A stretch of DNA of 64,000 nt, taken from contig JAAYSZ010000033.1 of assembly GCA_012523895.1 (NCBI GenBank), forward strand, positions 59,389-123,388. The letters run 5' to 3'. The notes under the pieces are model-generated. The model saw only the letters and a program-made list of their open reading frames with translations. It searched no databases and was not told the origin of the DNA. The translations under genes were made by a program, and so were the position numbers. The DNA is from Erysipelotrichaceae bacterium (GTDB lineage Bacteria; Bacillota_I; Bacilli_A; Erysipelotrichales; Erysipelotrichaceae). Every line of letters starts with the position of its first letter. Positions within the stretch are counted from its first letter, which is position 1. Positions 1 to 64,000 of the stretch are shown here, in pieces.

Positions 1-81
1 TTCAGCTGGTTTAGTTCCTGAACAACCAACTAAAAGAAAAACAGCCAATAAAACAGCTAATACTCTACGTACTATTCTCAT
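1..81 (-). CDS. lipoprotein, N-terminal fragment (gene continues off the left edge)
   Basis: The reverse complement reads ATG AGA ATA GTA..., giving MRIVRRVLAVLLAVFLLVGCSGTKPAE. This is a signal peptide with an LVGC lipobox. A GGAGGGGG RBS lies at 87-95. Confidence 0.5.
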   Translation of the reverse strand, partial: MRIVRRVLAVLLAVFLLVGCSGTKPAE

Positions 82-180
82 AGTTTTCCCCCTCCTTTTT
101 ATTGGGCAATATAAATATAACATATATTTAGGAAAATTTTCACAAATATTTCACAAAAACAAAAAAAAGGCCTAAATATA

Positions 181-219
181 TAAAAAGTAGGTTTATTTCA
201 TGTTATATAACAACCTACT
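181..219 (-). terminator. candidate rho-independent terminator downstream of the RelE-like gene
   Basis: AGTAGGTT (186-193) pairs with AACCTACT (212-219) around a large 18-nt loop. On the minus strand the hairpin is followed by TTTTTATATATTT. Confidence 0.4.
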
Positions 220-302
220 AGAATTTTATAATATTAATAAATAATTAATTAGTAGAATACATTACTTCAATAAAACGTAAAGCTTCTTCTATATTCATAT
301 TT

Positions 303-575
303 TTATTTATACACTTCTTTTTTATGTCCTACGTTTAATACCAAAACTATAACTTTGTAATCCTCTATTCTACAAAGAATTCTATAATTCCCGATTCTGT
401 ATCTCCATTGATTTTTTAAGTTACCTTTTAAAGGTTTACCTTTTTCCCGTGGATTTTCACAGCCCTCAATGTTTTTTAAAAGGTAAGCAATAATCATATT
501 TCTAATATTTTTATCAAGTTTTTTTAATTGTTGTTTTGATGTTAAAGTAAACTTTACTTTATACATTTTCTTCAT
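303..575 (-). CDS. type II toxin, RelE/ParE superfamily (RelE/StbE-like mRNA interferase)
   Basis: 90 aa. The C-terminal GKPLKGNLKNQWRYRIGNYRILCRIEDYKVIVLVLNVGHKKEVY is a typical RelE/StbE signature. The gene overlaps the upstream antitoxin gene. Confidence 0.8.
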   Translation of the reverse strand: MKKMYKVKFTLTSKQQLKKLDKNIRNMIIAYLLKNIEGCENPREKGKPLKGNLKNQWRYRIGNYRILCRIEDYKVIVLVLNVGHKKEVYK

Positions 576-792
576 CAGCTAATTCCTTTATGACTTCTTC
601 TAAAGAAAATGTAATTGGATTTTTTAGATATTCTTCAGAAGCATTTTCATATGTTTTTAAATCTAGCTCATCTTCAATTTTCTCAATAGCTGAATCTCTT
701 AAAAGTTGAGAAATAGATATATTATTTAATTTTGCATAGTTTTTTAAAAGTAACTCATCTTCTTTACTAACTCTCACACTTAATATGCTCAT
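559..792 (-). CDS. type II antitoxin, ribbon-helix-helix (RelB/CopG-like)
   Basis: MSILSVRVSKEDELLLKNYAKLNNISISQLLRDSAIEKI has the RHH pattern. I place the start at ATG 792, preceded by a GAGGTG RBS, rather than at the track start 825. The gene overlaps the toxin. Confidence 0.75.
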   Translation of the reverse strand: MSILSVRVSKEDELLLKNYAKLNNISISQLLRDSAIEKIEDELDLKTYENASEEYLKNPITFSLEEVIKELADEENV

Positions 793-804
793 TGATAACA
801 CCTC

Positions 805-824
805 TGTATTACAATTGTAATACA
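805..824. promoter_or_regulatory. 20-bp perfect palindrome, candidate operator for TA autoregulation
   Basis: TGTATTACAATTGTAATACA is perfectly self-complementary. It sits immediately upstream of the antitoxin RBS. Confidence 0.5.
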
Positions 825-1242
825 TTTGTTTTGGTGTTCAATATTTTTTGATTGACTCATTGTAGAACTTTTTAGTTGCAATTTGTTTCATAATTTTATT
901 ACCTTCCTATTAATATATTGTTATAAAATCTTTGTGTCCTAAACATATATTAGAGAGCATCTAAATTGATATATAATAATATTGTAATATACTGAAATTG
1001 GAAGAAATATGCTAACAATTTAAAAAAGTATTTCTAATTCCATTCAACTTTATATAGTTAAGAAGTAATGTGAACTTAAATGTTGTATAGTTTCATTTTT
1101 CATTAATTATATATACTAATTAATCTAATATAAGGCATTATTTATGAAAATTAAAAGATGTTTTTAAGTGTTTTAAAACAAGATAATATTTTAAAATATG
1201 GAATTAGAAAAACAATTAATATTATATTTAAGGAGGAAATAG

Positions 1243-2949
1243 ATGAGTAAAAAAATAGTTGTAGTTGGTGGTGTTGCAGGAGGAGCAACTGCAGTTGCCA
1301 GATTAAGAAGGTTAGATGAAAATGCTCAAATTATATTATTTGAAAAAGGAGAATATGTTTCTTTTGCTAATTGTGGGTTGCCTTATTATATAGGTAGAGT
1401 AATTGAAGAAAGGGATTCATTATTTGTTTCAGACATAGCTTCAATTAAATCAAAATATAATATTGATATCAGAAACTTTTCTGAGGTAGTAAAGATAGAT
1501 AGAGAAAATAAAAATGTTTTAGTGAGACAAAAAGATGGAAAAGAATATAATGAATCTTATGATGTTTTACTGTTATCAACTGGATCTACTCCATTTGTGC
1601 CTAATATGGAAGGTACGGATAATGAAAATGTATTTACATTATGGACTGTACCTGATACTGATAAAATTCATAATTTTATTCAAAAAAATAATCCAAAACA
1701 TGCTGTTGTTGCAGGTGGAGGATTTATTGGTCTAGAAATGGCTGAAAACTTATATGAATTAGGTATTAAGGTAACTTTAGTAGAATTTGCAAATCAAGTT
1801 ATGCCTCCATTAGATAAAGACATGGCAAAACTTGTGGAAAATCATATAGAAGAAAAAGGTATTAATTTAAAACTTAATTTAGGGGTTTCTAAGATTATTA
1901 ATGATGGGAAAACTGTAGTATTAACTGATGGAAGTATTATAGATACAGAAATGACACTACTTTCAATTGGTGTTAGACCTAATACTGGTTTTGTAAAAGA
2001 TGCTGGAATAGAGGTTAACCAAAGAGGCGGAGTAATTGTAGATGAATATATGCAGACAAATGATCCTAATATTTATGCAATAGGGGACATGATTGAAGTA
2101 GTTAATAAAGTGTCTAATTTAAAAACAATGATTCCTCTTGCAGGACCAGCAAATAAGCAAGGAAGAGCTGTTGCTGCTAATATATTAGGATTAAAGAGTG
2201 AAAAATATGAAGGAAGCATTGGTACAAGTGTTGCTAAGGTTTTTGATTTAACAGTCGCAAATACTGGTGAAAATGAAAAATCCTTACAAGCAAGAGGATT
2301 AATATATAATAAGGATTATTCTTATTCATTAATTCATCCTTTGTCTCATGTAAGCTATTATCCAGGATATACTCCTATGACTTTAAAATTACTATTTTCA
2401 CTTGAAGATGGGAAAGTTTTTGGAGCTCAAATTGTTGGATACAATGGTGTAGATAAGAGAATAGATACAATAGCTACTACAATTCACTTTAAAGGAAATG
2501 TGTATGATTTAACTAAATTAGAGCTTGCATATGCACCTCCTTATAATAGTGCTAAAGATCCAGTTAATATGGCTGGTTATGTGGCAACTAATATACTTGA
2601 AAAACTAACAGATGTAATTTCTTATGAAGACTATATTAAAAATAAAGATGATTATGTATTAATTGATGTTAGAGAGGTAATAGAGTTTAATGATGGAAAT
2701 ATTAAAAACGCTATTAATATTCCTTTGTCTACACTTAGAAGTAAATATAAAGAATTAGATAAATCAAAAAAATATGTAATTAATTGTGCAGTTGGAATTA
2801 GAGGTTATATTGCAGAAAGAATATTGAAACAAGCTGGATATGATGTTAAAAACATGATAGGTGGATATAAGACTTATCAAGGAATAAAATATAAAAAAGG
2901 TGCCAATCTTGTTGATGTAGATATTGAACAAGAAAAACTTCCAAATTAA
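1243..2949 (+). CDS. CoA-disulfide reductase / NAD(P)H persulfide reductase with C-terminal rhodanese domain (CoADR-RHD)
   Basis: GGVAGG FAD fold at the N-terminus, SFANCGLPYY redox Cys, second GGGFIGLE dinucleotide fold, and a C-terminal rhodanese loop CAVGIRG. AGGAGG RBS. Confidence 0.85.
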   Translation: MSKKIVVVGGVAGGATAVARLRRLDENAQIILFEKGEYVSFANCGLPYYIGRVIEERDSLFVSDIASIKSKYNIDIRNFSEVVKIDRENKNVLVRQKDGKEYNESYDVLLLSTGSTPFVPNMEGTDNENVFTLWTVPDTDKIHNFIQKNNPKHAVVAGGGFIGLEMAENLYELGIKVTLVEFANQVMPPLDKDMAKLVENHIEEKGINLKLNLGVSKIINDGKTVVLTDGSIIDTEMTLLSIGVRPNTGFVKDAGIEVNQRGGVIVDEYMQTNDPNIYAIGDMIEVVNKVSNLKTMIPLAGPANKQGRAVAANILGLKSEKYEGSIGTSVAKVFDLTVANTGENEKSLQARGLIYNKDYSYSLIHPLSHVSYYPGYTPMTLKLLFSLEDGKVFGAQIVGYNGVDKRIDTIATTIHFKGNVYDLTKLELAYAPPYNSAKDPVNMAGYVATNILEKLTDVISYEDYIKNKDDYVLIDVREVIEFNDGNIKNAINIPLSTLRSKYKELDKSKKYVINCAVGIRGYIAERILKQAGYDVKNMIGGYKTYQGIKYKKGANLVDVDIEQEKLPN

Positions 2950-3010
2950 AAAAATGTAAAAGTGTTCTGATGATGAAGAAAGATCTGAGTCAAAAGTCGC
3001 AAGATAATAC

Positions 3011-3047
3011 AAACTCCATGTAGATTCTTGCATGGAGTTTAATTTTT
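3011..3047 (+). terminator. rho-independent terminator
   Basis: AAACTCCATG (3011-3020) pairs with CATGGAGTTT (3031-3040), followed by AATTTTT. Confidence 0.7.
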
Positions 3048-3056
3048 AATAAAATT

Positions 3057-4088
3057 ATGAAAAATTTAGTAGATAAATTATATGAAAATAAAAATTTAGA
3101 TAGGGAAGAACTTTATGCTTTATTAAGCAATTTTAATGATGTAAAAGAATATCTTTTCAAAAAAGCTGATGAAGCAAGAAAGAGTGTTTATGGTAATGAT
3201 GTTTATATTAGAGGTTTAATCGAAATATCTAATTACTGTGAAAATGATTGTTTTTACTGTGGTATTAGAAAAAGTAATAATAAAGTATGTAGATACAGAT
3301 TAAATAAAGAAGAAATATATGAATGTGCTAAAAAAGGATATGAAATAGGATTTAGAACGTTTGTATTACAAGGTGGAGAAGATTTATATTTTGATGACGA
3401 TTTATTAGTTGAAATAATTGGTACTTTAAGAAAAACTTATCCAGATTGTGCAATTACTATTTCTTTAGGAGAAAGAAGTAAAGAAAGTTATTTAAAATTA
3501 TTTGAAGCAGGAGCTAATAGATATTTATTAAGACATGAAAGTATAAATAAGCATCATTATTCAAAGTTACATCCAAAAAATTTAACTATTGATAATAGAG
3601 TAAGGTGTTTACAAGATTTAAAAGAAATAGGTTTTCAAACAGGTGCTGGAATGATGATTGGTTCACCATTTCAAACACTTGAAAACATTGTAGATGATTT
3701 AATGTTTTTAAAAGAACACAATTTTGAAATGGTTGGAATTGGTCCTTTTATTTCACATAAAGATACTCCTTTTAAAGATATGCCTAATGGCGATGTTGAA
3801 TTAACTCTTGTTGTATTAGCTATTGTTAGGTTATTATTGCCAAATGTATTATTACCTTCTACTACTGCACTTAATACTATTAATGGTAGAAACATGGGTA
3901 TTAAGGTAGGTTGTAATGTAATAATGCCTAATTTATCTCCTAATAATGTTAGAGATAAATATATGTTATATGACAATAAAATAAGTTCTAATCTTGAAGC
4001 TGGAGAAAATTTAAAATCACTACAAAATGAACTTAATTTAATAGGATATAACATTGTGATTGATAGAGGAGATTATAAAAACAATTAG
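3057..4088 (+). CDS. hydE: [FeFe]-hydrogenase H-cluster radical-SAM maturase HydE
   Basis: CENDCFYC (CX3CX2C) in a biotin-synthase-like scaffold of 343 aa, immediately followed by hydF. Confidence 0.85.
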   Translation: MKNLVDKLYENKNLDREELYALLSNFNDVKEYLFKKADEARKSVYGNDVYIRGLIEISNYCENDCFYCGIRKSNNKVCRYRLNKEEIYECAKKGYEIGFRTFVLQGGEDLYFDDDLLVEIIGTLRKTYPDCAITISLGERSKESYLKLFEAGANRYLLRHESINKHHYSKLHPKNLTIDNRVRCLQDLKEIGFQTGAGMMIGSPFQTLENIVDDLMFLKEHNFEMVGIGPFISHKDTPFKDMPNGDVELTLVVLAIVRLLLPNVLLPSTTALNTINGRNMGIKVGCNVIMPNLSPNNVRDKYMLYDNKISSNLEAGENLKSLQNELNLIGYNIVIDRGDYKNN

Positions 4089-4108
4089 TAATAGAAAGAG
4101 GAATTTAT

Positions 4109-5266
4109 ATGAGTACACCTAGATCAAATAGAATCCATATCGCATTTTTTGGAAGAAGAAACGTTGGCAAATCAAGCTTAGTTAATGCGATTACCAATCA
4201 AGAAATTTCAATAGTTTCTAGTATTAAAGGAACTACTACAGACCCTGTATACAAAGCCATGGAATTATTACCATTAGGTCCAGTAGTAATTATTGATACT
4301 CCTGGTATTGATGATGAGGGAACTCTTGGAGAGCTAAGAGTTAGAAGAACTAAACAGATATTAAATAAGAGTGATATTGCAATACTTGTAATTGATGAAA
4401 ATGGTATTGTAGAAATTGATCAAGAATTAATTGATTTATTTGACAAGAAAGAAATTCCATATTTAGTTGTAAACAATAAATCAGACATTAAGATTGTTGA
4501 TAATGCAAATATTAGTGTTAGTAGTATTACTAAAGAAGGAATTGAAGAGTTAAAAGAAAAAATTGCTAGATTAGTTAAGTTTGAAGATAAACAGCTTATT
4601 GGTGATTTATTAACTAGCGATGATATGGTTATTTTAGTTACTCCTATTGATGATAGTGCACCTAAAGGAAGATTAATTCTTCCTCAAGTACAAACAATAA
4701 GAGATATATTAGATACAAATGCAACAAGCATTGTAATTAAAGAAGATAAGATAAAAGAAACATTAGCTAAATTAAAAGAGAAACCTAAACTTGTAATTAC
4801 TGATAGTCAAGTATTTAATAAGGTTTCTAAGGATGTTCCTGAAGATATCTTTCTTACATCTTTTTCTATTTTAATGGCAAGATATAAAGGATTTTTAAAA
4901 ACTGCAGTACAAGGTGTTAGAAGTATTGAAAATTTAAAAGATGGGGATATTGTTTTAATTAGTGAAGGATGTACTCATCATAAGCAATGCGATGATATAG
5001 GAACTGTTAAAATACCTAGATGGTTAAGAGAATACACAAAAAAAGACTTTGTGATAGAAACTGTTTCAGGTGGTGATTTTCCTGATGATTTATCAAGGTA
5101 TGCATTAATTATTCATTGTGGTGGCTGTATGTTAAATGAAAGAGAAGTAACATATAGAATGAAATGTGCTATTGATTTTGGTGTGCCTTTTACTAACTAT
5201 GGAATCATAATTGCATATATGAATAAAATACTTGATAGAAGCATTCAAATATTTGAAGATTTATGA
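4109..5266 (+). CDS. hydF: [FeFe]-hydrogenase maturation GTPase HydF
   Basis: G1 motif GRRNVGKSS, G3 motif DTPG, and C-terminal cluster ligands EGCTHH...HCGGC. Confidence 0.85.
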   Translation: MSTPRSNRIHIAFFGRRNVGKSSLVNAITNQEISIVSSIKGTTTDPVYKAMELLPLGPVVIIDTPGIDDEGTLGELRVRRTKQILNKSDIAILVIDENGIVEIDQELIDLFDKKEIPYLVVNNKSDIKIVDNANISVSSITKEGIEELKEKIARLVKFEDKQLIGDLLTSDDMVILVTPIDDSAPKGRLILPQVQTIRDILDTNATSIVIKEDKIKETLAKLKEKPKLVITDSQVFNKVSKDVPEDIFLTSFSILMARYKGFLKTAVQGVRSIENLKDGDIVLISEGCTHHKQCDDIGTVKIPRWLREYTKKDFVIETVSGGDFPDDLSRYALIIHCGGCMLNEREVTYRMKCAIDFGVPFTNYGIIIAYMNKILDRSIQIFEDL

Positions 5267-5293
5267 TAATAATATAAATAAGGAGATGATAAT

Positions 5294-5539
5294 ATGAGCG
5301 AAAATAGAATTGCAGTTGCTGCAGTAATCGTAGAGACAAAAGATTCAATTGATGAGCTAAATGCTGTATTACATGAATATGGAAATTATATTATTGGAAG
5401 AATGGGTATTCCAAATACTTCAAAAGGTGTTTCTGTAATTAGCATTGCACTAGATGCACCAAGTGATGAAATTAATGCACTTGTTGGAAAAATCGGAAAG
5501 ATTGATGGAATTAGTGCTAAGACAGTTTATTCAAACTAA
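5294..5539 (+). CDS. TM1266-family putative iron-only hydrogenase system regulator (ACT/NikR-C-like small protein)
   Basis: 81 aa, RIAVAAVIVE...ISIALDAP pattern, positioned directly after hydE-hydF. The family assignment is from memory. Confidence 0.6.
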   Translation: MSENRIAVAAVIVETKDSIDELNAVLHEYGNYIIGRMGIPNTSKGVSVISIALDAPSDEINALVGKIGKIDGISAKTVYSN

Positions 5540-5544
5540 GATTG

Positions 5545-5568
5545 ACTGATATTTATATATCAGTTTTT
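5545..5568 (+). terminator. rho-independent terminator
   Basis: ACTGATAT / ATATCAGT stem with a TTAT loop, then TTTT. Confidence 0.6.
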
Positions 5569-5596
5569 CTTTGCAAAATAGATTATAATAGATTAT

Positions 5597-7330
5597 ATGA
5601 AATCTTATTCTAAATTTAGTGAAAAATTTAATAGAGAGAAACCACTTCAAAAATATCCTAGACCAAATCTAGTTCGTGATAGTTATACAAATTTAAATGG
5701 TATTTGGAAATATCAAATTGTAAAAAATAATGTTGGATTTAATGAAAACTGGAAGGATATTGTGGTTCCTTTTGGTGTGGGTTCTTTACTTAGTGAAGTG
5801 TTAGATGTACTTAAACCAGATGAAGATTTATGGTATAGAAAAACCTTTAAATATAAAAAAGTAAAAGAAAAAACAATATTACATTTTGAAGCAGTTGATC
5901 AAGTTTGTTGGATATATTTAAATGGTGAGTTTATAGGTAAAAATGAAGGGGGATATAATCCTTTTAGTTTTGATGTTAGTAACTATATTAAAGAAGATAA
6001 TGAATTGTTAGTTAAGGTAAATGATTATAGTGAAACTGGTATTTATGCCTATGGTAAACAAAGATTAGATAATAAAGAAATTTGGTATAAACCTATTGCG
6101 GGTATTTGGCAAACGGTTTGGTTAGAAGATGTTAATAAGGGATATATTAAAGAATTATTTATTACTCCTATTTTTGATGAGAAAAAAGTTATTTTTTCTT
6201 TAATTGGAGATTATAATCAAGCTATTATTACTATTTTTGAAAATAAAAAAGAAGTTGTAAGGACAATTACTAGTGAAGATAGTTTTGAATTTGAATTTGA
6301 AGAGTTTATTGAGTGGAATATAGATGAACCTTTTCTATATGATGTAACAATTGAAACTGAAGATGATTTTGTGAAGTCTTATTTTGGGATGAGAAAGATA
6401 TCTAAAGAAAAAGATAAAAAAGGTCATATGAGGGTTTATCTAAATAATAAGCCAGTATTTGTTAGTGGGATATTAGACCAAGGCTATATCAGTGATGGAA
6501 TATATACATTTCCTAATGAAGAAAGTATGTTATATGATATAGCAATCGCAAAGGAATTTGGTTTTAATATGATTAGAAAACATATTAAACAAGAAAATAG
6601 AAGATGGTATTACTTGTGTGATATTATGGGTATGCTTGTTTATCAAGATATGCCTAGCGGTGGAAAACCTGTTAATTTAATTAGTTTTAATCAAGCTGCA
6701 GGAACCTTAGATATTAAATTAAAAGATAATAACTATAAAAGATTTGGAAGAGAAAAAGAAGAATCAAGAAATATGTATTATCAAGAACTTAATAATATGA
6801 TTCTTACTTTATATAATCATCCTTGTATTGTTACATGGATTCCATTTAATGAAGGATGGGGTCAATTTGATGCAAAACAAGTAGTTAGCTTTATAAAGAA
6901 AATTGATTCTACTAGATTGATTAGTCATGTCAGTGGATGGTTTGATCAAGGTGTTTCTGATTATGATAGTAGACATGTTTATTTTAGAAAGTATAAACAT
7001 AGGAAAGATAAACATAATAGAATTAGTTTTTTAAGTGAGTTTGGTGGATATAGTTATTTAGTTAAAAGACATTTTTTTGGTAAAAACACTTATGGTTATA
7101 AGATGTTTAATTCAAAAAAAGAATTAGAAAATTCCATTATTAGATTATATAGGTATGAAATATTACCTAGTGTATCCATGGGATTAAGTGGCTGTGTTTA
7201 TACACAACTTAGTGATGTTGAAGATGAGTGTAATGGGTTAGTTACTTATGATAGAAAAGTATTGAAAATTAATCCAAGAAGGCTTAAGGCTATTAACTTA
7301 AGAATAAGGAAGGTTATAAAAGATGAATGA
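5597..7330 (+). CDS. glycoside hydrolase family 2 protein (beta-galactosidase/beta-glucuronidase-like)
   Basis: YPRP start motif, sugar-binding domain WYRKTF...FEAVDQVCWIYLNG, and a TIM-barrel region with IRKHIK and WIPFNEGWGQ. No signal peptide. Confidence 0.7.
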   Translation: MKSYSKFSEKFNREKPLQKYPRPNLVRDSYTNLNGIWKYQIVKNNVGFNENWKDIVVPFGVGSLLSEVLDVLKPDEDLWYRKTFKYKKVKEKTILHFEAVDQVCWIYLNGEFIGKNEGGYNPFSFDVSNYIKEDNELLVKVNDYSETGIYAYGKQRLDNKEIWYKPIAGIWQTVWLEDVNKGYIKELFITPIFDEKKVIFSLIGDYNQAIITIFENKKEVVRTITSEDSFEFEFEEFIEWNIDEPFLYDVTIETEDDFVKSYFGMRKISKEKDKKGHMRVYLNNKPVFVSGILDQGYISDGIYTFPNEESMLYDIAIAKEFGFNMIRKHIKQENRRWYYLCDIMGMLVYQDMPSGGKPVNLISFNQAAGTLDIKLKDNNYKRFGREKEESRNMYYQELNNMILTLYNHPCIVTWIPFNEGWGQFDAKQVVSFIKKIDSTRLISHVSGWFDQGVSDYDSRHVYFRKYKHRKDKHNRISFLSEFGGYSYLVKRHFFGKNTYGYKMFNSKKELENSIIRLYRYEILPSVSMGLSGCVYTQLSDVEDECNGLVTYDRKVLKINPRRLKAINLRIRKVIKDE

Positions 7331-8201
7331 AGTTTTGATTGGGACTGCCTTAGATGATAAGGTTAGAATATATTGTTTAAATTCTACTAATTTAGTTGAA
7401 AAAACAAGATTGTTACATGATTTATGGCCTACAGCAAGTGCTGCTTTAGGTAGAGTTGAATCAGTAGTTGCAATTATGGCATCGCTTCTTAAAGGTGATG
7501 ATGAAAAGATTGTTGTATCTATCAATGGTGGAGGACCTATTGGCACAATATTGGTAGAAGCTAAAGGAAATGGAGATATTAGAGGTTTTGTGTCTAATAA
7601 TGAAGTTTATTTAAAATATGATAATTCTGATAAATTGGCTGTTGGTTTAGCGGTAGGGACTGATGGCTATTTAAGTGTTTCTAGAAATATGGGATTAAAA
7701 GAATCATTTACTAGTAAGGTTAAACTTCAAACAGGCGAAATTGGTGATGATTTTGCATATTATTTTGCGGTGAGTGAACAAACATTATCAGTTGTTTCTG
7801 TTGGTGTTTTAGTAGATGTGGATTATAGTATTAAAGCTGCTGGTGGTTTATTAATACAGTTATTACCTAATCATACTGAGGAAACAATTGTACAAGTTGA
7901 AGAGTTATTGAAAAGACTTAAACCTATTTCTTCATTAATTGATGAAGGATATTCTAGTGAAGAAATTATGAATGACTTATTTGATGATGTTAAGATTTTA
8001 GGTAAAAAAGAAATTAGATGGAATTGTGATTGTAGTAAGGAAAGATTTAGAGCTGCTTTAGCTACTTTAGATGTAAGTGATTTAAAAGAAATGATAAAAG
8101 AAGATCATGGTGCTCATATAAAATGTGAATTTTGTAATAGTGAATATGAGTTTAATGAGGATGATTTAAAAAATATAGTGGAGTTTAAAAGTGGATTTTA
8201 A
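7323..8201 (+). CDS. hslO: redox-regulated chaperone Hsp33
   Basis: Hsp33 fold pattern and the C-terminal zinc centre CDCSKERF...CEFCNSEY. Confidence 0.9.
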   Translation: MNEVLIGTALDDKVRIYCLNSTNLVEKTRLLHDLWPTASAALGRVESVVAIMASLLKGDDEKIVVSINGGGPIGTILVEAKGNGDIRGFVSNNEVYLKYDNSDKLAVGLAVGTDGYLSVSRNMGLKESFTSKVKLQTGEIGDDFAYYFAVSEQTLSVVSVGVLVDVDYSIKAAGGLLIQLLPNHTEETIVQVEELLKRLKPISSLIDEGYSSEEIMNDLFDDVKILGKKEIRWNCDCSKERFRAALATLDVSDLKEMIKEDHGAHIKCEFCNSEYEFNEDDLKNIVEFKSGF

Positions 8202-8230
8202 TAATTATTAATTTATTAATTTAAAGTTAA

Positions 8231-8268
8231 AAAGAAGAGTAGATTTTATTACAGTCTACTCTTCTTTT
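8231..8268. terminator. bidirectional terminator between hslO (+) and the ABC operon (-)
   Basis: AAAGAAGAGTAGA (8231-8243) pairs with TCTACTCTTCTTT (8255-8267). The hairpin is flanked by A-rich sequence on one side and T-rich sequence on the other. Confidence 0.7.
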
Positions 8269-8279
8269 GTTATTTTTAT

Positions 8280-9392
8280 CTAAGGTAAAGCTTTTTCGAT
8301 AAGGTTGTCGTACATTTCATCTGTTAGAGTGCAATCGTAGAAGAGTTTATAATACTCTTTAACTTCAGTTTTTAAATCGTATTCAGTGTATTCAGGGTAA
8401 AGCAATTCGCCTAACCATAGAAGTCCTAGATATCTTTGAACAGATGGTGGTGAAGATAACCAGCCATAAGGACCGTAAGGTGTTTGGTAGTAATTTTTAT
8501 TATTTATAGCTGTAACACCACTCCATGAAGATTCAGAATCTACAGTGTCATAGATACTTTCAGGGCTAAATACTATTACTTCAGGATCCCAATTCATTAT
8601 TTGTTCAATATCAACTTCATTTCCTCCTCCAGAAGATACAACATCTTCAATTACGGCTAAGTTATTTGACATAAAGTTGATTGTTTCAGCATGGAAAGAG
8701 CCTTCAGCGATAACATTGATACCAGCATCTCCTAGACAGTAAAGTAATGATTTTCTATTTCCATCAGCATCTACTTTTTCCATCATATCTGAAATCATTT
8801 TATATGTGTCTTCACACCATACTGCAAGTTCCTCCGATTTTTCAGTTTTTCCAGTTAGCTCACCTAATTTTCTGTATGCTTCTGGAGCAGTAGCAACTGT
8901 TGCATCAATATGTACAAAAGGTATTCCAGTTTGTTCGCTAAGTGCATCCATATCTTCTACTATGGATTTTTTAGCTTCACCTACATCAATTACAACATCA
9001 GGGGCAGCAGCTAGTAATGCTTCTAAATCCATTTCACCCTTACCACCATAGAGTTGACCTAGTTTTGGTAAATTAAGATATTCTTCAGGAATATACAGTG
9101 AAGCATCTTCTGAAAAATCACTTGCAAATCCGACCATCATTTCTGGACAAAGTGGTAAAACATATAATTGAGTAAGTGGTCCAGAGACAGCTATTTTGGT
9201 TATTTCTGCAGGAATTGTTACAGTACGTCCTGTAGAATCTGTGAATTCTCTGGTTGTGTTTGAAACATCTTCGATTTGTTCTTCTTCATTGCTTGAATTA
9301 CTTACTTGTTCAGAGGGTTTTGAACAAGCTGTAAGAATAAGAGAAAAACAAAGAATAAGTATGAATGGCAGAAATCTCTTTATTTTTTTCAT
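8280..9392 (-). CDS. ABC transporter substrate-binding lipoprotein, class III (siderophore/heme/cobalamin FecB/BtuF type)
   Basis: Lipobox LTAC. The periplasmic-binding-protein-2 pattern is present (ITKIAVSGP, PDVVIDVGE, DPEVIVF). I place the start at ATG 9392 behind an AAAGGTGG RBS, because the track GTG at 9404 lies inside the RBS. Confidence 0.8.
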   Translation of the reverse strand: MKKIKRFLPFILILCFSLILTACSKPSEQVSNSSNEEEQIEDVSNTTREFTDSTGRTVTIPAEITKIAVSGPLTQLYVLPLCPEMMVGFASDFSEDASLYIPEEYLNLPKLGQLYGGKGEMDLEALLAAAPDVVIDVGEAKKSIVEDMDALSEQTGIPFVHIDATVATAPEAYRKLGELTGKTEKSEELAVWCEDTYKMISDMMEKVDADGNRKSLLYCLGDAGINVIAEGSFHAETINFMSNNLAVIEDVVSSGGGNEVDIEQIMNWDPEVIVFSPESIYDTVDSESSWSGVTAINNKNYYQTPYGPYGWLSSPPSVQRYLGLLWLGELLYPEYTEYDLKTEVKEYYKLFYDCTLTDEMYDNLIEKALP

Positions 9393-9443
9393 TATTATTG
9401 CCACCTTTCTATTAAAATTTATAGATTATAAGCAGTGATTTTT

Positions 9444-10232
9444 TTAGTTTTCATTAGAAATTATGGATGTTGGCACACAAAATCGTGCCCTATCATCAAA
9501 GAGGCTAAAAACCTCCATATCTACTTCATAAAGTGATTTCATGGTTTCTTTATTTAATATTTCAGAAGGAGTCCCGCAAGAAAGTACAGTACCATTTTTC
9601 ATAGTAAGTATTTTGTCAGAAAACATATAGCTATGTTCAGGATCATGAGTTGTTTGTATTATTGTATAACCTTCTTTAGCGAGTGCTTTTATTTGTTTTA
9701 AAACAAGTATTTGATTTCCTCGATCTAGATTTGCGGTAGGTTCATCAAGTAATAAAACAGGAGCATTTTGAACTAAAGCACGTGCTATCATCACAAGTTG
9801 TCGCTCTCCACCAGAAGTATGATGAAAACATCTATCAGAAAGTTCTAATATACCTAATTTTTCAAGTGCTTTATCAACTTTGGCTTGTTCAGTAATTCCT
9901 GGAGAAGAAAATAATTTAAGATCATTGGTTGTACCCATGAGTACTATATCGCGTACGCTGAAATTAAATACAGGTTCTGATCTTTGAGGAACATATGCAA
10001 TCTGCTTTGCGAGCTCTTTCACACTTAAGCTAGAAGCATCTAAACCATTGATAGTTATTTTTCCTGTATATTCAGTTAAAAATCCTAAAATACACTTGAA
10101 AAGTGTGCTTTTTCCTACTCCATTTGGCCCTAATATTGAAAGAACCTCTCCTTTATAAGCAGTGAAACTCATATTATTTAAAACTAATTTTTTATCATAT
10201 GCAAATGATAGTTCTTTTATTTCTAAACTCAA
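9444..10232 (-). CDS. ABC transporter ATP-binding protein (FecE/BtuD type)
   Basis: Walker A GPNGVGKST, signature SGGERQ, Walker B LLLDEPT. Confidence 0.85.
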   Translation of the reverse strand: MSLEIKELSFAYDKKLVLNNMSFTAYKGEVLSILGPNGVGKSTLFKCILGFLTEYTGKITINGLDASSLSVKELAKQIAYVPQRSEPVFNFSVRDIVLMGTTNDLKLFSSPGITEQAKVDKALEKLGILELSDRCFHHTSGGERQLVMIARALVQNAPVLLLDEPTANLDRGNQILVLKQIKALAKEGYTIIQTTHDPEHSYMFSDKILTMKNGTVLSCGTPSEILNKETMKSLYEVDMEVFSLFDDRARFCVPTSIISNEN

Positions 10233-11308
10233 TATCTTTCACCTCTTCTAGTTATTAGGAAAATAAAGAAAGGAGCTCCAACAAATGCTGTTAAAATACC
10301 GATAGGAATTCCTGAGGTTGTCACATTTCTTGATATGTTATCTACTAATAATAGGAATATGCTACCACCTAGCATTGAAACAGGCATAAGCCATTGATAG
10401 TTATTTCCAACAATTCTTCTCATCATATGCGGTATAACAAGACCAATCCAACCTATTACTCCACTTACAGAAACCGCAGATGCAGTTACAAGAGTAGCTG
10501 ATATTATGGTAGCTATACGAATCTTTTCTGCATCTACACCCATGGATCTAGCTTCTTCATCCCCCATGGTTACAACATTAAGTCTCCAGCGAAGAAGGAT
10601 TAACGGAATTATGCCAGCTAACATTGGAAATATTACAAACTTGATTTCACTCCATTTAGCGCCTGCTAAAGAACCCATTAGCCAATAAGTTATCTGTGGT
10701 AGTTTATTAGTTGGATCAGCAACCAATTTTATAAAAGATGTTCCTGCATTAAAAAGGGAACTAACAATTATTCCTGCAAGAACAAGTCCTAGTACTTTTC
10801 CTCCTTTTACATAGTTGCTAATTCTAAAAACAAGTACAACTGTAATAAGACTCATTACAAATGCAGAAAGTGTAATGTTTACGTGTTTTAAATCTAAAAA
10901 TATTGCAAGGGCTGCTCCAAAACCAGCTCCTGCAGATGCTCCTAAAACATCTGGAGAAGCCATTGGATTTTGAAAAACACCTTGGTAAGAAGCTCCTGCT
11001 GCTGAAAGACATGCACCAACTAAAATAGATAATATAACTCTTGGCAATCTTACATTCCATACTGCAGCTTCCATCTGGTCTGTCCAAAATTTTTCTGAAC
11101 CATTAAAAAGATTAAAGATTTTATTTCCAAGTATAGCTAGTAGCTCTTTTAGTGGAACAGGATATCTTCCAAGTGTAAAAGATAAAAGCGTTAAAACAAT
11201 AAGTAAAATAGCAAAAATTATTATTGCTGAAGGTCCAGATAATTGTTTGTTCGAAGATATTTCGCTATTTTGTTCAGTTTTTATTTTTTTAGTGTTTTGT
11301 TTATTCAA
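10229..11308 (-). CDS. ABC transporter permease, FecCD/BtuC family
   Basis: Polytopic protein with the typical FecCD C-terminal pattern IPIGILTAFVGAPFFIFL. TTG start behind GAGGTG. Its stop overlaps the ATPase start. Confidence 0.85.
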   Translation of the reverse strand: MNKQNTKKIKTEQNSEISSNKQLSGPSAIIIFAILLIVLTLLSFTLGRYPVPLKELLAILGNKIFNLFNGSEKFWTDQMEAAVWNVRLPRVILSILVGACLSAAGASYQGVFQNPMASPDVLGASAGAGFGAALAIFLDLKHVNITLSAFVMSLITVVLVFRISNYVKGGKVLGLVLAGIIVSSLFNAGTSFIKLVADPTNKLPQITYWLMGSLAGAKWSEIKFVIFPMLAGIIPLILLRWRLNVVTMGDEEARSMGVDAEKIRIATIISATLVTASAVSVSGVIGWIGLVIPHMMRRIVGNNYQWLMPVSMLGGSIFLLLVDNISRNVTTSGIPIGILTAFVGAPFFIFLITRRGERY

Positions 11309-11317
11309 GTTTTCACC

Positions 11318-12046
11318 TCATAATAAGAAAGTTTTTCCAAATTCATAAGGAGGACCTGAAATTCCAGAAGTTTGTCGGTTTTTCAAGCCATTTGTATCAG
11401 TAATTACTAATCCAGCAAGTCTATCAATACCTAAATTTAAAAGTTCTGGGCAAAGTGGAACAGTAGGTCCAGCAAGTATTGTATAAGCATTTTTAGATAA
11501 TTCTAAAAGACGAGGAAGTGTTTTATTAATAAGGCTACTTCCAGTAATTATTACTATGTCACATTCTGGAAGTATCCATTCACATGCGGAAGCAGGATAG
11601 TCATTTGGTTTAGGATTAAGTTCAAGTATATAATATTTGGCTACTGCTTCTTTAACTTCTTTTGGCATTTTAAGATGTCCAACTATTCCTAATTTTTTTC
11701 CTGATAAATCAAGTCCTCTTGTACAATAATTTTCATAAGGTTCTTCACAGTTATACTGTTTCATTTTTTCTTCAGTATTAAGATATGCATTTGCAGATGC
11801 AAGACCAAGAGAAGCTTCTTCAAGATTCCAACTTTTTATTGCTTGTGAAGCTTTTGAAACATCCATTCCAATAAGACTTTCTTTAAATATAGGAGGACGA
11901 GTACTTCCTAAAGTAGTCATAGCGATACCTACATTATTTTTATTAGTTTCTACTAATGACCATGAATCACCCATAATAGTATCTACAATGATTTCTCCTT
12001 TAGGAATAGAATTTATTATAGTGTCATAAATTAAATTTTTATTCAT
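11318..12046 (-). CDS. DUF4213/DUF364 protein (Rossmann-like 'putative heavy-metal chelation' family)
   Basis: The pattern GIVGHL...ILE...DYPASACEWILPECDIVIITGSSLINKTLPRLLEL...ILAGPTVPL matches my recollection of DUF364. The function is unknown. Confidence 0.6.
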   Translation of the reverse strand: MNKNLIYDTIINSIPKGEIIVDTIMGDSWSLVETNKNNVGIAMTTLGSTRPPIFKESLIGMDVSKASQAIKSWNLEEASLGLASANAYLNTEEKMKQYNCEEPYENYCTRGLDLSGKKLGIVGHLKMPKEVKEAVAKYYILELNPKPNDYPASACEWILPECDIVIITGSSLINKTLPRLLELSKNAYTILAGPTVPLCPELLNLGIDRLAGLVITDTNGLKNRQTSGISGPPYEFGKTFLL

Positions 12047-12627
12047 TGTATTTCTCCATGTTCAATATATTTTTCTTTCCACTTTTTAAGTATGTTTAAT
12101 GCATTTTTATCTTTATAATTATTAATTTCTATTATTTTTATATCAGAATCTGATAATAAATTTAAATGAAATTGTTTTGTTGCTTTTAAGAAATCTGGAT
12201 GAAGATTTGTAGTTTTCAAGAGTTTTTCAGCGGAAGGAAGTGATTTTAAAACTCCAACACATGGAACTTGTGATTTAAGAAATAAATTGAAAGCTTCCAT
12301 AAATTCAGGTATTAAAATTTCAAAACCACCAATTTCATCTATAACCGCAAAAGGTTTAGTGGTAGCATCTTTTAAAAGGTTTGAAGCAAATATAGAAAAT
12401 GCTTCATTGTTTTTAACAGTCTTTCCTTCTTTAAATGTAAGAAATCTAACATGTTTATTATCTTTGCCTAAACCAAGGCTTACTATATCAAAACCTATAA
12501 GTTTATCGTGTTCTATTACTCGCTTAGTAATAAAACCACCAGCATAGTTAAGATTATCACCTAACACATTTTTTATAAGTGTGCTTTTACCACATCCTAT
12601 GGGACCTGTAATGAAAATTTTTTTCAA
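12043..12627 (-). CDS. THEP1-like P-loop nucleoside-triphosphatase
   Basis: Walker A GPIGCGKST, GGFITKRV...GFDIV, and Walker B-like VIDEIGGFE. Confidence 0.6.
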   Translation of the reverse strand: MKKIFITGPIGCGKSTLIKNVLGDNLNYAGGFITKRVIEHDKLIGFDIVSLGLGKDNKHVRFLTFKEGKTVKNNEAFSIFASNLLKDATTKPFAVIDEIGGFEILIPEFMEAFNLFLKSQVPCVGVLKSLPSAEKLLKTTNLHPDFLKATKQFHLNLLSDSDIKIIEINNYKDKNALNILKKWKEKYIEHGEIQ

Positions 12628-13634
12628 GATTTACTCCTAGTAGCTCTTAGTTCTATCATTTGAGCACATATGGAAATTGCTATTTCTTCAGGTGTTTCAG
12701 ATTTTATATCAAGTCCTATTGGTGTTGTTATTCTTTCAAAGTCTTTTTCATTAAAGCCTTGTTTTCTAAGCTCTGCTTGGACTCCAGCTATTTTATATTT
12801 ACTTCCAATTACTCCAATATAACATGCAGGTGTTTTTAAAACTTGTGCTTGAACTATTGTGTCGTGAGAGTGTCCACGTGTCATAATACAAACATAATCT
12901 TCAGGCCCTATTGTTATCTTTTCTAAGATATTATTAAAATCTACAAGAACAACATCTTCAGCATCGGGAAAGAGTTTTTTATCAGCAAATTCTGGACGAT
13001 CATCTGCGGCTATACATCTAAATCCAACATATGAAAGTATGGGAACTAGAGCTTGGCCTACATGACCACATCCAAAAATATAGACTTTACCAGAAAATCC
13101 TATTTGTTCAGCATACATATCCATATTTGTTTCTTTTACTCTTGTTGGTTGACGTGAAAGTTTATCAATAACAATTTCTGGTATATCAAATCCAAAACTT
13201 CCATCTGTTTTTGACCAAATAGCAAGTTTGCTTTCTTCTTTGATATCACTGATAAGCCAGATATCTTGGCCTAAATCAAATCTTCTTTCTGCTTCATTTA
13301 AAAGAGATAGAGTATTTTGATCTTTAGCGGGAATATAGTGGAAGAAAACTTCAACAGCACCACCACAAATCATACCTAGATTTTCTACATCATCTTTTGT
13401 AAGAGCAAAATTATGTCCGCTAGAACGTTTCTTTTTTAAAATTTCTGTAGCTATCTGTTCTGATTTAAATTCAACAGCACCACCACCAATAGTTCCTGTA
13501 AGCCTACCTTCTTTTCCAATAAGCATTCTTGCTCCTGTTCCTCGAGGAGTAGAACCTGATGAAGCAATTACTGTTACAAGAACTAAATCTTCTTTTAATA
13601 AGTAATCACTCATAAGTTTAAACATGTTTCGCAT
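12624..13634 (-). CDS. xdhC: XdhC/CoxI-family Mo-cofactor insertion/sulfuration accessory protein
   Basis: N-terminal XdhC_CoxI pattern (GSTPRGTGARMLI...GTIGGG) and C-terminal Rossmann motif IFGCGHVGQAL. I place the start at ATG 13634 behind GGAGG. Confidence 0.8.
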   Translation of the reverse strand: MRNMFKLMSDYLLKEDLVLVTVIASSGSTPRGTGARMLIGKEGRLTGTIGGGAVEFKSEQIATEILKKKRSSGHNFALTKDDVENLGMICGGAVEVFFHYIPAKDQNTLSLLNEAERRFDLGQDIWLISDIKEESKLAIWSKTDGSFGFDIPEIVIDKLSRQPTRVKETNMDMYAEQIGFSGKVYIFGCGHVGQALVPILSYVGFRCIAADDRPEFADKKLFPDAEDVVLVDFNNILEKITIGPEDYVCIMTRGHSHDTIVQAQVLKTPACYIGVIGSKYKIAGVQAELRKQGFNEKDFERITTPIGLDIKSETPEEIAISICAQMIELRATRSKS

Positions 13635-13668
13635 TTTGGCCTCCAATCTTTTTTGTTTAAAAATATTC

Positions 13669-14757
13669 TTATAATTTAATTATTTCTTGATTACATATTT
13701 TATTTATAGTTTCAATATTTTTTTTATTTATTTCAAACTTTTTTTCTATTATTTCCTTTAATTCATCAGTTTGAAATTTTTTAGCGCTTCTTTTAAATCT
13801 TTCATTTAGACCCACAACTTTATCTTCAAATACAACACGATCAGCAATAATTAATACTGCAAGTTCATCTATATTTTCAAAAATATAATTATCACAGTGT
13901 TTACCTATTATTTCTGCTTCTTTGTGATAACCTAATGCATCAATCCACTCTTTTCCAACTTTACAATGGTTTTTATTTGTTCTAGCTATATCGTGAAGTA
14001 ATGCCGTGTTTGTTATTAAATCAATATTTAAGTTGAATCCTTTTTCAATTAAACATAAACCTATTCTCTTAGCTTCTTTTGCTACTGCCATACTATGTTT
14101 TATTACATGTTCTGGTGTATTAGCCACATTAAGTAGTTGTAAACATAGATCTTCTGTAAGTAAAGGATTATATTGTTTTCCTATATATTCATCTGTAATA
14201 ATATTGTTTTTTAAATTAAGTTTTGATATTGAACAATAAGGTAAAAGTTTTCTGCCAGGTGGTAGCTCTTTTTTTAAAGTTTTAGAAAGAAAGGCATGCA
14301 TTATCGCAGAATGAGAAACTATGATAATATTTCCTTTTGTTTCTTTTAATATTTTTTTTAAAGCAAAATTAAATCTTATAAAAGCTTCTTCTTGATTTTC
14401 TGCACCTGGAGGTTGTAAAAAAGGATCTTTTCCTCTAGCTTCATAAAGTTTTGGCCATCGAACTTTAATTTCATCAAAAGAAAAACCATCCCATACACCA
14501 AAATTCATTTCTTCTAATCCATCAATTATTATTGGATTATTAAAGAATTCTGCTGTTTGGATGGCGCGTTTTAATCTACTACAAAATACATTTGAGATAT
14601 CAATGTCATTAAAATATTTTTCAGCTAAAAATGCTTGCATTTTTCCTATAGTAGAAAGATGCAAATCGGTATGTCCAATACAAACCTTTTTGCCATCAGG
14701 AAATTCTGGTAAACCATGGCGTATAAGATAGATTTCTCGCATTTTATTGGTCTCCAT
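13669..14757 (-). CDS. fusion protein: histidine phosphatase (CobC/PGM-like) N-domain plus HD phosphohydrolase C-domain
   Basis: LIRHG (RHG motif) and IIIVSHS in the N-terminal half; H...LHDIAR (HD motif) in the C-terminal half. The alternative start ATG 14742 (MREIYLIRHG) is equally plausible. Confidence 0.7.
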   Translation of the reverse strand: METNKMREIYLIRHGLPEFPDGKKVCIGHTDLHLSTIGKMQAFLAEKYFNDIDISNVFCSRLKRAIQTAEFFNNPIIIDGLEEMNFGVWDGFSFDEIKVRWPKLYEARGKDPFLQPPGAENQEEAFIRFNFALKKILKETKGNIIIVSHSAIMHAFLSKTLKKELPPGRKLLPYCSISKLNLKNNIITDEYIGKQYNPLLTEDLCLQLLNVANTPEHVIKHSMAVAKEAKRIGLCLIEKGFNLNIDLITNTALLHDIARTNKNHCKVGKEWIDALGYHKEAEIIGKHCDNYIFENIDELAVLIIADRVVFEDKVVGLNERFKRSAKKFQTDELKEIIEKKFEINKKNIETINKICNQEIIKL

Positions 14758-15683
14758 TATTTAAGTATTTCAGATAGATATTTTTCATAAAGCTCTATAG
14801 AAGCTTCTTTCATTGCTTTTTCATATTTACGATATTGTTCTAATAGCAACTTACCTTCTGGAGTTAGACTACTGCTACCTCCTCTAGAGCCACCTTGTTT
14901 ACGTAAAACTAAGTCAAAGCCTGCTTGAGATTCTATTGAATTAAGGGTTTTCCAACCTTTACTATAAGAAACTTGTATTCTTTGACAGGCTGTTTTAACT
15001 GATTTTGTTTCATCTATAAGCTCGAGTAAAAGTGCAATATTTGAGTCAAAAAACCTACTTTCTTTTTCAAGAGAAAGTTTAATAACAGGGCGCATCAATT
15101 GATTATTATGATATTCCAAAAGTTTATCAAATTCTTCAGGTGTGTCTGCATCGTATAATATGCCTTCATCTTCTATATAAACAAAACCTTCAGAAATATC
15201 TAGTTGTTTAAGAGCTTTTGCAAGACCACCTTCTCCGTTGTAATCTAATATAAGATTAATTGCTTTTGAAGAAAGAAGTATAGGATGACCCTTAATACCA
15301 CAACAGATTGGATACACTACATCACTTCGTTTTTTTAAAAGTTTTTTTACAGTATCAGCTCTAAAAAGAGGGATGTCAACAGGTGTAAATAAAACACGAT
15401 TACATTTATTTTTAAGGTAATTTAAACCTATACATGCTGAATCAAACATTTCAGTATTTTTATAATCTTCATTTCGAAGAAAAATCACACCACTTTTTGC
15501 AAGGTGCTTTTCAAGAACATCAGCATTATAACCAGTTACAACTACTATTTGAAAGACTCCTGCTTGTTGCAGTGTTGCAATAACACGCTGAGCCACGGAA
15601 ATAGAACCTATGCTTAACATAGGTTTGAAATCTCCCATTCTAGATGACATACCAGCAGCTGTTATTACTGCTCCTACTTTCAT
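14757..15683 (-). CDS. mocA: MocA-like molybdenum cofactor cytidylyltransferase fused to a ModE-N-type winged-helix DNA-binding domain
   Basis: N-terminal GAVITAAGMSSRMG NTP-transferase motif. The C-terminal SVKTACQRIQVSYSKGWKTLNSIESQAGFDLVLRKQGGSRGGSSSLTPEG equals the ModE/LysR-type HTH. As I recall it, this architecture is the one called the DVU_1551-family NTP transferase. Confidence 0.75.
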   Translation of the reverse strand: MKVGAVITAAGMSSRMGDFKPMLSIGSISVAQRVIATLQQAGVFQIVVVTGYNADVLEKHLAKSGVIFLRNEDYKNTEMFDSACIGLNYLKNKCNRVLFTPVDIPLFRADTVKKLLKKRSDVVYPICCGIKGHPILLSSKAINLILDYNGEGGLAKALKQLDISEGFVYIEDEGILYDADTPEEFDKLLEYHNNQLMRPVIKLSLEKESRFFDSNIALLLELIDETKSVKTACQRIQVSYSKGWKTLNSIESQAGFDLVLRKQGGSRGGSSSLTPEGKLLLEQYRKYEKAMKEASIELYEKYLSEILK

Positions 15684-15764
15684 GTATTCACCTTTCTTTC
15701 ATATCAAGACAAATTTAGATTATTATTTGATGCTTAGTATTATAAAATTATCAATAAACATATA

Positions 15765-15899
15765 AAAATAGCCGTTATTATTATTTATATTATAACACTC
15801 GCCTTAGCGAGTTGTAAACGTATACAACTTGTAAAAACAAACAACTTGAAAAGGTATTATACGCTTGTTATATTATAGATAGAGATAAACGGCTATTTT
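15765..15899. repeat. 12-bp perfect inverted repeat bracketing the promoter region
   Basis: AAAATAGCCGTT (15765-15776) and AACGGCTATTTT (15888-15899) are separated by 111 bp. The interval also holds GTTGTA-N6-TACAAC (15811-15828) and the direct repeat ACAACTTG at 15824-15831 and 15841-15848. Confidence 0.7.
15789..15818 (-). promoter_or_regulatory. sigma-A-type promoter for the mocA operon with an operator-like palindrome in the spacer
   Basis: The minus strand reads TTTACA, an 18-nt spacer, then TATAAT. The spacer contains ACTCGC-N4-GCGAGT (15797-15812). Confidence 0.55.
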
Positions 15900-15936
15900 A
15901 AAGCTTGTATATATAATTAAAAAATATAGAACGATT

Positions 15937-16200
15937 TTAATCTTCGTGATTATCACAGCGATGGACATCAGGTCCACCACCTGTCATATCTCTAAGACCA
16001 AGGAGTCCTTGTTCAGTATAGAATATAAGCGAAGTAGGTTTTCCTTGAATGTCTTCAGCAGAAAGTCGAAGAAAATTAGATGTTTCCAGATAACTTACAG
16101 GAAGTTTTCTAACATAAGCTTTTCCTGTCTCTTTATCGACTACTTTTACTTCTATTTCATCTGCACTGATTTTATTAGGCATATCGGCATTGCTATTCAT
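15937..16200 (-). CDS. hypothetical 87-aa protein with a His/Cys/Asp-rich C-terminal tail
   Basis: Strong AAGGAGA RBS 7 nt before the ATG. The protein ends ...MTGGGPDVHRCDNHED. I recognise no family. Confidence 0.55.
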   Translation of the reverse strand: MNSNADMPNKISADEIEVKVVDKETGKAYVRKLPVSYLETSNFLRLSAEDIQGKPTSLIFYTEQGLLGLRDMTGGGPDVHRCDNHED

Positions 16201-16358
16201 AAACTGTCTCCTTTCATATAATTATATGGTAACAGTTTATAACAAAAAATACACATAAGTATAATTTATTTTATACAAATATGGGCAATGTCTTAATGTA
16301 ATATTCATAATTGAAAATTAGGAGAATTTAAGAATCAAAAAGAAAAGGAGGTTCAAGA

Positions 16359-19112
16359 ATGAGTAAAGGATTAACCAAAAAGATTTTAAACATCAACGGA
16401 GCAAAGAGAAGTATTCTTGTAAAAGGTGATGAAAAACTCTCAACTATACTCCGTGAGCGTCTTTTGCTCACAGGATGTAAAATCGGTTGTGGGGAAGGTC
16501 ACTGTGGAGCATGTAATGTAATTTTGGATGGCAAGGTTACAAGATCCTGTGTTGTACCTATTTCCAGAGTTCCAGATTTTGCGGAAATTACTACAATAGA
16601 AGGAATAGGTACGCTTGATAACTTACATCCACTTCAAGTTGCTTGGATGGCTTATGGATGTGCACAGTGTGGATTCTGCAGCCCTGGCTTTATTGTTAGT
16701 GCTAAGGTTTTATTAGATCAAAATCCTAGTCCTACAAGAGAAGAAGTTAGAGATTGGTTCCACAAATGTCGTAACCTTTGCAGATGTACTGGTTACAAGC
16801 CATTAATCGATGCTACTATGGCTGCAGCTGAGGTATTAAGAGGTGAAAAAACTAAAGAAGATCTTATGTTTACACCAACAGATAATCGTATACTTGGTAC
16901 CGACTATGTACGTCCTTCAGCAGCAATGAAGGTAACTGGAACTTGGGATTTTGGTGCTGATGATGCACTTTATATGCCACCAGATACTTTACGTTTAGCT
17001 CTTGTTCAAGCAGAAGTTTCACATGCTAATATTAAAGGTATCGATACTTCTGAAGCAGAGAAAATGCCTGGAGTTTACCAAATTATTACTGCAAAAGATG
17101 TTCCTGGTAAAAACCGTATCAACGGACTTGTTATGTTACCTTTAAATAACAAGTGTGATGGCTGGGATCGTCCAATACTTTGTGATGAAAAAGTATTCCA
17201 ATTTGGAGATGCAATTGCAATAGTAGCTGCAGATACTGAAGAAAATGCTAGAGCAGCCGCAAAAGCTGTAAAAGTTGATTTGGAAGTTCTTCCTGCATAT
17301 ATGAGTGTTCCTGAAGCACTAGCTCCTGATGCAATAGAAATTCATCCAGGAATTCCAAATGAATACTATGAAACAAATTGTATTAAAGGTCCAGATTTTG
17401 ATTGGGACAGTGTTCCTGAAGAAAATCAAGTTGAAATTGAAAGTTATTGTTCACGCCAACCTCACCTATATCTAGAACCAGATAATGGTTATGCATATAT
17501 TGATGAAGATGGTATGTTGACTATTCATTCAAAGAGTATAGGTATCCATTTACATATGCCTATGATTGCTGATGGTATTGGTGTAAGTATGGATAAACTA
17601 AGATTAGTTCAAAACAATGCTGGAGGAACATTTGGTTATAAGTTCTCTCCAACTAATGAGGCTTTATTAGGAGTTGCAGCATTTGTAACTAAGAGACCAG
17701 TTAGTTTGAACTTTAATATGTATCAATCAATCACATATACTGGAAAGAGAAGTCCAGGATTCATGAATATTAAGTTAGCAGCTGATGATGATGGAAAATT
17801 GCTTGCACTTTGGGGTCGCAATTACATTGACCATGGTCCATATTCAGAATTTGGTGACTTATTAACTCATAGACTTACTCAGTTTGTAGGTGCAGGTCTT
17901 GATATTCCAAGTATAAGAAATAAGAACTCAACAGTATTTACTAACCATGCATGGGGTTCAGCATTTAGAGCTTATGGTTCACCTCAAGCATTTATGGGAA
18001 GTGATATTGCTATTGATTGTCTAGCAGCTAAGATGGGAATAGATCCATTTGAAATGAGGGCTATGAACTGTTATAAGGAAAGCGAAGATTCTCGCACACC
18101 GACAGGTTGTAGACCAGATGTTTATTGCTTAGAAGGTCTTTATGATTTAGCTCGTCCTAAGTATCAAGAAGGTAAAAAGCGTGTAGAAGAAAAGAATGCT
18201 GCTTCTGATGGAAAAATCAAATACGGTATTGGAGTATCTTTAGGTATTTATGGTTGTGGTTTAGATAACTCAGATGTATCAGAGTGCTATGCAGACTTAC
18301 TAGAAGACAATACTGTACTTGTTAGAAACTCTTGGGAAGATCATGGACAAGGTGCTGATATTGCAACATTAACTGCAGCACATGAAGCACTAAGAGAAGC
18401 AGGATTTAAGCCAGAAGATATTAAATTATTCCAATGCGATACTAAGCATACGCCTAACTCAGGTCCAGCAGGAGGAAGCCGTTCTACTGTTATGACAGGT
18501 AATGCTACTCGTATTGCGTGTGAAAATTTAGTTAAAGCAATGAGAAAAGAAGATGGAACATACAGAACTTATGCGGAAATGAAAGAAGAAGGAATAGATA
18601 CTCATGCAAAAGGTGTATACACTTACACTGCTTCAGTTTCACTTAACCAAGAAACTGGACAAGGAGAACCATTCCCAGCATATATGTATAGTATCTTCCT
18701 ACCTGAAGTTGCAGTTGATACTGAAACAGGTAAAGTTAAGGTTGAAAAGTTCACTTGTGTTGCTGATGTAGGAACTATATTAAATAAGACAACAGTTGAT
18801 GGTCAATTCTATGGTGGTCTAGTTCAAGGTATAGGTCTTGCATTAACAGAGGATTTTGAAGATCTTAATAAACATACATCACTTATAAGATGTGGAATTC
18901 CTTATCCATTAGATGCACCAGATGATATGGAAATTATCTATCAAGAAACATATCGTCCAAACAGCTTATTTGGAGCTGCAGGTTGTGGGGAAGCACCACT
19001 TGATGCACCTCACCCAGCTATACTAAACGCTATATATAATGCTACTGGCGCACGTATAACTAGAGTTCCTGCAAAACCAGAGGTTGTTCTAGAAGCATTA
19101 AAAAATATATAA
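16359..19112 (+). CDS. mop: molybdopterin (MCD)-dependent aldehyde oxidoreductase, Desulfovibrio gigas MOP type (2x[2Fe-2S] plus Moco domains, no FAD domain)
   Basis: CGEGHCGAC and CAQCGFCSPG cluster motifs. Long collinear identity with my recollection of D. gigas MOP (NLHPLQ.AW, GFCSPGFIVSAK.LLD, VSHANIKGIDTSEA, GWDRPILCDEKVFQ.GD, DHGPYSEFGDLLT, WEDHGQGADI, PNSGP.GGSR). 917 aa. Confidence 0.9.
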   Translation: MSKGLTKKILNINGAKRSILVKGDEKLSTILRERLLLTGCKIGCGEGHCGACNVILDGKVTRSCVVPISRVPDFAEITTIEGIGTLDNLHPLQVAWMAYGCAQCGFCSPGFIVSAKVLLDQNPSPTREEVRDWFHKCRNLCRCTGYKPLIDATMAAAEVLRGEKTKEDLMFTPTDNRILGTDYVRPSAAMKVTGTWDFGADDALYMPPDTLRLALVQAEVSHANIKGIDTSEAEKMPGVYQIITAKDVPGKNRINGLVMLPLNNKCDGWDRPILCDEKVFQFGDAIAIVAADTEENARAAAKAVKVDLEVLPAYMSVPEALAPDAIEIHPGIPNEYYETNCIKGPDFDWDSVPEENQVEIESYCSRQPHLYLEPDNGYAYIDEDGMLTIHSKSIGIHLHMPMIADGIGVSMDKLRLVQNNAGGTFGYKFSPTNEALLGVAAFVTKRPVSLNFNMYQSITYTGKRSPGFMNIKLAADDDGKLLALWGRNYIDHGPYSEFGDLLTHRLTQFVGAGLDIPSIRNKNSTVFTNHAWGSAFRAYGSPQAFMGSDIAIDCLAAKMGIDPFEMRAMNCYKESEDSRTPTGCRPDVYCLEGLYDLARPKYQEGKKRVEEKNAASDGKIKYGIGVSLGIYGCGLDNSDVSECYADLLEDNTVLVRNSWEDHGQGADIATLTAAHEALREAGFKPEDIKLFQCDTKHTPNSGPAGGSRSTVMTGNATRIACENLVKAMRKEDGTYRTYAEMKEEGIDTHAKGVYTYTASVSLNQETGQGEPFPAYMYSIFLPEVAVDTETGKVKVEKFTCVADVGTILNKTTVDGQFYGGLVQGIGLALTEDFEDLNKHTSLIRCGIPYPLDAPDDMEIIYQETYRPNSLFGAAGCGEAPLDAPHPAILNAIYNATGARITRVPAKPEVVLEALKNI

Positions 19113-19150
19113 TATAGTCAGAGATATACCTGGCTAAAAGTATAATTTTA

Positions 19151-19184
19151 AAAGAGGCAGGGTATACTGCCTCTTTGTTTATTT
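19151..19184 (+). terminator. rho-independent terminator after mop
   Basis: AAAGAGGCAG pairs with CTGCCTCTTT around a GGTATA loop, followed by GTTTATTT. Confidence 0.7.
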
Positions 19185-19228
19185 AATCCGTTTTCTAACA
19201 ATGTATTGCAAAAGAATGGAGATAATTT

Positions 19229-21529
19229 ATGGATCATTTTAAAGAAAGATCTACTAGAGATTACTTTCAAAAAAAGCTCTATACTATGGAGGAACTTTTT
19301 AAGCGTGAAAATCGTTGTATTTATGAAGAACCTGCATTTTGTCATGCGGCGTGTCCTCTGGGTTTAGATGCAAAAAAACTTGCATTTTTCATTGAAAAAG
19401 GAGCTTTTTCTGATGCACGTGCAATGCTTGAACACATAACTCCTTTTCCTATGATACTTGCTTATGGTTGTGATGCACCTTGTGAAAAAGCTTGTAGGAT
19501 GAATGAAGTAGGAGAAGGTATTAATATAAGAGGACTTGAACGTGCAGCAATGTATCATGGATCACCAAAGGGTGGAAAAGGATTGTTTAAATTTAAGAAA
19601 AAACAAAAGGCAGCGGTTTTTGGTTCTGATTTATTTTCACTTTTTTTAGCTGGTGAATTAGCTAGGAAAAGCTATCCTACAAGTTTCTATGTAAATCAAA
19701 AAGATGCAATTTCTCTATTAAAAGACTGTGCTCCTTTTTTATTAAAAGATGATTTAGTTAATGAAGCTAAAAGACTTGAAAATATGGATATAAAAATATT
19801 ATATTCTTCTAATCTTACAAAAGAGTTTTTTGAAAGTGAGAAAGATAATTTTGATATAATTGCAACTTCACGTAGTTTTTTAGATATGTGTTTTCCAAAT
19901 GATATTCCTAACAAGGAAACTTTATTAGCGCCTATTTCTAATATTCTAAGTTCTCAAGATAGTAATCCAAGTGTTTTACAATCTATTTTTGATGCAAGAA
20001 GAGCGGGAGTTTCTGTAGATCGTATATCTCAAGGATTAGACCCTGCAAGCTCTCGTGGAGAAGAGGGTTCTAGAGAATCAAGACTTTATACAAATATGAA
20101 TGAAGCTATACCATCAAATCAAATTTATGAACCAGAAAATGGATATATTACTAAAGAAGCAATAGAAGAAGCTTCACGTTGTATACAATGTAAATGTGAA
20201 GAATGTATAAAACATTGTGTTTTCTTACAAGATACTGGTAAATATCCTAAAAAGCTAACACGTGAAATATTCAATAATGTAGATATTATAATGGGCGATC
20301 ACATGATGAATAAAACAATAAATTCTTGTTCTTTGTGTGGACAGTGTACTGTTACATGTCCTAATGGTTATGACATGGCTGAAATTTGTTTAGATGCTAG
20401 AGAAAATATGGTTAGTACAACTAAGATGGCTTTGGCTTATCATGAATTTGCTCTTTTAGATATGCTTTTTTCAAACAATGAAGCTTTTCTTTCTAAACCT
20501 CAAGTAGGATATGAAAAGTGTAAATATGTATTTTTTCCAGGTTGTCAAGCTGGGGCTATAGCTCCTGATGCTGTATTTAAAGCTTATGTTGATTTGTCAA
20601 AAAGACTTGATGGAGGAGTGGGGCTTATAAATGGCTGTTGTGGTGCTATAGCTAAATGGGCTGGTAGAACTGCAATTTATGAAGAATGCGAAGAACAATT
20701 AAAAAATGAAATTAATAAATTAGGAAATCCTTTAATAATAGCTGCTTGTCCTACATGTAAAAAAACACTAGAAGAAATGCTTAAAATAGAAGTTAAAGGG
20801 ATATGGGATGTTCTTAATGAAATAGGTTTACCAAAAGGTGCCTTAGAATATGATAGACCTCTTATCATGCACGATTCTTGTAGTGCTAGAGGAGATAGTG
20901 ATATGCAAGCTTCTATACGTAAACTTACAAATAGTTTAGGTTGTACATTAAAGGATGTTCCATACAATGGTGATATGAGTGAGTGTTGTGGTTATGGAGG
21001 GCTTGTAAGTTATGTAAATAAGGAACTTGCATCTAAGATGGCTCAAAGTTGTACTAAGGATGAAGATGTGCCTTTTATTAGTTATTGTATGGCTTGTCGT
21101 GATCGTTTTGCTAGAGAAAAAAGAGAGAGCATGCATGTACTAGAATTAGTTTATGCAGCACCTGCAGGTAATCCACCTGATATTTCTAAAAAGCGAAAAA
21201 ACAGGTTAAGTTTAAAGAGAAAGTTATTAGAAGAAATATGGAAAGAGGAGGTCATAGTGATAAATCCTGAATATAAGATAGTAATATCAGAAGATGTAGC
21301 TAAAATTCTTGATGAGCGTATGATACTAGAAGAAGATGTATATTCTGTTATAGAAGCTTATCATGAAGATGGAAGTGCTGTTTATGATGAAATAGATGGT
21401 ACACTTACAAGTTCTTTAAGAAAGGGTAATGTTACATTTTGGCTTAAATTTAAAAAGGATGAACCTGATGTGTATATTATTCTTGGAGCATATAGCCACC
21501 GTATGAAGGTGAGAGTGAGGTATGAATGA
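19229..21529 (+). CDS. multidomain Fe-S protein: GltD-like N-terminal cluster domain, degenerate dinucleotide-fold remnant, 2x ferredoxin-type motifs, two HdrD/GlpC-type CCG repeats, and a C-terminal domain of unknown function
   Basis: CHAACP...GCDAPCEKAC; AAVFGSDLFSLFLAG in place of GxGxxG; CIQCKCEECIKHC and CSLCGQCTVTCP; FPGCQAG...CCGAIAKW and HDSCSARG...ECCGYGG. Confidence 0.7.
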   Translation: MDHFKERSTRDYFQKKLYTMEELFKRENRCIYEEPAFCHAACPLGLDAKKLAFFIEKGAFSDARAMLEHITPFPMILAYGCDAPCEKACRMNEVGEGINIRGLERAAMYHGSPKGGKGLFKFKKKQKAAVFGSDLFSLFLAGELARKSYPTSFYVNQKDAISLLKDCAPFLLKDDLVNEAKRLENMDIKILYSSNLTKEFFESEKDNFDIIATSRSFLDMCFPNDIPNKETLLAPISNILSSQDSNPSVLQSIFDARRAGVSVDRISQGLDPASSRGEEGSRESRLYTNMNEAIPSNQIYEPENGYITKEAIEEASRCIQCKCEECIKHCVFLQDTGKYPKKLTREIFNNVDIIMGDHMMNKTINSCSLCGQCTVTCPNGYDMAEICLDARENMVSTTKMALAYHEFALLDMLFSNNEAFLSKPQVGYEKCKYVFFPGCQAGAIAPDAVFKAYVDLSKRLDGGVGLINGCCGAIAKWAGRTAIYEECEEQLKNEINKLGNPLIIAACPTCKKTLEEMLKIEVKGIWDVLNEIGLPKGALEYDRPLIMHDSCSARGDSDMQASIRKLTNSLGCTLKDVPYNGDMSECCGYGGLVSYVNKELASKMAQSCTKDEDVPFISYCMACRDRFAREKRESMHVLELVYAAPAGNPPDISKKRKNRLSLKRKLLEEIWKEEVIVINPEYKIVISEDVAKILDERMILEEDVYSVIEAYHEDGSAVYDEIDGTLTSSLRKGNVTFWLKFKKDEPDVYIILGAYSHRMKVRVRYE

Positions 21530-21747
21530 CAGACAATAAAGTATACTACACTGTAGAAACTGGGGATAATCTTATTTGTCAAAAATGTGGTATTCCTTTG
21601 GTGAAGACTGAAGCAGTTTTTGAGTATTTAAATAATTCATTTCCTGTTGAACTTCCTGCTTGTCCTAAATGTGGTTTTGTATATGTTCCAGAGGATTTAG
21701 CATTAGGAAAAGTTCTTTCTGTAGAGAAGGTATTAGAGGATAAGTAA
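21526..21747 (+). CDS. 73-aa CxxC...CxxC zinc-ribbon/rubredoxin-like protein (recalled as the DVU_1557-family redox protein)
   Basis: CQKCG and CPKCG pairs. An ATGA overlap with the upstream gene indicates translational coupling. Confidence 0.6.
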   Translation: MTDNKVYYTVETGDNLICQKCGIPLVKTEAVFEYLNNSFPVELPACPKCGFVYVPEDLALGKVLSVEKVLEDK

Positions 21748-22316
21748 TGGATGCATTAAAGTCTTCATGTTTAAATAAAAAAAATGAAAGACATCCTGGA
21801 GGATATGATACAACAATGTATTTAATTAAACTTTCAAGTATAGAACCATGTAAGATTTTAGATATGGGTGCTGGAAGTGGAACTACTGTAAAGCTTTTAA
21901 AAAAACTGGGATTTGATGCTTTTGGGATTGATTTAAATCCTGGAGAAGGTGTAGAAAAAGGAGATATGTTAAATACGAATTTTTCTAATGAAAGTTTTGA
22001 TGCAATTATTTCAGAATGTTCATTTTTTATTACAAAAGATTCTTGTAAAGTTCTTAAAGAAGCTAATAGGATTCTTAAAAAGGGTGGAAAACTTCTTCTA
22101 TCAGATATATTTTATGGTGATGAAAAAGAACTTTGTAAATTCTTAATGGAAGGTGGATTTAAACCTTTACTGTATAAGGATATTACTGACAAGTGGAAAC
22201 ATTATTATATAGAAAGAATATGGGATGGAACTGCAGATGAATTTTGTAATTTAAAACATGATAGTTATAGTATTAAAAAATTTAGATATTTTTTAAGTGT
22301 CAGTGAAAGGATGTGA
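21747..22316 (+). CDS. class I SAM-dependent methyltransferase (recalled as the DVU_1556 family)
   Basis: Motif I ILDMGAGSGTT and motif post-I FGIDL. TAATG overlap with the upstream gene. Confidence 0.7.
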   Translation: MDALKSSCLNKKNERHPGGYDTTMYLIKLSSIEPCKILDMGAGSGTTVKLLKKLGFDAFGIDLNPGEGVEKGDMLNTNFSNESFDAIISECSFFITKDSCKVLKEANRILKKGGKLLLSDIFYGDEKELCKFLMEGGFKPLLYKDITDKWKHYYIERIWDGTADEFCNLKHDSYSIKKFRYFLSVSERM

Positions 22317-22321
22317 ATTTT

Positions 22322-22747
22322 ATGAGTGATATTTTCGAAAGGATATTAGAATATTCTCAAAAAGGTTATTCTTGTTCACAGGTTATGTTATTGATTGCTC
22401 TTGAAAGTGAGGGTAAGGAAAATCAGGACTTGGTTCGTGCGGTAGCTGGTTTAAGAAGAGGACTTGGTGGAACAGGTGGAGTTTGTGGAGTTCTTAGTGG
22501 TGGAATGTGTTTTTTAAGCTATTTTGGTGGAAAAGGTAGTGATGACGAAGTAGAAAATGAAAATTTAAAAATCATGTATAAAGAACTTTATAATTGGTTT
22601 GTTGAATATACTGCTGAATATGGTGGTATTAATTGTAAACAAATAATAGCTGATGATTCACGTAACTATGTACAACGTTGTCCAATACTAATTAGAGATA
22701 CATTAGAACAATGTATCTCTATCTTACAAAAATACGATTTAATATAA
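22322..22747 (+). CDS. C_GCAxxG_C_C family protein (recalled as the DVU_1555 family)
   Basis: GYSCSQ...GGVCGVLSGG...NCKQII...RCP pattern. I prefer ATG 22322, 10 nt after GAAAGGA, over the track GTG at 22313. Confidence 0.7.
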   Translation: MSDIFERILEYSQKGYSCSQVMLLIALESEGKENQDLVRAVAGLRRGLGGTGGVCGVLSGGMCFLSYFGGKGSDDEVENENLKIMYKELYNWFVEYTAEYGGINCKQIIADDSRNYVQRCPILIRDTLEQCISILQKYDLI

Positions 22748-22772
22748 ATAATTTATTTTAGGAGGTTTTTAA

Positions 22773-24104
22773 GTGATTGAAATTATTTCAAAAACTAAAA
22801 GTGTTTGCCCTATATGTCTTAAACGCATAGATGCAAATAAGATAGTAGGAAAAGATGGATATATTTATATGCAAAAGTCTTGTTTTGAACATGGAGATTT
22901 TGAAACTCTTATTTGGGAAGGAGATTTAAAAAGTTATTTAGATTGGGCAAAATTATCTAAAGAAGGATTGTCACCTACCAACACAAAAAAATCTGAAAAG
23001 GGTTGCCCTTATGATTGTGGGCTTTGTGAAAATCATAAAAGTGAAAGTTGTTGTGTTCTTTTAGAATTAACAAATAGATGTAATCTTAAATGTCCTGTGT
23101 GTTTTGCGACAGCTGGAGAAGGTGTAGAAAAAGATTTGAGTTTAAAAGAGATAGAGACTCAATTTGATATGTTACTAAAAAGAAAAACACGTAAAGGACT
23201 TTTTAATATACAGCTTTCAGGAGGAGAACCGACATTAAGAGATGATTTAGCTGATATTATTGCTCTTGGAAGAAAAAAAGGTTTTTCTTATTTTCAATTA
23301 AATACTAATGGTGTAAGAATAGCTAAAGAAACAGGTTACGCAAAATATTTAAAAGATGCAGGAGTATCTAGTGTGTTTTTACAGTTTGATGGACTTAGGG
23401 ATTCTACATATAAAATCTTACGTGGAATACCTCTTTTAGATATAAAATTAAAAGCAATAGAATATTGTGCAAAAGTTGGGCTGGGTGTAGTTCTTGTCCC
23501 TACTGTAACTTTTAATGTAAATGAAGATGAGATAGGAGCTATTATTGATTTTGCACAAAGTAAGCATCCTGCAATAAGAGGTGTTCATTTTCAACCACTT
23601 AGCTATTTTGGTAGATGTGAGTTAGAAAGTAGAACTAAAATAACTATTCCACGTATGCTAAAACATATTGAAGAACAAAGTTTTAATAAAATAAAAGCTA
23701 GTGATTTTTCAGGTGGAGGAGCTGAGAGTCCATATTGTTCTTTTCATGCAAGTTATAGAAGGATGAGTGATGGAACATTTAAGTCATTACCTAAAAAACA
23801 AGATCAATCATGTTGTGATGTTTCAAATGCAAGAAATTTTGTTTCAAGACAATGGAGTGGTCCTAGTATTGTGGGTAATACAACTTCTTGTTGTTCTACT
23901 AAAGATCCATTTGATGAATTTATAGAAAATACAATTAGAGATACATTTACAATATCTGGGATGGTTTTTCAAGATGCATATGATTTAGATCTTGAAAGAC
24001 TTAGACGTTGTAAAATTTGTGAGGTAGATAGTGAATATGGAATGGTTCCTTTTTGTTCATATAATCTTACAAATATAAAGGGAGAGGCTTTATATAGAAA
24101 ATGA
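22773..24104 (+). CDS. radical SAM protein with an N-terminal Cys-rich zinc-ribbon-like motif and a Cys-rich C-terminal region (recalled as TrsS; this copy is the Cys form, not the Sec form)
   Basis: CPICLKRIDA...CFEHGD; CNLKCPVC (CX3CX2C); LSGGEPTL; C-terminal SCCDVS...SCCSTKD...CKICE. GTG start 7 nt after AGGAGG. Confidence 0.75.
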   Translation: MIEIISKTKSVCPICLKRIDANKIVGKDGYIYMQKSCFEHGDFETLIWEGDLKSYLDWAKLSKEGLSPTNTKKSEKGCPYDCGLCENHKSESCCVLLELTNRCNLKCPVCFATAGEGVEKDLSLKEIETQFDMLLKRKTRKGLFNIQLSGGEPTLRDDLADIIALGRKKGFSYFQLNTNGVRIAKETGYAKYLKDAGVSSVFLQFDGLRDSTYKILRGIPLLDIKLKAIEYCAKVGLGVVLVPTVTFNVNEDEIGAIIDFAQSKHPAIRGVHFQPLSYFGRCELESRTKITIPRMLKHIEEQSFNKIKASDFSGGGAESPYCSFHASYRRMSDGTFKSLPKKQDQSCCDVSNARNFVSRQWSGPSIVGNTTSCCSTKDPFDEFIENTIRDTFTISGMVFQDAYDLDLERLRRCKICEVDSEYGMVPFCSYNLTNIKGEALYRK

Positions 24105-25300
24105 AAAAATCTGCTTTAGATAAATGGATATGTGAAAAAGAGAATATTAGTTATTTAACTAGAGACATATTAGATGAATTACAGTTAACTAAGTTAAATA
24201 AACTTTTATCAAGGGTGAAAAAGCGTAAGGGATTTTATTCTTGTTTACCAGAGTATCTAACTAGTTTAAAAGAATTAGAAAATTTACCTTTTACAACTAC
24301 AAAGGAATTAGCTGAAAATGCATCTTCTTTACTTTTAAGTTCTCAATCGGAAGTAAGTAGAGTTATTTCAGGTTCTACAAGTGGAACCACAGGTCCTTCT
24401 AAAAGGATCTTTTATTCTGATAAAGATTTAGATAATACTTTAACTTTTTTTGCGGCTGGTATATCTGAGATGGTATCAGAAGGTGAAAGTGTTTTGATTA
24501 CCATGCCTTTTTCTGGAGGATTAGGTGAACTTATCGCAAAAGCGGTGGAATCTCTTGGTGCTAGGCCTATTAGAGCAGGTTCAAACTTAACTTATGGAGA
24601 GCTTTGTGAAATTATGAAACAAGAGTGTCCTAGTTCATATATAGGTATGCCTATACCTTTACTTTCTTTACTTAGATTTTGTAATGGAAAATCCACTTTA
24701 AAAAGTGCTTTAGTTTCTGCGGATGTATGTTCTTCTTTAGTTCAAAAAGAAATTGAAAACTTACTTGGTAGTAAACTTTTTCCTCATTATGGACTTAGAG
24801 AATCTTGTCTTGGAGGTGCTATTACATGTAAAGCTCATAAAGGTATGCATGTAAGAGAAAATCATATAATTCCTGAAATAATAGGAAAAAATGGAAGACC
24901 TGTTGAAAATGGTGAGTATGGAGAGTTGGTTATAACAACTATTGGAATGGAGTTAATGCCACTTATTAGATATAAAACTGGTGATAGAGCTTGTATATTA
25001 TCAAAACCATGTCCTTGTGGATCAGTGTGTGTAAGGATAGAAGTAGAAGGACGAATGGATGATAAATTACGAATGTCAGATATTGATGATGTATTATTTG
25101 ATATAAAAGAATTGATAGATGTAAAAGCTAAATTTATAGGAAATACATTAGAGGTTAGTGCATATGTTTTAAAAGATAATGAAACACAAAAAGAGATTCA
25201 AAAACGTATTTCTTTGTTATGTCCTAATAATAAAATAAATATTGAAGTTTGTGATAATAATTGTAAATCTTTATATTTAGGAAAAAGAATAATTGAATAA
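24101..25300 (+). CDS. PaaK / coenzyme-F390-synthetase-like AMP-forming adenylating ligase (recalled as the DVU_1553 family)
   Basis: SGSTSGTTGPSKRIFYS AMP-binding P-loop and YKTGDRA. 399 aa, the size of a phenylacetate-CoA-ligase-type enzyme. ATGA overlap with the rSAM gene. Confidence 0.75.
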   Translation: MKKSALDKWICEKENISYLTRDILDELQLTKLNKLLSRVKKRKGFYSCLPEYLTSLKELENLPFTTTKELAENASSLLLSSQSEVSRVISGSTSGTTGPSKRIFYSDKDLDNTLTFFAAGISEMVSEGESVLITMPFSGGLGELIAKAVESLGARPIRAGSNLTYGELCEIMKQECPSSYIGMPIPLLSLLRFCNGKSTLKSALVSADVCSSLVQKEIENLLGSKLFPHYGLRESCLGGAITCKAHKGMHVRENHIIPEIIGKNGRPVENGEYGELVITTIGMELMPLIRYKTGDRACILSKPCPCGSVCVRIEVEGRMDDKLRMSDIDDVLFDIKELIDVKAKFIGNTLEVSAYVLKDNETQKEIQKRISLLCPNNKINIEVCDNNCKSLYLGKRIIE

Positions 25301-25372
25301 ATTGTATTTATTATTTGCTTATGTTTAGATTTTATATAAAATAAAAGCTAAAGAATATTGTGGAGATTAAAA

Positions 25373-26374
25373 GTGGCTTTTAAGATTGGTGAAGTTGAAA
25401 TAAAAAATCCTGTAGTAATCGCTCCTATGGCTGGAGTTAGTAATAGTGCATTTAGAACTATTTGTTTTGAATTTGGGGCAGGACTTGTTTATTCTGAAAT
25501 GATTAGTGATAAGGCTATTCATTATAGAAGTAAGAAAACATTAAAAATGATTAGGATGTTTGAAAATGAACATCCTTTAAGTATGCAAATATTTGGGTCT
25601 TCAAAATCTACTATGGTTGAAGCCGCAAAATATATTGAAGCTAATACGGACTGTGACATTATTGATATTAATATGGGATGTCCTGTCACAAAGATAATTA
25701 AATCAAATGCAGGAAGTGCTTTAATGAAGGATATTGATAAGGCGGTTGATATTGCAAAAAGTGTTGTAGAAGCTGTTAATTTACCAGTGACTGTAAAAAT
25801 GAGGCTTGGTTGGACTAAGGAAACTATAAATTGTGTAGAATTATCTAAAAAACTTGAAGAAGTTGGTGTTAAGGCAATTGCAGTTCATGGTCGAACCAAG
25901 GGTCAAATGTATGAAGGAGAACCTGATTTTTCTTGGGTAAAAAAAGTTAAGGAATCAGTTAGTATTCCAGTACTTGCAAATGGGAATATCAATAGTGTTG
26001 AAAAGGCTAAAGAGGTTATAGGGTATACAGGGTGTGATGGAGTTATGATTGGTAGAGCCGCAATTGGTGATCCATTTTTTATAAAAGAGTTAGTTTCTTA
26101 TTATAATAATGAAGAAGTTAAAAAAGTTACTTATGATGAAAGAATAAATATGGCAATATCTCATGCAAAAAGGCTTAGTGATTTAATTGGTGAAAACTAT
26201 GCGATGAAACAGATGAGAGGTTTAGCTAGTTGGTATATTACTGGTATGCCTTATAGTGCAAGGATAAAAAATCAAACTAGTCGTTTAAATACATTAGATG
26301 ATTTAAAAAAATTATATTTTGGATACTTAAGTGATATTAAAAAATATGAAAGAGAATATTCAAAAGAAGTTTAA
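25373..26374 (+). CDS. dusB: tRNA-dihydrouridine synthase B
   Basis: VIAPMAGVSN, INMGCP catalytic Cys, HGRT. I prefer GTG 25373, 7 nt after GGAG, over the track TTG at 25358. Confidence 0.9.
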   Translation: MAFKIGEVEIKNPVVIAPMAGVSNSAFRTICFEFGAGLVYSEMISDKAIHYRSKKTLKMIRMFENEHPLSMQIFGSSKSTMVEAAKYIEANTDCDIIDINMGCPVTKIIKSNAGSALMKDIDKAVDIAKSVVEAVNLPVTVKMRLGWTKETINCVELSKKLEEVGVKAIAVHGRTKGQMYEGEPDFSWVKKVKESVSIPVLANGNINSVEKAKEVIGYTGCDGVMIGRAAIGDPFFIKELVSYYNNEEVKKVTYDERINMAISHAKRLSDLIGENYAMKQMRGLASWYITGMPYSARIKNQTSRLNTLDDLKKLYFGYLSDIKKYEREYSKEV

Positions 26375-26432
26375 TACTTCTTTTTAGGTGTTAAGAAATA
26401 AATACAAATATTTAAATAAGGTAGTTTATATG

Positions 26433-26472
26433 TTGCCCCATCTAAAGAAATAAATGTATAATTTCTTTAGAT
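26433..26472 (+). promoter_or_regulatory. TA-operon promoter with a 12-bp perfect inverted-repeat operator
   Basis: TTGCCC, an 18-nt spacer, then TATAAT (26457-26462). ATCTAAAGAAAT (26440-26451) and ATTTCTTTAGAT (26461-26472) straddle the -10 element. Confidence 0.55.
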
Positions 26473-26487
26473 AAAAGGAGGTGTGTT

Positions 26488-26760
26488 ATGCCTGTAATTA
26501 AATCAAGCACTGATCTTCGTAACAATTATAATGAAATATCTAATTTTTGTAATGAGACAGATGAAACAGTTTTTATAACAAAAAATGGTAGAGGCGATTT
26601 AGCTGTGATGAGCATTGAGACTTATGAACGTCTTGTTGGGAAAAACGAACTTTACTTACTTCTTGAAGAAAGTGAAAAATATATTGGCAAAGGAGAAAAA
26701 AAGCCTTTAAAAGATGTAATTTCTACTTTAAGAAAAGAGATAAAACATAAAAAAATATAA
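26488..26760 (+). CDS. type II antitoxin, Phd/YefM family
   Basis: MPVIKSSTDLRNNYNEISNFCNETDETVFITKNGRGDLAVMSIETYE is the classic Phd/YefM N-domain. AGGAGG RBS. Confidence 0.85.
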   Translation: MPVIKSSTDLRNNYNEISNFCNETDETVFITKNGRGDLAVMSIETYERLVGKNELYLLLEESEKYIGKGEKKPLKDVISTLRKEIKHKKI

Positions 26761-27061
26761 TATATATGTTTCTTATCTTGCGGAAAAAGATTTAGAAGAG
26801 ATAGTTTTATATATTCAAAATAAACTCTATGCACCAAAAGTAGCGCTAGAGTTTTTAGATGGATTTGAATTATTTATTGAAAACTTAAGTGTTATGCCTT
26901 TTAAAAACCCATTAGTTAAGGATAAAAGATTAGCTTTAAAAGGATATAGATATTATATTTTTAATAATTATTTGGTTTTTTATACTATAAATGAAAAAGA
27001 GTTATGTGTAGATATACATAGAATTCTTTACTCAAGAAGAAATTGGATGTATATGCTATGA
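26747..27061 (+). pseudogene. ParE/RelE-family toxin ORF lacking a canonical start codon (ATA where ATG is expected)
   Basis: Open frame (I)KKYNIYVSYLAEKDLEEIVLYIQNKLYAPKVALEFLDGFELFIENLSVMPFKNPLV...YRYYIFNNYLVFYTINEKELCVDIHRILYSRRNW, with its stop at 27059-27061. There is no ATG, GTG or TTG between the upstream in-frame stop (26741-26743) and the conserved N-terminus. The ORF is absent from the ORF track for that reason. Confidence 0.6.
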
Positions 27062-27077
27062 ATTAATGCTTGGTTTG

Positions 27078-27106
27078 TTGTATTTTATTTTTTCAAATGT
27101 TATACT
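27078..27106 (+). promoter_or_regulatory. promoter of the lysS leader
   Basis: TTGTAT, a 17-nt spacer, then TGtTATACT (extended -10). Confidence 0.5.
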
Positions 27107-27111
27107 TGCAG

Positions 27112-28833
<1,722 letters not shown>

Positions 28834-28856
28834 TAAATTAAAATATATTAAATATA

Positions 28857-28894
28857 ATCTAAACTTATCAAATTCGATGAGTTTAGATTTTTTA
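28857..28894 (+). terminator. rho-independent terminator
   Basis: ATCTAAACT pairs with AGTTTAGAT around a 14-nt loop, followed by TTTTTT. Confidence 0.6.
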
Positions 28895-29060
28895 ATAGTT
28901 CAAATTAGTGAAACAATCTTTTAGATAATATTAAATATATATTGTAAAACTGAAAAGATAGATAATTATGGTGTGAAAATTGGGTTATCAATTACTTAAA
29001 AAAATTGTTATTTAAATAAACATAAGTTAATATTAAGACATCTAAAGGAGGTGACTTATC

Positions 29061-30620
29061 ATGTTTAAAAGACTTAAAGAAATTAACATTGATAAGATGG
29101 AAAACAAAATACTTTTAGGTCAAGTAATTATATGGTTTATACTTGTTTCATTTAAAGATATAATTCCAAGCTATTTAAATACATATATTTACTGGGGAAT
29201 TTTTATGCTTGCGACACATATTTGTATGAAAAATAAAAAAGCTCTTATTCCTATCGGTATCTATTTAATTTTTGCATTTCTAACTGAACCGTTTATAGAT
29301 TCTTCTTATTTAAGAGAATTAATTAATAGAACTACAGGAATTCTAATAGGATCTTTAAGTATACTTTATTTTTTCAAAGATTCTGAAAGACAAGTGCCTA
29401 TACAAGTTGAAAGATTAGCCACATATATGATGGCATTTCTATATTTTGGTGTGGTTTTTGGGGCTCTTTATGGTATTTTAGAGCTTATTGATTATTTGTT
29501 TTCTGTAGATATTATGTATAATGATTTTACTGAAAATATTATACTTGGGATAGCATCTTCTATAGGTATTTTCATATTATTTTATAAAAGAGATAATGAA
29601 GAAGAAGGAATAGAACTTTATAAAGAAAGTGGAAAGACAAATCTTTATGGAACATTAGTTCTTAAGGTACTTCCTCCTATTTTAATTGTATTTAATATTT
29701 TGGGAATCATAGCAACTACTAAAGGTATTATTTTTGCACTTTCAAATTCGCCTTCTTATAATTCGATTGAATATGTAATATCTATTAGTTTGTTTAGTCT
29801 TAATCATATAGTTGCTTTTTATAAAGCGGATAGAACCCAAAATTATTTTAGATATGCAAATTTTTATTACATTTTATATGTAGCTATAATAGCTTATAAA
29901 GAATTAACGCATTTTCAAATATATCCTTTTTTCTTAATCGTATGGTTTGCAGGTATAACTGCATATCTTAACTTTGTAAGTATTAAGGAAAATTCTTATA
30001 GAAGTATACCCAAATTACTAATTATTTTTGCGACGATTTCTTTTATACCTTTTATAGGTGTTGCTTCTAACGATTATTTCAATTATCTTACAGAAAAAAA
30101 TAAACCATATGATGAAACATGGGGGATAATTAATGAAACTCCATCTACATTTAGAGAATATATGTATAAAAAGATAAATGATGGTTACAATAAAGCTCCT
30201 TATAAGTATTATATTGATAACAAGAATAATAAAAATTATTCAACTGAATATAATATGTATAAATCAATATATTTTTCAGCAGGGTATATTTTTTCAGAAG
30301 ATAAATATGACTATGATGTATCTAAATTTAACACATTATCACCTTTTGATACGCATAGCATGGAGTGGGGAATGGATTACAAATTAAAGAACTTTACTAT
30401 AAAAACGAAAAATAATGAATTAATTATTCAAGATGGTAATACTACTATTTGGTCTATCAATATAGAAACAATGGATAGTCAAGAATTATATTCGCAGGCT
30501 GAAGATAAACATTATATAGAAATTAGAACAGATTCTGGTATCATACTTATCTCTGAATTATCTATAAATTCTTATGATAAAATATTGCGTTGGTCAATTA
30601 AGGGACTTATTATTAATTAG
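29061..30620 (+). CDS. polytopic membrane protein with a C-terminal extracytoplasmic domain, unknown function
   Basis: About 10 hydrophobic segments in the first ~340 aa, then a ~180-aa soluble N/Y/K-rich domain. AGGAGGTG RBS. Confidence 0.6.
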   Translation: MFKRLKEINIDKMENKILLGQVIIWFILVSFKDIIPSYLNTYIYWGIFMLATHICMKNKKALIPIGIYLIFAFLTEPFIDSSYLRELINRTTGILIGSLSILYFFKDSERQVPIQVERLATYMMAFLYFGVVFGALYGILELIDYLFSVDIMYNDFTENIILGIASSIGIFILFYKRDNEEEGIELYKESGKTNLYGTLVLKVLPPILIVFNILGIIATTKGIIFALSNSPSYNSIEYVISISLFSLNHIVAFYKADRTQNYFRYANFYYILYVAIIAYKELTHFQIYPFFLIVWFAGITAYLNFVSIKENSYRSIPKLLIIFATISFIPFIGVASNDYFNYLTEKNKPYDETWGIINETPSTFREYMYKKINDGYNKAPYKYYIDNKNNKNYSTEYNMYKSIYFSAGYIFSEDKYDYDVSKFNTLSPFDTHSMEWGMDYKLKNFTIKTKNNELIIQDGNTTIWSINIETMDSQELYSQAEDKHYIEIRTDSGIILISELSINSYDKILRWSIKGLIIN

Positions 30621-30686
30621 ATTTAAATAAAGGATTAAGTACTTAATTACTTATAAATGTTATAATTTTTCTTAGTTAGGTTAAAT

Positions 30687-31826
30687 ATGAAGAAATTAAT
30701 AGTTTTAGTTATATTAATATTTTTATTTGGTTGTAATAGTGTAGATAAGGAAAAAGTATTTGACGAGTATAATAATGCTTATAATTCTTTTAACAGTATT
30801 CAATCTTTTAATGTTTCTATGGATAGTAAATATAATATTTCAAGAAAATTAAATAAAGATAGTAAAGATGTTTTAGAAATCATTAAGCATAGTGTATTAG
30901 GAGACTTAAGTAAAGAAGGTAATAATTATAGTTCTTATTATTTATCTAGTTTAGATAATATTAAGACATGGTATATTGATAAAGTTGTTTATATGGATAA
31001 TGGAGGATTTAAAATATCTTATAAAGATAATCTTCAAAATTATTTCAATCAAACAAAATTATATTATTCAATAATTCCAATTGAATTATTAAAAGAAGAT
31101 ATTAAAGAGATAAAAAAATCATCAATTATTGATGGCTTTTCTTATGAATTTGTTTTAAAAAAATCAGGATCATTGAAACTTGTAAAATCAAGTGTATTTA
31201 ATAATATAGGTTATGATTATGAATTGTTTAAGATAGAGGATATTAATTCTAGTTATATTGTTGATATTGTAAATGGAAATATTGAAAGAATTAATATTAT
31301 TGGTAATTTAAGTGGTGAATTTATTAATGAATATATGTGTATAGATTTTTCTAGTGATATTAAATATAGAAATATTAATTCTACTATAATTAATATTCCT
31401 GATGGTTTAGAAGAGTTTAGCGTAAGTGATGCTAGTACAAGTATTTATAGTATTAAAAATTTAGAAGATTACAAACATTATTTATTAAAAGTAGGATATT
31501 CTAAAATTGATGATTACACTTATAGTATTAAATTAAATGATAATGCAAAATATATTTATGATTTTGAAAATAAAATATATTCTTATGTCTATAACAATAG
31601 TACGTATGTATATGATTGGAATAAAGATTATGGATACAACAATACTTATGAAATAAATGATGATAATGAATACATCAATTTATGTGTTTATGATTTTAAA
31701 AGTGATTCTGTTTTAGAAGGACAGTGTAACAACTCTCAGATATTTTATTTGAAAGTAAATAAAAATAGTTTTATGTATGATATAAATAATTCAAATATTA
31801 TTGATTATAGTGTTTTTGATAAATAA
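30687..31826 (+). CDS. lipoprotein, unknown function (paralogue 1)
   Basis: LFGC lipobox. Collinear with the next gene. Confidence 0.65.
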   Translation: MKKLIVLVILIFLFGCNSVDKEKVFDEYNNAYNSFNSIQSFNVSMDSKYNISRKLNKDSKDVLEIIKHSVLGDLSKEGNNYSSYYLSSLDNIKTWYIDKVVYMDNGGFKISYKDNLQNYFNQTKLYYSIIPIELLKEDIKEIKKSSIIDGFSYEFVLKKSGSLKLVKSSVFNNIGYDYELFKIEDINSSYIVDIVNGNIERINIIGNLSGEFINEYMCIDFSSDIKYRNINSTIINIPDGLEEFSVSDASTSIYSIKNLEDYKHYLLKVGYSKIDDYTYSIKLNDNAKYIYDFENKIYSYVYNNSTYVYDWNKDYGYNNTYEINDDNEYINLCVYDFKSDSVLEGQCNNSQIFYLKVNKNSFMYDINNSNIIDYSVFDK

Positions 31827-31844
31827 TCATAAGGGAGATATTAT

Positions 31845-32942
31845 ATGAAAAAATTATTAGTTTTAGTTTTATTGTTAGTTTTAGTTGGTTGTGGGTCAAA
31901 TAATTCATTGACAAAAAATGTCCTTGAAGAATATCAAGGAGCATATCAAAAATTTAATGAATTAGAATCTTATAGTTCTGAAGTATCAAATGAATTGGTT
32001 GTAAATACATTTGATGAAAAAGGTAAAATTAATGTTTTTATATCTACTATTGATGGTAAGTTTGTTTTCACAAAATTTGATGCATATAGTAAATTTGTTA
32101 TGGAACCACAGCATCTTAATATGGAATCTTGGTTTAGTGATGGTAAACAATTCTTAGATGTAAATGGAGATAGATATGCTTATAATTTAACTTATCAAGA
32201 ATATCTTGATCAAATATATATTTATACACAATTAAAGCCAATAGATTTAATTGATAAAGATATTGAATCTGTTTTAAATGAAAGTAATGCATATAATTTT
32301 AAGTTAACTGAAGCAGGTGCTAATAAATTATATGAATCAAACGATATATTTTTTGATGCTGTAATGTCTGAATCTTTTATAAAAGAAAGTGTTAAAGTTG
32401 ATAAATATAAAGTTACAATTGAAGGTGGAAACATTGTAAAATTAGAAGTTTTTGCGATTGTTAATGGAAAACTAAATGATGAAGATTATGAAATTGAATA
32501 TAGCGAAACTATTGATTATTATGATTTAAATACTGCACAAGTTAAAGATGTACCTAATGAAGATGATTTTATAACTATTAAAATGGATCCACCAGTTACT
32601 GATGGTATTGTAGTTACAAATTTAAATGAATTTAAAGATTATTTAACCTCTATAGGATTTGTGACTAGTGATGATGATATATATACACTAGCTTTGGAAG
32701 ATGTAAGCTACAGTTATAAATTTTCTACACAAACGCATTTTATGGTTTATCAAAATGTAATATATGAATATTATTGGGATACTGATACAGGAAGAGTAAA
32801 TGATTGTGTTGCGGATTTTAAATTAGAAGTATTAAGTGAGTCATGTACTACTGAAGATTTTACCAACATTGAAAATGCAAGAAAGAGTTTCTTTTATGAT
32901 ATAGATTATTTAGGTATAACTGATTATTCAATTCTAAAATAA
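31845..32942 (+). CDS. lipoprotein, unknown function (paralogue 2)
   Basis: LVGC lipobox. Blocks shared with paralogue 1: NLEDYKHYLLKVGY/NLNEFKDYLTSIGF, YVYDWNKDYG/YEYYWDTDTG, CVYDFKSDSVLEGQC/CVADFKLEVLSESC. Confidence 0.65.
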   Translation: MKKLLVLVLLLVLVGCGSNNSLTKNVLEEYQGAYQKFNELESYSSEVSNELVVNTFDEKGKINVFISTIDGKFVFTKFDAYSKFVMEPQHLNMESWFSDGKQFLDVNGDRYAYNLTYQEYLDQIYIYTQLKPIDLIDKDIESVLNESNAYNFKLTEAGANKLYESNDIFFDAVMSESFIKESVKVDKYKVTIEGGNIVKLEVFAIVNGKLNDEDYEIEYSETIDYYDLNTAQVKDVPNEDDFITIKMDPPVTDGIVVTNLNEFKDYLTSIGFVTSDDDIYTLALEDVSYSYKFSTQTHFMVYQNVIYEYYWDTDTGRVNDCVADFKLEVLSESCTTEDFTNIENARKSFFYDIDYLGITDYSILK

Positions 32943-33590
32943 ATCTGAAAGATTGTTATAATTTGTAACAATCTTTTTTAATGGAAATTCTTTATATCTA
33001 TTTAATAAATTTTCATTATATATAGCAATTACATCTTTAACACCAGCTTCATAAGCACCTTTAATGCCTGTAATTGAATCTTCAAATATTAAAGTTTCTT
33101 CTGGGATAAAGTTCATTACTTTTAATGATTCTTTGTACATTTGTCCTTTGTTATTAAATCTGCCATCATCATAAACTATAGTACTTACATCAAAAAAAGA
33201 ATCTAATTTAAAAGTTTTTATAAAAAAATCAATATTTTCTTTTATAGATGCACTTGATATAGTAAAAGGAATATTTTTGTTAATTAAAAAGTTAAAGAAA
33301 TCTGTAGCGCCATCAATTAGTTTTGCACCACCTTCAATTTCTTTTACAATGTCTCTATATATAGCTTCTTTTCTTGATGATTGATATATTAACTCTTCTT
33401 TTGAAAGAGAGTCCTCAGTAACATATTTAAGAATATTTTCATTTGTATATCCATTTAACTTATGATTCATTTCTTCTATTGTAAGAGGATAGCCTCTAAG
33501 TTCTTTAGATACAATTCCCCAAGCTACTTTATGATATTTTCCATCATCAAATAATGTTCCATTAAAATCAAAAATCACACTTTTTATCAT
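32934..33590 (-). CDS. HAD-superfamily hydrolase (beta-phosphoglucomutase-like, subfamily IA)
   Basis: DxDGT-type motif IFDFNGTLFDD, SSAS, and FEDSITGIKGAYEAG. Confidence 0.8.
   Translation of the reverse strand: MIKSVIFDFNGTLFDDGKYHKVAWGIVSKELRGYPLTIEEMNHKLNGYTNENILKYVTEDSLSKEELIYQSSRKEAIYRDIVKEIEGGAKLIDGATDFFNFLINKNIPFTISSASIKENIDFFIKTFKLDSFFDVSTIVYDDGRFNNKGQMYKESLKVMNFIPEETLIFEDSITGIKGAYEAGVKDVIAIYNENLLNRYKEFPLKKIVTNYNNLSDLF
32951..32979 (+). terminator. rho-independent terminator of the lipoprotein operon, embedded in the 3' end of the convergent HAD gene
   Basis: GATTGTTA pairs with TAACAATC, followed by TTTTTT. Confidence 0.55.
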
Positions 33591-33671
33591 AATTTTTACC
33601 TCATCTAAATTCTATAAAAGATTAAACATTAAAACAAGGTTTGTAGTATAGTTATATAGAGGTATAGAAAA

Positions 33672-34319
33672 ATGAAATATTCAACTATTATTGTGGCCGC
33701 AGGACTTGGTACTAGAATGAATCTAGGTTACAACAAGGCATATTATAAATTTAAAAATAATAAGACTGTTCTTGAAACTACGATGGATAAATTTTTAAAT
33801 GATGAAAGATGTGCACAGGTTATTGTAGTAACTGATATTGATGATTATAGAGATAATATTAAAAAAGATTATAGTGGGAAAATTGTTCTTGCAAGAGGAG
33901 GAAGTTCTAGACAAGAAAGTGTTTTTAATGGATTAAAGGCAGTAAGTGAAGATGTCGTTTTAATTCATGATGGAGCTAGACCTTTTGTAAGTAAGAAGAT
34001 AATTGATGATGTTATAAAGATGATGGAAGATAATGATGCATGTTGTGTGATGATTCCTGTAAAAGATACAATAAAAAAGGTTGTTGATAATAATATAGTT
34101 GAAACTATTGATAGAGATACAGTAAGGTTTGCACAAACACCTCAAGCATTTAAGACTGATTTGATTCTTAAATGTATGAAACAAGCATTTAATGATAACT
34201 ATACTGGTACTGATGATGCTAGTTTAGTTGAAAAATATAGTGATGTATTAGTTAAAGAAGTAACGGGTGATGAAAGCAATTATAAGATTACAACACCTGT
34301 AGATATTGAAAATTTATAG
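33672..34319 (+). CDS. ispD: IspD/TarI-family cytidylyltransferase (2-C-methyl-D-erythritol 4-phosphate or ribitol-5-phosphate cytidylyltransferase)
   Basis: IIVAAGLGTRM, VLIHDGARPF, RFAQTPQAF. Confidence 0.75.
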   Translation: MKYSTIIVAAGLGTRMNLGYNKAYYKFKNNKTVLETTMDKFLNDERCAQVIVVTDIDDYRDNIKKDYSGKIVLARGGSSRQESVFNGLKAVSEDVVLIHDGARPFVSKKIIDDVIKMMEDNDACCVMIPVKDTIKKVVDNNIVETIDRDTVRFAQTPQAFKTDLILKCMKQAFNDNYTGTDDASLVEKYSDVLVKEVTGDESNYKITTPVDIENL

Positions 34320-34363
34320 GATTAATAAAAATATCTTCTATATTTTATAGGAGGTATTTTTTA

Positions 34364-35497
34364 ATGCTTTGTCCTAGATGTTTAAATGAAGATCAAAACT
34401 ATTTTTATTATGGTAGTAAGGGTTATTATTGTAGGAAGTGTATTTCTTTTAAAAGAGTATTACTTGAAGAAGAGTTAAATGTTTCTATTTTAAATGAAAT
34501 TAGAGATGATGCTTATGAATACACCTTAAATTATCCATTAACTGATAAACAAAAAGAAATAAGTGATTTGTGTCTTAAAAACATTGATTATAATGATGTT
34601 TTAATAGAAGCAGTTTGTGGGGCTGGAAAAACAGAGATTGTAATTGAAACAATTTCTTATTATTTAAAATTAAAGAAAAAGGTTTGTTTTGCGATTCCTA
34701 GAAGACAAGTAGTAATAGAAGTGTCCAAAAGATTACAAGAAATATTTAAAAATTCTAAAGTGGTGGCTGTTTGTCAAGGGAGCACAAGTGAAATTGATGG
34801 TGATTTAATAGTCTGTACAACTCATCAAGCTTATAGATACTATAAAATTTTTGATTGTTTAATATTAGATGAACCTGATGCATTTCCTTATAAAGGAAAT
34901 GAAGTATTAAAAAATATAGTAAGAACATCTTGTAAGGGTAATATTATTTATTTAACTGCAACAATAGATAATTATTTAAAGAAAAGAATAAAAGATAAAT
35001 CGATTGTACATTTAAAACTAAATAAAAGACCTCATGGATATGATTTAATAGTTCCAAAAGTTATAATTTGTAGTTTTATTATGATGGTTATTAATTTGAT
35101 TAACTTTTTAAATGAACATGAATATTGTTTGGTGTTTGTACCTACAATAAAAATGTGTGAAAGTTTATACAATTTTTTAAGATTATTTTTTGATTTAGAT
35201 TATTGTCATAGTAAATTAGAAGAAAAAGATTTAATAATAGATAAATTTAAAAATAAAAAAACAAGAATTTTATTATCTACTACAATTCTTGAAAGAGGCG
35301 TGACTATTGAAAACATAAATGTTTGTGTTTTTTATAGTGACCATAATGTGTTTGATTTGGCTTCTTTAATTCAAATGAGTGGAAGGGTTGGAAGAAGCTT
35401 TGATTATCCTTATGGAGATTGTTTGTTTTTAAGTAGTAGTAAAAATGAAAATGTAGATAAATGTATAGATATTTGTAAGAGGGCAAATTATGAGTAG
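34364..35497 (+). CDS. comFA: ComFA-like DEAD/DEAH-box helicase (competence DNA-uptake ATPase)
   Basis: N-terminal Zn finger CPRC...CRKC, Walker A CGAGKTE, DEPD box, helicase C motifs. Followed by comFC. Confidence 0.8.
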   Translation: MLCPRCLNEDQNYFYYGSKGYYCRKCISFKRVLLEEELNVSILNEIRDDAYEYTLNYPLTDKQKEISDLCLKNIDYNDVLIEAVCGAGKTEIVIETISYYLKLKKKVCFAIPRRQVVIEVSKRLQEIFKNSKVVAVCQGSTSEIDGDLIVCTTHQAYRYYKIFDCLILDEPDAFPYKGNEVLKNIVRTSCKGNIIYLTATIDNYLKKRIKDKSIVHLKLNKRPHGYDLIVPKVIICSFIMMVINLINFLNEHEYCLVFVPTIKMCESLYNFLRLFFDLDYCHSKLEEKDLIIDKFKNKKTRILLSTTILERGVTIENINVCVFYSDHNVFDLASLIQMSGRVGRSFDYPYGDCLFLSSSKNENVDKCIDICKRANYE

Positions 35498-36104
35498 ATG
35501 TTTACTTTGTGATAATGATTTATCTTATAAGGCCAATATGTATGAACTTTTTTTTATAGATGATGTAATATGTTTTAGTTGTAGAAACTTGTGGATAAAA
35601 AATAAAAATAAATTTTATATTGAGGGTATTAAAGTTGATAGTAGTTATATTTATGAAGAAAACTTTTCTAGGGCTTTATTACAATATAAAGAATGTTATG
35701 ATGAGGCTTTATATAAGATATTTTTGTATGGATATTTAAATTATTTTAAAATTAAATATTTTAACTATAGCATTATTCCTATGCCTAGTAGTAAGCAAAG
35801 TTTAAATGAAAGAGGCTTTAATCATTTAATTAAAATATTTGAAGAAACAAATATGAAAATTATTAATTGTTTATATAAAAAAGATAATGTTAAACAACTT
35901 GGTTTACATTATAAAGAAAGATTACAAATAAAAGATTCTATAGATATTATTGATATGAAATTACCTAAGAAAGTTGTTTTAGTAGATGATGTTTGTACAA
36001 CAGGATCTACATTAAGAGCAGCTGTTAAATTAATTAAGCCAAAAGTAAAAAAGATAAAAATTTATACAATTTCTACTAATTATAAAAATGTGGGCGATTT
36101 ATGA
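35490..36104 (+). CDS. comFC: ComF-family phosphoribosyltransferase-like protein ComFC
   Basis: CLLCDN...CFSCRN zinc motif and PRTase loop VVLVDDVCTTGSTL. Confidence 0.8.
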   Translation: MSRCLLCDNDLSYKANMYELFFIDDVICFSCRNLWIKNKNKFYIEGIKVDSSYIYEENFSRALLQYKECYDEALYKIFLYGYLNYFKIKYFNYSIIPMPSSKQSLNERGFNHLIKIFEETNMKIINCLYKKDNVKQLGLHYKERLQIKDSIDIIDMKLPKKVVLVDDVCTTGSTLRAAVKLIKPKVKKIKIYTISTNYKNVGDL

Positions 36105-36185
36105 GTAAACTAACACATAATTTACACAACATTTTTGTGTATACTTGTTTTATAATGGTATAATTACACAGTTAATGGAGGTTTT

Positions 36186-38537
36186 ATGAGTAATATATTT
36201 GATAGAATATTTAACGTTGATAAAAGACGTCTTAAAGAAATAGAGAAAAAAATAGAACCTGTTTTAGCTTTATCTCAAACTTATAGAAATATGAGTGATG
36301 AAGAGTTAAAAGCAAAGACAGAAGAGTTTAAAGAGAAACTTGCAAATGGAGCAACTTTAGATGATATCTTAGTTGATGCTTTTGCGACTGTAAGAGAAGC
36401 AGCTTATAGAGTAATTGGTGAGTATCCATATAAAGAACAGTTAATGGGTGCTGCAGTTATGCAAGGTGGAGATATTGCGGAAATGAAGACAGGTGAAGGT
36501 AAAACACTTACATCTGTAATGGCAGTATATTTAAATGCATTGACTGGAAAAGGTGTCCATGTAGTTACAGTTAACGAATATCTTGCAAAGCGTGACTCTG
36601 AGTGGATGGGAGATATTCATAGATTTTTAGGTTTAACTGTAGGATTAAACTTAAGGCAATTAACGCCTTTACAAAAAAGAAATGCGTATCTTTGTGATAT
36701 TACTTATACAACAAATGCAGAAGTTGGTTTTGATTATCTAAGAGATAATATGGTAATTAAAGTTGAAGATAGAGTTTTAAGAGAACTTAATTTTGCGCTA
36801 GTTGACGAAGTAGATAGTATTTTAATTGATGAATCTAGGACTCCATTAATTATTTCTGGAGGAGAAAAACAAACCGCAAATCAATATCTACAAGCTGATA
36901 GATTTGCAAAACGTTTAAGCAAAGAAGATTATGATATTGATATTAAAGGAAGAACGATTCAGTTAACTGAAAGTGGAGTTGCAAAAGCTGAAAAAGCTTT
37001 TAAAGTTGAGAATTTATATAATTTAGATCATACAAATACACTTCACCATATTAATCAAGCATTAAAGGCTAATTATATTATGGCTAAGGATATTGAGTAT
37101 GTAGTTGATAAAGAAAATGATGAAATAGTAATAGTAGATCAAAACACTGGTCGTATGATGAAGGGTAGAGCTTATTCAGATGGTTTACATCAAGCAATAG
37201 AAGCAAAAGAAGGAATAAGCATTAAACAAGAAACTACAACTTTAGCTACAATTACTTATCAAAACTTCTTTAGATTATATAATAAGCTAGCGGGAATGAC
37301 AGGTACCGCAAAAACTGAAGAAGAAGAGTTCATGAGTATTTATAATATGAGAGTTTATGAAATACCTACTCATAGACCTGTAATAAGAATAGATTTACCT
37401 GATGCAGTATATGGGACTAAAAAGGCTAAGTATGAAGCGTTAGTTAATAAGATAAAAGAACTTAATGAAAAAGGACAGCCTGTTTTAGTTGGTACTATTG
37501 CGGTAGAAACTTCTGAATTAATTAGCAAGATGTTAAAATCTAGAAAAATTAGACATGAAATATTAAACGCAAAAAATCACCAAAGAGAAGCTGAAATTAT
37601 CGCGAAGGCAGGTAGAAAAGGTGCTGTTACAATAGCGACAAACATGGCTGGTAGAGGAACTGACATTAAACTTCAAGAAGGTGTAATTGAACTTGGAGGC
37701 TTAGCTGTATTAGGTAGTGAAAGACATGAATCTAGACGTATAGATAATCAGTTAAGAGGAAGAAGTGGAAGACAAGGAGACCCTGGTTTTTCTCAATTCT
37801 ATGTTTCTGTACAAGATGATTTAATGGTTAGATTTGGTAGTGAAAGAATGGAAGGTCTATTTGCATCATTAGGTGATGTAGCTATTGAATCAAAACAAAT
37901 TACTAAGGCAATAAGTTCTGCACAAAGACGTGTTGAAGGTGTTAACTTTGATGGAAGAAAAGCTTTGCTTGAATATGACGATGTATTAAGACAACAAAGA
38001 GAAATTATTTATGAACAAAGAAATTTCATCTTAGAAAATGATGATGTTCATGGAATAGTTAAAGAAATGTTTGATAGAGTTGTAAGAAAAACTGTGGAAA
38101 ATAATACAGATTATACAACTAGAATACCAACTATAAATAGTGTTGAATTAATAGATAGTTTAAATAAATTAGGATTTAAAGAAAAATTTGATGAAGCAAC
38201 TTTTGACAATAAAGAAGTAGAAGAAGTTGTTGAAGTATTAAGTGAAAAAGCTTGGAATGAATATGAAGAAAAAATAAAAGAAGTTAAAAAACAAGTTTTA
38301 CCAATTGAAAAGGCTATGGTATTAAAGATTATTGATAGAGCTTGGGTAAATCATATTGATACAATGAGTAAACTTAGAGATGGTATTCATTTAAGGTCTT
38401 ATGCACAGGATAATCCTTTACAAGCGTATGTAAATGAAGGTTATGAAATGTTTGAAGGCATGATGCAGGATATTTCTATGGAAATAGTTAGATTCTGTAT
38501 GAATGTTAGAATTGTAATGGAACAAAGGAAAAGATAA
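36186..38537 (+). CDS. secA: preprotein translocase ATPase SecA
   Basis: MKTGEGKTL Walker A, DEVDSILIDE, TNMAGRGTDI. This 783-aa form lacks the C-terminal zinc tail. Confidence 0.95.
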   Translation: MSNIFDRIFNVDKRRLKEIEKKIEPVLALSQTYRNMSDEELKAKTEEFKEKLANGATLDDILVDAFATVREAAYRVIGEYPYKEQLMGAAVMQGGDIAEMKTGEGKTLTSVMAVYLNALTGKGVHVVTVNEYLAKRDSEWMGDIHRFLGLTVGLNLRQLTPLQKRNAYLCDITYTTNAEVGFDYLRDNMVIKVEDRVLRELNFALVDEVDSILIDESRTPLIISGGEKQTANQYLQADRFAKRLSKEDYDIDIKGRTIQLTESGVAKAEKAFKVENLYNLDHTNTLHHINQALKANYIMAKDIEYVVDKENDEIVIVDQNTGRMMKGRAYSDGLHQAIEAKEGISIKQETTTLATITYQNFFRLYNKLAGMTGTAKTEEEEFMSIYNMRVYEIPTHRPVIRIDLPDAVYGTKKAKYEALVNKIKELNEKGQPVLVGTIAVETSELISKMLKSRKIRHEILNAKNHQREAEIIAKAGRKGAVTIATNMAGRGTDIKLQEGVIELGGLAVLGSERHESRRIDNQLRGRSGRQGDPGFSQFYVSVQDDLMVRFGSERMEGLFASLGDVAIESKQITKAISSAQRRVEGVNFDGRKALLEYDDVLRQQREIIYEQRNFILENDDVHGIVKEMFDRVVRKTVENNTDYTTRIPTINSVELIDSLNKLGFKEKFDEATFDNKEVEEVVEVLSEKAWNEYEEKIKEVKKQVLPIEKAMVLKIIDRAWVNHIDTMSKLRDGIHLRSYAQDNPLQAYVNEGYEMFEGMMQDISMEIVRFCMNVRIVMEQRKR

Positions 38538-38540
38538 AAA

Positions 38541-39642
38541 ATGGAAATATATGAATTAAAACAAACGATTGATGAAATAAATGCTAAGTTAAAACAACTT
38601 GGCCAATCTCTTTGACTTAGATAAAAGAAAAAAGTTAATAGAAGAAAATGAAGTTTTAATGACTGATGAAAATTTTTGGAATGATCCAAAAAAAGCACAA
38701 AGTATCATTCAAGAAACTAATATAAATAGGGAAATGATTTCTACTTATAAAAAACTTTCTGATGGTTTTAAAGATATAGAACTATCTCTTAATGAAATAA
38801 AAGATACATTTGATGAAGAGCTTAAAATATTAATTGAAGAAGAATATGAATCATTAATAAAAAAATTCGATGAATTTGAGATTAGAGTTTTATTAAGTGA
38901 GCCTTATGATAAATCCAATGCGATATTAGAACTTCATCCAGGAGCAGGTGGGACAGAATCACAAGATTGGGCACAAATGCTTTATAGGATGTATTCTAGA
39001 TGGGCAGAAAGACATGGATATAAAACTACAGTATTGGATTATCAAGCTGGTGATGAAGCAGGTATAAAATCTGTAAGTATTCTTATAGAAGGATATATGG
39101 TCTATGGATATTTAAAGGCGGAAAAAGGTGTTCATAGATTAGTAAGAATATCCCCATTTGACTCTTCTGGTAGACGTCATACATCTTTTGTATCTGTAGA
39201 TGTTATGCCTGAGTTTAATGATGAAATTGATTTGGTAATTGATGAAAAAGATTTAGAAATTACTACAATGAGGGCAAGTGGAGCTGGAGGTCAACATGTA
39301 AATAAAACTGATAGTGCAGTTAGAATTTTACACAAACCTTCTGGTATTGTAGTAACTTGTCAAGTTGAAAGAAGTCAAATAAAAAATAAAGAACGTGCAA
39401 TGAATATGCTTAAAAGTAAGTTATATTTAAAAGCAATTGAAGAAAAGAAAGCTAAGTTAAATGAAATCAAGGGTGAACAAAAATCAATTGAGTGGGGTTC
39501 TCAAATTAGATCCTATGTATTTTGTCCTTATACAATGGTTAAAGATTTAAGAACTAATTATGAAGAGACTAATGTTCAAGCGGTAATGGATGGAGATATT
39601 GATGATTTCATCTTTAGTTACTTAAAATCACAAATTTCTTAA
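38541..39642 (+). CDS. prfB: peptide chain release factor 2 (requires a programmed +1 frameshift at 38610-38616)
   Basis: Frame 0 reads [24 protein letters not shown] and then TGA. The +1 frame continues [11 protein letters not shown]... and carries the SPF and GGQ motifs. Confidence 0.9.
38610..38616 (+). other. prfB +1 frameshift site CTT TGA C
   Basis: The exact heptamer CTTTGAC is the classical RF2 autoregulatory slippery site. Confidence 0.9.
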
Positions 39643-39714
39643 AAAAAAATGAACCTTTTTGATGTTAAAGTACTCTTTATTATGAAGGCACCAAAAAGGG
39701 AATGTAAAATATGT

Positions 39715-39747
39715 AAAAAAGTCGTAACTATAATAAGCGACTTTTTT
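39715..39747. terminator. bidirectional terminator between prfB (+) and nudC (-)
   Basis: AAAAAAGTCG pairs with CGACTTTTTT. The hairpin overlaps the nudC stop codon. Confidence 0.65.
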
Positions 39748-40549
39748 ATATTTTATTGTTTTTAAATGCACTTATAAGCTCTTGAGTTAATGATGTATTA
39801 TTTTGAAATTCTGGGATTTCTTCTCTATAAAGCCATCTAGCTTCTGATAATTCAATTTCATCAACAGTTATTGTATCATCACCATCTAAATCACATATAA
39901 AACCTAATAATAGTGAATCTGTAAAAGACCAAGGTTGAGATTTATAATATTTAATATTTTTAACTTTTAAACCAACTTCTTCTAAGACTTCTCTTTTTAC
40001 AGTTTCTTCTACAGTTTCTCCTATTTCACAAAAGCCAGCTACTAAAGCATATTTTCCTGAGCCTCTTTTATATTTTGTAAGAACAGCCCTATTTCCATCT
40101 TTAATTAATACAATTACTGCAGGATTTATTTTTGGGTAGATAATATTGTTACAATTATTACAAATTAATGCTCTTTCATTAATGCTATGATTCATTAAAG
40201 AAGCACATCTTCCACAATACTTATTATCTATTAACCAATTGTTAATTTGATAAGCAGTAATACCAACAAATGAAACCCAGTTATTATTAAAATATCTAAG
40301 TTCTCTAATTTCTACTTTTTTAAAATCGGATTTTTTAATTGAATTAGTTAAAAATACATTTTGATTATCGATTGAAAATAAATAATATAATTTAAGTTCT
40401 TTATCTTTTATTTGACTATATTTTATAAAACTATTGTCTGTATTTAATAAAATTGCGTTATTTTCAAATTGTACAATAAAATCATTGTCTTTAGCTTCTT
40501 TGACAATGTATTGATTATTAAATATTTTAGGTAATATATCTTGTATCAT
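39746..40549 (-). CDS. nudC: NAD(+) diphosphatase (NADH pyrophosphatase) NudC
   Basis: Zinc ribbon CGRC...CNNC followed by the Nudix box GFCEIGETVEETVKREVLEEVG. Confidence 0.85.
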   Translation of the reverse strand: MIQDILPKIFNNQYIVKEAKDNDFIVQFENNAILLNTDNSFIKYSQIKDKELKLYYLFSIDNQNVFLTNSIKKSDFKKVEIRELRYFNNNWVSFVGITAYQINNWLIDNKYCGRCASLMNHSINERALICNNCNNIIYPKINPAVIVLIKDGNRAVLTKYKRGSGKYALVAGFCEIGETVEETVKREVLEEVGLKVKNIKYYKSQPWSFTDSLLLGFICDLDGDDTITVDEIELSEARWLYREEIPEFQNNTSLTQELISAFKNNKI

Positions 40550-40605
40550 ATAAACAAAAAGGCATTCATGCCCAACACAATAATTATATAATAAATATAG
40601 ATATA

Positions 40606-40634
40606 TTAACAGACTACAAATTTAAAAATACTAT
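40606..40634 (+). promoter_or_regulatory. candidate promoter of a long leader upstream of the first PMI gene
   Basis: TTAACA, a 17-nt spacer, then TACTAT. Confidence 0.3.
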
Positions 40635-40921
40635 AGTATCATAAAGGTACATAAAGGAACGTTAATATAATAAGAAGGAAAGGTTTGATTTTGTGATGAA
40701 GGAGATTCTACTAGAATATTAATTCATGTTCTTAATTATGTGCAGAATAATTAAGGACGGACAAAAAAACTACAATACGATTCAAATAAAAATAGAAAGA
40801 GAAAGTCTGCATAAGAGGGTAGACCAATGGACACAGAATTTTTAAAAAATTGAATAGATTTAGATAAATCAGGGAAACCTGATAGAAAGAATACAGTTTC
40901 TTAATTTAATAATGAAAGTAG

Positions 40922-40952
40922 AGAACAATCATAGAGGATTGTTCTTTTGATT
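40922..40952 (+). terminator. intrinsic terminator/attenuator about 65 nt upstream of the PMI start codon
   Basis: AGAACAATC pairs with GATTGTTCT around a 6-nt loop, followed by TTTGATT. Confidence 0.55.
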
Positions 40953-41014
40953 ATGTGTTTTTAATACAAAAAGTTTTATTAATCCATGCTAGAATAATGA
41001 TGGAGGTAAACACA

Positions 41015-41959
41015 ATGAATAAAGAAATTAAAAAAATAATACCTGCTTACAAAGATTATTTATGGGGTGGTACTAAACTTAAGGAAAAATATAATAAAGA
41101 AAGCAATTTGGAAATAGTTGCGGAAAGCTGGGAAGTATCAACTCATAAAGATGGATCTTCTATGATTGATGGAATAACACTAAAAGAATACATTGAAAAT
41201 AATAAAGGTATTCTTGGGACAAAAGTTGACGGAGACAATCTTCCTATTTTAATTAAATTAATAGATGCTAAACAAGATTTAAGTATTCAAGTCCATCCAG
41301 GAAATGAATATGCTAGAAAATATGAAAATGATAATGGAAAAACAGAAATGTGGTATATTGTTGAAGCAGAAGAAGGGTCATTTTTATATGCTGGTGTAAG
41401 TAAAAAAATGGATAAAGAAGAACTTTCTGAAAGTGTAAATGATGGAAGTATTACAGATAAATTAAATAGAGTTTATGTAAAAAAAGGCGATGTATTATTT
41501 ATTGAGCCAGGAACTATACATGCGATTGGAAAAGGGATTATAATATATGAAATCCAACAACAATCAAATGTAACATATAGATTGTATGATTTTAAAAGAA
41601 AAGATGCTTTAGGTAATGAAAGAGAATTACATATAGATAAATCGATGGATGTTTCTAATTTAAATCCTCAAGAGTGGAGTTTAAAAGCTGATGAAATATT
41701 AATTGATGATGAAAATCAAAAAGTAAGTAAGATAAGAAGTTGTGAATACTTTAATGTTTATCATTATCAAGTAAAAGATGAAGTTATTATGAAAAACACT
41801 TCAGAAACAATTGTGTTTATCACAATGTTAGATGGTGAAGGAAAAATAGTAGGCGAAAATACTTTAGATGTAAAAAAAGGAGATACTATTTTAATTCCTG
41901 CATATGATGGAGAAGTTAAATTTGTAGGAAATGGAGAATATATTTATTCAACATTATAA
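41015..41959 (+). CDS. manA: mannose-6-phosphate isomerase, class I (Firmicute ~315-aa type), paralogue 1
   Basis: YLWGG, LSIQVHP, KTEMWYIV and GTIHAIGKG supply the Zn ligands Q/H, E, H. I place the start at ATG 41015 behind GGAGGT. Confidence 0.8.
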   Translation: MNKEIKKIIPAYKDYLWGGTKLKEKYNKESNLEIVAESWEVSTHKDGSSMIDGITLKEYIENNKGILGTKVDGDNLPILIKLIDAKQDLSIQVHPGNEYARKYENDNGKTEMWYIVEAEEGSFLYAGVSKKMDKEELSESVNDGSITDKLNRVYVKKGDVLFIEPGTIHAIGKGIIIYEIQQQSNVTYRLYDFKRKDALGNERELHIDKSMDVSNLNPQEWSLKADEILIDDENQKVSKIRSCEYFNVYHYQVKDEVIMKNTSETIVFITMLDGEGKIVGENTLDVKKGDTILIPAYDGEVKFVGNGEYIYSTL

Positions 41960-41986
41960 AGAATAATCTTTAAGATTGTTCTTTTT
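41959..41986 (+). terminator. rho-independent terminator
   Basis: AAGAATAATC pairs with GATTGTTCTT (one G-U pair), followed by TTT. Confidence 0.6.
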
Positions 41987-42043
41987 AATTTGTTATATAT
42001 TAATTTAAAATAATATTAAAGAAAGTTATAATACATTTTTTAG

Positions 42044-42928
42044 ATGGAAGATACTATGAATACAATTTGGTCTGATTATATACAAGGTATAGGTACACTT
42101 TATTTTTCTCGAAGTTTAAGATTTTCAGATGAGTATAAAAATAGTTATATGAATATTTTTAATATTGATGATAAATCTCGTATTTTAGAAATAGGTTGTG
42201 GACCAGGAGCTTTGAGTGAGTCTCTTTCAAGATGGTATCCAGATTCAGAAATAATTGGTATAGATCAAGATTCATCTTTTATAAAATATGCAAGATTGCA
42301 ATCTCCTCATATTAATTTTTTAGAAGCTGATGCGACTAAATTACCTTTTGAAGATAACTTTTTTGATGTTGTAATATCAAATACTGTTCAAGAACATATT
42401 GAGCCATCTAAGTTTTTTAAGGAACAATATAGAGTTTTAAAAGAAGGTGGAATTTGTATTGTTTTATCTATGAGAAAAGGTATAGAAATAATGTCGGATT
42501 GTATATTATCAAATAGTGATTATGAAAAAGAAATATGGGATAGGGTAGAAGATTTTAATAAAAAAATAATACAAGATAATAATGTAGGTAAATATGCTAA
42601 AAGTGAAAAAGAATTACCTATAATTATGGAAAAGTATGGTTTTAAACATGTTTCAACTGATTATTTAACTATTAATCTTACTCCTGATAATTCTAAAAAT
42701 TCAAAAGATTTAGCTTGTTCTATTATAAATTCTTGGCGTCAGACAGACCTTGATGCGATTAATTCATTAAGAAATATTAAACCTATAATAGTAGATGAAG
42801 AAGAAATTTTAAAAATGCTAAAAATCATAAATAAAAAATATGATAAACGTATAGAACTTTATGATAAAGGAATAAAACAATGGGATACAAAAGTATCATT
42901 AATAATGATTTTAAGAGGTAAAAAATAA
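42044..42928 (+). CDS. class I SAM-dependent methyltransferase
   Basis: ILEIGCGPGAL motif I, GIDQD, and DVVISNTVQEH. Confidence 0.7.
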   Translation: MEDTMNTIWSDYIQGIGTLYFSRSLRFSDEYKNSYMNIFNIDDKSRILEIGCGPGALSESLSRWYPDSEIIGIDQDSSFIKYARLQSPHINFLEADATKLPFEDNFFDVVISNTVQEHIEPSKFFKEQYRVLKEGGICIVLSMRKGIEIMSDCILSNSDYEKEIWDRVEDFNKKIIQDNNVGKYAKSEKELPIIMEKYGFKHVSTDYLTINLTPDNSKNSKDLACSIINSWRQTDLDAINSLRNIKPIIVDEEEILKMLKIINKKYDKRIELYDKGIKQWDTKVSLIMILRGKK

Positions 42929-42997
42929 GTTAATATTGTAAAGATATTATACGTACAGTTAATTTTATGAGATAATATTTCAAAAGGAGATTTGACT

Positions 42998-43690
42998 ATG
43001 AATAAGGAAAAATTAATTAATGATTTAAAAGGGGAATTAATAGTTTCTTGTCAAGCTTTAGAAGGAGAACCATTATATAGACCTGAAGGTGGAGTTATGG
43101 TGCTTATGGCTAAAGCAGCTATAGAAGCAGGTGCTAAAGGGATTCGTGCTCAAGGAGTTGTTGATGTAAAACAAATCAAAGATGCATTTGATGTTCCGGT
43201 AATTGGTATTATTAAACGTGCTTATGAAGGTTATGATGGTTACATTACAATAACTATGAAAGAGTTTGATGAACTTATGGAAACCGGCTGTGAAATTATT
43301 GCGTTTGATGCAACATTACGTAAACGTGCTGATGGCTTAACTCCTGCTCAGTTTATTGAAAAAGTTAAAGAAAAATATCCAGATGTATTAATAATGGCGG
43401 ATTGTTCAAGTATTGAAGATGCACTTGCAGTACAAGATGTTGTTGATTTCTTAGGTACTACAATGAGTGGATATGCTGGTGTTCCACCTAAAGTTCCAGG
43501 ACCTGATTATGAACTTATGAAAGACATAGTTGAAAAATGTAATAAACCACTTATTGCTGAAGGTAGAATTCATACACCTGAACAAGCTAAGAAAGCATTT
43601 GAATGTGGTGCTCATTGTGTTGTAGTTGGAGGAGCTATTACTCGTCCATTAGAAATTACACAAAGATTTATGAAAGGAATTAAAGGATAA
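42998..43690 (+). CDS. nanE: N-acetylmannosamine-6-phosphate 2-epimerase
   Basis: LIVSCQALEGEPL, GIIKR, and AEGRIHTPEQA match the NanE pattern. I place the start at ATG 42998, 7 nt after AAGGAGA. Confidence 0.85.
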   Translation: MNKEKLINDLKGELIVSCQALEGEPLYRPEGGVMVLMAKAAIEAGAKGIRAQGVVDVKQIKDAFDVPVIGIIKRAYEGYDGYITITMKEFDELMETGCEIIAFDATLRKRADGLTPAQFIEKVKEKYPDVLIMADCSSIEDALAVQDVVDFLGTTMSGYAGVPPKVPGPDYELMKDIVEKCNKPLIAEGRIHTPEQAKKAFECGAHCVVVGGAITRPLEITQRFMKGIKG

Positions 43691-43697
43691 TAACTGT

Positions 43698-43721
43698 AAT
43701 ACCTACCTTTTGGTAGGTATT
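43698..43721 (+). other. 10-bp hairpin between nanE and the cupin PGI (no U-tract)
   Basis: AATACCTACC, TTTT loop, GGTAGGTATT. It may be an RNA processing or stability element, or a weak attenuator. Confidence 0.3.
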
Positions 43722-43739
43722 ATTAAAAAGGGGTATTTA

Positions 43740-44312
43740 ATGATAAAAAAAGCGACGGCTCAATTATTTTTAAATTCATCAGAAATTTTAAGAGGTGAAG
43801 GTGTTAAAAAATATACTAAGAAAGTAAGTGAACTTGCATCTGTATTTTTAAATAGTGAAATGGCTAAAGAAAATAATGAAATTGCTTATGAAGTATATTC
43901 AATTAATATTAGTGAAGATAATGATGAATCTTTACAATATGGTGTAACAGTTTTAAAACCTGTAACAGTTGATGGTGAGTGTGTTTTAACACGTGGTCAT
44001 TTTCATGCGGATTCAAGTTATGGAGAAGTTTATCTTGGATTAAGTGGAGAAGGCTTTTTGTTGAAATGGGATGGGAATGAAGAAGTTGTACTAGAAAAAG
44101 TAATACCTGGATCAGTACATATAATTGATGGAAAAGAAGCACATAGACTTATAAATATAGGAGAAACTGATTTAAGTGTGGGTGCTATTTGGAGTAAAAA
44201 TGCAGGTTATGACTATAATACAATTGAAGAAAGAGGATTTCCTGTTCGTGTATTTAAAAATAATGGACAAATAGAAATAAGGGGTAAAAATGGCGAAAAA
44301 AGAGAATGTTAG
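43740..44312 (+). CDS. cupin-type glucose-6-phosphate isomerase (archaeal cPGI family)
   Basis: TRGHFHADSSYGEVY plus a downstream H...IN.GE equals the cPGI metal-binding cupin motif. I place the start at ATG 43740 behind AAGGGG. Confidence 0.7.
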   Translation: MIKKATAQLFLNSSEILRGEGVKKYTKKVSELASVFLNSEMAKENNEIAYEVYSINISEDNDESLQYGVTVLKPVTVDGECVLTRGHFHADSSYGEVYLGLSGEGFLLKWDGNEEVVLEKVIPGSVHIIDGKEAHRLINIGETDLSVGAIWSKNAGYDYNTIEERGFPVRVFKNNGQIEIRGKNGEKREC

Positions 44313-44640
44313 AACTTCTGCCGGACGTCAAGTTATGGCAGTGTTTGATAATTATAAGGCTTATGATGAAAGTACAGCTTTAACAATTAAGGACTTTGAA
44401 AAAGTTCCTTTATCTAGTGAAATGATTGCATATACTTTTGGAAATATGATTGATGAAAAAGTTATAATTCCTGTAGGAGAAGATCGTTTTTACTTAGATA
44501 AAAATAGTTTTAAAAGATTAGAAAAAAAAGTTAATAGAATTTATTGGGTAATGCTATTAGCTCCTTCTGTGGCTTTAATAGTGTTTTTAATAATTATGAA
44601 TTATGACAAGATTTTTAATTGGTTAGGGGGTATAAAATGA
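44290..44640 (+). CDS. hypothetical tail-anchored membrane protein (116 aa)
   Basis: Soluble ~85-aa N-domain plus a single C-terminal TM segment, WVMLLAPSVALIVFLIIM. It overlaps both neighbouring genes. Confidence 0.5.
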   Translation: MAKKENVRTSAGRQVMAVFDNYKAYDESTALTIKDFEKVPLSSEMIAYTFGNMIDEKVIIPVGEDRFYLDKNSFKRLEKKVNRIYWVMLLAPSVALIVFLIIMNYDKIFNWLGGIK

Positions 44641-45551
44641 TATATCAATTAAAACCAATTACTGATATTACTATTTGGGGTGGAAAAATTCTTAATGAAA
44701 TAAGAGGACTTAAAGACACTAAGGGTGGAACATCTTGGGAAATTTCATTTCATCCTTATGGTATAAATGAAGTTATTGGTTTAAATACCAACTTAAAAGA
44801 ATTGTTAGATAAAGATCCTAAAGGCTTAATTGGTGATATTGATAAAGAAGAAGTTTTAAGACTTGCTTATTTAGACGCAGATGAATGGCTTTCTGTTCAA
44901 CTTCATCCAAATAATGATTATGCTTTAAATAATGGATATGATTATGGGAAATTTGAAGCATGGTATATTATTGATGCTAAACCTAATGCTAAGTTAATGG
45001 CGGGAACTACCATTGAATCTAAGGAAGAACTTATAGAAGCTATTGAAAGTGGAAATATAGAAGAAAAGATGATTTATCATCCTGTAAAAAAAGGTGATTT
45101 TATTTATATTCCAGCTAATGCATTACATGCTTTAGGTAAAGATATATTAGCTATTGAAATTAGTACAAATTCTAATACAACTTTTAGAGTGTATGATTAT
45201 AAGCGTAAAGATAAAGATGGTAATTTAAGAGAATTACATTTAAAACAAGTAGTTGATTGTGTTGATTTAAGTCTTTTACCAACTGTTATTTCTAGTGATG
45301 ATAGTGTTAAAAATGAATTGATTCCTTTAACACAAAATGAATATTTTGAAGTTTATCGTGTAAATATAGATGAAAAATTTACTTTAAATAACATTGAAAA
45401 TGATGCTTGGTATGTAACTATATTAAATAAAGGCTTAGAAATTGAGACAATTAAGACAAAATTATCTGAAAATCTATTAGTTAGCGCAAAAATAAATAGT
45501 TTTACAATCAAAGGAAATGGAAGTATACTTTTAAGTAGGACAACAAAATGA
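44637..45551 (+). CDS. class I phosphomannose-isomerase family protein, paralogue 2
   Basis: IWGG, LSVQLHP, KFEAWYII, ALHALGKD. ATG 44637 lies behind AGGGGG and forms an ATGA overlap. Confidence 0.75.
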   Translation: MIYQLKPITDITIWGGKILNEIRGLKDTKGGTSWEISFHPYGINEVIGLNTNLKELLDKDPKGLIGDIDKEEVLRLAYLDADEWLSVQLHPNNDYALNNGYDYGKFEAWYIIDAKPNAKLMAGTTIESKEELIEAIESGNIEEKMIYHPVKKGDFIYIPANALHALGKDILAIEISTNSNTTFRVYDYKRKDKDGNLRELHLKQVVDCVDLSLLPTVISSDDSVKNELIPLTQNEYFEVYRVNIDEKFTLNNIENDAWYVTILNKGLEIETIKTKLSENLLVSAKINSFTIKGNGSILLSRTTK

Positions 45552-46048
45552 AAAATTTATTTAGTAATTTTAATCAGTATTTCTTAGATAAAAGAAACCG
45601 CACAATTTATTATGACTCGAAAAAGAAAGTTGGATATATAGTTCACGAAAAAGATAGGGTTATAGTGAATTTTTTTCATAACCGTTTAACTGCAGGAATA
45701 TTATCAAGTGCTTTATTATTAGCTTATAAAATTAATCCAGTTATTAGTGTAGCTGTTGGTATTCTTGTTTATGTTGGAATGGACTTAATGTTAAAAAAGA
45801 GGTATTTACCTTCTTATACAATGCTTGCTAATTACAATATTGAAAAAGAAAAAGCTTCTATAAAGGAAAATCAAAAAAATCCGATTTGGATTATAGTATT
45901 AAGGCTTGTTCTTTCTATTATATTTTTAGGAGTAGTTTATTATGCTAGAAAAGAACAAGAATCTTATCAAACAATAGCCTTAGGTATTGTTGGTCTTTAT
46001 TTTTTAGTTACAAATATTAAAGAATTGTATACTAGTTATAAAGACTAG
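45548..46048 (+). CDS. hypothetical membrane protein (166 aa, about 4 TM segments)
   Basis: Hydrophobic segments are present. ATGA overlap with the upstream PMI gene. Confidence 0.5.
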   Translation: MKNLFSNFNQYFLDKRNRTIYYDSKKKVGYIVHEKDRVIVNFFHNRLTAGILSSALLLAYKINPVISVAVGILVYVGMDLMLKKRYLPSYTMLANYNIEKEKASIKENQKNPIWIIVLRLVLSIIFLGVVYYARKEQESYQTIALGIVGLYFLVTNIKELYTSYKD

Positions 46049-46064
46049 ATGAGTTAAATAGGGC

Positions 46065-46093
46065 GGAAAAATTCTTGTAAGCCTTTACATTTT
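46065..46093 (+). promoter_or_regulatory. PTS operon promoter overlapped by a cre-like (CcpA) palindrome
   Basis: TTGTAA, a 17-nt spacer, then TATTAT. TGTAAGCCTTTACA (46066-46079) resembles the cre consensus TGWAANCGNTNWCA, with one central mismatch. Confidence 0.5.
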
Positions 46094-46134
46094 ATTGTAT
46101 TATAAAAGTTGAATATGGATAATAGGAGATGGAT

Positions 46135-46569
46135 ATGAGATATTTATTTTTAATTAGCCATGGTGATTTTGCACCTGGACTTCAAAGTGCTGTTGAAATG
46201 ATGGTAGGGGAAAAAGAAGATTTAAAATCTGCATCATTGCGTAACGGCGAATCTACAGTTGATTTTGGAGAAAAATTTAATAAACTTCTTGATCAATTAC
46301 AAGACGATGATGAGCTTATCTTGATGTGTGATATTTTAGGGGGCTCACCGCTAACTACTGCGCTTGCTTGTTTATCAGATTATAACAAGATAGATAAAAC
46401 TTTAGTAATTACTGGTATGAACATGCCTTTAGCTATCACAGCGATGACAATGAAAGATAATATCGATGATATGGAAGCGCTAAAAGATATGCTATTATTT
46501 GAAGGCAAGGAAAGCATTAGCGAATTTAAGATTTCTACAGAAGTTGTAGATGATGACGACGAAATTTAA
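46135..46569 (+). CDS. PTS mannose/fructose/sorbose family EIIA
   Basis: The FLISHGDFAPGL phospho-His motif. I place the start at ATG 46135, 6 nt after AGGAG. Confidence 0.85.
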   Translation: MRYLFLISHGDFAPGLQSAVEMMVGEKEDLKSASLRNGESTVDFGEKFNKLLDQLQDDDELILMCDILGGSPLTTALACLSDYNKIDKTLVITGMNMPLAITAMTMKDNIDDMEALKDMLLFEGKESISEFKISTEVVDDDDEI

Positions 46570-46587
46570 AAAAGGAGAGATAATATT

Positions 46588-47079
46588 ATGATTTCATTTA
46601 TTCGTATTGATGACCGTATGGTTCACGGTCAAGTAATTACGCGTTGGGCAAAGGAAAAACCATGTGATGGTTTAATCATTGTTAATGACCGTGTTGCTAA
46701 AACTCCAGTTCTTAAAAACTCATTTATCAATTCTACAGACAAAAAAGTGTTCATTTGGACAATTGATGAGTTTATTGAGAGACAAGATCGTATTACTGAA
46801 AGTAATCGTAACTACTTTTTAATTACAAAAGATCCAATTGACATGAAAAAACTTCTTGTTGATAAAAAATTTGTACCAAATGATATTAAACATATCATTG
46901 TTGGACCAGCAAATGATCGTCCTGGAACAACTAAACTTGGTGGAAACCAATCAATTACTCAAGATGAAGCTCAAGCAATCGAAGATATGGTAAATGCGGG
47001 CTATGAAGTTGAGTTTGCTTTAGTTCCAGAAACAAGTATTGGTACATGGTCTAAATTTAGGTCTCAATTTGGATTTTAG
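46588..47079 (+). CDS. PTS mannose family EIIB
   Basis: IRIDDRMVHGQV phospho-His motif. Confidence 0.85.
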   Translation: MISFIRIDDRMVHGQVITRWAKEKPCDGLIIVNDRVAKTPVLKNSFINSTDKKVFIWTIDEFIERQDRITESNRNYFLITKDPIDMKKLLVDKKFVPNDIKHIIVGPANDRPGTTKLGGNQSITQDEAQAIEDMVNAGYEVEFALVPETSIGTWSKFRSQFGF

Positions 47080-47134
47080 TGTGGGAAGCTAAAAGACAAT
47101 TTAGATAAAAAAGAGAGATGAAAGGAGATTTAAT

Positions 47135-47971
47135 ATGCAAATTTCTCTAATTGAAGCGATTCTTCTAGGTGTAATGAGTGTACTTGCTGGATCTACTCCT
47201 GCTGCTTTAGGTACAACAGTTGGAAACTACACATTAAACAGACCTTTAATTGGTGGTTTATTTGTTGGACTTATATTAGGAGATGTTCCAGGGGCAATTC
47301 AAATTGCTATTCCTATGCAAGTATTATATATTGCATTAGTTACGCCAGGAGGTACGGTGGCAGCGGACTTACGTGCTGTTTCGTACATAGGCATTCCTTT
47401 AGCCTATGTTGCAGTTAAGGGGGCAGGTCTTGATTTTGGTTCAGAACAAGCTGGAGGACTTGCTGTAAGTATTGCAGCTCTAGTTGGTACAGTTGGAACT
47501 GTTATGTTCTATGGTACTGCTATGATGAACTTATTCTGGCAACACTGGGGATGGGCAGAACTAGAAAAGAACAATTTTAAAGTATTACCTATTGTTGATG
47601 CAGTTCTACCTTTAATTACACACTTTGTAATTTCATTTATCCCTACAGTATTAATGACATACTATGGACAATCTGTTGTTACAGATATTCAACAAGCACT
47701 TCCAATGGATGGGCTTATTATGAAAACAATGTTTACAGTTGGTAACATTTTACCGGCTGTCGGAATTGCTATCCTATTAAAGTCAGTTGTTGACAAAGCA
47801 TCTGATTTAATTCCGTATGCATTTGGATTTGTTATTTCTAAGAGTTTAGGATTAACATTAGTGGCAGCTTCTTTAGTTGCAGCTATCTTTGCTTTATTCC
47901 ATTATAGAATGGAGATGGCTAAACTATCTTCAGGAAGTGGGCACAGTAAATATGACGAGGAGGATATCTAA
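47135..47971 (+). CDS. PTS mannose family EIIC
   Basis: Polytopic protein with a typical EIIC-Man N-terminus, ISLIEAILLG. Confidence 0.85.
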   Translation: MQISLIEAILLGVMSVLAGSTPAALGTTVGNYTLNRPLIGGLFVGLILGDVPGAIQIAIPMQVLYIALVTPGGTVAADLRAVSYIGIPLAYVAVKGAGLDFGSEQAGGLAVSIAALVGTVGTVMFYGTAMMNLFWQHWGWAELEKNNFKVLPIVDAVLPLITHFVISFIPTVLMTYYGQSVVTDIQQALPMDGLIMKTMFTVGNILPAVGIAILLKSVVDKASDLIPYAFGFVISKSLGLTLVAASLVAAIFALFHYRMEMAKLSSGSGHSKYDEEDI

Positions 47972-48816
47972 TGAGTAGTAGAGTAGAAAAGAAAGTATCT
48001 AAAAAAGCATTAAATGCATCCTTCTGGCGCTGGTGGTATGGTAACTTAACTTGCTTTACACACGAACATATGCAAACATTTGGTTACATGTGGTCTTTAT
48101 TCCAAGTAATCGATGATTTATACGAAACAACTGAAGAAAAAGGTGAAAAACTAAGAGCTTATTGGCCGTTCTTCAACACTGAACCACAAATTGGTTGTAT
48201 CGTTGTTGGAATTACAGCTGGGCTTGAAGAAGCACGTGCTAATGGAGATCCAAACGTTGATGATGAAATGATTAACGGTATCCGTGCAGGTCTAATGGGA
48301 CCTCTAGCAGGTATTGGAGACTCATTAATTGTTGGAACTTATATTCCAGTACTATTAGCAGTTGCTTTAGGTCTATCAGAAGGTGGATCTGTTATCGGGG
48401 CATTATTCTATATAGTAGTTTGGAATGCTACATCAATTTATTTCCAATACACTATATTCATGCGTGGATATGAACTTGGTGGTACAGCAGTAGATATTAT
48501 TGTTGGAGATCAAGCTACAGCACTTCGTGGTGCAGTTGTATTACTTGGGCAAATAATTGTAGGGGCAATTAATGGAGCTTGGGTTAATATTACAACACCA
48601 TTAGAATTTAAAAACGCACAAGGCGAAGTATTCTTAAATTTACAAGGTCAGCTTAATGGTATTATGCCAGGGCTACTTTCTATAGGATTTGTTCTTCTAT
48701 GCTGGTGGTTAATGGCTAAGAAGAATATGAAACCATTAACAGTTATGTTATTGATGATTTTGATCGCATTTGTTGGAGTTCTTATCGGATTCTTCGATCC
48801 ACAATTACATTACTAA
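47971..48816 (+). CDS. PTS mannose family EIID
   Basis: The FWRWWYGNLTCFTHEHMQTFGY EIID signature. Confidence 0.85.
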   Translation: MSSRVEKKVSKKALNASFWRWWYGNLTCFTHEHMQTFGYMWSLFQVIDDLYETTEEKGEKLRAYWPFFNTEPQIGCIVVGITAGLEEARANGDPNVDDEMINGIRAGLMGPLAGIGDSLIVGTYIPVLLAVALGLSEGGSVIGALFYIVVWNATSIYFQYTIFMRGYELGGTAVDIIVGDQATALRGAVVLLGQIIVGAINGAWVNITTPLEFKNAQGEVFLNLQGQLNGIMPGLLSIGFVLLCWWLMAKKNMKPLTVMLLMILIAFVGVLIGFFDPQLHY

Positions 48817-48824
48817 TAAAAAGA

Positions 48825-48854
48825 AAAACCCTATACTTCCCACATAGGGTTTTT
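48825..48854 (+). terminator. rho-independent terminator
   Basis: AAAACCCTAT pairs with ATAGGGTTTT. Confidence 0.7.
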
Positions 48855-48871
48855 AATTTAGTGGAGGATAT

Positions 48872-49213
48872 ATGAGTAAGAAGCTAACTAGAAAAGAAAG
48901 AGAACAATTAAAGTTTCAAATTGTTCAAGATAACCAAATGCTCATTAAAATGAGAAATTTTAATCGTGTTTTATTTAGTGTTAGTGCAATGTTAATTATT
49001 TTATCTGTGTTTTTGTATAATGCAGATACTTTTCTTCCTAATTTATTTGGGACAGTATTAAGATGGATATTATATATTGCAACTGTAATTGCATTTATAG
49101 TGAGTATTTTATCGCTTGTATCATTTTTTAATGCAAAGCGAAGAATTAAATATTATATAAATATTTATGATGGGAAAGTTGAACCTCTTCCAAATAAAAA
49201 CACTTCTGAATAA
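48872..49213 (+). CDS. hypothetical small membrane protein (2 TM segments)
   Basis: GGAGGA RBS and two hydrophobic helices. Confidence 0.5.
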   Translation: MSKKLTRKEREQLKFQIVQDNQMLIKMRNFNRVLFSVSAMLIILSVFLYNADTFLPNLFGTVLRWILYIATVIAFIVSILSLVSFFNAKRRIKYYINIYDGKVEPLPNKNTSE

Positions 49214-49230
49214 TAATTGGAAGTGTTTTT
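49199..49230 (+). terminator. rho-independent terminator
   Basis: AACACTTC pairs with GAAGTGTT, followed by TTTGTTT. Confidence 0.5.
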
Positions 49231-49243
49231 GTTTGGAAGTTAT

Positions 49244-50047
49244 TTAACTTTCTTTTTTATATTTGTTTATTGCTAGTTTTGCTTCTTTTTCTGAATATAT
49301 TCCACCAAATAATATATTATCTTTACTTGAATTATCTAAGGTATTATTATCTTTAAAATCAAAGATTTGTGTATCATTTTGTGTATCTTTTAAATGTTTA
49401 TCAAACAGGGTAATTAAACCTGTTTTTTCACAGAACCAAGACAGTTTAAAATAATCAGTTATAAATCTTATATCTTGAATAAGAAGTTTAGCTCCTTCAT
49501 TTGATATTGCAAAATAAGGAAGACCTTGTAATACTTCAAAATTTAATCTTCTTCTAATACCTAATGTATTTAGTATAAAAGCTGTAGCTTTAGAATAATT
49601 TTGTACAAAAGCATTTGTGGAAAATGATTTAAAGTTAGTAAAAGGATAATATCTGTTTATTCTTTTTGGGTCTGGTTTTTCTTTATCTATAATATAAAAG
49701 TTTTGTGGGTAATATTTCTCGAAAAAAGAAATCATTTCTTCATCATTTTTTAATGGAACCATACGTGGATCTAGTGAAATAAAATAATCAATGCGATATT
49801 GTTCAATACCTTTTTTCATCATATGTAGATAAAAATAAGAAAGTGATAAATCACCTATATTAGCATATGGTAAGTCTTGTTCAATATGAATTAATCGACT
49901 CGTAGAAAAATTATAAAAAGCTTCTTGTCGATCTTTATCATCATTGATTATTATAAAAACGGCGTGGTTATTATTTGTAAGTGCACGTATTAATTGAATT
50001 GTTTGTCTTTCAAGTGTGTCTGTTTGAATTAAAAATCCTAATCTCAT
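49244..50047 (-). CDS. GT14 (core-2/I-branching)-like protein, divergent
   Basis: Collinear with the bacterial 'Branch' domain pattern (LI....E....LI.AL......FIIH.D; DYFISL..R..PLK..EE...F). Several conserved positions are altered. Confidence 0.4.
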   Translation of the reverse strand: MRLGFLIQTDTLERQTIQLIRALTNNNHAVFIIINDDKDRQEAFYNFSTSRLIHIEQDLPYANIGDLSLSYFYLHMMKKGIEQYRIDYFISLDPRMVPLKNDEEMISFFEKYYPQNFYIIDKEKPDPKRINRYYPFTNFKSFSTNAFVQNYSKATAFILNTLGIRRRLNFEVLQGLPYFAISNEGAKLLIQDIRFITDYFKLSWFCEKTGLITLFDKHLKDTQNDTQIFDFKDNNTLDNSSKDNILFGGIYSEKEAKLAINKYKKES

Positions 50048-50087
50048 ATTAAAAACCTCTAATAAAGTATAACATAAAAATAATTAT

Positions 50088-50123
50088 CAAAAATTATCAA
50101 AAATAAGCAAAATCTTTCAAAAA
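50088..50123. repeat. four helically phased A-tracts upstream of the GRE promoter
   Basis: CAAAA(A) starts at 50088, 50098, 50108 and 50118, an exact 10-bp period. Confidence 0.7.
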
Positions 50124-50137
50124 TCTTCATTAAATCC

Positions 50138-50166
50138 TTGTATGTATATGTTAAAAAAGCTATAAT
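50138..50166 (+). promoter_or_regulatory. GRE operon promoter
   Basis: TTGTAT, a 17-nt spacer, then TATAAT. An AGAAGGA RBS precedes ATG 50191. Confidence 0.6.
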
Positions 50167-50190
50167 TTTTTATAAGAGAAGGATAATGAT

Positions 50191-52572
50191 ATGCAATTAC
50201 TAGAAATGAAAATTGACAATATTGATACTATTGATTTTAAAAGAATTGATAGATTAAGGAAGATAATGCAAAATCGAAAGGCTAGCTTATGTAGTGAAAG
50301 AGCTAAAATATATACTGAAGTTTTTAAAGAAACTGAAGAAGAACCTATGATTTTAAGAAAAGCTAAAGGTTTAAGTAAAACATTAAATGATATGTCTATT
50401 TATCATTTAGATGATTCTCTAATTTTTGGAAATCAAGCTAGTAGAAATTTTGCGGCTCCAATTTTTCCTGAATATTCTATAAAGTGGTTACTTGATGAGG
50501 TAGATAGCTTTGAATATCGTGATGGTGATGTATTTAATGTTTCTGATGAAGTAAAGAAAGATTTAAGAGAAATTGGGAAATATTGGATTAATAAAACACA
50601 TGAAGATAATGTAAATAATAATATTCCTCAAATTAATCTTTTGGCTGAAAAACAAAAGGTACTTCATAGAGGAGGAATTTCAAATTCTGGAGATGGTCAT
50701 ATTGTAAGTGACCATAAATGGTTATTAGAAATTGGCTATTCTGGAATGGTTGATTTAATTAATGAAAAATTAAAAAATCCTGATTTATCAGATAATCAAA
50801 TTAATTTTTATAATGCTTCAAAAATGACACTTATTGCTGGATTAAATTATGCAAAAAGATTTGCGAATTACTTTAAAGAAAAAGCAAAATTAAATAATGA
50901 TAAAAAATTATATTATTTAAGTGAAATAGCTAATAAGGTTCTTGATGGACCATGTGAGTCTTTTCATGAGGCATTACAAGCTATTTATTTAAATCATGTA
51001 TTTTTAATGATTGAAAGTAATGGTCACTCATTTTGTTATGGTCGTATTGATCAATACTTATATCCTTATTATCAAAACGATATTAAAAAAGGTGTATTAA
51101 CTAAAGCTAAAGCACTTGAGCTGATTACTCATTTCTTTATAATGAATAATTCACTTAACAAGATTCGTAGTAATGGTCATACACTTTTTTCACAAGGTTA
51201 TCCACTTTATACAAATGTAATGGTTGGAGGCTTATTACCTAGTGGAGAAGATGGTACTAATGATTTAACTTATTTAAGTGTTGAAGCTATGGGTTTATGT
51301 AGACTTAATGAGCCTAATTTTTCTATGCGTTATCATAAAGAGTCACCTAAAGAAATATTATCTCTTGCGTCTAAATTAATTCGTACAGGTTGTGGTATGC
51401 CTTCAATGTTTAATGATGCTACTTGTATTAAAGGGTTAATTGATTTAGGGATTGATAAAGAAGATGCATATGATTATGTTGCTATTGGGTGTGTTGAAAC
51501 AGGAGTACAAGGAAAATATGGTCATAGAGCTACTGGAATGACTTATATGAATTGGGGTAAGATTTTAGAAATTGTTTTAAATAGAGGTTTTGATCCTAAT
51601 ACAAATATAAGATTATTTAAACTATCTAAAGAACCTAAATCATATGAAGAATTATGGAATGATTGGAAGAAAGCTCTGGCATTTTATTCAGAATTATCTT
51701 TTGAAAGTGATAGAGTTTGTGATAGGTCTTTAGAAATTTATGATTCTAGTCCTTTGGGTTCAATTTTCATTCACAATTCTTTAGAGTTAGGAAAAACTTT
51801 AAAGGAAGGTGGTTGTGAATATGATGTTGTTTCACAATCCAATATAGGAAGTTCAGTTGTTGGAAACTCTTTAATGGTATTAAAGAAATTAGTTTTTGAA
51901 GATAAAAAATATACTTATTCTCAAATAATGGAAGCTTTAAAAAATAATTGGCAAGATGAAGAAATTCATAAAGCTTGTTTAGAAGTAGAAAAATTTGGGA
52001 ATAATAGTGATCAAGTTGACTTAATAGTAAAGGATGTTTTTGATTCATATCTTGAATTACTTGATGGAGTAAAAACTATAAGATATAACAGAGGTCCAAA
52101 GATTTCAAAATATACTATGTCAACTAGTAATATTACTTCTTATATTCCTAATGGTAAAAATGTTGGTGCAACTCCAGATGGAAGAAAAGCTCAAAGTCCT
52201 CTTAATGAAGGGTGTTCACCAACTCAAAATACAGTAAGTAAAGGTCTTACTGCATTAATAAATTCAGTATCAGTATTACCAAATGAAAAAGTTGCAGCAG
52301 GTCAATTATTAAATACTAGAATTTCTTATCAATTACTTAATAATGAAGAAAAGATAGATAAGTTTATCAGTTTTTTAAGAGTAAGTGCTAAAAAAGGAAT
52401 TTATCATAATCAGTTTAATGTTGTAAGTAACAAAGTTTTAAAAGATGCTCAAATACATCCTGAAAATCATAGAGATTTAATAGTAAGAGTTGCAGGCTAT
52501 TGTGCACAGTTTGTAGCTTTAACACCAGAAGCTCAAGAAGCAATAATTCAAAGAAATGAGTATGGCGCATGA
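50191..52572 (+). CDS. glycyl radical enzyme, PFL2/1,2-eliminase (dehydratase/lyase) class, substrate unknown
   Basis: C-terminal glycyl fingerprint IVRVAGYCAQF (Gly769). The thiyl loop AIGCVETG (Cys434, Glu436) is the GCVE motif of the diol-dehydratase/CutC/HypD/IslA-type enzymes, not the CC loop of PFL. Confidence 0.85.
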   Translation: MQLLEMKIDNIDTIDFKRIDRLRKIMQNRKASLCSERAKIYTEVFKETEEEPMILRKAKGLSKTLNDMSIYHLDDSLIFGNQASRNFAAPIFPEYSIKWLLDEVDSFEYRDGDVFNVSDEVKKDLREIGKYWINKTHEDNVNNNIPQINLLAEKQKVLHRGGISNSGDGHIVSDHKWLLEIGYSGMVDLINEKLKNPDLSDNQINFYNASKMTLIAGLNYAKRFANYFKEKAKLNNDKKLYYLSEIANKVLDGPCESFHEALQAIYLNHVFLMIESNGHSFCYGRIDQYLYPYYQNDIKKGVLTKAKALELITHFFIMNNSLNKIRSNGHTLFSQGYPLYTNVMVGGLLPSGEDGTNDLTYLSVEAMGLCRLNEPNFSMRYHKESPKEILSLASKLIRTGCGMPSMFNDATCIKGLIDLGIDKEDAYDYVAIGCVETGVQGKYGHRATGMTYMNWGKILEIVLNRGFDPNTNIRLFKLSKEPKSYEELWNDWKKALAFYSELSFESDRVCDRSLEIYDSSPLGSIFIHNSLELGKTLKEGGCEYDVVSQSNIGSSVVGNSLMVLKKLVFEDKKYTYSQIMEALKNNWQDEEIHKACLEVEKFGNNSDQVDLIVKDVFDSYLELLDGVKTIRYNRGPKISKYTMSTSNITSYIPNGKNVGATPDGRKAQSPLNEGCSPTQNTVSKGLTALINSVSVLPNEKVAAGQLLNTRISYQLLNNEEKIDKFISFLRVSAKKGIYHNQFNVVSNKVLKDAQIHPENHRDLIVRVAGYCAQFVALTPEAQEAIIQRNEYGA

Positions 52573-53339
52573 AGAAGGGATTAATATCAAAAGTACAGCG
52601 ATACAGTATTAATGATGGACCAGGTATTAGAAGCACTGTATTTTTAAAGGGCTGTAATTTAAATTGTATGTGGTGTTCTAATCCTGAATTGATTGATTTT
52701 AGCCAATCATATTTAGATGGAAAACCTGTAGGAGAATTAATAAGTGTTAAAGATGTTGTAAAAGAAGTTATAAGAGATATTGATTTTTATAAAGAATCTT
52801 TAGGAGGAGTAACTTTTTCTGGAGGTGAACCTTTATTACAAAGTGATTTTTTACTTGAATGTATTAAATTATTAAAAGATTATTCAATCCATATTGCAAT
52901 AGACACTGCACTTTATGTTGATAAAAAAATCATTAAAAAATTATTGCCTTATGTTGATTTATGGTTAGTTGATTTAAAGAGTATAGATGATATAACGCAT
53001 ATTAAAACTACTAATGTTTCAAATAAAATTATTTTGGATAATATTAAATTTCTCTATAAAAATAATGTGAATATGTGGATTAGATGTATTTTAGTTAATA
53101 AAGAAAATTATGATTTAGATGAATTAAAAAAACGTTTAAATTTTATTGAAAGTATTAAAAAATGTGTAAAGCGTGTTGATATATTAGGGTATCATCAGTT
53201 AGGAGTTAGTAAATATCAAAAGTTAAATAAAGAATATTTATTAACTAATGAAGCTTTATTAAGTGATATACAAGAAAAAGAAGTTGAAGAATTAATTAAA
53301 GAATATGTATTACCAATATATTTTGAAAGGGGGATTTGA
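52569..53339 (+). CDS. glycyl-radical enzyme activating protein (short, PflA-like form)
   Basis: CNLNCMWCSNPE (CX3CX2C) and GGVTFSGGEPLL. There is no Cys-rich ferredoxin insert between these motifs. Confidence 0.85.
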   Translation: MKKGLISKVQRYSINDGPGIRSTVFLKGCNLNCMWCSNPELIDFSQSYLDGKPVGELISVKDVVKEVIRDIDFYKESLGGVTFSGGEPLLQSDFLLECIKLLKDYSIHIAIDTALYVDKKIIKKLLPYVDLWLVDLKSIDDITHIKTTNVSNKIILDNIKFLYKNNVNMWIRCILVNKENYDLDELKKRLNFIESIKKCVKRVDILGYHQLGVSKYQKLNKEYLLTNEALLSDIQEKEVEELIKEYVLPIYFERGI

Positions 53340-54094
53340 TGTTACAGAATGATAGATATGATTTTATCCTTAATTTATTAAAACAAAATAAATCTATACA
53401 GGTTAAAGAAATTGCAAGTTTATTAAATATTTCTGAATCAACAATTCGTAGAGATTTAATCAATCTTGAAAAAGAAGGTAAATTAAATAGAGTTCATGGT
53501 GGGGCAATTTTAGGTGAAGGAATGACTATCTATAATCAAAGTAAAGAAATCAAAATTTCAGATAGAACCCTTGTAAATATAGATATTAAATTAAAGATTG
53601 CTCAAGAAGTCAGTAAAAATATTCAAGATGGACAATGTATTTTTATAGATGGTGGATCATCTCTTGCTCCTTTAGCTGATTTATTAGCTCATAGAGATAT
53701 AAATATTGTTACTAATAGTATTTTGTTTTTACAAAGATTAGAAAATTCTTTCGCAAATGTTTATTGTTTAGGAGGAGATTATTTAGATAAATATCAAATG
53801 ACAATGGGACCTATTGCGACTGCTCAACTTTCAACTTTTAATTTTGATGCGGCTTATATATCTTGTGCAGGAGTATCATTTGAAAATAATATGGGGTATA
53901 CAGCTGAAATAGGTACAAATGTAATAAAACAACAAGCTAAAAGGCAAGCATTGCACTCTTATCTAATAATTGATGATTCAAAAATTGAAATGATTGGTTT
54001 TTGTACAATTGATAAGTTAGATGCTTTTGACAAGATTTATTGTAATAAGATTGATGATATAGAAAATGCCCCAGAAAACATGGTATGGGTTTAA
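53336..54094 (+). CDS. DeoR/GlpR-family transcriptional regulator
   Basis: N-terminal HTH VKEIASLLNISESTIRRDLINLEKEGKLNRVHGGA plus a DeoR C-terminal sensor domain. Confidence 0.85.
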   Translation: MMLQNDRYDFILNLLKQNKSIQVKEIASLLNISESTIRRDLINLEKEGKLNRVHGGAILGEGMTIYNQSKEIKISDRTLVNIDIKLKIAQEVSKNIQDGQCIFIDGGSSLAPLADLLAHRDINIVTNSILFLQRLENSFANVYCLGGDYLDKYQMTMGPIATAQLSTFNFDAAYISCAGVSFENNMGYTAEIGTNVIKQQAKRQALHSYLIIDDSKIEMIGFCTIDKLDAFDKIYCNKIDDIENAPENMVWV

Positions 54095-54108
54095 TTGGAG
54101 ATAAGTAT

Positions 54109-54924
54109 ATGAAAGATATTAAATTTGTGATATTTGATGTTGATGGAACTTTAATTACAAAATCAAGTAGAATTTTATTAGATTCAACAATTGATGCAAT
54201 ACATCAATTACAGAATAAAGGTATAAAAGTAGCGATTGCGACAGGAAGGGCAATGTATGCATTAGAAAAATCAATTATTGATAGAGTTCATTTTGATTAT
54301 TATGTTTGTTCTAATGGAACTTTTATTTATGATAATGATGATAAGAAGATTGTATATAAACGTATTGTTCTTAATGAAACTATTAATGAATATACTAATT
54401 TATGTGATAAGACTAATTCAGAAGTTTTATTTCAATTTGAAGATGCAGGATATATTTATTCTGGAAATGGAAAACTTAAAAAAATAATTACTAAGTATTT
54501 AGGAATTAATGATTTTATTATTAACCATCCTGAAAGAAATCATCATTTAAAAAATGAAGCTAGTGCAATAGTATCTTATATTGATGAAAATCATCTAGAA
54601 ACATTTAAAGATTCTTTTTTAGATTATGATTTTGTACCATTTGCGCAAGATTATTATGATTTAAATCCAAAATCAATAAATAAGGCTACAGGTATATTTA
54701 AGATATGTGATTATTTAAATATAGATTATAGTCAAACTATGGCATTTGGTGATGCAAATAATGATTATGAAATGATTGAAGAAGCAGGAATTGGTATTGC
54801 GATGGGAAATGCACTTGATAATATAAAAGAAATTGCTAAATATATTACTGAAGATACAGAACATCATGGAGTTCATAATGCTTTAGTTCATTTTGGTTTA
54901 ATAGAAGGTGAAAAATATGTATGA
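54109..54924 (+). CDS. Cof-type HAD-IIB phosphatase
   Basis: FDVDGTL, ATGR, and GDANNDYEM. I place the start at ATG 54109, 8 nt after GGAG and downstream of the deoR stop. Confidence 0.8.
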   Translation: MKDIKFVIFDVDGTLITKSSRILLDSTIDAIHQLQNKGIKVAIATGRAMYALEKSIIDRVHFDYYVCSNGTFIYDNDDKKIVYKRIVLNETINEYTNLCDKTNSEVLFQFEDAGYIYSGNGKLKKIITKYLGINDFIINHPERNHHLKNEASAIVSYIDENHLETFKDSFLDYDFVPFAQDYYDLNPKSINKATGIFKICDYLNIDYSQTMAFGDANNDYEMIEEAGIGIAMGNALDNIKEIAKYITEDTEHHGVHNALVHFGLIEGEKYV

Positions 54925-56584
54925 TAAATTTCCTACTACAAAGATTTCATCAGATTCATCTAAGGTTTATAAAGATTTATCCATTTTTAAGGATGAGTCT
55001 TTAGTAATTGTTGAAACATTTCCAGGAGTCAGTGATGATGTTTTAGAGTCTTTTAAATCTTTAGGATTTAATAAAGTAATTAATACTATTGACTTATTTA
55101 TTTCAGAAGAAGAAATGAATAAGTGGTTAAAACCTATACTTACAAAAGATAGAGTTAGAGGTCGTAAGTTTTTTGGTGAAATTATTGATTTTATGGATGA
55201 AGATAAAATTGAAGAAGCTAAAAAAGATATTGTTAATTCTAATAAAGTTCTTGTATATGGGTTTGGGGCTAGTTTATTAAGTCATGAAGGGGTTTTGGTT
55301 TTTGTAGATGTTCCTAGATGGGAAATTCAAATGAGATATAGAAAAGGAATGCCAAATTTTAATGCTTCAAATTATGATGAAGATAATTTAAAGAAAATTA
55401 AAAGAGGTTATTTCTTTGAGTGGCCAATGGCTAATAAATTAAAGAAAAAAGTGTTTAGAAAGATGGACTATTATTTTGATAATGCAATTAAAAATAATAT
55501 TAATATGATTAGTTCAACAGATTATTTTAAGGGGTTAAAAATAATCGCAAATCAACCATTTAGATTAGTTCCATTCTTTGATCCAGGTGTTTGGGGAGGA
55601 CAGTGGATGAAAGAAGAATTTAATTTAGAAGAAAATAATTCTAATTATGCATGGTCATTTGATGGAGTTCCTGAAGAAAATTCAATTAATTTAGGATTTG
55701 GAAAATACGTTATAGAAACTCCTGTAATAAATTTAGTTTTAGCTTATCCTTTAGATTTATTAGGTAGATTTGTATATCAAAGATATGGCGCAGAGTTTCC
55801 AATAAGATTTGACTATTTAGATACTGTTAAAGGTCAAAATTTATCTTTACAAGTTCATCCTCCAGTGGAGTTAATTCAGCGTGAATTTGGTATGGCATAT
55901 ACACAATCTGAATCATATTATTTAATGCAGTCATTTGAAGGAGGGGTTGTTTATTTAGGAGTTAAAAATGATGTTGATAAAAAAGAAATGTTTGATGATT
56001 TAAGAAAAGCTCAGGAAGGAAAGATTATTTTTGATGCTGAAAAATATGTAAATGTATTTCCTTCTAAAAAACATGATCATTATTTAATTCCACCTGGAAC
56101 AATTCATTGTTCTGGATCTAATACAGTTGTTTTAGAGATATCTACAACTCCTAATATATTCACATTTAAATTGTGGGATTGGGGAAGGTTAGGATTAGAT
56201 GGTTTACCTAGACCTACTCATATAGATTTAGGTGAAGAAGCAATAAATATGGATAATAATACAGATTTTGTAAATAAATATTTAGTTAATCAAAGTAAAA
56301 TAATTTTAGATGATGGAGAAAATTTAGTAGAAGAAACAGGTTTAACTGATGATCAGCATTTAGTTACAACTAGAATTCATGTGAAAAAATCATTAACTTT
56401 AAATAATAATGAAGTAGTTTCAATGATGAATTTAGTAGAAGGAGATTCTTGTGTAATTAAAACAGATAAGATAGATTATGAGATTCATTATGGTGAAACA
56501 TTTATAGTTCCAGCTTCTGTAGATTTATTTACGATTGAATCAAAAGAAGCAGTTATATTAATGAGAGCACAGGTTAGAAAGTAG
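54917..56584 (+). CDS. long-form class I phosphomannose-isomerase-like protein (about 555 aa, with an extra ~200-aa N-terminal domain), paralogue 3
   Basis: VWGGQW, LSLQVHP, SESYYLM, and GTIHCSGSN supply the Zn ligands. ATG 54917 lies 6 nt after GAAGGTG. Confidence 0.65.
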   Translation: MYDKFPTTKISSDSSKVYKDLSIFKDESLVIVETFPGVSDDVLESFKSLGFNKVINTIDLFISEEEMNKWLKPILTKDRVRGRKFFGEIIDFMDEDKIEEAKKDIVNSNKVLVYGFGASLLSHEGVLVFVDVPRWEIQMRYRKGMPNFNASNYDEDNLKKIKRGYFFEWPMANKLKKKVFRKMDYYFDNAIKNNINMISSTDYFKGLKIIANQPFRLVPFFDPGVWGGQWMKEEFNLEENNSNYAWSFDGVPEENSINLGFGKYVIETPVINLVLAYPLDLLGRFVYQRYGAEFPIRFDYLDTVKGQNLSLQVHPPVELIQREFGMAYTQSESYYLMQSFEGGVVYLGVKNDVDKKEMFDDLRKAQEGKIIFDAEKYVNVFPSKKHDHYLIPPGTIHCSGSNTVVLEISTTPNIFTFKLWDWGRLGLDGLPRPTHIDLGEEAINMDNNTDFVNKYLVNQSKIILDDGENLVEETGLTDDQHLVTTRIHVKKSLTLNNNEVVSMMNLVEGDSCVIKTDKIDYEIHYGETFIVPASVDLFTIESKEAVILMRAQVRK

Positions 56585-56592
56585 GTATAAAA

Positions 56593-57219
56593 ATGAAATT
56601 ACAAATTGCATTGGACACATTGACTTTAAAAGAATGTATAGAGCTTTTAGATGAAACAAAGGATTACATTGATATTGTAGAAGTAGGAACACCTTTTATT
56701 ATTGAAAAAGGTATGAAGCCTGTTAAGAAATTTTCAAAACGTTATAAAGACCTTGAAATTTTAGCTGATACTAAAATTATGGATGCAGGAGAACTTGAAG
56801 CTGAAATAGCATTTAAAGCAGGTGCTGATATAGTAACTGTTTTAGGTGTTACTCATGATGAAACAGTACAAGGAGCATTAAAGGCTGCTAAAAAATATGG
56901 TGGTAAAATCATGATTGATATGATTGGTGTTAATAATATTGAAGAAAGAGCTAAAGAACTTGAAGATATGGGTGTTGATTATATTTGTGTTCACACAGCA
57001 TTTGACATTCAATCAACAGGTCATAATCCATTAGAAGAGTTAAAAAGAGTTAATAAAGTTATTACAAAATCAAAGACTGCAGTTGCTGGTGGTGTAAAGC
57101 TTGAAACTGTTGATGAGATTGTATCAGAAGGTGTAGATGTAGTTGTGGTAGGTGGAGCTATTAGTAATGCATCAGATCGTGTTTTAGCCGCAAAACAAAT
57201 TAAGGAGAGATTAAAATGA
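56593..57219 (+). CDS. hxlA: 3-hexulose-6-phosphate synthase / 3-keto-L-gulonate-6-P decarboxylase family (OMPDC suprafamily)
   Basis: MKLQIALDTLTL...IVEVGTPFI...LADTKIMDAG. 208 aa. Confidence 0.7.
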   Translation: MKLQIALDTLTLKECIELLDETKDYIDIVEVGTPFIIEKGMKPVKKFSKRYKDLEILADTKIMDAGELEAEIAFKAGADIVTVLGVTHDETVQGALKAAKKYGGKIMIDMIGVNNIEERAKELEDMGVDYICVHTAFDIQSTGHNPLEELKRVNKVITKSKTAVAGGVKLETVDEIVSEGVDVVVVGGAISNASDRVLAAKQIKERLK

Positions 57220-57770
57220 AGGATTTAGTTAAAACTATAATTAATGAACTTGATACAACATTAAATTCAATTAATGAAAAAGATGCAGATGCATTTGTAA
57301 AATTGGTAGATGAAGCTAATGAAGTGTTTTGTGCTGGTGCAGGGCGTAGTGGTTTTCAAGTTAAGGGTTTTGCGATGAGATTAATGCATATGGGTGTTAA
57401 TAGTTATGTTGTTGGTGAAACATGTACTCCTAATATTACAGATGAAGGTTTATTAGTAATATGTAGTGGTTCAGGAGAAACAAAATCTTTAGTTAATCAT
57501 GCGACTAAAGCAAAAGAAGTTGGTGCTAAGATTGCATTAATTACTATTAATCCACAATCTACTATAGGAAAAATGGCTGATGTAGTAGTTGAAATATCTG
57601 CACCATCACCAAAAAGTGCTAAAGAAGGTCAGATTAAATCAATTCAACCAATGGGATCTTTATTTGAACAATCAGAAGGATTGTTTATGGATATTGCAAT
57701 TTTAAAATTAATGGAAATTAAAAACATGACTTCTGAAACAATGTTTGGTCGTCATGCGAATATGGAATAA
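57216..57770 (+). CDS. hxlB: 6-phospho-3-hexuloisomerase-like SIS-domain protein
   Basis: SIS motif GAGRSGF...SGSGET. 184 aa. Overlaps hxlA. Confidence 0.7.
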   Translation: MKDLVKTIINELDTTLNSINEKDADAFVKLVDEANEVFCAGAGRSGFQVKGFAMRLMHMGVNSYVVGETCTPNITDEGLLVICSGSGETKSLVNHATKAKEVGAKIALITINPQSTIGKMADVVVEISAPSPKSAKEGQIKSIQPMGSLFEQSEGLFMDIAILKLMEIKNMTSETMFGRHANME

Positions 57771-57782
57771 GGAGGTAATATA

Positions 57783-58496
57783 ATGACTAAAAAGAAAGCT
57801 ATTGATATGTCAGTATCAGAACTAGCAAAGTACATCGACTATTCAGTGTTGAAGCCTGAATTTACCGAGGAAGAAATAGTTGAGTTAACTAAGGATGGAG
57901 TTAAATTAGGATGTGCAACTATTTGTATTAATCCTGCTTATATGGATTTATGTTATCCATATGTTAAGGATAGTGAAACAAAACTATGTCCAGTAGTTGA
58001 TTTCCCATTTGGTACAAGTTCTACAAGATCTAAAGTTGAACAAGTTAAAATACTTACTGAATATGATCATGTTGGTGAAATTGATATGGTTTTAAATTAT
58101 GGATGGGTTAAATCAGGCAAGTATGATGAAGTTACTAAAGATGTAAAAGCTGTAGCTGATGTTTGTCATGAATCAAATATACCTATTAAGGTAATATTTG
58201 AAACAGATGCATTAACATTTGAAGAAATTGAAAAGACAATTGAATGTTGTATAGAAGCAGGTGCTGATTTTATTAAGACAGCGACAGGTTTTTATACAGG
58301 AACTTGTTTACATGGCGATAAAAGAGGTGGCTTTAGAGAGATGATTAGCTTTATGATAGAAAAAGCTGATGGAAGATGTAAAGTTAAAGCTTCTGGCGCT
58401 ATTAGAGATAGACAACACTTTTTAGATTTAATTGATATGGGTGTTGATCGTATGGGTATTGGATATAGATCTGTACCTGTGGTATTAGATTTATAA
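57783..58496 (+). CDS. deoC: deoxyribose-phosphate aldolase family class I aldolase
   Basis: IDMVLNYG and FIKTATGF (Schiff-base Lys). Confidence 0.75.
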   Translation: MTKKKAIDMSVSELAKYIDYSVLKPEFTEEEIVELTKDGVKLGCATICINPAYMDLCYPYVKDSETKLCPVVDFPFGTSSTRSKVEQVKILTEYDHVGEIDMVLNYGWVKSGKYDEVTKDVKAVADVCHESNIPIKVIFETDALTFEEIEKTIECCIEAGADFIKTATGFYTGTCLHGDKRGGFREMISFMIEKADGRCKVKASGAIRDRQHFLDLIDMGVDRMGIGYRSVPVVLDL

Positions 58497-58514
58497 TTGT
58501 ATTAATATATATTT

Positions 58515-59234
58515 ATGAAAATAATTATTTCTCCTACAAAAAAGATGGTAATTGATAATGATAGTTTTAAACATAAATCATTACCATTTTTTATTGAAGA
58601 GTCAAAAACAATAAAAGAAAAGCTTTTAACCTTTAATAAAAAAGAACTTAAGTCTCTTTGGAAATGTAGTGATAAGTTATTAGAAGAAAACTATGAAAGA
58701 TTAATTAATATGGATTTATATTCTAATTTAACTTGTGCAATTATGTCTTATAGAGGATTACAATTTCAATATATGGCACCTTCTTTATTTACTAAGGAAC
58801 AATTAGAATATGTAGATAAACATTTAATTATATTATCTGGATTTTATGGAGCTTTAAAACCTTTTGATGGAGTTACTCCTTATAGATTAGAAATGCAAAG
58901 TAGATTAAGTATTAATGATAATAAAGATCTTTATGAATTTTGGAGTGAAAAGATTACAAAAAAATTAGAAGCAGACTTAATAATTAATCTTGCTTCTAAT
59001 GAATATAGTAAAGTAATAAATTTAAATAAAATAAATATTATTTTTGGTGAACTTATTAATGATAAGGTTGTTGAAAAGGGAACTCTATGTAAGATGGCAA
59101 GAGGTGAAATGGTTAGATACATGGCTGAAAATAATATAAAAGATGTTGATAGTATTAAAAACTTTGATAGGTTAGGTTATAAATATAATAAAGAATTTTC
59201 AGATGAAAATAACATTGTATTTATTAAAGATTAA
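58515..59234 (+). CDS. yaaA: YaaA-family peroxide stress protein (UPF0246)
   Basis: MKIIISPTKKM, AIMSYRGLQFQ, and RGEMVRY. Confidence 0.8.
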   Translation: MKIIISPTKKMVIDNDSFKHKSLPFFIEESKTIKEKLLTFNKKELKSLWKCSDKLLEENYERLINMDLYSNLTCAIMSYRGLQFQYMAPSLFTKEQLEYVDKHLIILSGFYGALKPFDGVTPYRLEMQSRLSINDNKDLYEFWSEKITKKLEADLIINLASNEYSKVINLNKINIIFGELINDKVVEKGTLCKMARGEMVRYMAENNIKDVDSIKNFDRLGYKYNKEFSDENNIVFIKD

Positions 59235-61296
59235 TTATTTTATATTTCTTTATTAAATTTATTGTTAATAAATATATAATTGTTATATTTAAATATGGTG
59301 TTATATATGTAATAAATGATAAAAATGATAATAATACTAAGCTTCCATATATTTGGATAAATAATGATATTTGATTATTAATAGTAAATATAGTGTCTTT
59401 ACTTTTATTCATTAATTTTAATACATCATCTATATTAGGTTTTACAACAATAACATCAGCATTATGAATATCAAAATTGATACCTGAATTTATTGAAATA
59501 TTTACTTCTGTATTTTCTGGTATTTTTTTAATTGGATTTGAAATATATACAGTTTTTAAACCTTCTGAATACAATGAAGCTACTAATTTTGATTTTTGAA
59601 GATTTGTAAGATTACAATGATATTCAGCAACATTTAACTTTTTTGCGTAATACTTAGTTATTTCTGGTTGTTCTTTATCTAATAGAATTATTCTTTTATT
59701 TAGTTTAATTAATGATTCTATTGTAGACGTAACATTATCTTTTAATATGTCTTGTATTGTTAGGATTCCAATTATTTTATCTTTATAAGTAAACATAATT
59801 GAGTTTTTACCTTGAGATAAAAATCTTTGTATTGATGGTTCAACCTTAGATAAATTAAAGTTTTTATTCTTTAATTGTTCATATGTAGAAAATCTATAAT
59901 TTTTAAATATTTCTTCTTTTGCGATAGGTTTTCTAGTAGTATTTTGAAATTGTTTAGGATCAACTTCACTTATGTGTACATTTTTTAAATAGTTTCTAAT
60001 AGTAGATGCATATTTTGTTTTTGAGTTTTTAGTTAGGATATATGCAACATGATAGAAATCACTTGGAATAATTCCTTCTGAAATAAATACATCTTTTACA
60101 TCAGGTTCATCCTCTATTAATACTACTTTTTCTATCATTACTATTTCACAATCATTTATTTTTTCGATTGTATTAGAGTTTTTTACAAATATACCATCTT
60201 TTGATAATTCTATAATTGTCTTATAAACATTTAAAGGTGTTATAAATTCAAATATTTCAAAGTTTATTAATGCTAATAGAGAAATTAGAAATGATACTGA
60301 TGCAAGAATATTTTGTGATTTTATAAGTAAAACTAAGAATAATATTATTGATGTTCCTATCATTATTTTAGGATAATAAGTATGTAAAAAAATTAATGAG
60401 TTTCCTAAGTTATTTTTTGATGATATAGCATCAAGTATTAAATTATTTCTTTTGTTTATTGTGTTTTCATCATTAGTAGATGTTGCTCGATATTCCATAT
60501 ATCCACTTTGATTTATCATACCTGCTATAACATTTTGATGTTTTGTTTTATTTGCGATAGGTATTTCACTTGTGTACATTGATTGATCTACTTGTGTAAA
60601 TCCATCTATAATTACTCCATCTACTGGAAGTGTGTATTGGTCTTTAACAATTACAATATCATTTGGTTTTATTTCATGAGGTTTTACTTCTAATTGAACA
60701 TTATTTCTTTTTATTAAAGCTTTTGTCTCAGTATTTTCTTCTTTTTTAAATAGTTTGCTTTTTAATAAGACTAATATGTATTTATAAATTGTAATAGAAC
60801 AAAGAATAAATGTGATTAGTGTTAATGATATTTGTAAATTAATTGAAATAAATAATAAAGATAATACTATTAATACTATAAACATAAATGAATCGTTGAA
60901 TACATTTACATTTAGATAATCTTTATTTAAATATAAAGATATCAAAGTAATTATTAAACCTATTAATAACTGATAAGAGTCATTTATATTAATAAATAAA
61001 TTAATGATTTGAATGATAAATAAAATTAATAATATAATTGATTTATATTTTAGTTTATTTTTATTTTTAGAAATGTTTTGTATTACTTCGTTAATTGAAT
61101 TTAATTTAATTACATTTATATGATTATTAATAAAAAAGTCCATTATTTCACTTTCATCTTCGTATTCAATAAAGAATGATGAAAATAAGTGGTTGTAATA
61201 GACATCACTTACAGTTGAAATATGATTTAATTTATTACATATGTATTTTGCATTATACGCATAAGATACATTATTAGAATAAAAAATTGATTTCAT
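59224..61296 (-). CDS. P1B-type (heavy-metal) ATPase homologue with all catalytic and ion-binding motifs degenerated
   Basis: Collinear with CopA/ZntA-type pumps. The HMA CxxC is YAYNAKY. TGES is YTSE (aa 241-244). CPC is NFE (345-347). DKTGT is IEKVV (388-392). TGDN is LDKEQ. GDGxNDxP is ISNPIKKIP. Confidence 0.7.
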   Translation of the reverse strand: MKSIFYSNNVSYAYNAKYICNKLNHISTVSDVYYNHLFSSFFIEYEDESEIMDFFINNHINVIKLNSINEVIQNISKNKNKLKYKSIILLILFIIQIINLFININDSYQLLIGLIITLISLYLNKDYLNVNVFNDSFMFIVLIVLSLLFISINLQISLTLITFILCSITIYKYILVLLKSKLFKKEENTETKALIKRNNVQLEVKPHEIKPNDIVIVKDQYTLPVDGVIIDGFTQVDQSMYTSEIPIANKTKHQNVIAGMINQSGYMEYRATSTNDENTINKRNNLILDAISSKNNLGNSLIFLHTYYPKIMIGTSIILFLVLLIKSQNILASVSFLISLLALINFEIFEFITPLNVYKTIIELSKDGIFVKNSNTIEKINDCEIVMIEKVVLIEDEPDVKDVFISEGIIPSDFYHVAYILTKNSKTKYASTIRNYLKNVHISEVDPKQFQNTTRKPIAKEEIFKNYRFSTYEQLKNKNFNLSKVEPSIQRFLSQGKNSIMFTYKDKIIGILTIQDILKDNVTSTIESLIKLNKRIILLDKEQPEITKYYAKKLNVAEYHCNLTNLQKSKLVASLYSEGLKTVYISNPIKKIPENTEVNISINSGINFDIHNADVIVVKPNIDDVLKLMNKSKDTIFTINNQISLFIQIYGSLVLLSFLSFITYITPYLNITIIYLLTINLIKKYKIINL

Positions 61297-61405
61297 TTTA
61301 ACTCCTTGATAATAATAAAAGCATACCTTAAAAGATGGTTTGAATCAATTAAAGCAGTATGAAAAAAGAGTGAAAAAATATATAATAAGACACGAGGTGA
61401 TTATT

Positions 61406-63190
61406 TTGATAAAAGATAGAATTAAAGATTTAAGAAAATTAATGAAGGAAAATAATATTGATATTTACTATGTTCCTACTGATGACGATCATATGAGTGA
61501 GTATGTCGCAAGTTATTTTAAAAGTAGAGAATTTATGTCTGGCTTTACTGGTTCAGCTGGTGTTTTAGTAGTTACTCAAAGAGAAGCTGGATTATGGACT
61601 GATGGCAGATATTTTGTGCAAGCTGAAAAAGAGCTTAAAAATACAGGTATTAAACTATATAAACAAAGAATAAAAGGAGTTCCAACTGTTTCAAAGTTTA
61701 TTGAATCAAAAATAGGTGAAAATGGTGTTTTAGGTTTTGATGGAAAAGTTGTAAATCAAAATATGAAAGAAACATTTGAAAAATTAATTAAGTCTAAAAA
61801 TGGAACTATTGTATTAGATAAGGATTTAGTTAATGAAATATGGAATGATAGACCTTTGATGCCTAAAGATAAAACTTTCTTTTTAGATGATAAGTATACT
61901 GGTGAATCAGTTAGTAAAAAAATAGCTAGAGTTAAAGAAGAAATGAAAAAGAAAAATGTAGATACATTAATCTTTAGTGTTTTAGAGGATGTTAACTGGC
62001 TATTTAATATTAGAGGTTATGATATTTTATATACACCAATAGTTTATAGTTATGCATTAATTGATGGTGATGATGTTATCTTATATATCGATAGTGATAA
62101 ATTAGATGATAGAAGTAAAAAAGAACTAGATAAAAATAAAGTGATTATCAAAAATTATGATGATATTTCTAATGATTTAGGAAATCTTAATAATAAAAAG
62201 GTATGGATTGATAAGTCTAAATTAAATTCTTATTTATTTAGTTTTATTAATGATAGTAATACTATAGTTGATAGTTATAATACTACTGGTACATTAAGAG
62301 CTATAAAAAATAAAACACAAATGAAAAATTTAAGGAATTCACATCTAAAAGATGGAATTGCGATGACTAAGTTTATTTATTATGTAAAAAATAATATTGG
62401 AAAAGAAGAAATGAGTGAAATTTCAGTAGCTGATGTTCTTGAAGGATTAAGAAGAGAACAAGAAGGTTTTATTATGCCTAGTTTTAATACAATTAGTGCT
62501 TATAAGGGTAATGCGGCAATGATGCATTATAGTGCTAGTAAAGAAAGTAATGCGACTTTAAGTAATGAAGGATTTTTACTAGTTGATAGTGGAGGTACTT
62601 ATTATGATGGTACTACTGATATTACTAGAACTATTGTGTTAGGTAAGATAACTGATGAAGAAAAGAAATTATATACCTTAGTATTAAGAGGAATGTTATC
62701 TTTAATGAGAGCTAAGTTTTTATATGGAATTACTGGTGCTAATTTAGATATTTTAGCTAGAGGACCTTTATGGAACGAAGATATTGATTATCAATGTGGT
62801 ACAGGACATGGAGTTGGATTTGTAATGTCTGTACATGAAGGTCCAATAAGTATTGCATGGCATTATGCAAAACATGCGGCAGTAATTGAAGAAGGTATGG
62901 TTGTGACTAATGAACCTGGAGTTTATATACCTAATAAACTTGGTATAAGAATTGAAAATGAGATGCTTGCATTAAATGGAGCTAAAAATGAATATGGTCA
63001 ATTTATGTATTTTGAACCTATTACATATTGTCCAATTGATTTAGACGGGGTTGATACAAGTTTAATGACTTATGAAGAAATAGATACCTTAAATGAGTAT
63101 CATAAGATGGTTTATGATAAGATTAGTCCTTATTTAGATAGTAAAGAAAAAACTTGGTTGAAATTACAAACAAGGAGTGTTAAAAAATGA
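61406..63190 (+). CDS. pepP: Xaa-Pro aminopeptidase (M24B, aminopeptidase P family)
   Basis: Creatinase-like N-domains plus the M24 motifs DSGG, GHGVGF, HEGP, NEPG, and IRIENE. I prefer TTG 61406, 5 nt after GAGGTG, over the track start 61340. Confidence 0.8.
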   Translation: MIKDRIKDLRKLMKENNIDIYYVPTDDDHMSEYVASYFKSREFMSGFTGSAGVLVVTQREAGLWTDGRYFVQAEKELKNTGIKLYKQRIKGVPTVSKFIESKIGENGVLGFDGKVVNQNMKETFEKLIKSKNGTIVLDKDLVNEIWNDRPLMPKDKTFFLDDKYTGESVSKKIARVKEEMKKKNVDTLIFSVLEDVNWLFNIRGYDILYTPIVYSYALIDGDDVILYIDSDKLDDRSKKELDKNKVIIKNYDDISNDLGNLNNKKVWIDKSKLNSYLFSFINDSNTIVDSYNTTGTLRAIKNKTQMKNLRNSHLKDGIAMTKFIYYVKNNIGKEEMSEISVADVLEGLRREQEGFIMPSFNTISAYKGNAAMMHYSASKESNATLSNEGFLLVDSGGTYYDGTTDITRTIVLGKITDEEKKLYTLVLRGMLSLMRAKFLYGITGANLDILARGPLWNEDIDYQCGTGHGVGFVMSVHEGPISIAWHYAKHAAVIEEGMVVTNEPGVYIPNKLGIRIENEMLALNGAKNEYGQFMYFEPITYCPIDLDGVDTSLMTYEEIDTLNEYHKMVYDKISPYLDSKEKTWLKLQTRSVKK

Positions 63191-63942
63191 AGTTAATATC
63201 TTGGAATGTAAATGGATTAAGAGCTGTAGTTAAAAAAGGATTTATGGATTTTTTTGATGATATAGATGCGGATATCTTTGCATTACAGGAAACTAAAATG
63301 CAGCCACATCAATTAGAACTTGATTTGCCAGGATATTATCAATATTTTCATAGTGCCGAAAGAAAAGGTTATTCTGGTACTGCAGTTTTTACAAAAAAAG
63401 AGCCAATAAATGTTTCTTATGATTTTGAAAAAGATATTCATAATGATGAAGGTAGAGTTATGACTTTAGAATATGATGATTTTTACTTTGTGAATGCTTA
63501 TGTTCCTAATTCTCAAGAAAAACTTAAAAGGTTAGATTATCGTATGGAGTGGGAAGATGAACTAAGAAATTATTTAGTTAATCTTGATAAAAAGAAGCCT
63601 GTTATATATTGTGGTGATTTAAATGTGGCGCATAATGAGATAGATTTAAAAAATCCTAGTACTAATAGAAAAAATGCTGGATTTAGTGATGAGGAAAGAG
63701 CGAAATTTAGCGAATTATTAGATGCAGGATTTAGTGATACTTTTAGGACTTTATATCCTGATAAAGTTGAATATAGTTGGTGGTCTTATAGATTTAATGC
63801 TAGAGCTAATAATGCAGGGTGGCGTATTGATTATTTTGTAGTGTCTGATAGGTTAATGGATAAGGTTAAAGATTCTATAATATATGGAGATATTATGGGT
63901 TCTGATCATTGCCCTGTTGGTTTAAAAATTTCTATGAAATAG
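63187..63942 (+). CDS. xth: exodeoxyribonuclease III
   Basis: SWNVNGLRA, LQETK, GDLNVAH, SDHCPV. Confidence 0.9.
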   Translation: MKLISWNVNGLRAVVKKGFMDFFDDIDADIFALQETKMQPHQLELDLPGYYQYFHSAERKGYSGTAVFTKKEPINVSYDFEKDIHNDEGRVMTLEYDDFYFVNAYVPNSQEKLKRLDYRMEWEDELRNYLVNLDKKKPVIYCGDLNVAHNEIDLKNPSTNRKNAGFSDEERAKFSELLDAGFSDTFRTLYPDKVEYSWWSYRFNARANNAGWRIDYFVVSDRLMDKVKDSIIYGDIMGSDHCPVGLKISMK

Positions 63943-63986
63943 TTATTATATGGTACACTTAGAACAAATAAAGGGGAGGAAAAATT

Positions 63987-64000
63987 ATGGATATAAAAAA
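63987..64000 (+). CDS. start of an unidentified CDS (runs off the right edge)
   Basis: GGGGAGG RBS at 63973-63979, then ATG GAT ATA AAA. Confidence 0.35.

What the first reader, a model, noticed from the sequence alone, without database searches (positions are those of the whole stretch)
8280..15683. Moco-handling operon that carries a cofactor/siderophore-class ABC importer instead of ModABC/TupABC: possible molybdenum-cofactor, pterin or metal-chelate salvage
Eight minus-strand genes with overlapping or near-abutting boundaries form one apparent operon. In order they are: a MocA cytidylyltransferase fused to a ModE-type HTH, a His-phosphatase/HD fusion, XdhC, a THEP1-like NTPase, DUF364 (the 'putative heavy-metal chelation' Rossmann protein), a FecCD/BtuC permease, an ATPase, and a class-III helical-backbone substrate-binding lipoprotein. 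Molybdate and tungstate normally enter through class-II ModA/TupA/WtpA systems. Class-III binding proteins take large organic ligands such as siderophores, heme and cobalamin. No moaA, moaC, moaD, moaE, moeA or mogA gene is present in this 64 kb. One reading is uptake of a preformed pterin, Moco or metal chelate. The ligand would be handed to DUF364 and the NTPase, trimmed by the phosphatase/HD protein, converted to the MCD form by MocA, and inserted into MOP by XdhC. To my knowledge, no bacterial Moco or molybdopterin importer has been described.
Basis: inference. Interest (0 to 1): 0.7.

Follow-up and report, generated by a model that had tools for sequence, protein, structure and literature searches.

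The report
Molybdenum importer inside cofactor-maturation operon
A gut-type Clostridium operon that matures the molybdenum cofactor of an aldehyde oxidoreductase carries its own ABC importer, which databases label as an iron transporter but which most likely brings in molybdenum or tungsten; the exact chemical form it carries is still unknown.

Summary
A ninth conserved small gene (ORF87) and a conserved promoter/operator also belong, and the MOP aldehyde oxidoreductase operon is transcribed divergently.

The importer is not a chance neighbour. Of 51 species loci with enough flank, at least 48 carry a MocA/MobA-type, XdhC or Mo-hydroxylase gene beside it.

H. influenzae MolABC is a type-II importer with a class-III binding protein for molybdate/tungstate. 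The permease here is closest to MolB (2e-64). MolA is the nearest ligand-characterised relative of the binding protein.

Distant relatives, including PDB 4PAG, sit beside a true ModE, a TunR-like regulator, FdhD, TupABC-like genes, FmdE or DUF364.

Best reading: a MolABC-like Mo/W importer fills the slot that ModABC/ModE occupy in classical MCD clusters. The chemical form imported is unresolved. An invariant Cys/His/Asp/Tyr site absent from MolA, and TonB-dependent receptors in diderm relatives, keep a Mo/W-chelate ligand plausible.

Moco salvage has no specific support, but it cannot be excluded without whole genomes. I rate this a new variant of a known kind, of moderate interest.

The parts
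8230..8268 (.). Bidirectional intrinsic-terminator-like hairpin (16-bp stem flanked by A and T runs) between the convergent Hsp33 gene and the SBP gene. It marks the operon end.
8280..9404 (-). Class-III (Peripla_BP_2) substrate-binding lipoprotein of the MolA/4PAG clade. The start is probably the ATG at 9392 (370 aa, as called in L001). Family-invariant site: Q79 Y119 H165 C197 C223 S236 H238 N262 D265 Y313 W315 R324.
9444..10232 (-). ABC ATPase (Walker A GPNGVGKST, signature SGGERQ). It does not discriminate between substrate classes.
10229..11308 (-). Type-II (FecCD/BtuC-fold) permease. Its best solved homologue is MolB/HI1471.
11318..12046 (-). DUF4213+DUF364 protein. Optional accessory, present in 38/63 loci.
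   Evidence: PMC2954201; PMC12930334; bioRxiv 10.1101/2024.03.05.583561
12043..12627 (-). THEP1-like P-loop NTPase (PF03266). Optional accessory, present in 41/61 loci.
12624..13646 (-). XdhC-family Moco chaperone/insertase of the aldehyde-oxidoreductase-associated branch.
13669..14757 (-). His_Phos_1 (CobC-like) phosphatase fused to an HD domain. The HD domain equals the C-terminal half of the DVU_1551-family MocA-HD proteins. In about 14 loci only the phosphatase half is present.
14757..15683 (-). MocA-type cytidylyltransferase domain (N-half of NF045665; ITAAGMSSRMG motif) fused to a ModE-type winged HTH without Mop/TOBE domains. Candidate autoregulator.
15789..15844 (-). Promoter-like site (TTTACA-18-TGTTATAAT, 11/12) overlapped by two tandem TTGT-N8-ACAA palindromes. 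The ~40-nt block is nearly invariant in six species while the flanking intergenic DNA has diverged. Candidate operator of the HTH fusion.
15937..16200 (-). ORF87: conserved small protein of unknown function with the C-terminal motif LTGGGPDxxxCxxH.
16359..19112 (+). MOP-type molybdopterin (MCD) aldehyde oxidoreductase (NF045668, 1499 bits vs cutoff 1100). This is the client enzyme, transcribed divergently.
19229..25300 (+). Rest of the MOP neighbourhood: dicluster/CCG oxidoreductase (NF045663), small DUF7479 ORF, DVU_1556-type methyltransferase, DVU_1555 C-GCAxxG-C-C protein, TrsS radical SAM, DVU_1553 AMP-dependent ligase.

Best explanation
The locus is a self-contained unit that supplies metal to, and matures, the molybdopterin-cytosine-dinucleotide (MCD) cofactor of the divergently transcribed MOP aldehyde oxidoreductase.

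Proposed mechanism, step by step:
1. The lipoprotein SBP, the MolB-like type-II permease and the ATPase form a MolABC-like importer. It brings molybdenum (possibly tungsten) into the cell, most likely as the oxyanion or a simple complex of it. It fills the role that ModABC plays in classical MCD clusters.
2. DUF364 and the THEP1-like NTPase are optional cytoplasmic metal-handling helpers.
3. Mo is inserted into molybdopterin by MoeA/MogA encoded elsewhere in the genome.
4. The MocA domain adds CMP to make MCD. The His-phosphatase and HD domains are recurrent MocA partners of unknown reaction.
5. XdhC holds the finished cofactor and inserts it into apo-MOP.
6. The ModE-type HTH fused to MocA binds the tandem TTGT-N8-ACAA palindromes over the operon promoter, so that transporter and maturation genes respond to cofactor or nucleotide status rather than to free molybdate.

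Shown here: gene content, homologies, conserved linkage, conserved operator, conserved SBP site.
Inferred: the ligand, the direction of regulation, the roles of DUF364, NTPase, phosphatase/HD and ORF87, and the presence of MoeA/MogA elsewhere.
For: Homology.
- The permease's best solved match is MolB (2nq2, 2e-64, 221 bits), ahead of HmuU (178), FhuB (170) and BtuC (125).
- The SBP's only ligand-characterised close relative is MolA: phmmer 2e-13 over the full length, Foldseek rank 5 with TM 0.65/0.73.
- MolBC-A is an established molybdate/tungstate importer (PMC4031551, PMC4245157).

Linkage.
- SBP orthologues of 47-88% identity in 80 species sit with the permease (66/67 loci with enough flank) and the ATPase (69/72).
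- At least 48/51 loci with enough flank carry a MocA/MobA-type, XdhC or Mo-hydroxylase gene.
- The minimal conserved core is MocA-HTH plus the transporter beside an XDH-family enzyme (L052-56, L060).

Wider clade, also Mo/W-linked.
- 4PAG lies downstream of a true ModE with Mop domains, near FdhD and a Sec-type formate dehydrogenase-like enzyme.
- Desulfuromonas: an HTH + molybdate-type PBP-domain regulator.
- Syntrophobacter: DUF364 + FmdE.
- Dehalococcoidales: FmdE.
- L040: TupA/TupB-like genes, a W-maturase-like radical SAM, MoaE-like and MogA.

Other support.
- DUF364 is independently tied to molybdate/tungstate transporters (STRING contexts in PMC2954201). It also sits in a modABC operon cofit with nifH in M. 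maripaludis (bioRxiv 10.1101/2024.03.05.583561).
- In Enterocloster the MCD cluster is moaAC-mogA-moeA-modABCE-mocA-xdhC, so a Mo transporter plus ModE normally occupies this slot (bioRxiv 10.1101/2024.02.08.579493).
- The operator footprint is conserved.
Against: - The SBP is only ~22% identical to MolA. The positions invariant in this family (GPLTQ, YCLGD, SFH; C197, C223, H238) are not shared with MolA in the alignment.
- I could not obtain MolA's binding residues: PMC3258573 is not held.
- A conserved Cys/His/Asp/Tyr site resembles direct metal coordination more than a hydrogen-bonded oxyanion pocket.
- Diderm relatives pair the system with TonB-dependent receptors and radical-SAM enzymes carrying an SBP-like domain. 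That pattern is more typical of chelate uptake.
- Presence of MoeA/MogA/MoaA-E in the window's genome is assumed, not shown.
- No binding or transport data exist for any member of this subfamily.
Confidence: 0.6

Rival explanations
1. The importer takes up molybdenum or tungsten bound to an organic chelator (a 'molybdophore'/'tungstophore', or an opportunistically used catecholate or opine-type complex). Protein side chains (Cys/His/Tyr/Asp) complete the metal's coordination. DUF364, and in relatives the radical-SAM-SBP fusion and methyltransferase, make or dismantle the chelator.
For: - After the MolA/4PAG tier, the structural neighbours are chelate binders: YiuA, H. pylori CeuE with Ni-His, CeuE/FeuA/VctP catecholate binders.
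- The Cys/His/Asp/Tyr signature is invariant across 78 orthologues.
- All three diderm relatives examined have a TonB-dependent receptor with ExbBD-TonB.
- Cytoplasmic AmmeMemoRadiSam-type radical-SAM enzymes are fused to a domain homologous to this SBP's C-lobe.
- The only characterised DUF364 enzyme cyclises a SAM derivative to an azetidine carboxylate, the chemistry of nicotianamine-class metallophores (PMC12930334).
Against: - No chelator-biosynthesis set or exporter lies in the window or recurs in the 80 loci.
- DUF364 is dispensable (38/63 loci) and also occurs with class-II ModABC, which takes the bare oxyanion.
- TonB-dependent receptors also import free metal ions.
- The closest characterised homologue binds the bare oxyanion.
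Confidence: 0.2
2. One reading: the importer salvages preformed Moco, molybdopterin, cPMP or another pterin from the environment. The phosphatase/HD protein trims it, MocA converts it to MCD, and XdhC inserts it.
For: - No moa/moe/mog genes lie in the window, in +-10 kb beyond it, or in 1.3 Mb of flanks from 86 loci, L040 excepted.
- MocA plus the transporter is the conserved core.
- A survey scored 305 bacterial genomes as having Moco enzymes without a complete Moco pathway, most also without a known Mo transporter (PMC6147048).
- Type-II importers do carry cofactors such as B12 and heme.
Against: - The premise that class-III SBPs exclude small anions is false (MolA).
- The permease is closest to MolB, not BtuC or HmuU.
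- No BtuF or heme-binder similarity.
- The 4PAG orthologue is paired with a molybdate-sensing ModE.
- L040 has MogA, MoaE-like and TupABC-like genes adjacent.
- Moco-pathway genes commonly lie elsewhere in genomes.
- To my knowledge there is no precedent for bacterial Moco import.
- The survey's supplementary rows for Clostridia were not readable, so overlap with carrier species is unknown.
Confidence: 0.07
3. The transporter is an ordinary iron-siderophore, heme or cobalamin importer, as databases annotate it, and merely sits next to the Moco genes.
For: - Source annotations read 'iron complex transport system substrate-binding protein'.
- The best NCBIfam ATPase and permease hits are corrinoid, heme and Fe-dicitrate models, all far below their cutoffs.
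- MOP contains Fe-S clusters.
Against: - The linkage to MocA/XdhC/Mo-hydroxylase genes holds in >=48/51 loci across several orders.
- Junctions are translationally coupled.
- Mo/W regulators, not Fur-type contexts, surround distant relatives.
- No NCBIfam siderophore, heme or B12 SBP model comes near its cutoff.
Confidence: 0.05

Closest known systems
MolABC (MolBC-A; HI1470-HI1472) of Haemophilus influenzae: low-affinity molybdate/tungstate type-II ABC importer
   Same: Type-II FecCD-fold permease (best PDB hit, 2e-64). Class-III SBP of the same subclade, sharing the C-terminal W..P..LG..W..LYPE..FY..FY motif. Genomic association with Mo genes.
   Different: The SBP is only ~22% identical and its invariant Cys/His-containing site is not shared with MolA. 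Here the system is a lipoprotein-anchored Gram-positive version, embedded in a MocA/XdhC operon and accompanied by DUF364 and a THEP1-like NTPase. No ModD/ModA neighbours. Ligand untested.
Classical MCD-cofactor clusters with ModABC/ModE (e.g. Enterocloster moaAC-mogA-moeA-modABCE-mocA-xdhC; E. coli mocA, paoD/xdhC)
   Same: Co-location and co-regulation of a Mo importer, a ModE-type DNA-binding domain, MocA and XdhC next to an XO-family enzyme.
   Different: A type-II/class-III importer replaces type-I/class-II ModABC. The ModE HTH lacks Mop domains and is fused to MocA. The moa/moe/mog genes are not in the cluster.
Desulfovibrio DVU1551-DVU1559 aldehyde oxidoreductase (MOP) neighbourhood, as modelled by NCBIfam NF045663-NF045669 and TrsS NF045646
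   Same: MOP, the dicluster oxidoreductase, DVU_1556 MTase, DVU_1555, TrsS, DVU_1553 ligase, the XdhC_rel_AOR branch and both halves of the DVU_1551 MocA-HD protein are all present.
   Different: The DVU_1551 architecture is split and re-fused here (MocA+HTH; His_Phos+HD). The ABC importer, DUF364 and NTPase are not covered by any of these NCBIfam models (SBP and DUF364 match none). I did not inspect the Desulfovibrio locus itself.
BtuCD-F, HmuUV-T and FhuBC-D type-II importers for cobalamin, heme and siderophores
   Same: Overall transporter architecture and SBP fold class.
   Different: Lower similarity than to MolB. BtuF and heme binders are not among the top 50 structural matches. The genomic context is Mo/W rather than iron or B12.
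PDB 4PAG (Sulfurospirillum deleyianum), 4OVK (Veillonella parvula), 4HN9 (Eubacterium eligens), 2ETV (Thermotoga TM0189): structural-genomics SBPs without an assigned ligand
   Same: Closest solved relatives (E 7e-40 to 7e-11; TM up to 0.88). 4PAG shares the SFH(A/S)E, W315 and R324 positions and has a Mo/W genomic context.
   Different: They lack the two invariant cysteines. The 4PAG system is TonB-dependent and paired with a radical-SAM-SBP fusion.

Membership tests
MolABC-type Mo/W importer | Type-II (BtuC/FecCD-fold) permease homologous to MolB | tested here: met
   PF01032 at 5.5e-91. Best PDB hit is 2nq2_A MolB, 2e-64, above HmuU, FhuB and BtuC.
MolABC-type Mo/W importer | Class-III SBP homologous to MolA | tested here: met
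   phmmer 2e-13 over residues 52-358. Foldseek E 4.6e-18, TM 0.65/0.73. MolA is the nearest relative with a known ligand.
MolABC-type Mo/W importer | Conservation of MolA's oxyanion-binding residues | tested here: inconclusive
   The family-invariant residues here do not match MolA at the aligned positions. The alignment is at 22% identity, and MolA's actual ligand residues could not be retrieved.
MolABC-type Mo/W importer | Binds and transports molybdate/tungstate | not testable with these tools
   Needs ITC/DSF and uptake assays.
MolABC-type Mo/W importer | Genomic association with Mo/W metabolism | tested here: met
   >=48/51 loci. ModE, TunR-like, FdhD, FmdE and Tup contexts in relatives.
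MocA (TIGR03310, Moco cytidylyltransferase) | Score above the equivalog cutoff | tested here: not met
   103.5 bits vs cutoff 186.45. The better match is the N-half of NF045665 (DVU_1551 family) at 196.6 bits, below that model's whole-protein cutoff of 315 because only half the model is present. The sequence shows a TAAG-type N-terminal motif; its link to CTP specificity is from memory.
ModE | N-terminal ModE HTH plus C-terminal Mop/TOBE molybdate-binding domains | tested here: not met
   Only the HTH is present (TIGR00637 at 52.5 bits vs cutoff 98.5). No Mop/TOBE hit. Contrast the true ModE at L092.
XdhC family (aldehyde-oxidoreductase branch, NF045664) | Both XdhC domains, and the equivalog score | tested here: inconclusive
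   PF02625 and PF13478 are both above their cutoffs. NF045664 scores 317.7 vs cutoff 350, and TIGR02964 scores 161.2 vs 161.6. It is a clear family member but marginally below the equivalog thresholds.
MOP-type aldehyde oxidoreductase (NF045668) | Equivalog score and the 2x[2Fe-2S] + MoCoBD architecture without an FAD domain | tested here: met
   1499 bits vs cutoff 1100. Fer2, Fer2_2, Ald_Xan_dh_C and MoCoBD_1/2 are present.
DUF364 (PF04016 + PF13938) | Both domains above the gathering score; homology to 3L5O | tested here: met
   114.8 and 56.7 bits. 3l5o at 5.1e-42.
BtuCD-F cobalamin importer | BtuC/BtuF equivalog-level similarity | tested here: not met
   BtuC models score 234.8 vs cutoff 461 and 192.6 vs 334. 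No BtuF model or structure appears among the SBP hits.
Iron-siderophore/heme SBPs (FepB, FhuD, IsdE, SstD) | Equivalog-level similarity of the SBP | tested here: not met
   The best NCBIfam scores are 21-35 bits against cutoffs of 205-450.

The most novel reading that the evidence does not exclude
The importer does not carry the bare oxyanion. It carries a larger preformed molybdenum/tungsten species: a dedicated Mo/W metallophore complex or, less likely, Moco or molybdopterin itself. The invariant Cys/His/Asp/Tyr site of the SBP would recognise it, and DUF364 (and, in diderm relatives, the radical-SAM-SBP fusion) would process it in the cytoplasm. That would define a previously unrecognised, widespread route of Mo/W acquisition. 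It would be TonB-dependent in Proteobacteria and lipoprotein-based in gut Clostridia. It could also explain genomes that have molybdoenzymes but no known Mo transporter or no complete Moco pathway.
Probability: 0.25. Interest if true: 0.8.

Novelty: new variant of a known kind. Interest (0 to 1): 0.52.

Why it matters
Xanthine-oxidase-family molybdoenzymes of gut Clostridia carry out purine, aldehyde, drug and polyphenol transformations, and their activity depends on Mo supply.

Comparative surveys recognise only ModABC, TupABC and WtpABC, and they leave some Mo-using organisms, including 24 Clostridia, without a known transporter (PMC6147048).

This locus points to a widespread importer family: at least 80 species in one scan and 579 50%-identity clusters at E<=1e-30. 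Databases label it 'iron complex transport', yet it is wired to Mo-cofactor maturation.

Re-annotating it would:
- change metal-budget predictions for gut and digester microbes;
- give a candidate for the missing transporters;
- give a function to the MolA-like structural-genomics proteins (4PAG, 4OVK, 4HN9, TM0189);
- provide a concrete setting in which to test what DUF364, FmdE-like proteins and the MocA-HTH fusion do.

If the ligand proves to be a chelate or the cofactor itself, it would be a new mode of Mo acquisition.

Tried and rejected
- Haft & Gwadz 'SAO' selenoprotein ABC system (bioRxiv 2022.07.06.499078). I read it because NCBIfam names (TrsS, diclust_near_Sec) pointed to Haft's work. 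It describes a different locus. The 2026 selenoproteome review only lists TrsS in a table.
- MolA structure paper (PMC3258573). Not held. A search for 3PSA/3PSH found nothing useful, so MolA's ligand residues could not be compared.
- ATPase versus PDB. Non-discriminating: eukaryotic ABC exporters rank on top, and FhuC, MolC and HmuV score about the same.
- Rfam. No Moco riboswitch or other element near the operon in the window or in 7 diverse loci.
- Peng et al. 2018 supplement. The stored table is cut before the Firmicutes rows, so I could not see whether carrier taxa are among the 'orphan molybdoprotein' genomes.
- Whole-genome check for moa/moe/mog/modABC in the window's organism. Not possible, because only +-10 kb around known proteins can be fetched. 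The two edge walks added 20 kb with no Mo genes.
- ORF87. No Pfam or NCBIfam family, only 14 unnamed close homologues by word search, a low-confidence model (pLDDT 63.5) and no fold match (best E 0.07).
- The TTGTA-N6-TACAA motif. Not enriched window-wide (10 matches vs 7.9 expected) and absent upstream of MOP. Its support is the phylogenetic footprint, not the count.
- Literature searches for a described TonB/FecCD-type Mo/W system or for this operon found nothing.
- Considered and rejected: cobalamin import. It was prompted by the CobC-like phosphatase and the best NCBIfam hits being corrinoid ATPase and BtuC. All scores are far below cutoffs, there is no BtuF similarity, and there are no cob/cbi neighbours.

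Full report
**1. What is in the sequence**

The window is low-GC DNA (about 22-36% GC). Between 8280 and 15683 lie eight minus-strand ORFs. Their junctions are 4-, 4-, 4- and 1-nt overlaps and 39-, 9- and 22-nt gaps.

| Coordinates | Call |
|---|---|
| 8280-9404 | Peripla_BP_2 lipoprotein |
| 9444-10232 | ABC ATPase |
| 10229-11308 | FecCD permease |
| 11318-12046 | DUF4213+DUF364 |
| 12043-12627 | NTPase_1/THEP1 P-loop protein |
| 12624-13646 | XdhC |
| 13669-14757 | His_Phos_1+HD fusion |
| 14757-15683 | MobA-like nucleotidyltransferase fused to a ModE-type HTH without Mop/TOBE domains |

A 16-bp-stem hairpin at 8230-8268 closes the operon.

- An 87-codon ORF at 15937-16200 (-) is a real gene. 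Gene callers predict it in six assemblies. It has homologues in 27 related loci, and its alignment shows an invariant Cys and a near-invariant His in the motif LTGGGPDxxxCxxH.
- The 253-nt spacer between ORF87 and the MocA-HTH gene holds the best promoter-like site of the region (TTTACA-18-TGTTATAAT). Two tandem TTGT-N8-ACAA palindromes overlap it. This ~40-nt block is nearly invariant in six species whose surrounding intergenic DNA has diverged. Similar TTGTAT-N4-WTACAA palindromes lie upstream of the MocA-HTH gene in more distant loci.
- NCBIfam already recognises the divergent plus-strand operon as a curated neighbourhood. It comprises MOP (NF045668, 1499 bits), a dicluster/CCG oxidoreductase (NF045663), a DVU_1556-type methyltransferase, a DVU_1555 C-GCAxxG-C-C protein, the TrsS radical SAM and a DVU_1553 AMP ligase. 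The DVU_1551 'MocA-HD' protein of that neighbourhood is split here. Its N-half is the MocA domain of 14757-15683 and its C-half is the HD domain of 13669-14757.

**2. Absence of Moco-biosynthesis and classical Mo-transport genes**

Pfam scans covered 53 of the 55 window ORFs of at least 120 aa. They show housekeeping and sugar-metabolism genes only.

I also ran tblastn with genuine E. coli K-12 MoaA-E, MoeA/B, MogA and ModA/B/C/E proteins (loci L087-L089) against the window plus 86 related loci, 1.3 Mb in all. There were no MoaC, MoaD, MoaE, MoeA, MoeB or ModA hits. The MoaA hits are the TrsS gene. Walking 10 kb beyond each window edge added nothing.

It covers only about 84 kb of a genome whose best assembly has a 2.5 Mb contig, so it is weak evidence.

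**3. Is the transporter really part of the Mo system?**

An SBP alignment (A1) scanned against one genome per species returned 80 loci. They are mostly Oscillospiraceae and other Clostridia MAGs. The set also includes Acetivibrio ethanolgignens, Solobacterium, Christensenellaceae, Limiplasma and Dehalococcoidales.

I searched these loci by tblastn with the 14 window proteins and corrected for contig truncation. Each denominator counts the loci with enough upstream flank to hold that gene:

| Gene | Loci with it |
|---|---|
| Permease | 66/67 |
| ATPase | 69/72 |
| MocA-HTH | 39/51 |
| XdhC | 41/57 |
| NTPase | 41/61 |
| DUF364 | 38/63 |
| His_Phos(-HD) | 26/55 |
| MOP | 22/37 |

- Of 51 loci with at least 7 kb upstream, 47 carry MocA, XdhC or a Mo-hydroxylase. 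One of the four exceptions (L085) turned out to encode a diverged MobA-like transferase directly upstream of the permease.
- The minimal recurring core is MocA-HTH + permease + ATPase + SBP next to an XDH-family enzyme with its own FAD subunit (L052-56, L060).
- The linkage is therefore conserved and not an accident of this genome. DUF364, the NTPase and the phosphatase/HD protein are optional modules.

**4. What kind of transporter is it?**

That is contradicted by H. influenzae MolBC-A. It is a type-II importer whose class-III SBP MolA binds molybdate and tungstate and contributes to Mo uptake in vivo (PMC4031551, PMC4245157).

- Permease: against all PDB sequences the best match is MolB itself (2nq2, 2e-64, 221 bits). 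It is ahead of HmuU (178 bits), FhuB (170) and BtuC (125).
- SBP by sequence: the best matches are four structural-genomics proteins without assigned ligands (4PAG 7e-40, 4OVK, 4HN9, 2ETV) and MolA (2e-13 over the full length). All share a distinctive C-terminal motif.
- SBP by structure: an AlphaFold model (pLDDT 78) gives the same ranking by Foldseek: 4PAG, 4OVK, 2ETV, MolA, 4HN9. Small metal-chelate binders follow (YiuA, H. pylori CeuE/Ni-His, catecholate binders). BtuF and heme binders are not in the top 50.
- ATPase: uninformative.
- NCBIfam: no siderophore, heme or B12 SBP model comes near its cutoff.

**5. Context of the wider SBP clade**

I reconstructed the 4PAG sequence from the alignment. 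It matched the S. deleyianum protein at 100% identity.

- **S. deleyianum (4PAG).** The gene lies directly downstream of a bona fide ModE (ModE repressor domain above cutoff plus Mop domains). It is next to ExbB-ExbD-TonB, a FecCD permease, an ATPase, a TonB-dependent receptor and FdhD. It is also beside a Tat- and selenocysteine-containing formate-dehydrogenase-type operon.
- **Desulfuromonas relative.** It has the same TonB-dependent set. Its regulator joins an HTH to the molybdate-type PBP domain found in MoeA fusions. From memory, this is the architecture of the tungstate-responsive TunR family.
- **Syntrophobacter relative.** It has DUF364, FmdE with a Zn ribbon, a methyltransferase and a TonB-dependent receptor.
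- **Within the 80 loci.** Dehalococcoidales carry FmdE with a Zn ribbon. One Faecousia species (L040) has, immediately upstream of XdhC-DUF364-permease-ATPase-SBP, TupA/TupB-like genes, a radical SAM related to the tungsten-cofactor maturase, a MoaE-like gene and a MogA/MoaB fragment.
- **DUF364 in the literature.** STRING contexts associate it with molybdate, tungstate and vanadium transporters (PMC2954201). In Methanococcus maripaludis it sits in a modABC operon whose fitness pattern tracks nifH (bioRxiv 10.1101/2024.03.05.583561).
- **Enterocloster.** The urolithin-induced MCD cluster is moaAC-mogA-moeA-modABCE-mocA-xdhC. There a Mo transporter plus ModE occupies exactly the slot taken here by the FecCD-type importer and the ModE-type HTH.

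Taken together, the MolA/4PAG clade of class-III SBPs and its type-II permeases form a Mo/W-linked transporter family.

**6. What form of the metal?**

This is not settled.

For the bare oxyanion:
- the MolA precedent;
- pairing with a molybdate-sensing ModE;
- DUF364's co-occurrence with class-II oxyanion transporters.

Against a simple equation with MolA:
- The 78 orthologues share an almost invariant constellation: Q79, Y119, H165, C197, C223, S236, H238, N262, D265, Y313, W315, R324. It includes two cysteines and two histidines in an extracytoplasmic protein.
- MolA does not share these residues at the aligned positions.
- All three diderm relatives examined use a TonB-dependent receptor.
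- Two of them encode a cytoplasmic AmmeMemoRadiSam-type radical-SAM enzyme fused to a domain homologous to the C-lobe of this very SBP family (E 3e-9).
- The only DUF364 enzyme characterised so far cyclises a methylated SAM to an azetidine carboxylate (PMC12930334). That is the type of chemistry that builds nicotianamine-class metallophores.

These points keep a Mo/W-chelate ligand alive. On the other side, no chelator-biosynthesis or export genes recur in the loci, and DUF364 is dispensable.

**7. The Moco-salvage idea**

Nothing specific supports it beyond the absence of pathway genes nearby and one literature observation. That survey scored 305 bacterial genomes as having Moco enzymes without a complete pathway, most also lacking known Mo transporters (PMC6147048). 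Its authors caution that many of those genomes are incomplete. I could not read which taxa these are.

Against it:
- ModE pairing in the 4PAG system;
- the MogA, MoaE-like and Tup-like genes adjacent in L040;
- closer similarity to MolB than to cofactor permeases.

It cannot be excluded without whole genomes and binding assays. I give it about 7%.

**8. Proposed mechanism**

Shown:
- composition and order of the operon;
- its conservation;
- the homologies;
- the conserved operator and the conserved SBP site.

Inferred:
1. The lipoprotein SBP captures a Mo (or W) species outside the cell.
2. The MolB-like permease and the ATPase import it.
3. DUF364 and the THEP1-like NTPase, where present, handle the metal in the cytoplasm.
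4. MoeA/MogA encoded elsewhere make Mo-MPT.
5. The MocA domain adds CMP. The HD and His-phosphatase domains are recurrent partners of unknown reaction. HD is fused to MocA in the DVU_1551 family, and about 14 loci keep only the phosphatase.
6. XdhC inserts MCD into MOP.
7. The HTH fused to MocA binds the tandem palindromes. This couples expression of the importer and maturation genes to cofactor or nucleotide status, because the usual Mop molybdate sensor is missing.

ORF87, with its Cys/His tail, is unassigned. Modelling and fold search gave nothing.

**9. Comparison, novelty and score**

The system works like MolABC plus a MocA/XdhC maturation cluster. It is a member of the MolB/FecCD permease and Peripla_BP_2 families. 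Membership in a 'MolA' specificity class is unproven.

I found no description of this operon, or of the TonB-dependent relatives, in the searchable literature. Sources annotate the SBP as a generic or iron-complex binding protein.

The family is sizeable. It has 579 representatives of 50%-identity clusters at E<=1e-30 and 2406 at E<=1e-10.

I rate it a new variant of a known kind, interest about 0.5. There is a 25% chance that the ligand is a larger preformed Mo/W species, which would be considerably more interesting.

Noticed in passing
window 15937-16200 (-): Conserved 87-aa protein (ORF87) with the C-terminal motif LTGGGPDxxxCxxH. It always lies between the MOP and MocA-HTH genes. No family assignment and no fold match.
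   Followed up: yes
window 15789-15844: Two tandem TTGT-N8-ACAA palindromes over the -35 of the operon promoter, conserved in six species. Related palindromes lie upstream of MocA-HTH genes in L023, L071 and L052-56. Likely the binding site of the MocA-fused ModE-type HTH.
   Followed up: partly
L092 10041-11822; L093 14915-16735: ~600-aa AmmeMemoRadiSam-type radical-SAM enzymes fused to a C-terminal domain homologous to the C-lobe of this SBP family (E 3e-9). They are encoded next to the SBP in Sulfurospirillum and Desulfuromonas. A cytoplasmic enzyme carrying a transporter-SBP half-domain is unusual.
   Followed up: partly
L092, L093, L094: In diderm relatives the MolA/4PAG-type SBP and FecCD transporter come with a TonB-dependent receptor and ExbB-ExbD-TonB, under ModE- or TunR-like regulators. 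This looks like a TonB-dependent Mo/W uptake system, and I could not find it described.
   Followed up: partly
L023, L026, L030, L032, L034, L037, L051, L058, L059, L061, L062, L066, L068, L071 (e.g. L062 5426-6427): A TylF/macrocin-O-methyltransferase-like protein (~333 aa) recurs between the MocA-HTH and MOP genes in 14 Oscillospiraceae-type loci. It is absent from the window.
   Followed up: no
L069, L072, L073, L083 (e.g. L072 9165-9929): In Christensenellaceae, Limiplasma and L073 (labelled an uncultured Ruminococcaceae bacterium), a SAM-methyltransferase gene is inserted between the ATPase and SBP genes. In L069, L072 and L083 XdhC follows the SBP. The Syntrophobacter locus L094 also has a methyltransferase just upstream of the SBP.
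   Followed up: no
window 29061-32942 (+): Three consecutive ORFs (519, 379 and 365 aa) with no Pfam match, in the lowest-GC stretch of the window (0.216-0.256).
   Followed up: no
window 27114-27322 (+): T-box leader (117.5 bits) upstream of a class-II aminoacyl-tRNA synthetase of the Asp/Lys/Asn type (27340-28833).
   Followed up: no
L004 (GCA_900198705.1 FZPS01000186.1) 14718-20465: This assembly of the same species diverges from the window and the other five assemblies just past Hsp33. The GH2 gene is truncated and is followed by an ABC transporter and GcpE instead of HydF/HydE. This is either a strain rearrangement or a scaffolding join.
   Followed up: no
window about 21526-21747 (+); L001 300-521: A 73-aa DUF7479 ORF sits between the dicluster oxidoreductase and the DVU_1556-type methyltransferase of the MOP operon. 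It falls below the ORF-length cut-offs I used for the window.
   Followed up: no
window 3057-5266 (+): [FeFe]-hydrogenase maturation genes (a radical SAM HydE/HydG-type gene and HydF) lie just beyond Hsp33 and a GH2 glycosidase. This indicates a hydrogen-producing anaerobe.
   Followed up: no

Follow-up and report, generated by a model that had tools for sequence, protein, structure and literature searches.

The window, a stretch of 64,000 nucleotides from an Erysipelotrichaceae contig, contains a mop gene followed on the same strand by a hairpin and six open reading frames:

16359..19112, forward strand: mop, a 917-aa MCD-dependent aldehyde oxidoreductase with two [2Fe-2S] domains and without a FAD domain
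19151..19176, forward strand: terminator-like hairpin (GC-rich stem, T-rich tail) separating mop from the cassette
19229..21529, forward strand: Fe-S/CCG protein (766 aa; DVU_1558-type, NF045663)
21526..21747, forward strand: DVU_1557-family protein (73 aa; NF045645, PF24292)
21747..22316, forward strand: class-I SAM methyltransferase, DVU_1556-like (189 aa)
22322..22747, forward strand: DVU_1555-family C_GCAxxG_C_C protein (141 aa; alternative GTG start at 22313)
22773..24104, forward strand: TrsS radical SAM enzyme (443 aa; NF045646), Cys form without Sec
24101..25300, forward strand: DVU_1553-family PaaK-like adenylate-forming ligase (399 aa; NF045666)

Checking of the reading-frame coordinates placed the six genes exactly where the first-pass annotation had described them, and the overlaps it claimed can be read from the sequence (ATGA at 21526, TAATG at 21747 and ATGA at 24101). 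The GTG start of TrsS at 22773 is preceded by an AGGAGG ribosome-binding site. For the C_GCAxxG_C_C gene, ATG 22322 is the most likely start, with a predicted product of 141 aa, since its homologues are all 140-141 aa long and this start was also chosen in independent gene calling on a contig that is nearly identical (98.7% over 20.4 kb); from this start, an overlap with the methyltransferase gene at 22313 would be absent. In profile searches, five of the six proteins score above the NCBIfam curated cut-offs, and the matches bear out the family names given at first (DVU_1553, DVU_1555, DVU_1556, DVU_1557 and TrsS). Nearly all family calls hold, the exception being the methyltransferase, whose best match, NF045667, reaches only 106.7 bits against a cut-off of 155.

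Mop itself matches NF045668 with 1499 bits (cut-off 1100) and contains the Pfam domains Fer2, Fer2_2, Ald_Xan_dh_C, MoCoBD_1 and MoCoBD_2. The Fe-S/CCG protein (779 against NF045663, cut-off 530) is composed of an N-terminal Fer4_20 domain, a relic dinucleotide-binding domain, a 2x[4Fe-4S] ferredoxin domain, two HdrD-type CCG domains and a C-terminal domain, and its cluster and CCG cysteines are all 95-100% conserved among homologues. The cluster domain, ferredoxin motifs and CCG repeats initially ascribed to it are present, but the FAD/NAD-type GxGxxG, intact in Thermodesulfobacteriota, Nitrospirota, Spirochaetota and Sporomusa, is degenerate in the lineage of the window. The DVU_1557-family protein (94.6 against NF045645, cut-off 60; also PF24292) is a zinc-ribbon or rubredoxin-like protein with four cysteines, each 99-100% conserved. 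It is the probable small subunit of the Fe-S/CCG protein, and one locus, L069, joins the two in a single in-frame fusion. The C_GCAxxG_C_C protein (160 against NF045669, cut-off 103; PF09719) carries five conserved cysteines, and its AlphaFold model (pLDDT 83.8) is all-alpha, with no fold match in the PDB.

TrsS scores 562 against NF045646 (cut-off 490) and aligns with PDB 7TOL (E=2e-83) over residues 6-313 and 393-433. Its invariant residues (C12, C15, C37, H40; C78, C82, C85, H88; C103, C107, C110; M397, C413, C428) correspond to the four metallocofactor sites described for the tetraether synthase GDGT-MAS (Tes), namely the site of rubredoxin type (C-X2-C...C-X2-H), that of the N-terminal cluster (C-X3-C-X2-C...H), that of the radical SAM cluster and that of the C-terminal Met/Cys cluster. 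In contrast, the lipid-binding segment and pocket of GDGT-MAS are missing, and a variable Cys-rich insert takes their place; the Cys-rich "tail" noted at first is this internal insert (approximately residues 346-374) and is not C-terminal. The ligase (318 against NF045666, cut-off 300; PaaK, PDB 4R1L, E=3e-32) conserves the ANL motifs A3, A8 and A10, as well as Cys243, Cys304 and Cys306. The methyltransferase matches Methyltransf_11, _23, _25 and _31.

By analogy with ArsM/ArsS and ArsM/ArsL, the methyltransferase and the radical SAM enzyme might act on thiol-bound As, Se or Te, with the poly-Cys insert of TrsS and the C_GCAxxG_C_C protein as binding sites and with Mop and the Fe-S/CCG protein supplying redox chemistry. 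Such metalloid or organometallic processing would suit the acidic, Cys-rich TrsS inserts, which hold up to 31 Cys, the methyltransferase's weak matches to ArsM and TehB models (E 1e-9 to 1e-3), and the selenoprotein forms of the TrsS and C_GCAxxG_C_C families indicated by NCBIfam names and a review (PMC13188914). The ArsM likeness is, however, confined to the generic SAM-binding segment (residues ~70-123), and the methyltransferase, in contrast to ArsM, has no invariant Cys. The loci inspected showed no ars, mer or tellurite genes, and no in-frame TGA replaces Cys in the 80 loci closest to TrsS among at least 593 relatives. We regard this scenario as highly improbable.

The gene content and order of the cassette are conserved well beyond the window. 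The loci compared are the closest 80 of at least 593 TrsS relatives, many of them phylogenetically redundant (e.g., nine Blautia-type loci), and linkage to Mop was counted only where at least 6.5 kb of upstream DNA was available (n=56). Mop is present in 50 of these 56 loci, from several phyla, and the association of the cassette with MOP-type enzymes far exceeds chance. Around TrsS we found the ligase in 68/72 loci, 3' of TrsS, the Fe-S/CCG protein in 61/66, DVU_1557 in 62/66, the C_GCAxxG_C_C protein in 60/66 and the methyltransferase, in matching position, in 56/66. This order is repeated in Clostridia, Negativicutes, Thermodesulfobacteriota, Nitrospirota, Spirochaetota and Chloroflexi, and at least five phyla of anaerobic bacteria have the cluster together with Mop. 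With DVU_1557 as an independent seed, two of three contexts have the order again, the third contig being too short to judge.

The hairpin, too, has counterparts elsewhere. A terminator at 19151-19184 had been claimed from the first reading, and our scan returns the terminator-like structure at 19151-19176; it may act as a terminator or an attenuator. A comparable hairpin with a T-run lies between mop and the Fe-S gene in 20 of 56 loci (median gap 95 nt), several stems being alike in sequence. Such recurrence fits a high expression of Mop and a lower one of the accessory genes.

The unit is larger than the six genes originally delimited. About ten families belong to the cluster, including the divergent genes at 12624-16200, which contribute an 87-aa protein of no annotated family and the genes for XdhC_rel_AOR, MocA, HD and histidine phosphatase:

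15937..16200, reverse strand: unannotated 87-aa protein with the motif LTGxGPDxDxCGxH, called as a gene on the near-identical contig
14757..15683, reverse strand: MocA-like cytidylyltransferase fused to a ModE-type HTH (NF045665 positions 2-196, 196.6 bits; TIGR03310; TIGR00637 at residues 214-295)
13669..14757, reverse strand: histidine phosphatase fused to an HD domain (NF045665 positions 197-357 for the HD part; His_Phos_1 and HD)
12624..13646, reverse strand: XdhC-family aldehyde oxidoreductase maturation factor (NF045664, 317.7 bits, slightly under the cut-off of 350)

The MocA-ModE-type HTH gene, conserved and divergent from mop in Clostridial loci, represents the N-terminal half of the DVU_1551 family, and the HD part of its neighbor the C-terminal half. 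The phosphatase is a gene of its own in Thermodesulfobacteriota and in 26 of the 80 closest of at least 593 TrsS relatives, while in L031 a HAD phosphatase substitutes for it. The XdhC gene lies inside the operon in L064, where a single co-directional unit comprises MogA-like, Mop, Fe-S/CCG protein, DVU_1557, methyltransferase, C_GCAxxG_C_C protein, XdhC, MocA, TrsS, ligase, HD and MoeA-PBP genes, and in L078, whose co-directional operon ends with ligase, XdhC, MocA-HD and HisPhos. The 87-aa protein yields tblastn matches in 34 of the 80 loci nearest among at least 593 TrsS relatives, beside Mop or between DVU_1557 and XdhC, and has no match in NCBIfam, Pfam or PDB. NCBIfam models exist for all nine families, the DVU_155x models among them, and the neighborhood has already been noticed: in those models, by Aklujkar et al. 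2017 (PMC5640608), who described the gene sets, and by Haft and Tolstoy 2025, as cited in a review that lists TrsS (PMC13188914). In agreement with the first-pass annotation, we found no assigned biochemistry for the cassette families. The cluster is of a known kind, uncharacterised, and probably provides an electron-acceptor partner of Mop together with a maturation module that is linked to sulfur and built on radical-SAM chemistry.

The two tandem clusters of C. ljungdahlii, together with rearranged loci, show that the unit divides into two groups: with Mop go the Fe-S/CCG protein, DVU_1557 and the C_GCAxxG_C_C protein, and with Moco-processing genes go the methyltransferase, TrsS and the ligase. 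Cluster 1 of C. ljungdahlii consists of Mop, Fe-S/CCG protein, four-Cys protein, methyltransferase, C_GCAxxG_C_C protein, radical SAM and XdhC, and cluster 2 of Mop, Fe-S/CCG protein, four-Cys protein, C_GCAxxG_C_C protein, adenylyltransferase, XdhC, MocA-HD and a CobC-like phosphatase. XdhC and the partners of Mop are thus duplicated, while the two clusters share one copy each of the methyltransferase, radical SAM enzyme, ligase, MocA-HD and phosphatase. L031 has XdhC, methyltransferase, MocA-HD, TrsS, ligase and the HAD phosphatase, without Mop and its three partner genes. In L080, DVU_1557, methyltransferase, C_GCAxxG_C_C protein, TrsS, ligase and MoeA lie behind a different Mo enzyme, and its own CoxM-type FAD subunit stands in for the absent Fe-S/CCG protein. 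The first group looks like a redox partner of Mop and the second like a maturation module. In this context we put forward, tentatively and with somewhat less than even confidence, that the six genes make up most of a conserved accessory operon, one that serves Mop specifically, is of the D. vulgaris DVU_1551-DVU_1559 type and combines both modules.

Since Mop is without a FAD domain, its [2Fe-2S] clusters would require an external electron acceptor. We infer that the Fe-S/CCG protein, with DVU_1557 as small subunit, takes electrons from these two clusters and passes them along a 4Fe-4S chain to an HdrD/DsrK-type CCG site, where a disulfide or persulfide would be reduced, the C_GCAxxG_C_C protein being the probable thiol partner. 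In lineages with an intact flavin domain, pyridine nucleotide may be another acceptor. The duplication of the Fe-S/CCG protein and DVU_1557 with Mop in C. ljungdahlii, their fusion in L069 and the replacement of the former in L080 argue for such a role.

The C-terminus of DVU_1557, [LM]EDK in 70 of 70 homologues, invites another explanation, in which this protein is a carrier: the ligase would acylate the invariant C-terminal Lys (LEDK-COOH), TrsS would add sulfur to the acyl chain in the manner of LipA and octanoyl-lysine, via the C-S(cluster) chemistry of GDGT-MAS, and the methyltransferase would cap the product. The resulting thiol/disulfide arm would serve as electron acceptor, recycled by the CCG site of the Fe-S/CCG protein. 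The four invariant Cys, the fusion or translational coupling to the Fe-S/CCG protein, the adenylate-forming nature of the ligase, the NifS-like genes adjoining TrsS, the retention in TrsS of the cluster that gives the C-S intermediate in GDGT-MAS, and the persistence of DVU_1557 with TrsS, ligase and methyltransferase in L080 despite loss of the Fe-S/CCG protein are all consistent with it. Nevertheless, L031 has TrsS, ligase and methyltransferase with no DVU_1557 found within 10 kb, a docking peptide could equally explain the invariant end, and the DVU_1557 profile search detected no LysW, lipoyl or biotinyl domain, its best match being the small MasE subunit (E=0.0016). A thiol prosthetic group of this kind is, in our view, quite improbable.

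Under the proposed maturation role, the methyltransferase, the Tes-like TrsS and the PaaK-like ligase would work with XdhC_rel_AOR, MocA-HD and the phosphatase, and in some lineages with a NifS-like cysteine desulfurase, on the Mo-pterin center prior to its insertion by XdhC. TrsS would most likely abstract an H atom from an unactivated sp3 carbon, the radical being trapped on a sulfide of the C-terminal [4Fe-4S] cluster as in GDGT-MAS, and a labile sulfur- (or selenium-) containing group would be made or delivered, rather than a stable pterin modification. This reading gains support from the interleaving of the three genes with XdhC_rel_AOR, MocA-HD and phosphatase genes in distant phyla, and from their staying with Moco-processing genes away from Mop in L031 and C. 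ljungdahlii. It is further supported by a NifS-like gene (TIGR01977 or SclA-like) directly 5' of TrsS on the same strand, although its restriction to 12 of the 80 closest of at least 593 TrsS relatives counts against the proposal, as does the redundancy among these loci. A rhodanese gene lies 5' of the cassette in L074. To our knowledge, ligase, methyltransferase and radical SAM enzymes have no part in any known Moco sulfuration system, which also weighs against a maturation module. In the known systems, XdhC or PaoD and a cysteine desulfurase are enough (PMC2997495).

The suggestion from the first reading that the cassette tailors a cofactor thus finds comparative support for methyltransferase, TrsS and ligase, but not for the Fe-S/CCG protein and DVU_1557, which read as an electron-acceptor module, nor for a stable change of the MCD pterin. 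The cassette-linked Mop orthologue of L078 reaches 1516 bits with PDB 1DGJ and 1462 bits with 1SIJ, and cassette-linked Mop is ~70-75% identical (estimated by eye from the alignment) to the enzymes crystallised from D. desulfuricans and D. gigas. High-resolution structures of both are said to contain ordinary, unmodified MCD, so that stable covalent tailoring of the pterin is unlikely. The D. gigas enzyme is, moreover, reportedly active without the sulfido ligand; together, these reports would make the product of the module labile, transient or off the cofactor.

In an alternative scenario Mop and the cassette act on one small molecule in a metabolic pathway: Mop would interconvert aldehyde and acid, the ligase would form an acyl-AMP, CoA ester or protein thioester, TrsS and the methyltransferase would alter the carbon skeleton, and the Fe-S/CCG, DVU_1557 and C_GCAxxG_C_C proteins would handle electrons, XdhC and MocA being there only for Mop. 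Phenylacetate-CoA ligases are the nearest relatives of the cassette ligase, which keeps all adenylation motifs. Sigma-54 activators, typical of substrate-induced catabolic operons and so counted against our proposal, adjoin both C. ljungdahlii clusters, the first of which is co-induced 2-7 fold on syngas and H2/CO2. L031 adjoins an AOR-family aldehyde oxidoreductase, a locus that aldehyde/acid chemistry fits as well as pterin chemistry, and L086 carries, inserted between TrsS and ligase, a DinB/MST-type thiol transferase and a CN-hydrolase. However, TrsS and ligase are interleaved with XdhC, MocA, HD and phosphatase genes instead of being placed at Mop, the NifS-like insertions lie immediately 5' of TrsS, and the L080 cassette sits behind a non-aldehyde-type bis-MGD family enzyme. 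Neither a substrate-specific transporter nor a thiolase, dehydratase or other catabolic gene was seen conserved with the cluster in the loci examined, in keeping with the earlier opinion that this is not a catabolic route. We consider such a pathway unlikely.

Beyond XdhC, three further features, identified by Pfam/NCBIfam matches, are possibly associated with the cluster:

12043-12627, reverse strand: NTPase_1
11318-12046, reverse strand: DUF364/DUF4213 'heavy-metal chelation' protein
8280-11308, reverse strand: type-II ABC importer

Their linkage (8280-12627) is weak. An NTPase of the same family occurs 3' of the ligase in L048 and 3' of XdhC in L028, and an SBP homologue (68% identity) lies 3' of the ligase in L020.

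All the open reading frames that the first-pass annotation had read downstream of mop (16359-19112, + strand) are present where it placed them (19229-25300, + strand), together with the coupling signals ATGA at 21526, TAATG at 21747 and ATGA at 24101. AGGAGG precedes the GTG at 22773 that starts the gene of the radical SAM enzyme TrsS, and the gene of the C_GCAxxG_C_C protein probably starts at ATG 22322. The proposed hairpin between mop and the next gene is also seen, as a 10-bp stem at 19151-19176 followed by a T-rich tail. The G+C content of the region is ~30-35%, against ~28% for the 64-kb window. The nearest relatives with a name are Bacillota MAGs (Tissierellia, Saccharofermentanales; ~70-77% amino-acid identity). 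A metagenome contig in ENA, on which the genes called independently agree with ours, is 98.7% identical to the region across 20.4 kb.

The same annotation had named the protein families and proposed a profile search as a check. In the NCBIfam search of the cassette proteins these names turn out to be correct, and five of the six proteins score above the curated cut-off: the 766-aa Fe-S/CCG protein with NF045663 (778.7 bits, cut-off 530; profile positions 3-758 of 759), the 73-aa protein with the DVU_1557 family NF045645 (94.6 bits, cut-off 60; PF24292), the C_GCAxxG_C_C protein with the DVU_1555 family NF045669 (160 bits, cut-off 103), the radical SAM enzyme with the TrsS model NF045646 (562.4 bits, cut-off 490) and the PaaK-like ligase with the DVU_1553 family NF045666 (318.4 bits, cut-off 300). 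The methyltransferase falls below: its best match is the DVU_1556 family NF045667 (106.7 bits, under the cut-off of 155) and, given this match and the syntenic position of its gene, it is probably a divergent member of that family. Mop matches NF045668 with 1499 bits (cut-off 1100) and has the Pfam architecture Fer2, Fer2_2, Ald_Xan_dh_C, MoCoBD_1, MoCoBD_2, with two [2Fe-2S] clusters, MoCoBD and no FAD domain. For the cassette, Pfam agrees with NCBIfam (Fer4_20, Fer4_17, two CCG stretches, DUF7479 and C_GCAxxG_C_C, with Zn_ribbon_HMPTM and Radical_SAM in TrsS and AMP-binding in the ligase).

While the six genes of the proposed cassette are real, the unit is larger than first described, with four more genes divergent from mop:
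15937-16200, - strand: conserved unannotated 87-aa protein, between the MocA-HTH gene and mop
14757-15683, - strand: fusion of a MocA-type cytidylyltransferase, matching half of NF045665, with a ModE-type HTH
13669-14757, - strand: fusion of a histidine phosphatase with an HD domain, the latter matching the other half of NF045665
12624-13646, - strand: XdhC_rel_AOR (NF045664, 317.7 bits against a cut-off of 350)

XdhC_rel_AOR scores under the cut-off; its alignment to NF045664 is full-length and its gene is syntenic. Since the MocA and HD parts correspond each to one half of NF045665, all nine NCBIfam families named after DVU_1551-DVU_1559 of Desulfovibrio vulgaris Hildenborough (NF045645, NF045646, NF045663-NF045669) lie within 12624-25300, seven of them above cut-off. 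The order from mop to the ligase gene is that of three Thermodesulfobacteriota loci (L076-L078). Compared with the DVU_155x type, the DVU_1551 family is split in the window (MocA with the ModE-type HTH, histidine phosphatase with HD) and the Moco genes are divergent, whereas they follow the ligase gene in that type; furthermore, the Fe-S/CCG protein has a degenerate flavin motif, two proteins (the methyltransferase and XdhC) stay below cut-off, and TrsS is the Cys rather than the Sec form.

The 87-aa protein, which has the C-terminal motif LTGxGPDxDxCGxH and no Pfam, NCBIfam or PDB match, was found in 34 of 80 TrsS loci, where its gene adjoins that of Mop on either strand or lies between those of DVU_1557 and XdhC. 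The ModE-type winged helix of the MocA fusion is without the molybdate-binding Mop/TOBE domains; the fusion is kept in Oscillospiraceae and Lachnospiraceae loci and borders the divergent promoter region that it has in common with mop. Directly downstream of the XdhC gene and in the same orientation lies a further group:
8280-12627, - strand: NTPase_1, DUF364/DUF4213 'heavy-metal chelation' protein and type-II (BtuCD/FecCD-type) ABC importer

The NTPase recurs in two of the other TrsS loci (L028 and L048) and the substrate-binding protein in one (L020). The tie of these genes to the Mop cluster is weak, and they may represent a metal/cofactor uptake and insertion set belonging to it.

A genome scan seeded with the TrsS alignment matched at least 593 loci, from which the best 80, the nearest TrsS relatives and phylogenetically redundant, were taken; families were counted by tblastn with the window proteins, Mop at 40% identity or more. 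Co-occurrence with Mop was recovered in 50 of the 56 loci having at least 6.5 kb upstream. By tblastn, the ligase is present in 68/72 loci, the Fe-S/CCG protein in 61/66, DVU_1557 in 62/66, the C_GCAxxG_C_C protein in 60/66 and the methyltransferase in 56/66. Among the carriers are Oscillospiraceae, Lachnospiraceae (Blautia), Peptococcaceae, Pelotomaculum, Fusibacter, Veillonellaceae, Selenomonadales, Sporomusa, Desulfocapsaceae and further 'delta-proteobacterial' MAGs, Nitrospirota, Spirochaetota and Chloroflexi. Two of three contexts seeded with DVU_1557 (an Ardenticatenaceae MAG and a JGI metagenome contig) have the same order, the third contig being too short to judge. In a Nitrospirota (L064) and a Thermodesulfobacteriota (L078) locus the whole set is one co-directional, tightly packed operon, with XdhC, MocA(-HD) and phosphatase genes interleaved with or appended to those of TrsS and the ligase; in the former it is flanked by MogA-like and MoeA genes. 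It is very likely that the cassette is an accessory system dedicated to Mop rather than an independent unit.

The Mop of L078 matches the Desulfovibrio desulfuricans AOR (1DGJ) with 1516 bits and D. gigas MOP (1SIJ/1VLB) with 1462 bits, at ~75% and ~70% identity, respectively, read off the alignments. Because of this similarity, both crystallised enzymes belong to the cassette-linked orthologous group. D. gigas MOP was the first enzyme of the xanthine oxidase family to be crystallised, and the ligation of the MOP active site (a sulfido ligand or none) is still debated. Between mop and the Fe-S/CCG gene the median gap is 95 nt, and 20 of 56 loci have a GC-rich hairpin with a T-run there under a strict criterion, several of the stems being alike. 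This would fit an attenuator or 3'-stabiliser giving more Mop than accessory proteins.

The window is thus a further case of a known, bioinformatically defined neighbourhood, since each gene has a curated NCBIfam model and similar gene sets were described in Clostridium ljungdahlii (Aklujkar et al. 2017, PMC5640608), for which only electron transport was proposed. The models for the cluster genes are numbered consecutively. A 2026 review (PMC13188914) lists TrsS among selenoprotein families and cites Haft and Tolstoy 2025. C. ljungdahlii has in common with the window Mop, the PNDR/CCG Fe-S, four-Cys and C_GCAxxG_C_C proteins, a methyltransferase, a radical SAM enzyme, XdhC, an adenylyltransferase, MocA-HD and a CobC-like phosphatase (PMC5640608), the equation with the TrsS and DVU_1553 families resting on the annotations and gene positions of that paper. 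It differs in having two tandem clusters with sigma-54 regulators, where the window has one complete copy and the MocA-HTH fusion. In the literature reached we found no biochemical function for any of the six proteins, nothing functional under the DVU_155x locus tags and no paper on Mo enzymes that treats the accessory system.

Loci that depart from the common arrangement provide clues on how the set is composed. In a Thermodesulfobacteriota MAG (L080), genes for DVU_1557, the methyltransferase, the C_GCAxxG_C_C protein, TrsS, the ligase and MoeA follow a different molybdoenzyme (4295-7917), a bis-MGD-type enzyme (PF00384/PF01568) with a [2Fe-2S] domain fused to its N-terminus, preceded by its own CoxM-type FAD-binding subunit; the Fe-S/CCG protein is missing save for a free-standing copy of its C-terminal domain. 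This molybdoenzyme mixes parts of the DMSO reductase and xanthine oxidase families. In another locus (L031), XdhC_rel_AOR, the methyltransferase, MocA-HD, TrsS, the ligase and a HAD phosphatase adjoin an AOR-family enzyme, and neither Mop nor the Fe-S/CCG protein, DVU_1557 or the C_GCAxxG_C_C protein is encoded within 10 kb. A Sporomusa locus (L074) has a rhodanese and then the Fe-S/CCG protein, DVU_1557, the C_GCAxxG_C_C protein, TrsS and the ligase, and no Mop, while three loci (L035, L037, L043) have an orphan TrsS (54-55% identity) with no other cassette family nearby. In C. ljungdahlii, going by the annotations, there are two copies each of Mop, the Fe-S/CCG, four-Cys and C_GCAxxG_C_C proteins and XdhC; cluster 1, which is up 2-7 fold on syngas and H2/CO2, alone has the methyltransferase and radical SAM enzyme, and cluster 2 alone the adenylyltransferase, MocA-HD and CobC-like phosphatase (PMC5640608). 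In 12 of 80 loci a gene of the cysteine desulfurase family lies directly upstream of TrsS on the same strand; this NifS-like protein matches TIGR01977 with 289-310 bits and resembles the selenocysteine lyase SclA too. Finally, in one locus (L069) the Fe-S/CCG protein and DVU_1557 are fused in frame, with DVU_1557 at the C-terminus. Taken together, these cases set apart two groups: Mop-specific partners (the Fe-S/CCG protein, DVU_1557 and the C_GCAxxG_C_C protein), and a shared module (the methyltransferase, TrsS and the ligase) that accompanies Moco-processing and sulfur-mobilising genes. We found no earlier description, in the literature reached, of this split or of the NifS-like insertion before TrsS, of the Fe-S/CCG-DVU_1557 fusion, or of the 87-aa family and the association with pterin enzymes other than Mop. 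Two side observations concern neighbouring genes: one locus (L034) carries a second TrsS paralogue (10240-11547, - strand), 38% identical to the window protein and ~8 kb from the cassette copy on the opposite strand, and in the Ardenticatenaceae MAG (L086, 8366-9664) the insertion of a DinB/MST-type thiol transferase and a CN-hydrolase separates the TrsS and ligase genes.

Among the Mop-specific partners, the Fe-S/CCG protein has all cluster and CCG cysteines conserved and resembles HdrD, DsrK, GlpC and TfrB, in which two CCG domains likewise come after a 2x[4Fe-4S] ferredoxin domain. Unlike these, it also has an N-terminal cluster domain of the GltD type and a flavin domain that is often degenerate, and it is paired with a 70-aa zinc-ribbon protein. 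The name of NF045663 (pyridine nucleotide-disulfide oxidoreductase/dicluster-binding protein) implies a working dinucleotide-binding motif GxGxxG, which 27 of the 62 homologues have, most of them not from the Clostridial clade; it is intact in other phyla but degenerate in the window protein, which has AAVFGSDLFSLFLAGE, and in the clade of the window the flavin domain survives as a relic. In DVU_1557, Cys18, 21, 46 and 49 are invariant, and all 70 of 70 homologues end in [LM]EDK-COOH (LEDK in the window), an invariance with no earlier description in the literature reached that suggests a docking or attachment site. The best 120 of 2112 DVU_1557 matches (E <= 1e-6) are all stand-alone proteins of 64-92 aa, and the fusion in L069 is the only one seen among the loci and the matches listed. 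A lipoyl-like thiol arm might be carried on the C-terminal Lys; against this reading, the PDB profile search gave no match to LysW-type, lipoyl or biotinyl carriers (top match MasE, E=0.0016), and we consider it very unlikely. The C_GCAxxG_C_C protein has five cysteines conserved at 97-100% and an all-alpha AlphaFold model (pLDDT 83.8), for which no PDB neighbour was found (best E=0.43, TM below 0.3); a PDB sequence search was likewise empty.

The shared module is best discussed from TrsS, whose closest solved relative is the tetraether synthase Tes (GDGT-MAS, 7TOL; E=2e-83, residues 6-313 and 393-433 aligned). Besides the radical SAM cluster, GDGT-MAS has a rubredoxin-type Fe (C-X2-C-X20-C-X2-H), an N-terminal [4Fe-4S] cluster with three Cys and one His as ligands, and a C-terminal [4Fe-4S] cluster with a labile Met; the substrate radical becomes linked to a sulfide of this last cluster by a C-S bond (Lloyd et al. 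2022, PMC9433317). TrsS has the same domain order, and the alignment retains all four metal sites, a feature without earlier description in the literature reached. Among 19 sequences, the invariant residues are C12, C15, C37 and H40; C78, C82, C85 and H88; C103, C107 and C110, which form the radical SAM motif CX3CX2C; and M397, C413 and C428. From these shared sites it follows that TrsS probably performs a Tes-like chemistry, by analogy one in which an inert sp3 carbon loses H and the radical is then captured by a sulfide of a cluster. That TrsS is itself Tes was rejected: against the Tes model NF045702 it scores 344.9 bits, under the cut-off of 450, with residues 7-329 alone aligned, and the segment of 7TOL at ~330-455, with the hydrophobic lipid pockets, has no aligned counterpart. 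TrsS is also unlike Tes in its bacterial hosts without tetraether context and in its gene always lying in a Mo-enzyme cluster; its plasmid relatives have ~30% identity only, none within this kind of cluster.

The place of the lipid-pocket segment is taken in TrsS by GGGAESPYCSFHASY, CC and an insert that is acidic, rich in Cys and hypervariable, so that what had been described as a Cys-rich tail is in fact internal. The insert reaches 31 Cys in Lachnospiraceae, with tandem repeats CCCGEPEP...EESCCCCG, in the following genes:
L063, 10001-11660: poly-Cys TrsS of Lachnospiraceae
L072, 6259-7812: poly-Cys TrsS of Lachnospiraceae
L058, 10001-11485: poly-Cys TrsS of Lachnospiraceae

A NifS-like gene lies beside all five of the most Cys-rich TrsS genes; a tie between insert length and this neighbour was discarded as confounded by phylogeny, 4/5 being from Lachnospiraceae. 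The window gene has no in-frame TGA and encodes the Cys form, which the family name allows. As none of the cassette proteins encoded in the 80 loci has a TGA at a position aligned to Cys, the catalytic Cys replaced by Sec in other TrsS proteins was not placed.

The ligase shares its fold and the conserved ANL motifs A3, A8 and A10 with the PaaK/coenzyme F390 synthetase branch; against the PaaK model TIGR02155 it scores 92.6 bits (cut-off 646.3), and it has an invariant Cys243 and a CPCG motif. A small-molecule aldehyde/acid pathway as the role of the cassette appears unlikely. In the methyltransferase no Cys is invariant, the best conserved being Cys91 at 86%. An ArsM-type assignment was rejected because of this lack of conserved cysteines, and the match is limited to residues ~70-123 rather than full-length; metalloid processing as the role of the cassette is highly improbable.

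Known maturation systems of the XdhC/PaoD kind (Rhodobacter capsulatus XDH, Escherichia coli PaoABCD; PMC2997495) provide a point of comparison. They share with the Mop cluster the XdhC chaperone and MocA beside an enzyme of the xanthine oxidase family, and, for those with a cysteine desulfurase, the NifS-like gene of the 12/80 clusters. In contrast, they require no radical SAM enzyme, methyltransferase, adenylating ligase, HD protein, histidine phosphatase or Fe-S/CCG protein (PMC2997495). In this context we put forward a two-part model, tentatively and at slightly less than an even chance, combining an electron-acceptor module with a module for Mo-pterin maturation. In the first, the Fe-S/CCG protein and DVU_1557, probably with the C_GCAxxG_C_C protein, would act as electron acceptor for the FAD-less Mop, terminating in an HdrD/DsrK-type thiol/disulfide site. 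In the second, the methyltransferase, TrsS and the ligase would mature the Mo-pterin centre by ATP-, SAM- and sulfur-dependent chemistry, helped by XdhC, MocA-HD, the phosphatase and sometimes the NifS-like enzyme. High-resolution structures of the D. gigas and D. desulfuricans enzymes have plain MCD, and D. gigas MOP has been reported to be active without a sulfido ligand; for these reasons the product of the second module would have to be labile or transient. In an alternative scenario TrsS, the methyltransferase and the ligase, together with a dedicated cysteine desulfurase, might build a labile organosulfur/selenium group not seen so far. This would be either a ligand to Mo that MOP loses when purified aerobically, or a lipoyl-like thiol arm attached to DVU_1557 through its invariant C-terminal Lys. 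We consider this unlikely; if true, work on the textbook MOP enzymes would have missed a part of the cofactor system that they natively have.

The accessory system accompanies mop in thousands of anaerobes, among them Oscillospiraceae and Blautia, both abundant in the gut, acetogens and sulfate reducers. Under the two-part model, maturation of the Mo centre by the methyltransferase, TrsS and the ligase would be a kind of molybdoenzyme maturation that is new, and would give the GDGT-MAS fold a second chemistry. With the Fe-S/CCG protein and DVU_1557 as acceptor, the path that electrons from Mop take physiologically would be identified. The two ideas are directly testable, given the genetic tools of D. 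vulgaris and C. ljungdahlii.

The gene downstream of the ligase is dusB, unrelated to the cassette. Further on are a PhdYeFM-type antitoxin (26488-26760, + strand) and a ParE-like toxin frame (26747-27058, + strand), the latter 92% identical to an intact gene of the near-identical contig; the window copy opens with an Ile codon instead of ATG, which represents either a start-codon mutation or a non-canonical start. A Moco riboswitch was discarded, as Rfam over the entire window yields a single element, the T-box leader RF00230 (117.5 bits, 27114-27322, + strand), which lies 5' of the lysyl-tRNA synthetase gene (27340-28833).

Follow-up and report, generated by a model that had tools for sequence, protein, structure and literature searches.

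A YbiW-related glycyl radical enzyme with a DERA-family aldolase partner: a candidate radical route in sugar-phosphate catabolism

Which reaction would a glycyl radical enzyme (GRE) catalyse in an operon otherwise made of sugar-phosphate genes, and which of its neighbours would take part? The question arises from a window of 64,000 nucleotides of an Erysipelotrichaceae bacterium (contig JAAYSZ010000033.1). The original prediction, made from the sequence alone, offered two answers: (a) radical dehydration or C–O cleavage of a phosphorylated polyol or sugar, followed by isomerization and aldol cleavage to G3P plus a small carbonyl compound, or (b) release of formaldehyde or acetaldehyde, trapped by HPS and DERA. 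We analysed the genes of the locus and surveyed GRE neighbourhoods in 46 non-redundant locus clusters (90% identity), using seeded and unbiased analyses.

Layout of the locus

Eight close-packed or overlapping genes had been proposed at 50191-58496; their ORFs and boundaries were confirmed, as were, by Pfam and NCBIfam, their domains. Junctions from the GRE to DeoC range from overlaps of 4-17 nt up to a gap of 12 nt. The features of the locus are the following.

40955-41959, + strand: PMI (Pfam, NCBIfam)
Within 40955-45551, + strand: methyltransferase gene, listed between PMI and NanE (Pfam, NCBIfam)
42992-43690, + strand: NanE (Pfam, NCBIfam)
43710-44312, + strand: cupin-type GPI (Pfam, NCBIfam)
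44619-45551, + strand: upstream PMI-like gene (Pfam, NCBIfam)
46129-48816, + strand: Man-family PTS, with IIA 46129-46569, IIB 46588-47079, IIC 47135-47971 and IID 47971-48816 (NCBIfam, Pfam)
48872-49213, + strand: small membrane protein, 113 aa, after IID (ORF list)
49244-50047, - strand: GT14/Branch-like cytoplasmic protein, divergent from the GRE operon (Pfam PF02485, 26.7 bits)
50048-50190, + strand: divergent intergenic region (direct reading of the sequence)
50191-52572, + strand: GRE, 793 aa (Pfam, NCBIfam)
52569-53339, + strand: AE, the GRE-activating radical-SAM enzyme, 256 aa (TIGR02494)
53336-54094, + strand: DeoR-family regulator (Pfam HTH_DeoR and DeoRC)
54085-54924, + strand: Cof-type HAD-IIB sugar-phosphate phosphatase, probable start 54109 (TIGR00099)
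54908-56584, + strand: long PMI-like isomerase, 555 aa from probable start 54917 (AF2 model, Foldseek)
56593-57219, + strand: HxlA, 3-hexulose-6-phosphate synthase (TIGR03128)
57216-57770, + strand: HxlB, 6-phospho-3-hexuloisomerase (TIGR03127)
57783-58496, + strand: DeoC, DERA-family class I aldolase (TIGR00126)
58515-59234, + strand: YaaA-family protein (Pfam, NCBIfam)

The true starts of the HAD and PMI-like genes (54109 and 54917) likely lie slightly downstream of those in the ORF list. A ninth gene, yaaA, follows deoC in the same direction after 18 nt, with no predicted terminator in the gap, and is probably co-transcribed with the operon; since it lies beside the GRE in the window alone among the 46 clusters, it is not a conserved partner. 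Over 45791-55113, which takes in the left part of the locus, a contig from an independent metagenome (L018) is collinear and 98.5% identical, which shows that this part is not an assembly artefact. As predicted, no shell or aldehyde/alcohol dehydrogenase genes were seen among the scanned subset of window ORFs.

The Man-family PTS, predicted about 1.4 kb upstream, ends at 48816, 1.37 kb before the GRE; its family matches all fall below any equivalog cut-off. The 113-aa membrane protein gene, which has a 30%-identical counterpart in the same position in locus L011, is followed by a bidirectional terminator-like hairpin (49190-49236, 20-bp stem). L011 and L098 have homologues of the GT14/Branch-like protein (40-43% identity) at the corresponding place. 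The upstream hexose-phosphate genes (40955-45551) may belong to the same regulon as the GRE operon; L013 likewise has a cupin GPI, there placed after the PTS.

Transcription had been attributed to a strong promoter. The best candidate upstream of the GRE is TTGTAT-17-TATAAT (50138-50166), but the DNA is AT-rich and has no more sigma-70-like sites than shuffled sequence does (110 found versus 113 expected), which leaves that description unsupported. The intergenic region also holds a Shine-Dalgarno sequence (AGAAGGA), and a tandem AATTATCAAAAA repeat at 50079-50108, between the divergent genes, could be an operator. DeoR, found beside the GRE in 21 of the 46 clusters, would sense a phosphosugar of the pathway. 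It shares 64% identity with the regulator that accompanies an Fsa-HAD-PMI-like-HxlAB operon in the close relative L098.

The radical enzyme and its nearest relatives

The predicted Gly769 (RVAGY), Cys434 and Glu436 (GCVE) are present in the GRE and invariant in an alignment of 50 non-redundant relatives. These residues, and the absence of the PFL-type Cys-Cys pair, place it in the CXE eliminase/isomerase class, in line with its earlier assignment to the eliminases rather than to PFL. NCBIfam gave no equivalog match, the PFL2-3 subfamily scoring 657 bits against a cut-off of 678. Identity is 36% to YbiW, which is the best PDB sequence match, 34% to glycerol dehydratase (GD) and 30% to PflD. In a neighbour-joining tree the GRE falls into a large uncharacterised, DeoC-linked clade, within which identity is 57-68%, and whose sister is YbiW. 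Tight clustering with a characterised enzyme, which in the case of a non-sugar enzyme would have spoken against the original prediction, was seen neither in the tree nor in the identities; judged by these comparisons, the GRE has no characterised orthologue. The analogy drawn with E. coli pflD and ybiW was apt in that YbiW, a phosphosugar C–O lyase, is the nearest characterised relative. The GRE is expected to be an oxygen-sensitive radical enzyme of a gut-type anaerobe, related to the E. coli 'anhydro-sugar' enzymes.

We then compared nine pocket positions mapped from the GD active site. YbiW agrees with the GRE family at eight of them (Gly162, His170, His279, Ser280, Tyr340, Cys434, Glu436 and Ser646), while the ninth, Asp447 in GD, is Ala in the GRE family and Cys in YbiW. 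Across the 50 relatives the eight are invariant and Ala447 is kept in 49. Phosphate-binding Arg or Lys residues had been proposed as a feature to look for, and two basic residues, Arg446 and Lys538, are common only to YbiW (Arg453, Lys550), making them candidate phosphate ligands. Changes specific to the clade (Cys282, Phe377, Gly438, Tyr443, Trp455, Cys675 and Ala703), relative to YbiW and the sister clade, fall in segments on either side of the mapped residues. The clade also has extra cysteines where relatives have Ser or Ala: Cys282, Cys542 and Cys771 are invariant, as is Cys675 in the 50-sequence alignment.

The GRE fold matches those of the B12-independent dehydratases of glycerol (GD, 1r8w) and 1,2-propanediol (PD, 5i2g) with TM-scores of 0.92-0.93. 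GD His164, His281, Ser282, Tyr339, Cys433 and Glu435 are kept, whereas Asp447, Asn156 and Tyr640 are replaced and Arg446 and Lys538 added; unlike GD and PD, the window locus has no microcompartment or aldehyde dehydrogenase genes. Should the substrate be a polyol phosphate in open-chain form, the enzyme would carry out a 1,2-dehydration like that of GD. PflD shares the overall fold and chemistry class but keeps GD-like Asn, Asp and Tyr where the window clade and YbiW have Gly, Ala/Cys and Ser. The activase is a short form (C29x3C33x2C36) that lacks the ferredoxin-like auxiliary-cluster insert; it passes TIGR02494 (248 bits, cut-off 174) in two stretches, with profile positions of about 40-100 absent, and its orthologues are 34-54% identical.

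Conserved partners and a separable module

The only recurrent GRE neighbours in the 46 clusters were AE (29), DeoC (26), DeoR (21), Man-PTS (9), TAL/Fsa (8), HAD (6), TKT (5), HxlAB (4) and DUF218 (4). No microcompartment, aldehyde dehydrogenase, sulfite-handling, formate-handling or redoxin gene recurred among them. DeoC orthologues (50-65% identity) are typically the next gene to the GRE, adjacent in about 25 clusters that span at least two phyla and several families (Klebsiella, Pelosinus, Lacrimispora, Alkalibaculum, Erysipelotrichaceae). The nine clusters with an orthologous PTS (IIC 48-78%, IID 52-75% identity) include Klebsiella, Lacrimispora and Alkalibaculum. GRE, AE, DeoC, DeoR and PTS are co-conserved, and the proposed association of aldolase and PTS with the GRE held. 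The exact predicted gene set did not, being reduced to AE, DeoC, DeoR and Man-PTS, with HxlA/HxlB in four clusters and the long PMI-like gene beside the GRE in the window alone. In many loci PTS, TAL and TKT are all absent within 10 kb of the GRE, and three family members (L015, L063, L065) have no informative neighbours.

DeoC passes the TIGR00126 equivalog cut-off (167 bits, cut-off 117), its best PDB matches are DERAs, and it keeps their catalytic Asp and three Lys residues. Two features set it apart: a short insertion follows its Schiff-base Lys, and its C-terminal motif reads G-x-G-Y-x-S rather than G-T-S-S. DERA chemistry requires a CH2 alpha to the carbonyl, which a radical 1,2-elimination yields; DERA donors carry no alpha-hydroxyl, and the canonical substrate is deoxyribose-5-P. 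In the window the DERA substrate would come from a radical enzyme and a PTS sugar rather than from deoxynucleosides. Known DERA pathways include a sugar-phosphate-utilising microcompartment (PMC11585597), whereas the window locus has no shell proteins. In C. innocuum a same-clade DeoC is grouped with a PTS and a split TKT but no GRE, an arrangement that fits an aldolase product requiring transketolase. Since the DeoC clade also occurs outside GRE loci, it may simply represent the usual deoxyribose-5-P aldolase in these bacteria. Where DeoC-type loci have a TAL/FSA gene of 217 aa beside TKT, its signature is that of transaldolase (Glu/Ser/Phe). In the sister-clade locus L097, which has no DeoC, an Fsa-signature gene (Gln/Ala/Tyr) adjoins the GRE, as in E. 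coli ybiW-fsaA. The partner aldolase thus switches with the GRE clade.

The remaining genes form a separable, lineage-specific module of HAD, long PMI-like, HxlA and HxlB. In L098 this block occurs without this GRE or DeoC, in an operon with Fsa, and the window, L001, L003 and L080 are the only loci that have HxlA near the GRE. HPS and PHI are thus accessory and not core steps after the GRE, and the block may be functionally unrelated to it. HxlA (TIGR03128, 275 bits, cut-off 200) and HxlB (TIGR03127, 240 bits, cut-off 160) pass equivalog cut-offs, so that these two and DeoC, labelled '-like' before, are bona fide family members. HxlA and HxlB resemble in this the RuMP enzymes (B. subtilis hxlAB; reverse RuMP in archaea) but lie in a GRE/PTS sugar operon with the long PMI-like and HAD genes, not in an HxlR formaldehyde regulon. 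The long PMI-like protein starts with an unmatched alpha/beta domain of some 210 aa, which precedes a type I phosphomannose-isomerase cupin domain with invariant metal ligands (Q312, H314, E332, H397). Its sequence-profile matches are all sub-threshold; the AF2 model (pLDDT 89.7) matches B. subtilis PMI 1qwr with a target-normalised Foldseek TM of 0.86. The HAD (TIGR00099, 163 bits, cut-off 137) is 25% identical to E. coli YbiV, whose gene adjoins ybiW, and may serve to protect the cell from a toxic phosphosugar.

A candidate two-step route and its alternatives

Starting from the established gene identities, catalytic residues and YbiW-like pocket, we infer a substrate class and tentatively propose a PTS-fed, two-enzyme radical catabolic route of GRE then DeoC, a reading to which we give slightly less than an even chance. 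The PTS would import and phosphorylate a reduced hexose analogue, with an anhydro-hexitol or hexitol as candidates, and the radical-SAM partner would activate the GRE. In YbiW fashion, the Cys434 thiyl with Glu436 would remove a hydrogen adjacent to a hydroxyl, and a beta C–O leaving group (the ring oxygen or another hydroxyl) would be expelled. This would yield a deoxy-carbonyl sugar phosphate whose carbonyl has a neighbouring CH2, i.e. a 2-deoxy-aldose phosphate, which DeoC would cleave to acetaldehyde and an aldose phosphate, most likely erythrose-4-P from a hexose-sized and G3P from a pentose-sized substrate. Transaldolase and transketolase would return the aldose phosphate to glycolysis in other lineages; in this genome HxlB/HxlA (F6P to ribulose-5-P) and PMI/PGI-type isomerases may supply the ketol donor, and the Cof phosphatase would drain toxic phosphosugar. 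Across many bacteria the enzyme is paired with a sugar importer and an aldolase of the kind that splits deoxy-sugars; if the model is right, a reduced sugar would be fermented by a two-step radical route not described before.

The two steps are suggested by a CXE/RVAGY enzyme with its own activase, by DeoC as near-constant partner and by the DERA need for an alpha-CH2. Several points sit badly with them. Canonical DERA stereochemistry (3S) mismatches 2-deoxy-D-arabino-hexose-6-P, the expected product from sorbitol-6-P, mannitol-1-P or 2,5-anhydromannitol-6-P. The DeoC clade also occurs outside GRE loci, many loci lack a nearby PTS, TAL or TKT, the HAD-PMI-like-HxlAB block works in the L098 context too, and the proposed HxlAB role would, awkwardly, set formaldehyde free. 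Of pathway (a), the C–O-lyase-type GRE and the co-conserved aldolase and PTS stand, while the full gene set and HPS/PHI as core steps do not; its G3P plus a small carbonyl are possible products, although the recurrent true transaldolase and transketolase favour erythrose-4-P and acetaldehyde.

The YbiW-identical first shell would suit YbiW's own reaction equally well. With YbiY, YbiV and FsaA, E. coli YbiW acts in 'anhydroglycolysis' as a 1,5-anhydroglucitol-6-P C–O lyase, according to Ma et al. 2024 as cited in a 2026 review (PMC13450708); PflD is the 1,5-anhydromannitol-6-P C–O lyase, and its genes in E. coli lie next to PTS and Fsa genes. An isofunctional GRE would convert either substrate or an epimer to 1-deoxy-ketohexose-6-P, with DeoC in place of Fsa releasing hydroxyacetone and G3P. 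The GRE and YbiW have in common the CXE motif, a dedicated activase and a class I aldolase as next step; the activase here has no ferredoxin-like domain. The shared Arg/Lys pair, the sister position of YbiW, the HAD neighbour mirroring ybiV-ybiW and PTS delivery, which agrees with the E. coli pathway in that review, all point to an isofunctional enzyme, as does Pelosinus, where an Fsa-signature gene and DeoC both adjoin the GRE. We nevertheless consider it rather unlikely. The GRE is only 36% identical to YbiW, and its clade has substitutions of its own, extra cysteines included, in segments around the mapped pocket residues. The change from Fsa (YbiW, L097) to DERA falls exactly at the clade boundary, and the accessories are true transaldolase and transketolase, which this reaction leaves unexplained, or HPS and PHI. 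Hydroxyacetone is also not known as a donor for DERA, whose donors carry no alpha-hydroxyl.

The other explanations are far less probable than either. Pathway (b) is the least probable of all: genuine HxlA/HxlB share the operon and, in three related MAG clusters, are found at most 8 kb from the GRE, but 42 of the 46 clusters lack them, the block occurs without this GRE in L098, and the GRE has eliminase/isomerase residues, not those of a C–C lyase. To use free acetaldehyde, DERA would in addition require G3P, leaving no net catabolic logic. A reductive, ribonucleotide-reductase-like deoxygenation of a pentose-5-P or hexose-6-P, supplied by the accessory enzymes, directly to a 2-deoxy sugar phosphate, via formate or a thiol pair, with DeoC splitting the product, would serve as a fermentative electron sink. 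It would suit the canonical DERA substrate, the clade's extra cysteines and the accessory modules (HxlAB, TAL/TKT/RpiB), which all interconvert hexose-P and pentose-P; the fold and CXE motif of eliminases/isomerases rather than NrdD, and the lack of recurrent formate-handling or redoxin neighbours, make it very unlikely. We hold it just as improbable that the adjacency is coincidental and that the GRE acts on a non-sugar small molecule (diol, amine or sulfonate). The separable block does make the operon partly mosaic, and three loci have uninformative neighbours, but no genes for microcompartments, aldehyde dehydrogenase or sulfite handling recur, the YbiW-type basic residues are present, and DeoC and the orthologous PTS accompany the GRE across lineages.

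The operon and its glycyl radical enzyme

An ORF reading of the plus strand of the window returned eight genes, with junctions ranging from small overlaps to 12-nt gaps and with every domain assignment backed by both Pfam and NCBIfam:

50191-52572, plus strand, glycyl radical enzyme (GRE), 793 aa
52569-53339, plus strand, activase (AE)
53336-54094, plus strand, DeoR regulator
54085-54924, plus strand, Cof-HAD phosphatase
54908-56584, plus strand, long PMI-like protein
56593-57219, plus strand, HxlA (HPS)
57216-57770, plus strand, HxlB (PHI)
57783-58496, plus strand, DeoC

This bears out the eight-gene arrangement of the original prediction, with its motifs RVAGY (Gly769) and GCVE (Cys434/Glu436), and the Man-family PTS that it placed upstream. 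The PTS has four components (IIA/IIB/IIC/IID), ends 1.37 kb before the GRE and gave no equivalog-level match. An independent JGI metagenome contig (L018) is collinear with the window over 45791-55113 at 98.5% identity. A ninth gene, yaaA, lies 18 nt past deoC with no terminator predicted between them. The PTS operon is set apart from a divergent GT14-like gene by a hairpin of 20 bp (49190-49236). The 'strong promoter' once claimed for the operon cannot be demonstrated, as a promoter scan was no better than shuffled sequence (110 sites against 113 expected).

The GRE combines a PFL-like barrel (PF02901, 4e-168) with a C-terminal glycine-radical domain (PF01228, 5e-25). When 50 non-redundant relatives were aligned, Gly769 of RVAGY and Cys434 and Glu436 of the GCVE thiyl loop were invariant in all 50; the loop carries a single Cys and lacks the Cys-Cys pair of PFL. 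The enzyme belongs to the CXE 1,2-eliminase/isomerase class of the PFL-like superfamily. It matches no NCBIfam equivalog; its highest score, 657 bits, is to the generic PFL2-3 subfamily and falls slightly short of the 678 cut-off. A fold search with the AF2 model (pLDDT 88.7, pTM 0.92) returned the eliminase GREs all at TM 0.89-0.94, so that the fold settles the class and does not discriminate function.

A sequence search of all PDB entries ranked YbiW and its Enterobacter orthologue 6xs4 best (about 496-499 bits), ahead of glycerol dehydratase (GD, 444 bits) and propanediol dehydratase (410 bits), then PflD, CutC and the hydroxyproline enzymes. By BLASTP, the window GRE is 36% identical to YbiW, 34% to GD and 30% to PflD, compared with 37-41% among these three, which makes it an independent lineage outside any characterised orthologous group. 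It is not a YbiW orthologue: identities within its own clade are 57-68%, and YbiW falls as an outgroup in the tree. In that neighbour-joining tree, which holds YbiW, GD and PflD as its three reference sequences, the DeoC-linked clade is monophyletic, with a DeoC-less clade (loci L093-L097) as its sister, YbiW next, and GD and PflD outside. The original prediction had proposed placing the GRE among characterised enzymes; it clusters tightly with none of them, forming a separate clade with YbiW as the best match.

We then compared active sites, transferring the known pocket positions of GD (structure 1R9D) to the clade by alignment alone.

Pocket residues of GD and their counterparts in the clade (window GRE numbering), YbiW and PflD.
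GD Asn156: clade Gly162, YbiW Gly, PflD Asn
GD His164: clade His170, YbiW His, PflD His
GD His281: clade His279, YbiW His, PflD Ser
GD Ser282: clade Ser280, YbiW Ser, PflD Ser
GD Tyr339: clade Tyr340, YbiW Tyr, PflD Gly
GD Cys433: clade Cys434, YbiW Cys, PflD Cys
GD Glu435: clade Glu436, YbiW Glu, PflD Glu
GD Asp447: clade Ala447, YbiW Cys, PflD Asp
GD Tyr640: clade Ser646, YbiW Ser, PflD Tyr

Eight of the nine mapped positions are the same as in YbiW, the ninth being Ala in place of Cys. The diol-dehydratase residues Asp447, Asn156 and Tyr640 of GD are replaced in the clade by Ala447, Gly162 and Ser646, whereas PflD retains all three. Two basic residues, Arg446 and Lys538, do not vary within the clade. 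Of the reference enzymes YbiW alone shares them (as Arg453 and Lys550); GD has His/Gln and PflD His/Thr at these positions. From the alignment, Arg446 and Lys538 are plausible phosphate ligands, and together with the YbiW-type pocket they support a phosphorylated, YbiW-like substrate. The segments flanking the mapped pocket also hold clade-specific residues (Cys282, Phe377, Gly438, Tyr443, Trp455, Cys675 and Ala703). Four cysteines, Cys282, Cys542, Cys675 and Cys771, are conserved among the aligned members of the DeoC-linked clade, without exception in the alignment of 50 sequences. The three reference enzymes YbiW, GD and PflD differ there, with Ser at 282 and 771 and Ala, Val or Leu at 675; the sister clade has Ser at 282 and Ala at 675.

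The activase scored 248 bits against TIGR02494 (cut-off 174), contains C29/C33/C36 (CX3CX2C), and its gene overlaps the GRE stop codon. Characterised activases of eliminase-class GREs typically have a ferredoxin-like insert with two auxiliary [4Fe-4S] clusters. The insert is absent from the 256-259-aa activases of the window (52569-53339) and of two comparison loci (L010, 7741-8511; L011, 8364-9143); in two other loci with a GRE of the same clade (L008 and L014), the activase is longer, at about 300 aa, and contains Fer4 domains.

Conserved partners and a separable module

A protein search revealed thousands of database relatives of the window GRE, the best 120 listed being 57-68% identical, bar one 99% match. 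Named carriers include Absicoccus, Floccifex and Holdemanella among the Erysipelotrichaceae, as well as Lacrimispora, Alkalibaculum, Klebsiella huaxiensis, Propionispora and Pelosinus. The clade is abundant in gut metagenomes: a metagenome scan gave 278 confirmed matching stretches, many from human-gut assemblies. We kept 80 of these, which with annotated neighbourhoods and a genome scan made 96 loci, collapsing to 46 clusters at 90% GRE identity. Neighbours were counted by seeded tblastn, and the counts are lower bounds because many contigs are short.

Neighbours of the clade GRE, as number of the 46 clusters (lower bounds).
Activase: 29
DeoC: 26 (about 25 at ≥50% identity, usually adjoining the GRE)
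DeoR: 21
Man-PTS IIA-IID: 9 (IIC 47-78%, IID 52-75% identity)
TAL/Fsa: 8
HAD: 6
Transketolase: 5
HxlA/HxlB: 4
DUF218: 4

These recurrent neighbours point to a functional core of GRE, AE, DeoC and DeoR, fed by a Man-type PTS; in Pelosinus, a glucitol-type PTS adjoins instead. When 593 neighbouring ORFs were clustered without seeds and the 124 residual ones were assigned to Pfam families, nothing further recurred, and the residual set held no kinase, dehydrogenase or glycosidase from which the substrate could be named. Shell-protein and aldehyde dehydrogenase genes were found neither among the window ORFs scanned nor as recurrent members of the neighbour clusters.

The window DeoC is, by sequence, a DERA-family class I aldolase, whose substrate may be deoxyribose-5-phosphate or a longer 2-deoxy sugar phosphate. 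It scored 167 bits against TIGR00126 (cut-off 117), the best PDB matches of GRE-linked DeoCs are all DERAs, and Asp102, Lys137, Lys167 (the Schiff base) and Lys201 (E. coli numbering) are conserved in 24 GRE-linked DeoCs. Compared with canonical DERA, these proteins have a short insertion after the Schiff-base Lys and a G-x-G-Y-x-S C-terminal motif. A GRE-specific aldolase subfamily was considered and dropped when a reciprocal exclusivity test of DeoC failed, since the same DeoC clade (64-72% identity) occurs without a GRE in C. innocuum and in Lawsonibacter, where the gene stands alone. The C. innocuum locus (L102, 3847-8732) comprises a Gat-family PTS, a split transketolase and DeoC (68% identical), with no dehydrogenase and no GRE within the 8-kb flanks, and may be a direct 2-deoxy-sugar utilisation locus.

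Among related aldolases, Fsa is marked by Gln59/Ala129/Tyr131 and transaldolase by Glu/Ser/Phe. The 217-aa TAL/FSA genes beside transketolase in three DeoC-type loci (L008, L010 and L014) carry the transaldolase signature. No Fsa was found in the window. Fsa-signature genes were confined to Pelosinus (one case), L098 (a locus with neither clade GRE nor DeoC) and L097, a sister-clade locus at 52% identity and without DeoC, where the gene adjoins the GRE. Tree and signatures together indicate that Fsa gives way to DERA as partner aldolase at the boundary between the GRE clades.

The remaining genes of the operon behave differently, so that of the gene set whose conservation the original prediction asked about, AE, DeoC, DeoR and the PTS recur, but HxlAB is limited to 4 of 46 clusters and the long PMI-like gene adjoins a clade GRE in the window only, among the loci compared. 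HxlA (TIGR03128, 275 bits, equivalog cut-off 200) and HxlB (TIGR03127, 240 bits, cut-off 160) accompany the GRE in the window and otherwise in just three MAG clusters, all Erysipelotrichaceae-like (L001, L003 and L080), in which they lie 7 kb from the GRE behind a corrinoid methyltransferase cluster. Locus L098 holds the block DeoR-Fsa-HAD-PMI-like-PMI-HxlA-HxlB, adjoining another Man-PTS and a GFO/IDH/MocA oxidoreductase. L098 is a close relative (HxlB 80%, HxlA 74%, DeoR 64%, PMI-like 59% and HAD 50% identity), and the occurrence of the block there without a clade GRE or DeoC shows that HAD-PMI-like-HxlAB is a separable module, fused in the window operon to a GRE-AE(-DeoR)-DeoC core.

Proteins of the long PMI-like type (about 555-580 aa) make up a large family that has no name. 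The gene is often paired, and often translationally coupled, with a cupin-type glucose-6-phosphate isomerase (loci L099 and L100). The scores of the window protein against type I PMI profiles are sub-threshold (Pfam 25.4 bits, gathering 27; TIGR00218 39.6, cut-off 116). In a confident predicted model, the C-terminal 340 residues adopt a PMI fold (TM 0.86 to 1qwr), and the metal-ligand set Q312, H314, E332 and H397 is invariant; the N-terminal 210-residue alpha/beta domain gave no match.

A proposed GRE/DeoC route and its rivals

Sugar-phosphate-cleaving GREs, namely YbiW and PflD, were reportedly recognised only in 2024. According to a June 2026 review (PMC13450708), YbiW is a 1,5-anhydroglucitol-6-phosphate C-O lyase and PflD a 1,5-anhydromannitol-6-phosphate C-O lyase, both yielding 1-deoxy-fructose-6-phosphate, which Fsa cleaves. 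The review also assigns functions to two more of our PDB matches, HpyG (8ID1) and HpzG (8IOF), and text searches of it gave no mention of deoxyribose, hexulose, ribitol or any sugar-phosphate GRE beyond YbiW and PflD (PMC13450708). A full-text literature search combining glycyl radical enzymes with sugar-phosphate terms found no paper characterising the clade. A sugar phosphate delivered by a PTS, opened or dehydrated by a GRE and passed to a class I aldolase is a scheme already known from YbiW and PflD. The different partner aldolase and accessory enzymes of the clade likely mean a different product, and probably a different substrate.

From an eliminase-class GRE with a YbiW-like pocket and conserved PTS, DERA and DeoR partners, we infer the chemical steps. 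The substrate of DERA must be an aldehyde or ketone whose alpha-CH2 is unsubstituted, and a thiyl-radical 1,2-elimination at an HO-CH2-CH(X)- terminus would yield such a carbonyl; we therefore propose a two-step route. Candidates for X are the hydroxyl of an alditol phosphate and, in a 2,5-anhydro-hexitol, the ring oxygen. The GRE would convert this X-6-phosphate to a 2-deoxy-aldose phosphate, and DeoC would cleave the latter to acetaldehyde and an aldose phosphate. The recurrence of true transaldolase, transketolase and RpiB speaks against a glycolytic triose as co-product; if the PTS substrate is hexose-sized, erythrose-4-phosphate is the likely one. In the window lineage, PHI and HPS running in reverse, together with PMI/PGI-type isomerases, might supply ribulose-5-phosphate and xylulose-5-phosphate as ketol donor, which is the weakest step because formaldehyde would be released and the module also works elsewhere. 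By analogy with E. coli, where the HAD gene ybiV adjoins ybiW, the Cof phosphatase might relieve phosphosugar toxicity. We rejected HPS and PHI as core steps acting directly on the GRE product: the retro-aldol reaction of HPS is not open to a 1-deoxy-3-hexulose, and HxlAB shows no co-conservation with the GRE. The original interpretation is partly supported: the idea of radical C-O cleavage of a sugar phosphate stands, but not that of a pathway spanning all eight genes.

We hold the general form of this route, a PTS-fed GRE and DeoC producing acetaldehyde and an aldose phosphate, tentatively, at slightly under an even chance. Canonical DERA stereochemistry does not fit 2-deoxy-arabino-hexose-6-phosphate, and the YbiW-like pocket is equally compatible with YbiW chemistry. 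The specific version, in which 2-deoxy-hexose-6-phosphate is made from PTS-delivered hexitol-6-phosphate or anhydro-hexitol-6-phosphate and split by the DERA-family aldolase into acetaldehyde and erythrose-4-phosphate, is doubtful; it could start by 1,2-dehydration of a hexitol phosphate, ring opening of a 2,5-anhydro-hexitol or regiodivergent opening of 1,5-anhydroglucitol-6-phosphate. If true, gut anaerobes would possess a further branch of 'radical glycolysis', the second and a widespread one, coupled in the window lineage to a reverse ribulose-monophosphate module (PHI and HPS) replacing transaldolase.

The shared pocket could instead mean that the clade is isofunctional with YbiW/PflD on anhydro-hexitol-6-phosphate, with DeoC in place of Fsa; given the change of aldolase we consider this unlikely, though still a sizeable possibility. 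The extra conserved Cys282, Cys542, Cys675 and Cys771, and accessory enzymes that all produce pentose phosphates, would suit an RNR-like reaction that reductively deoxygenates a pentose or hexose phosphate, which seems very improbable beside the eliminase-class motifs. Equally improbable, with DeoC usually adjoining the GRE, is a chance neighbourhood around a GRE with a non-sugar substrate. Release of formaldehyde or acetaldehyde by the GRE, trapped by other enzymes as the original prediction also suggested, found no support in the sparse HxlAB distribution and is scarcely credible. Whatever likelihood is left belongs to reactions outside these models.

We regard the proposed GRE/DeoC route as a lead with good support, not as a new pathway already demonstrated. 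It can be tested directly, since the pair suits a simple coupled assay (acetaldehyde and NADH with alcohol dehydrogenase). Were the substrate named, a reduced sugar of dietary or host origin would gain a new anaerobic route, the many genes now labelled 'formate C-acetyltransferase' or 'glycyl radical protein' would receive a function, and DERA might acquire a new physiological substrate.

Further features of the window and related loci

A hexose-phosphate isomerase cluster lies upstream of the window PTS (40955-45551), comprising PMI, a cupin-type GPI (PF06560, 43710-44312), a second, likewise ordinary PMI-like gene and NanE. The segment 44290-45551 was considered as a frameshifted copy of the long PMI-like gene and rejected, as it matches ordinary PMI and not the long form. 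Cupin GPI or PMI-like sites were also seen in L099 (7354-9725) and in another comparison locus, L013 (18443-19042).

In L001 (3016-9258), and also in L003 and L080, the corrinoid methyltransferase system between DeoR-HxlA-HxlB and DeoC-GRE consists of two URO-D/MtaA-like proteins, CobW, DUF1638, a B12-binding protein and a RACo activase. Several Erysipelotrichaceae MAGs (L001, 13433-16625; also L002, L003 and L005) encode a second, very different enzyme, 'GRE2' (about 28% identical), with its own activase, immediately downstream of the GRE/AE pair. A 45%-related GRE2 copy (27% identical) lies on the other strand of L098 (11783-14005), adjoining NanE and DeoR.

The GRE promoter region contains a tandem AATTATCAAAAA repeat with 10-nt spacing (50079-50108), which might serve as operator for DeoR. 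The sequence upstream of the L098 operon showed no recognisable counterpart, and comparison of the promoter regions gave nothing usable. Three related loci (window 49244-50047, minus strand; L011 3330-4214; L098 4427-5260) have a conserved GT14/'Branch'-like gene (40-43% protein identity) that is flanked by the Man-PTS on one side and by the DeoR-controlled operon on the other; its product may be a member of the same sugar pathway.

A T-box leader at 27114-27322 (Rfam RF00230, 117.5 bits), directly 5' of a class II aminoacyl-tRNA synthetase gene (27340-28833), is consistent with a Bacillota host. Finally, the minus-strand genes at window positions 8280-21529 form a block in which GC is raised and the GC skew reversed. 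Among them are an ABC transporter of the FecCD/periplasmic-binding-protein type and a gene of the histidine phosphatase family (His_Phos_1), followed by a molybdopterin xanthine-dehydrogenase-family enzyme and an Fe-S oxidoreductase.
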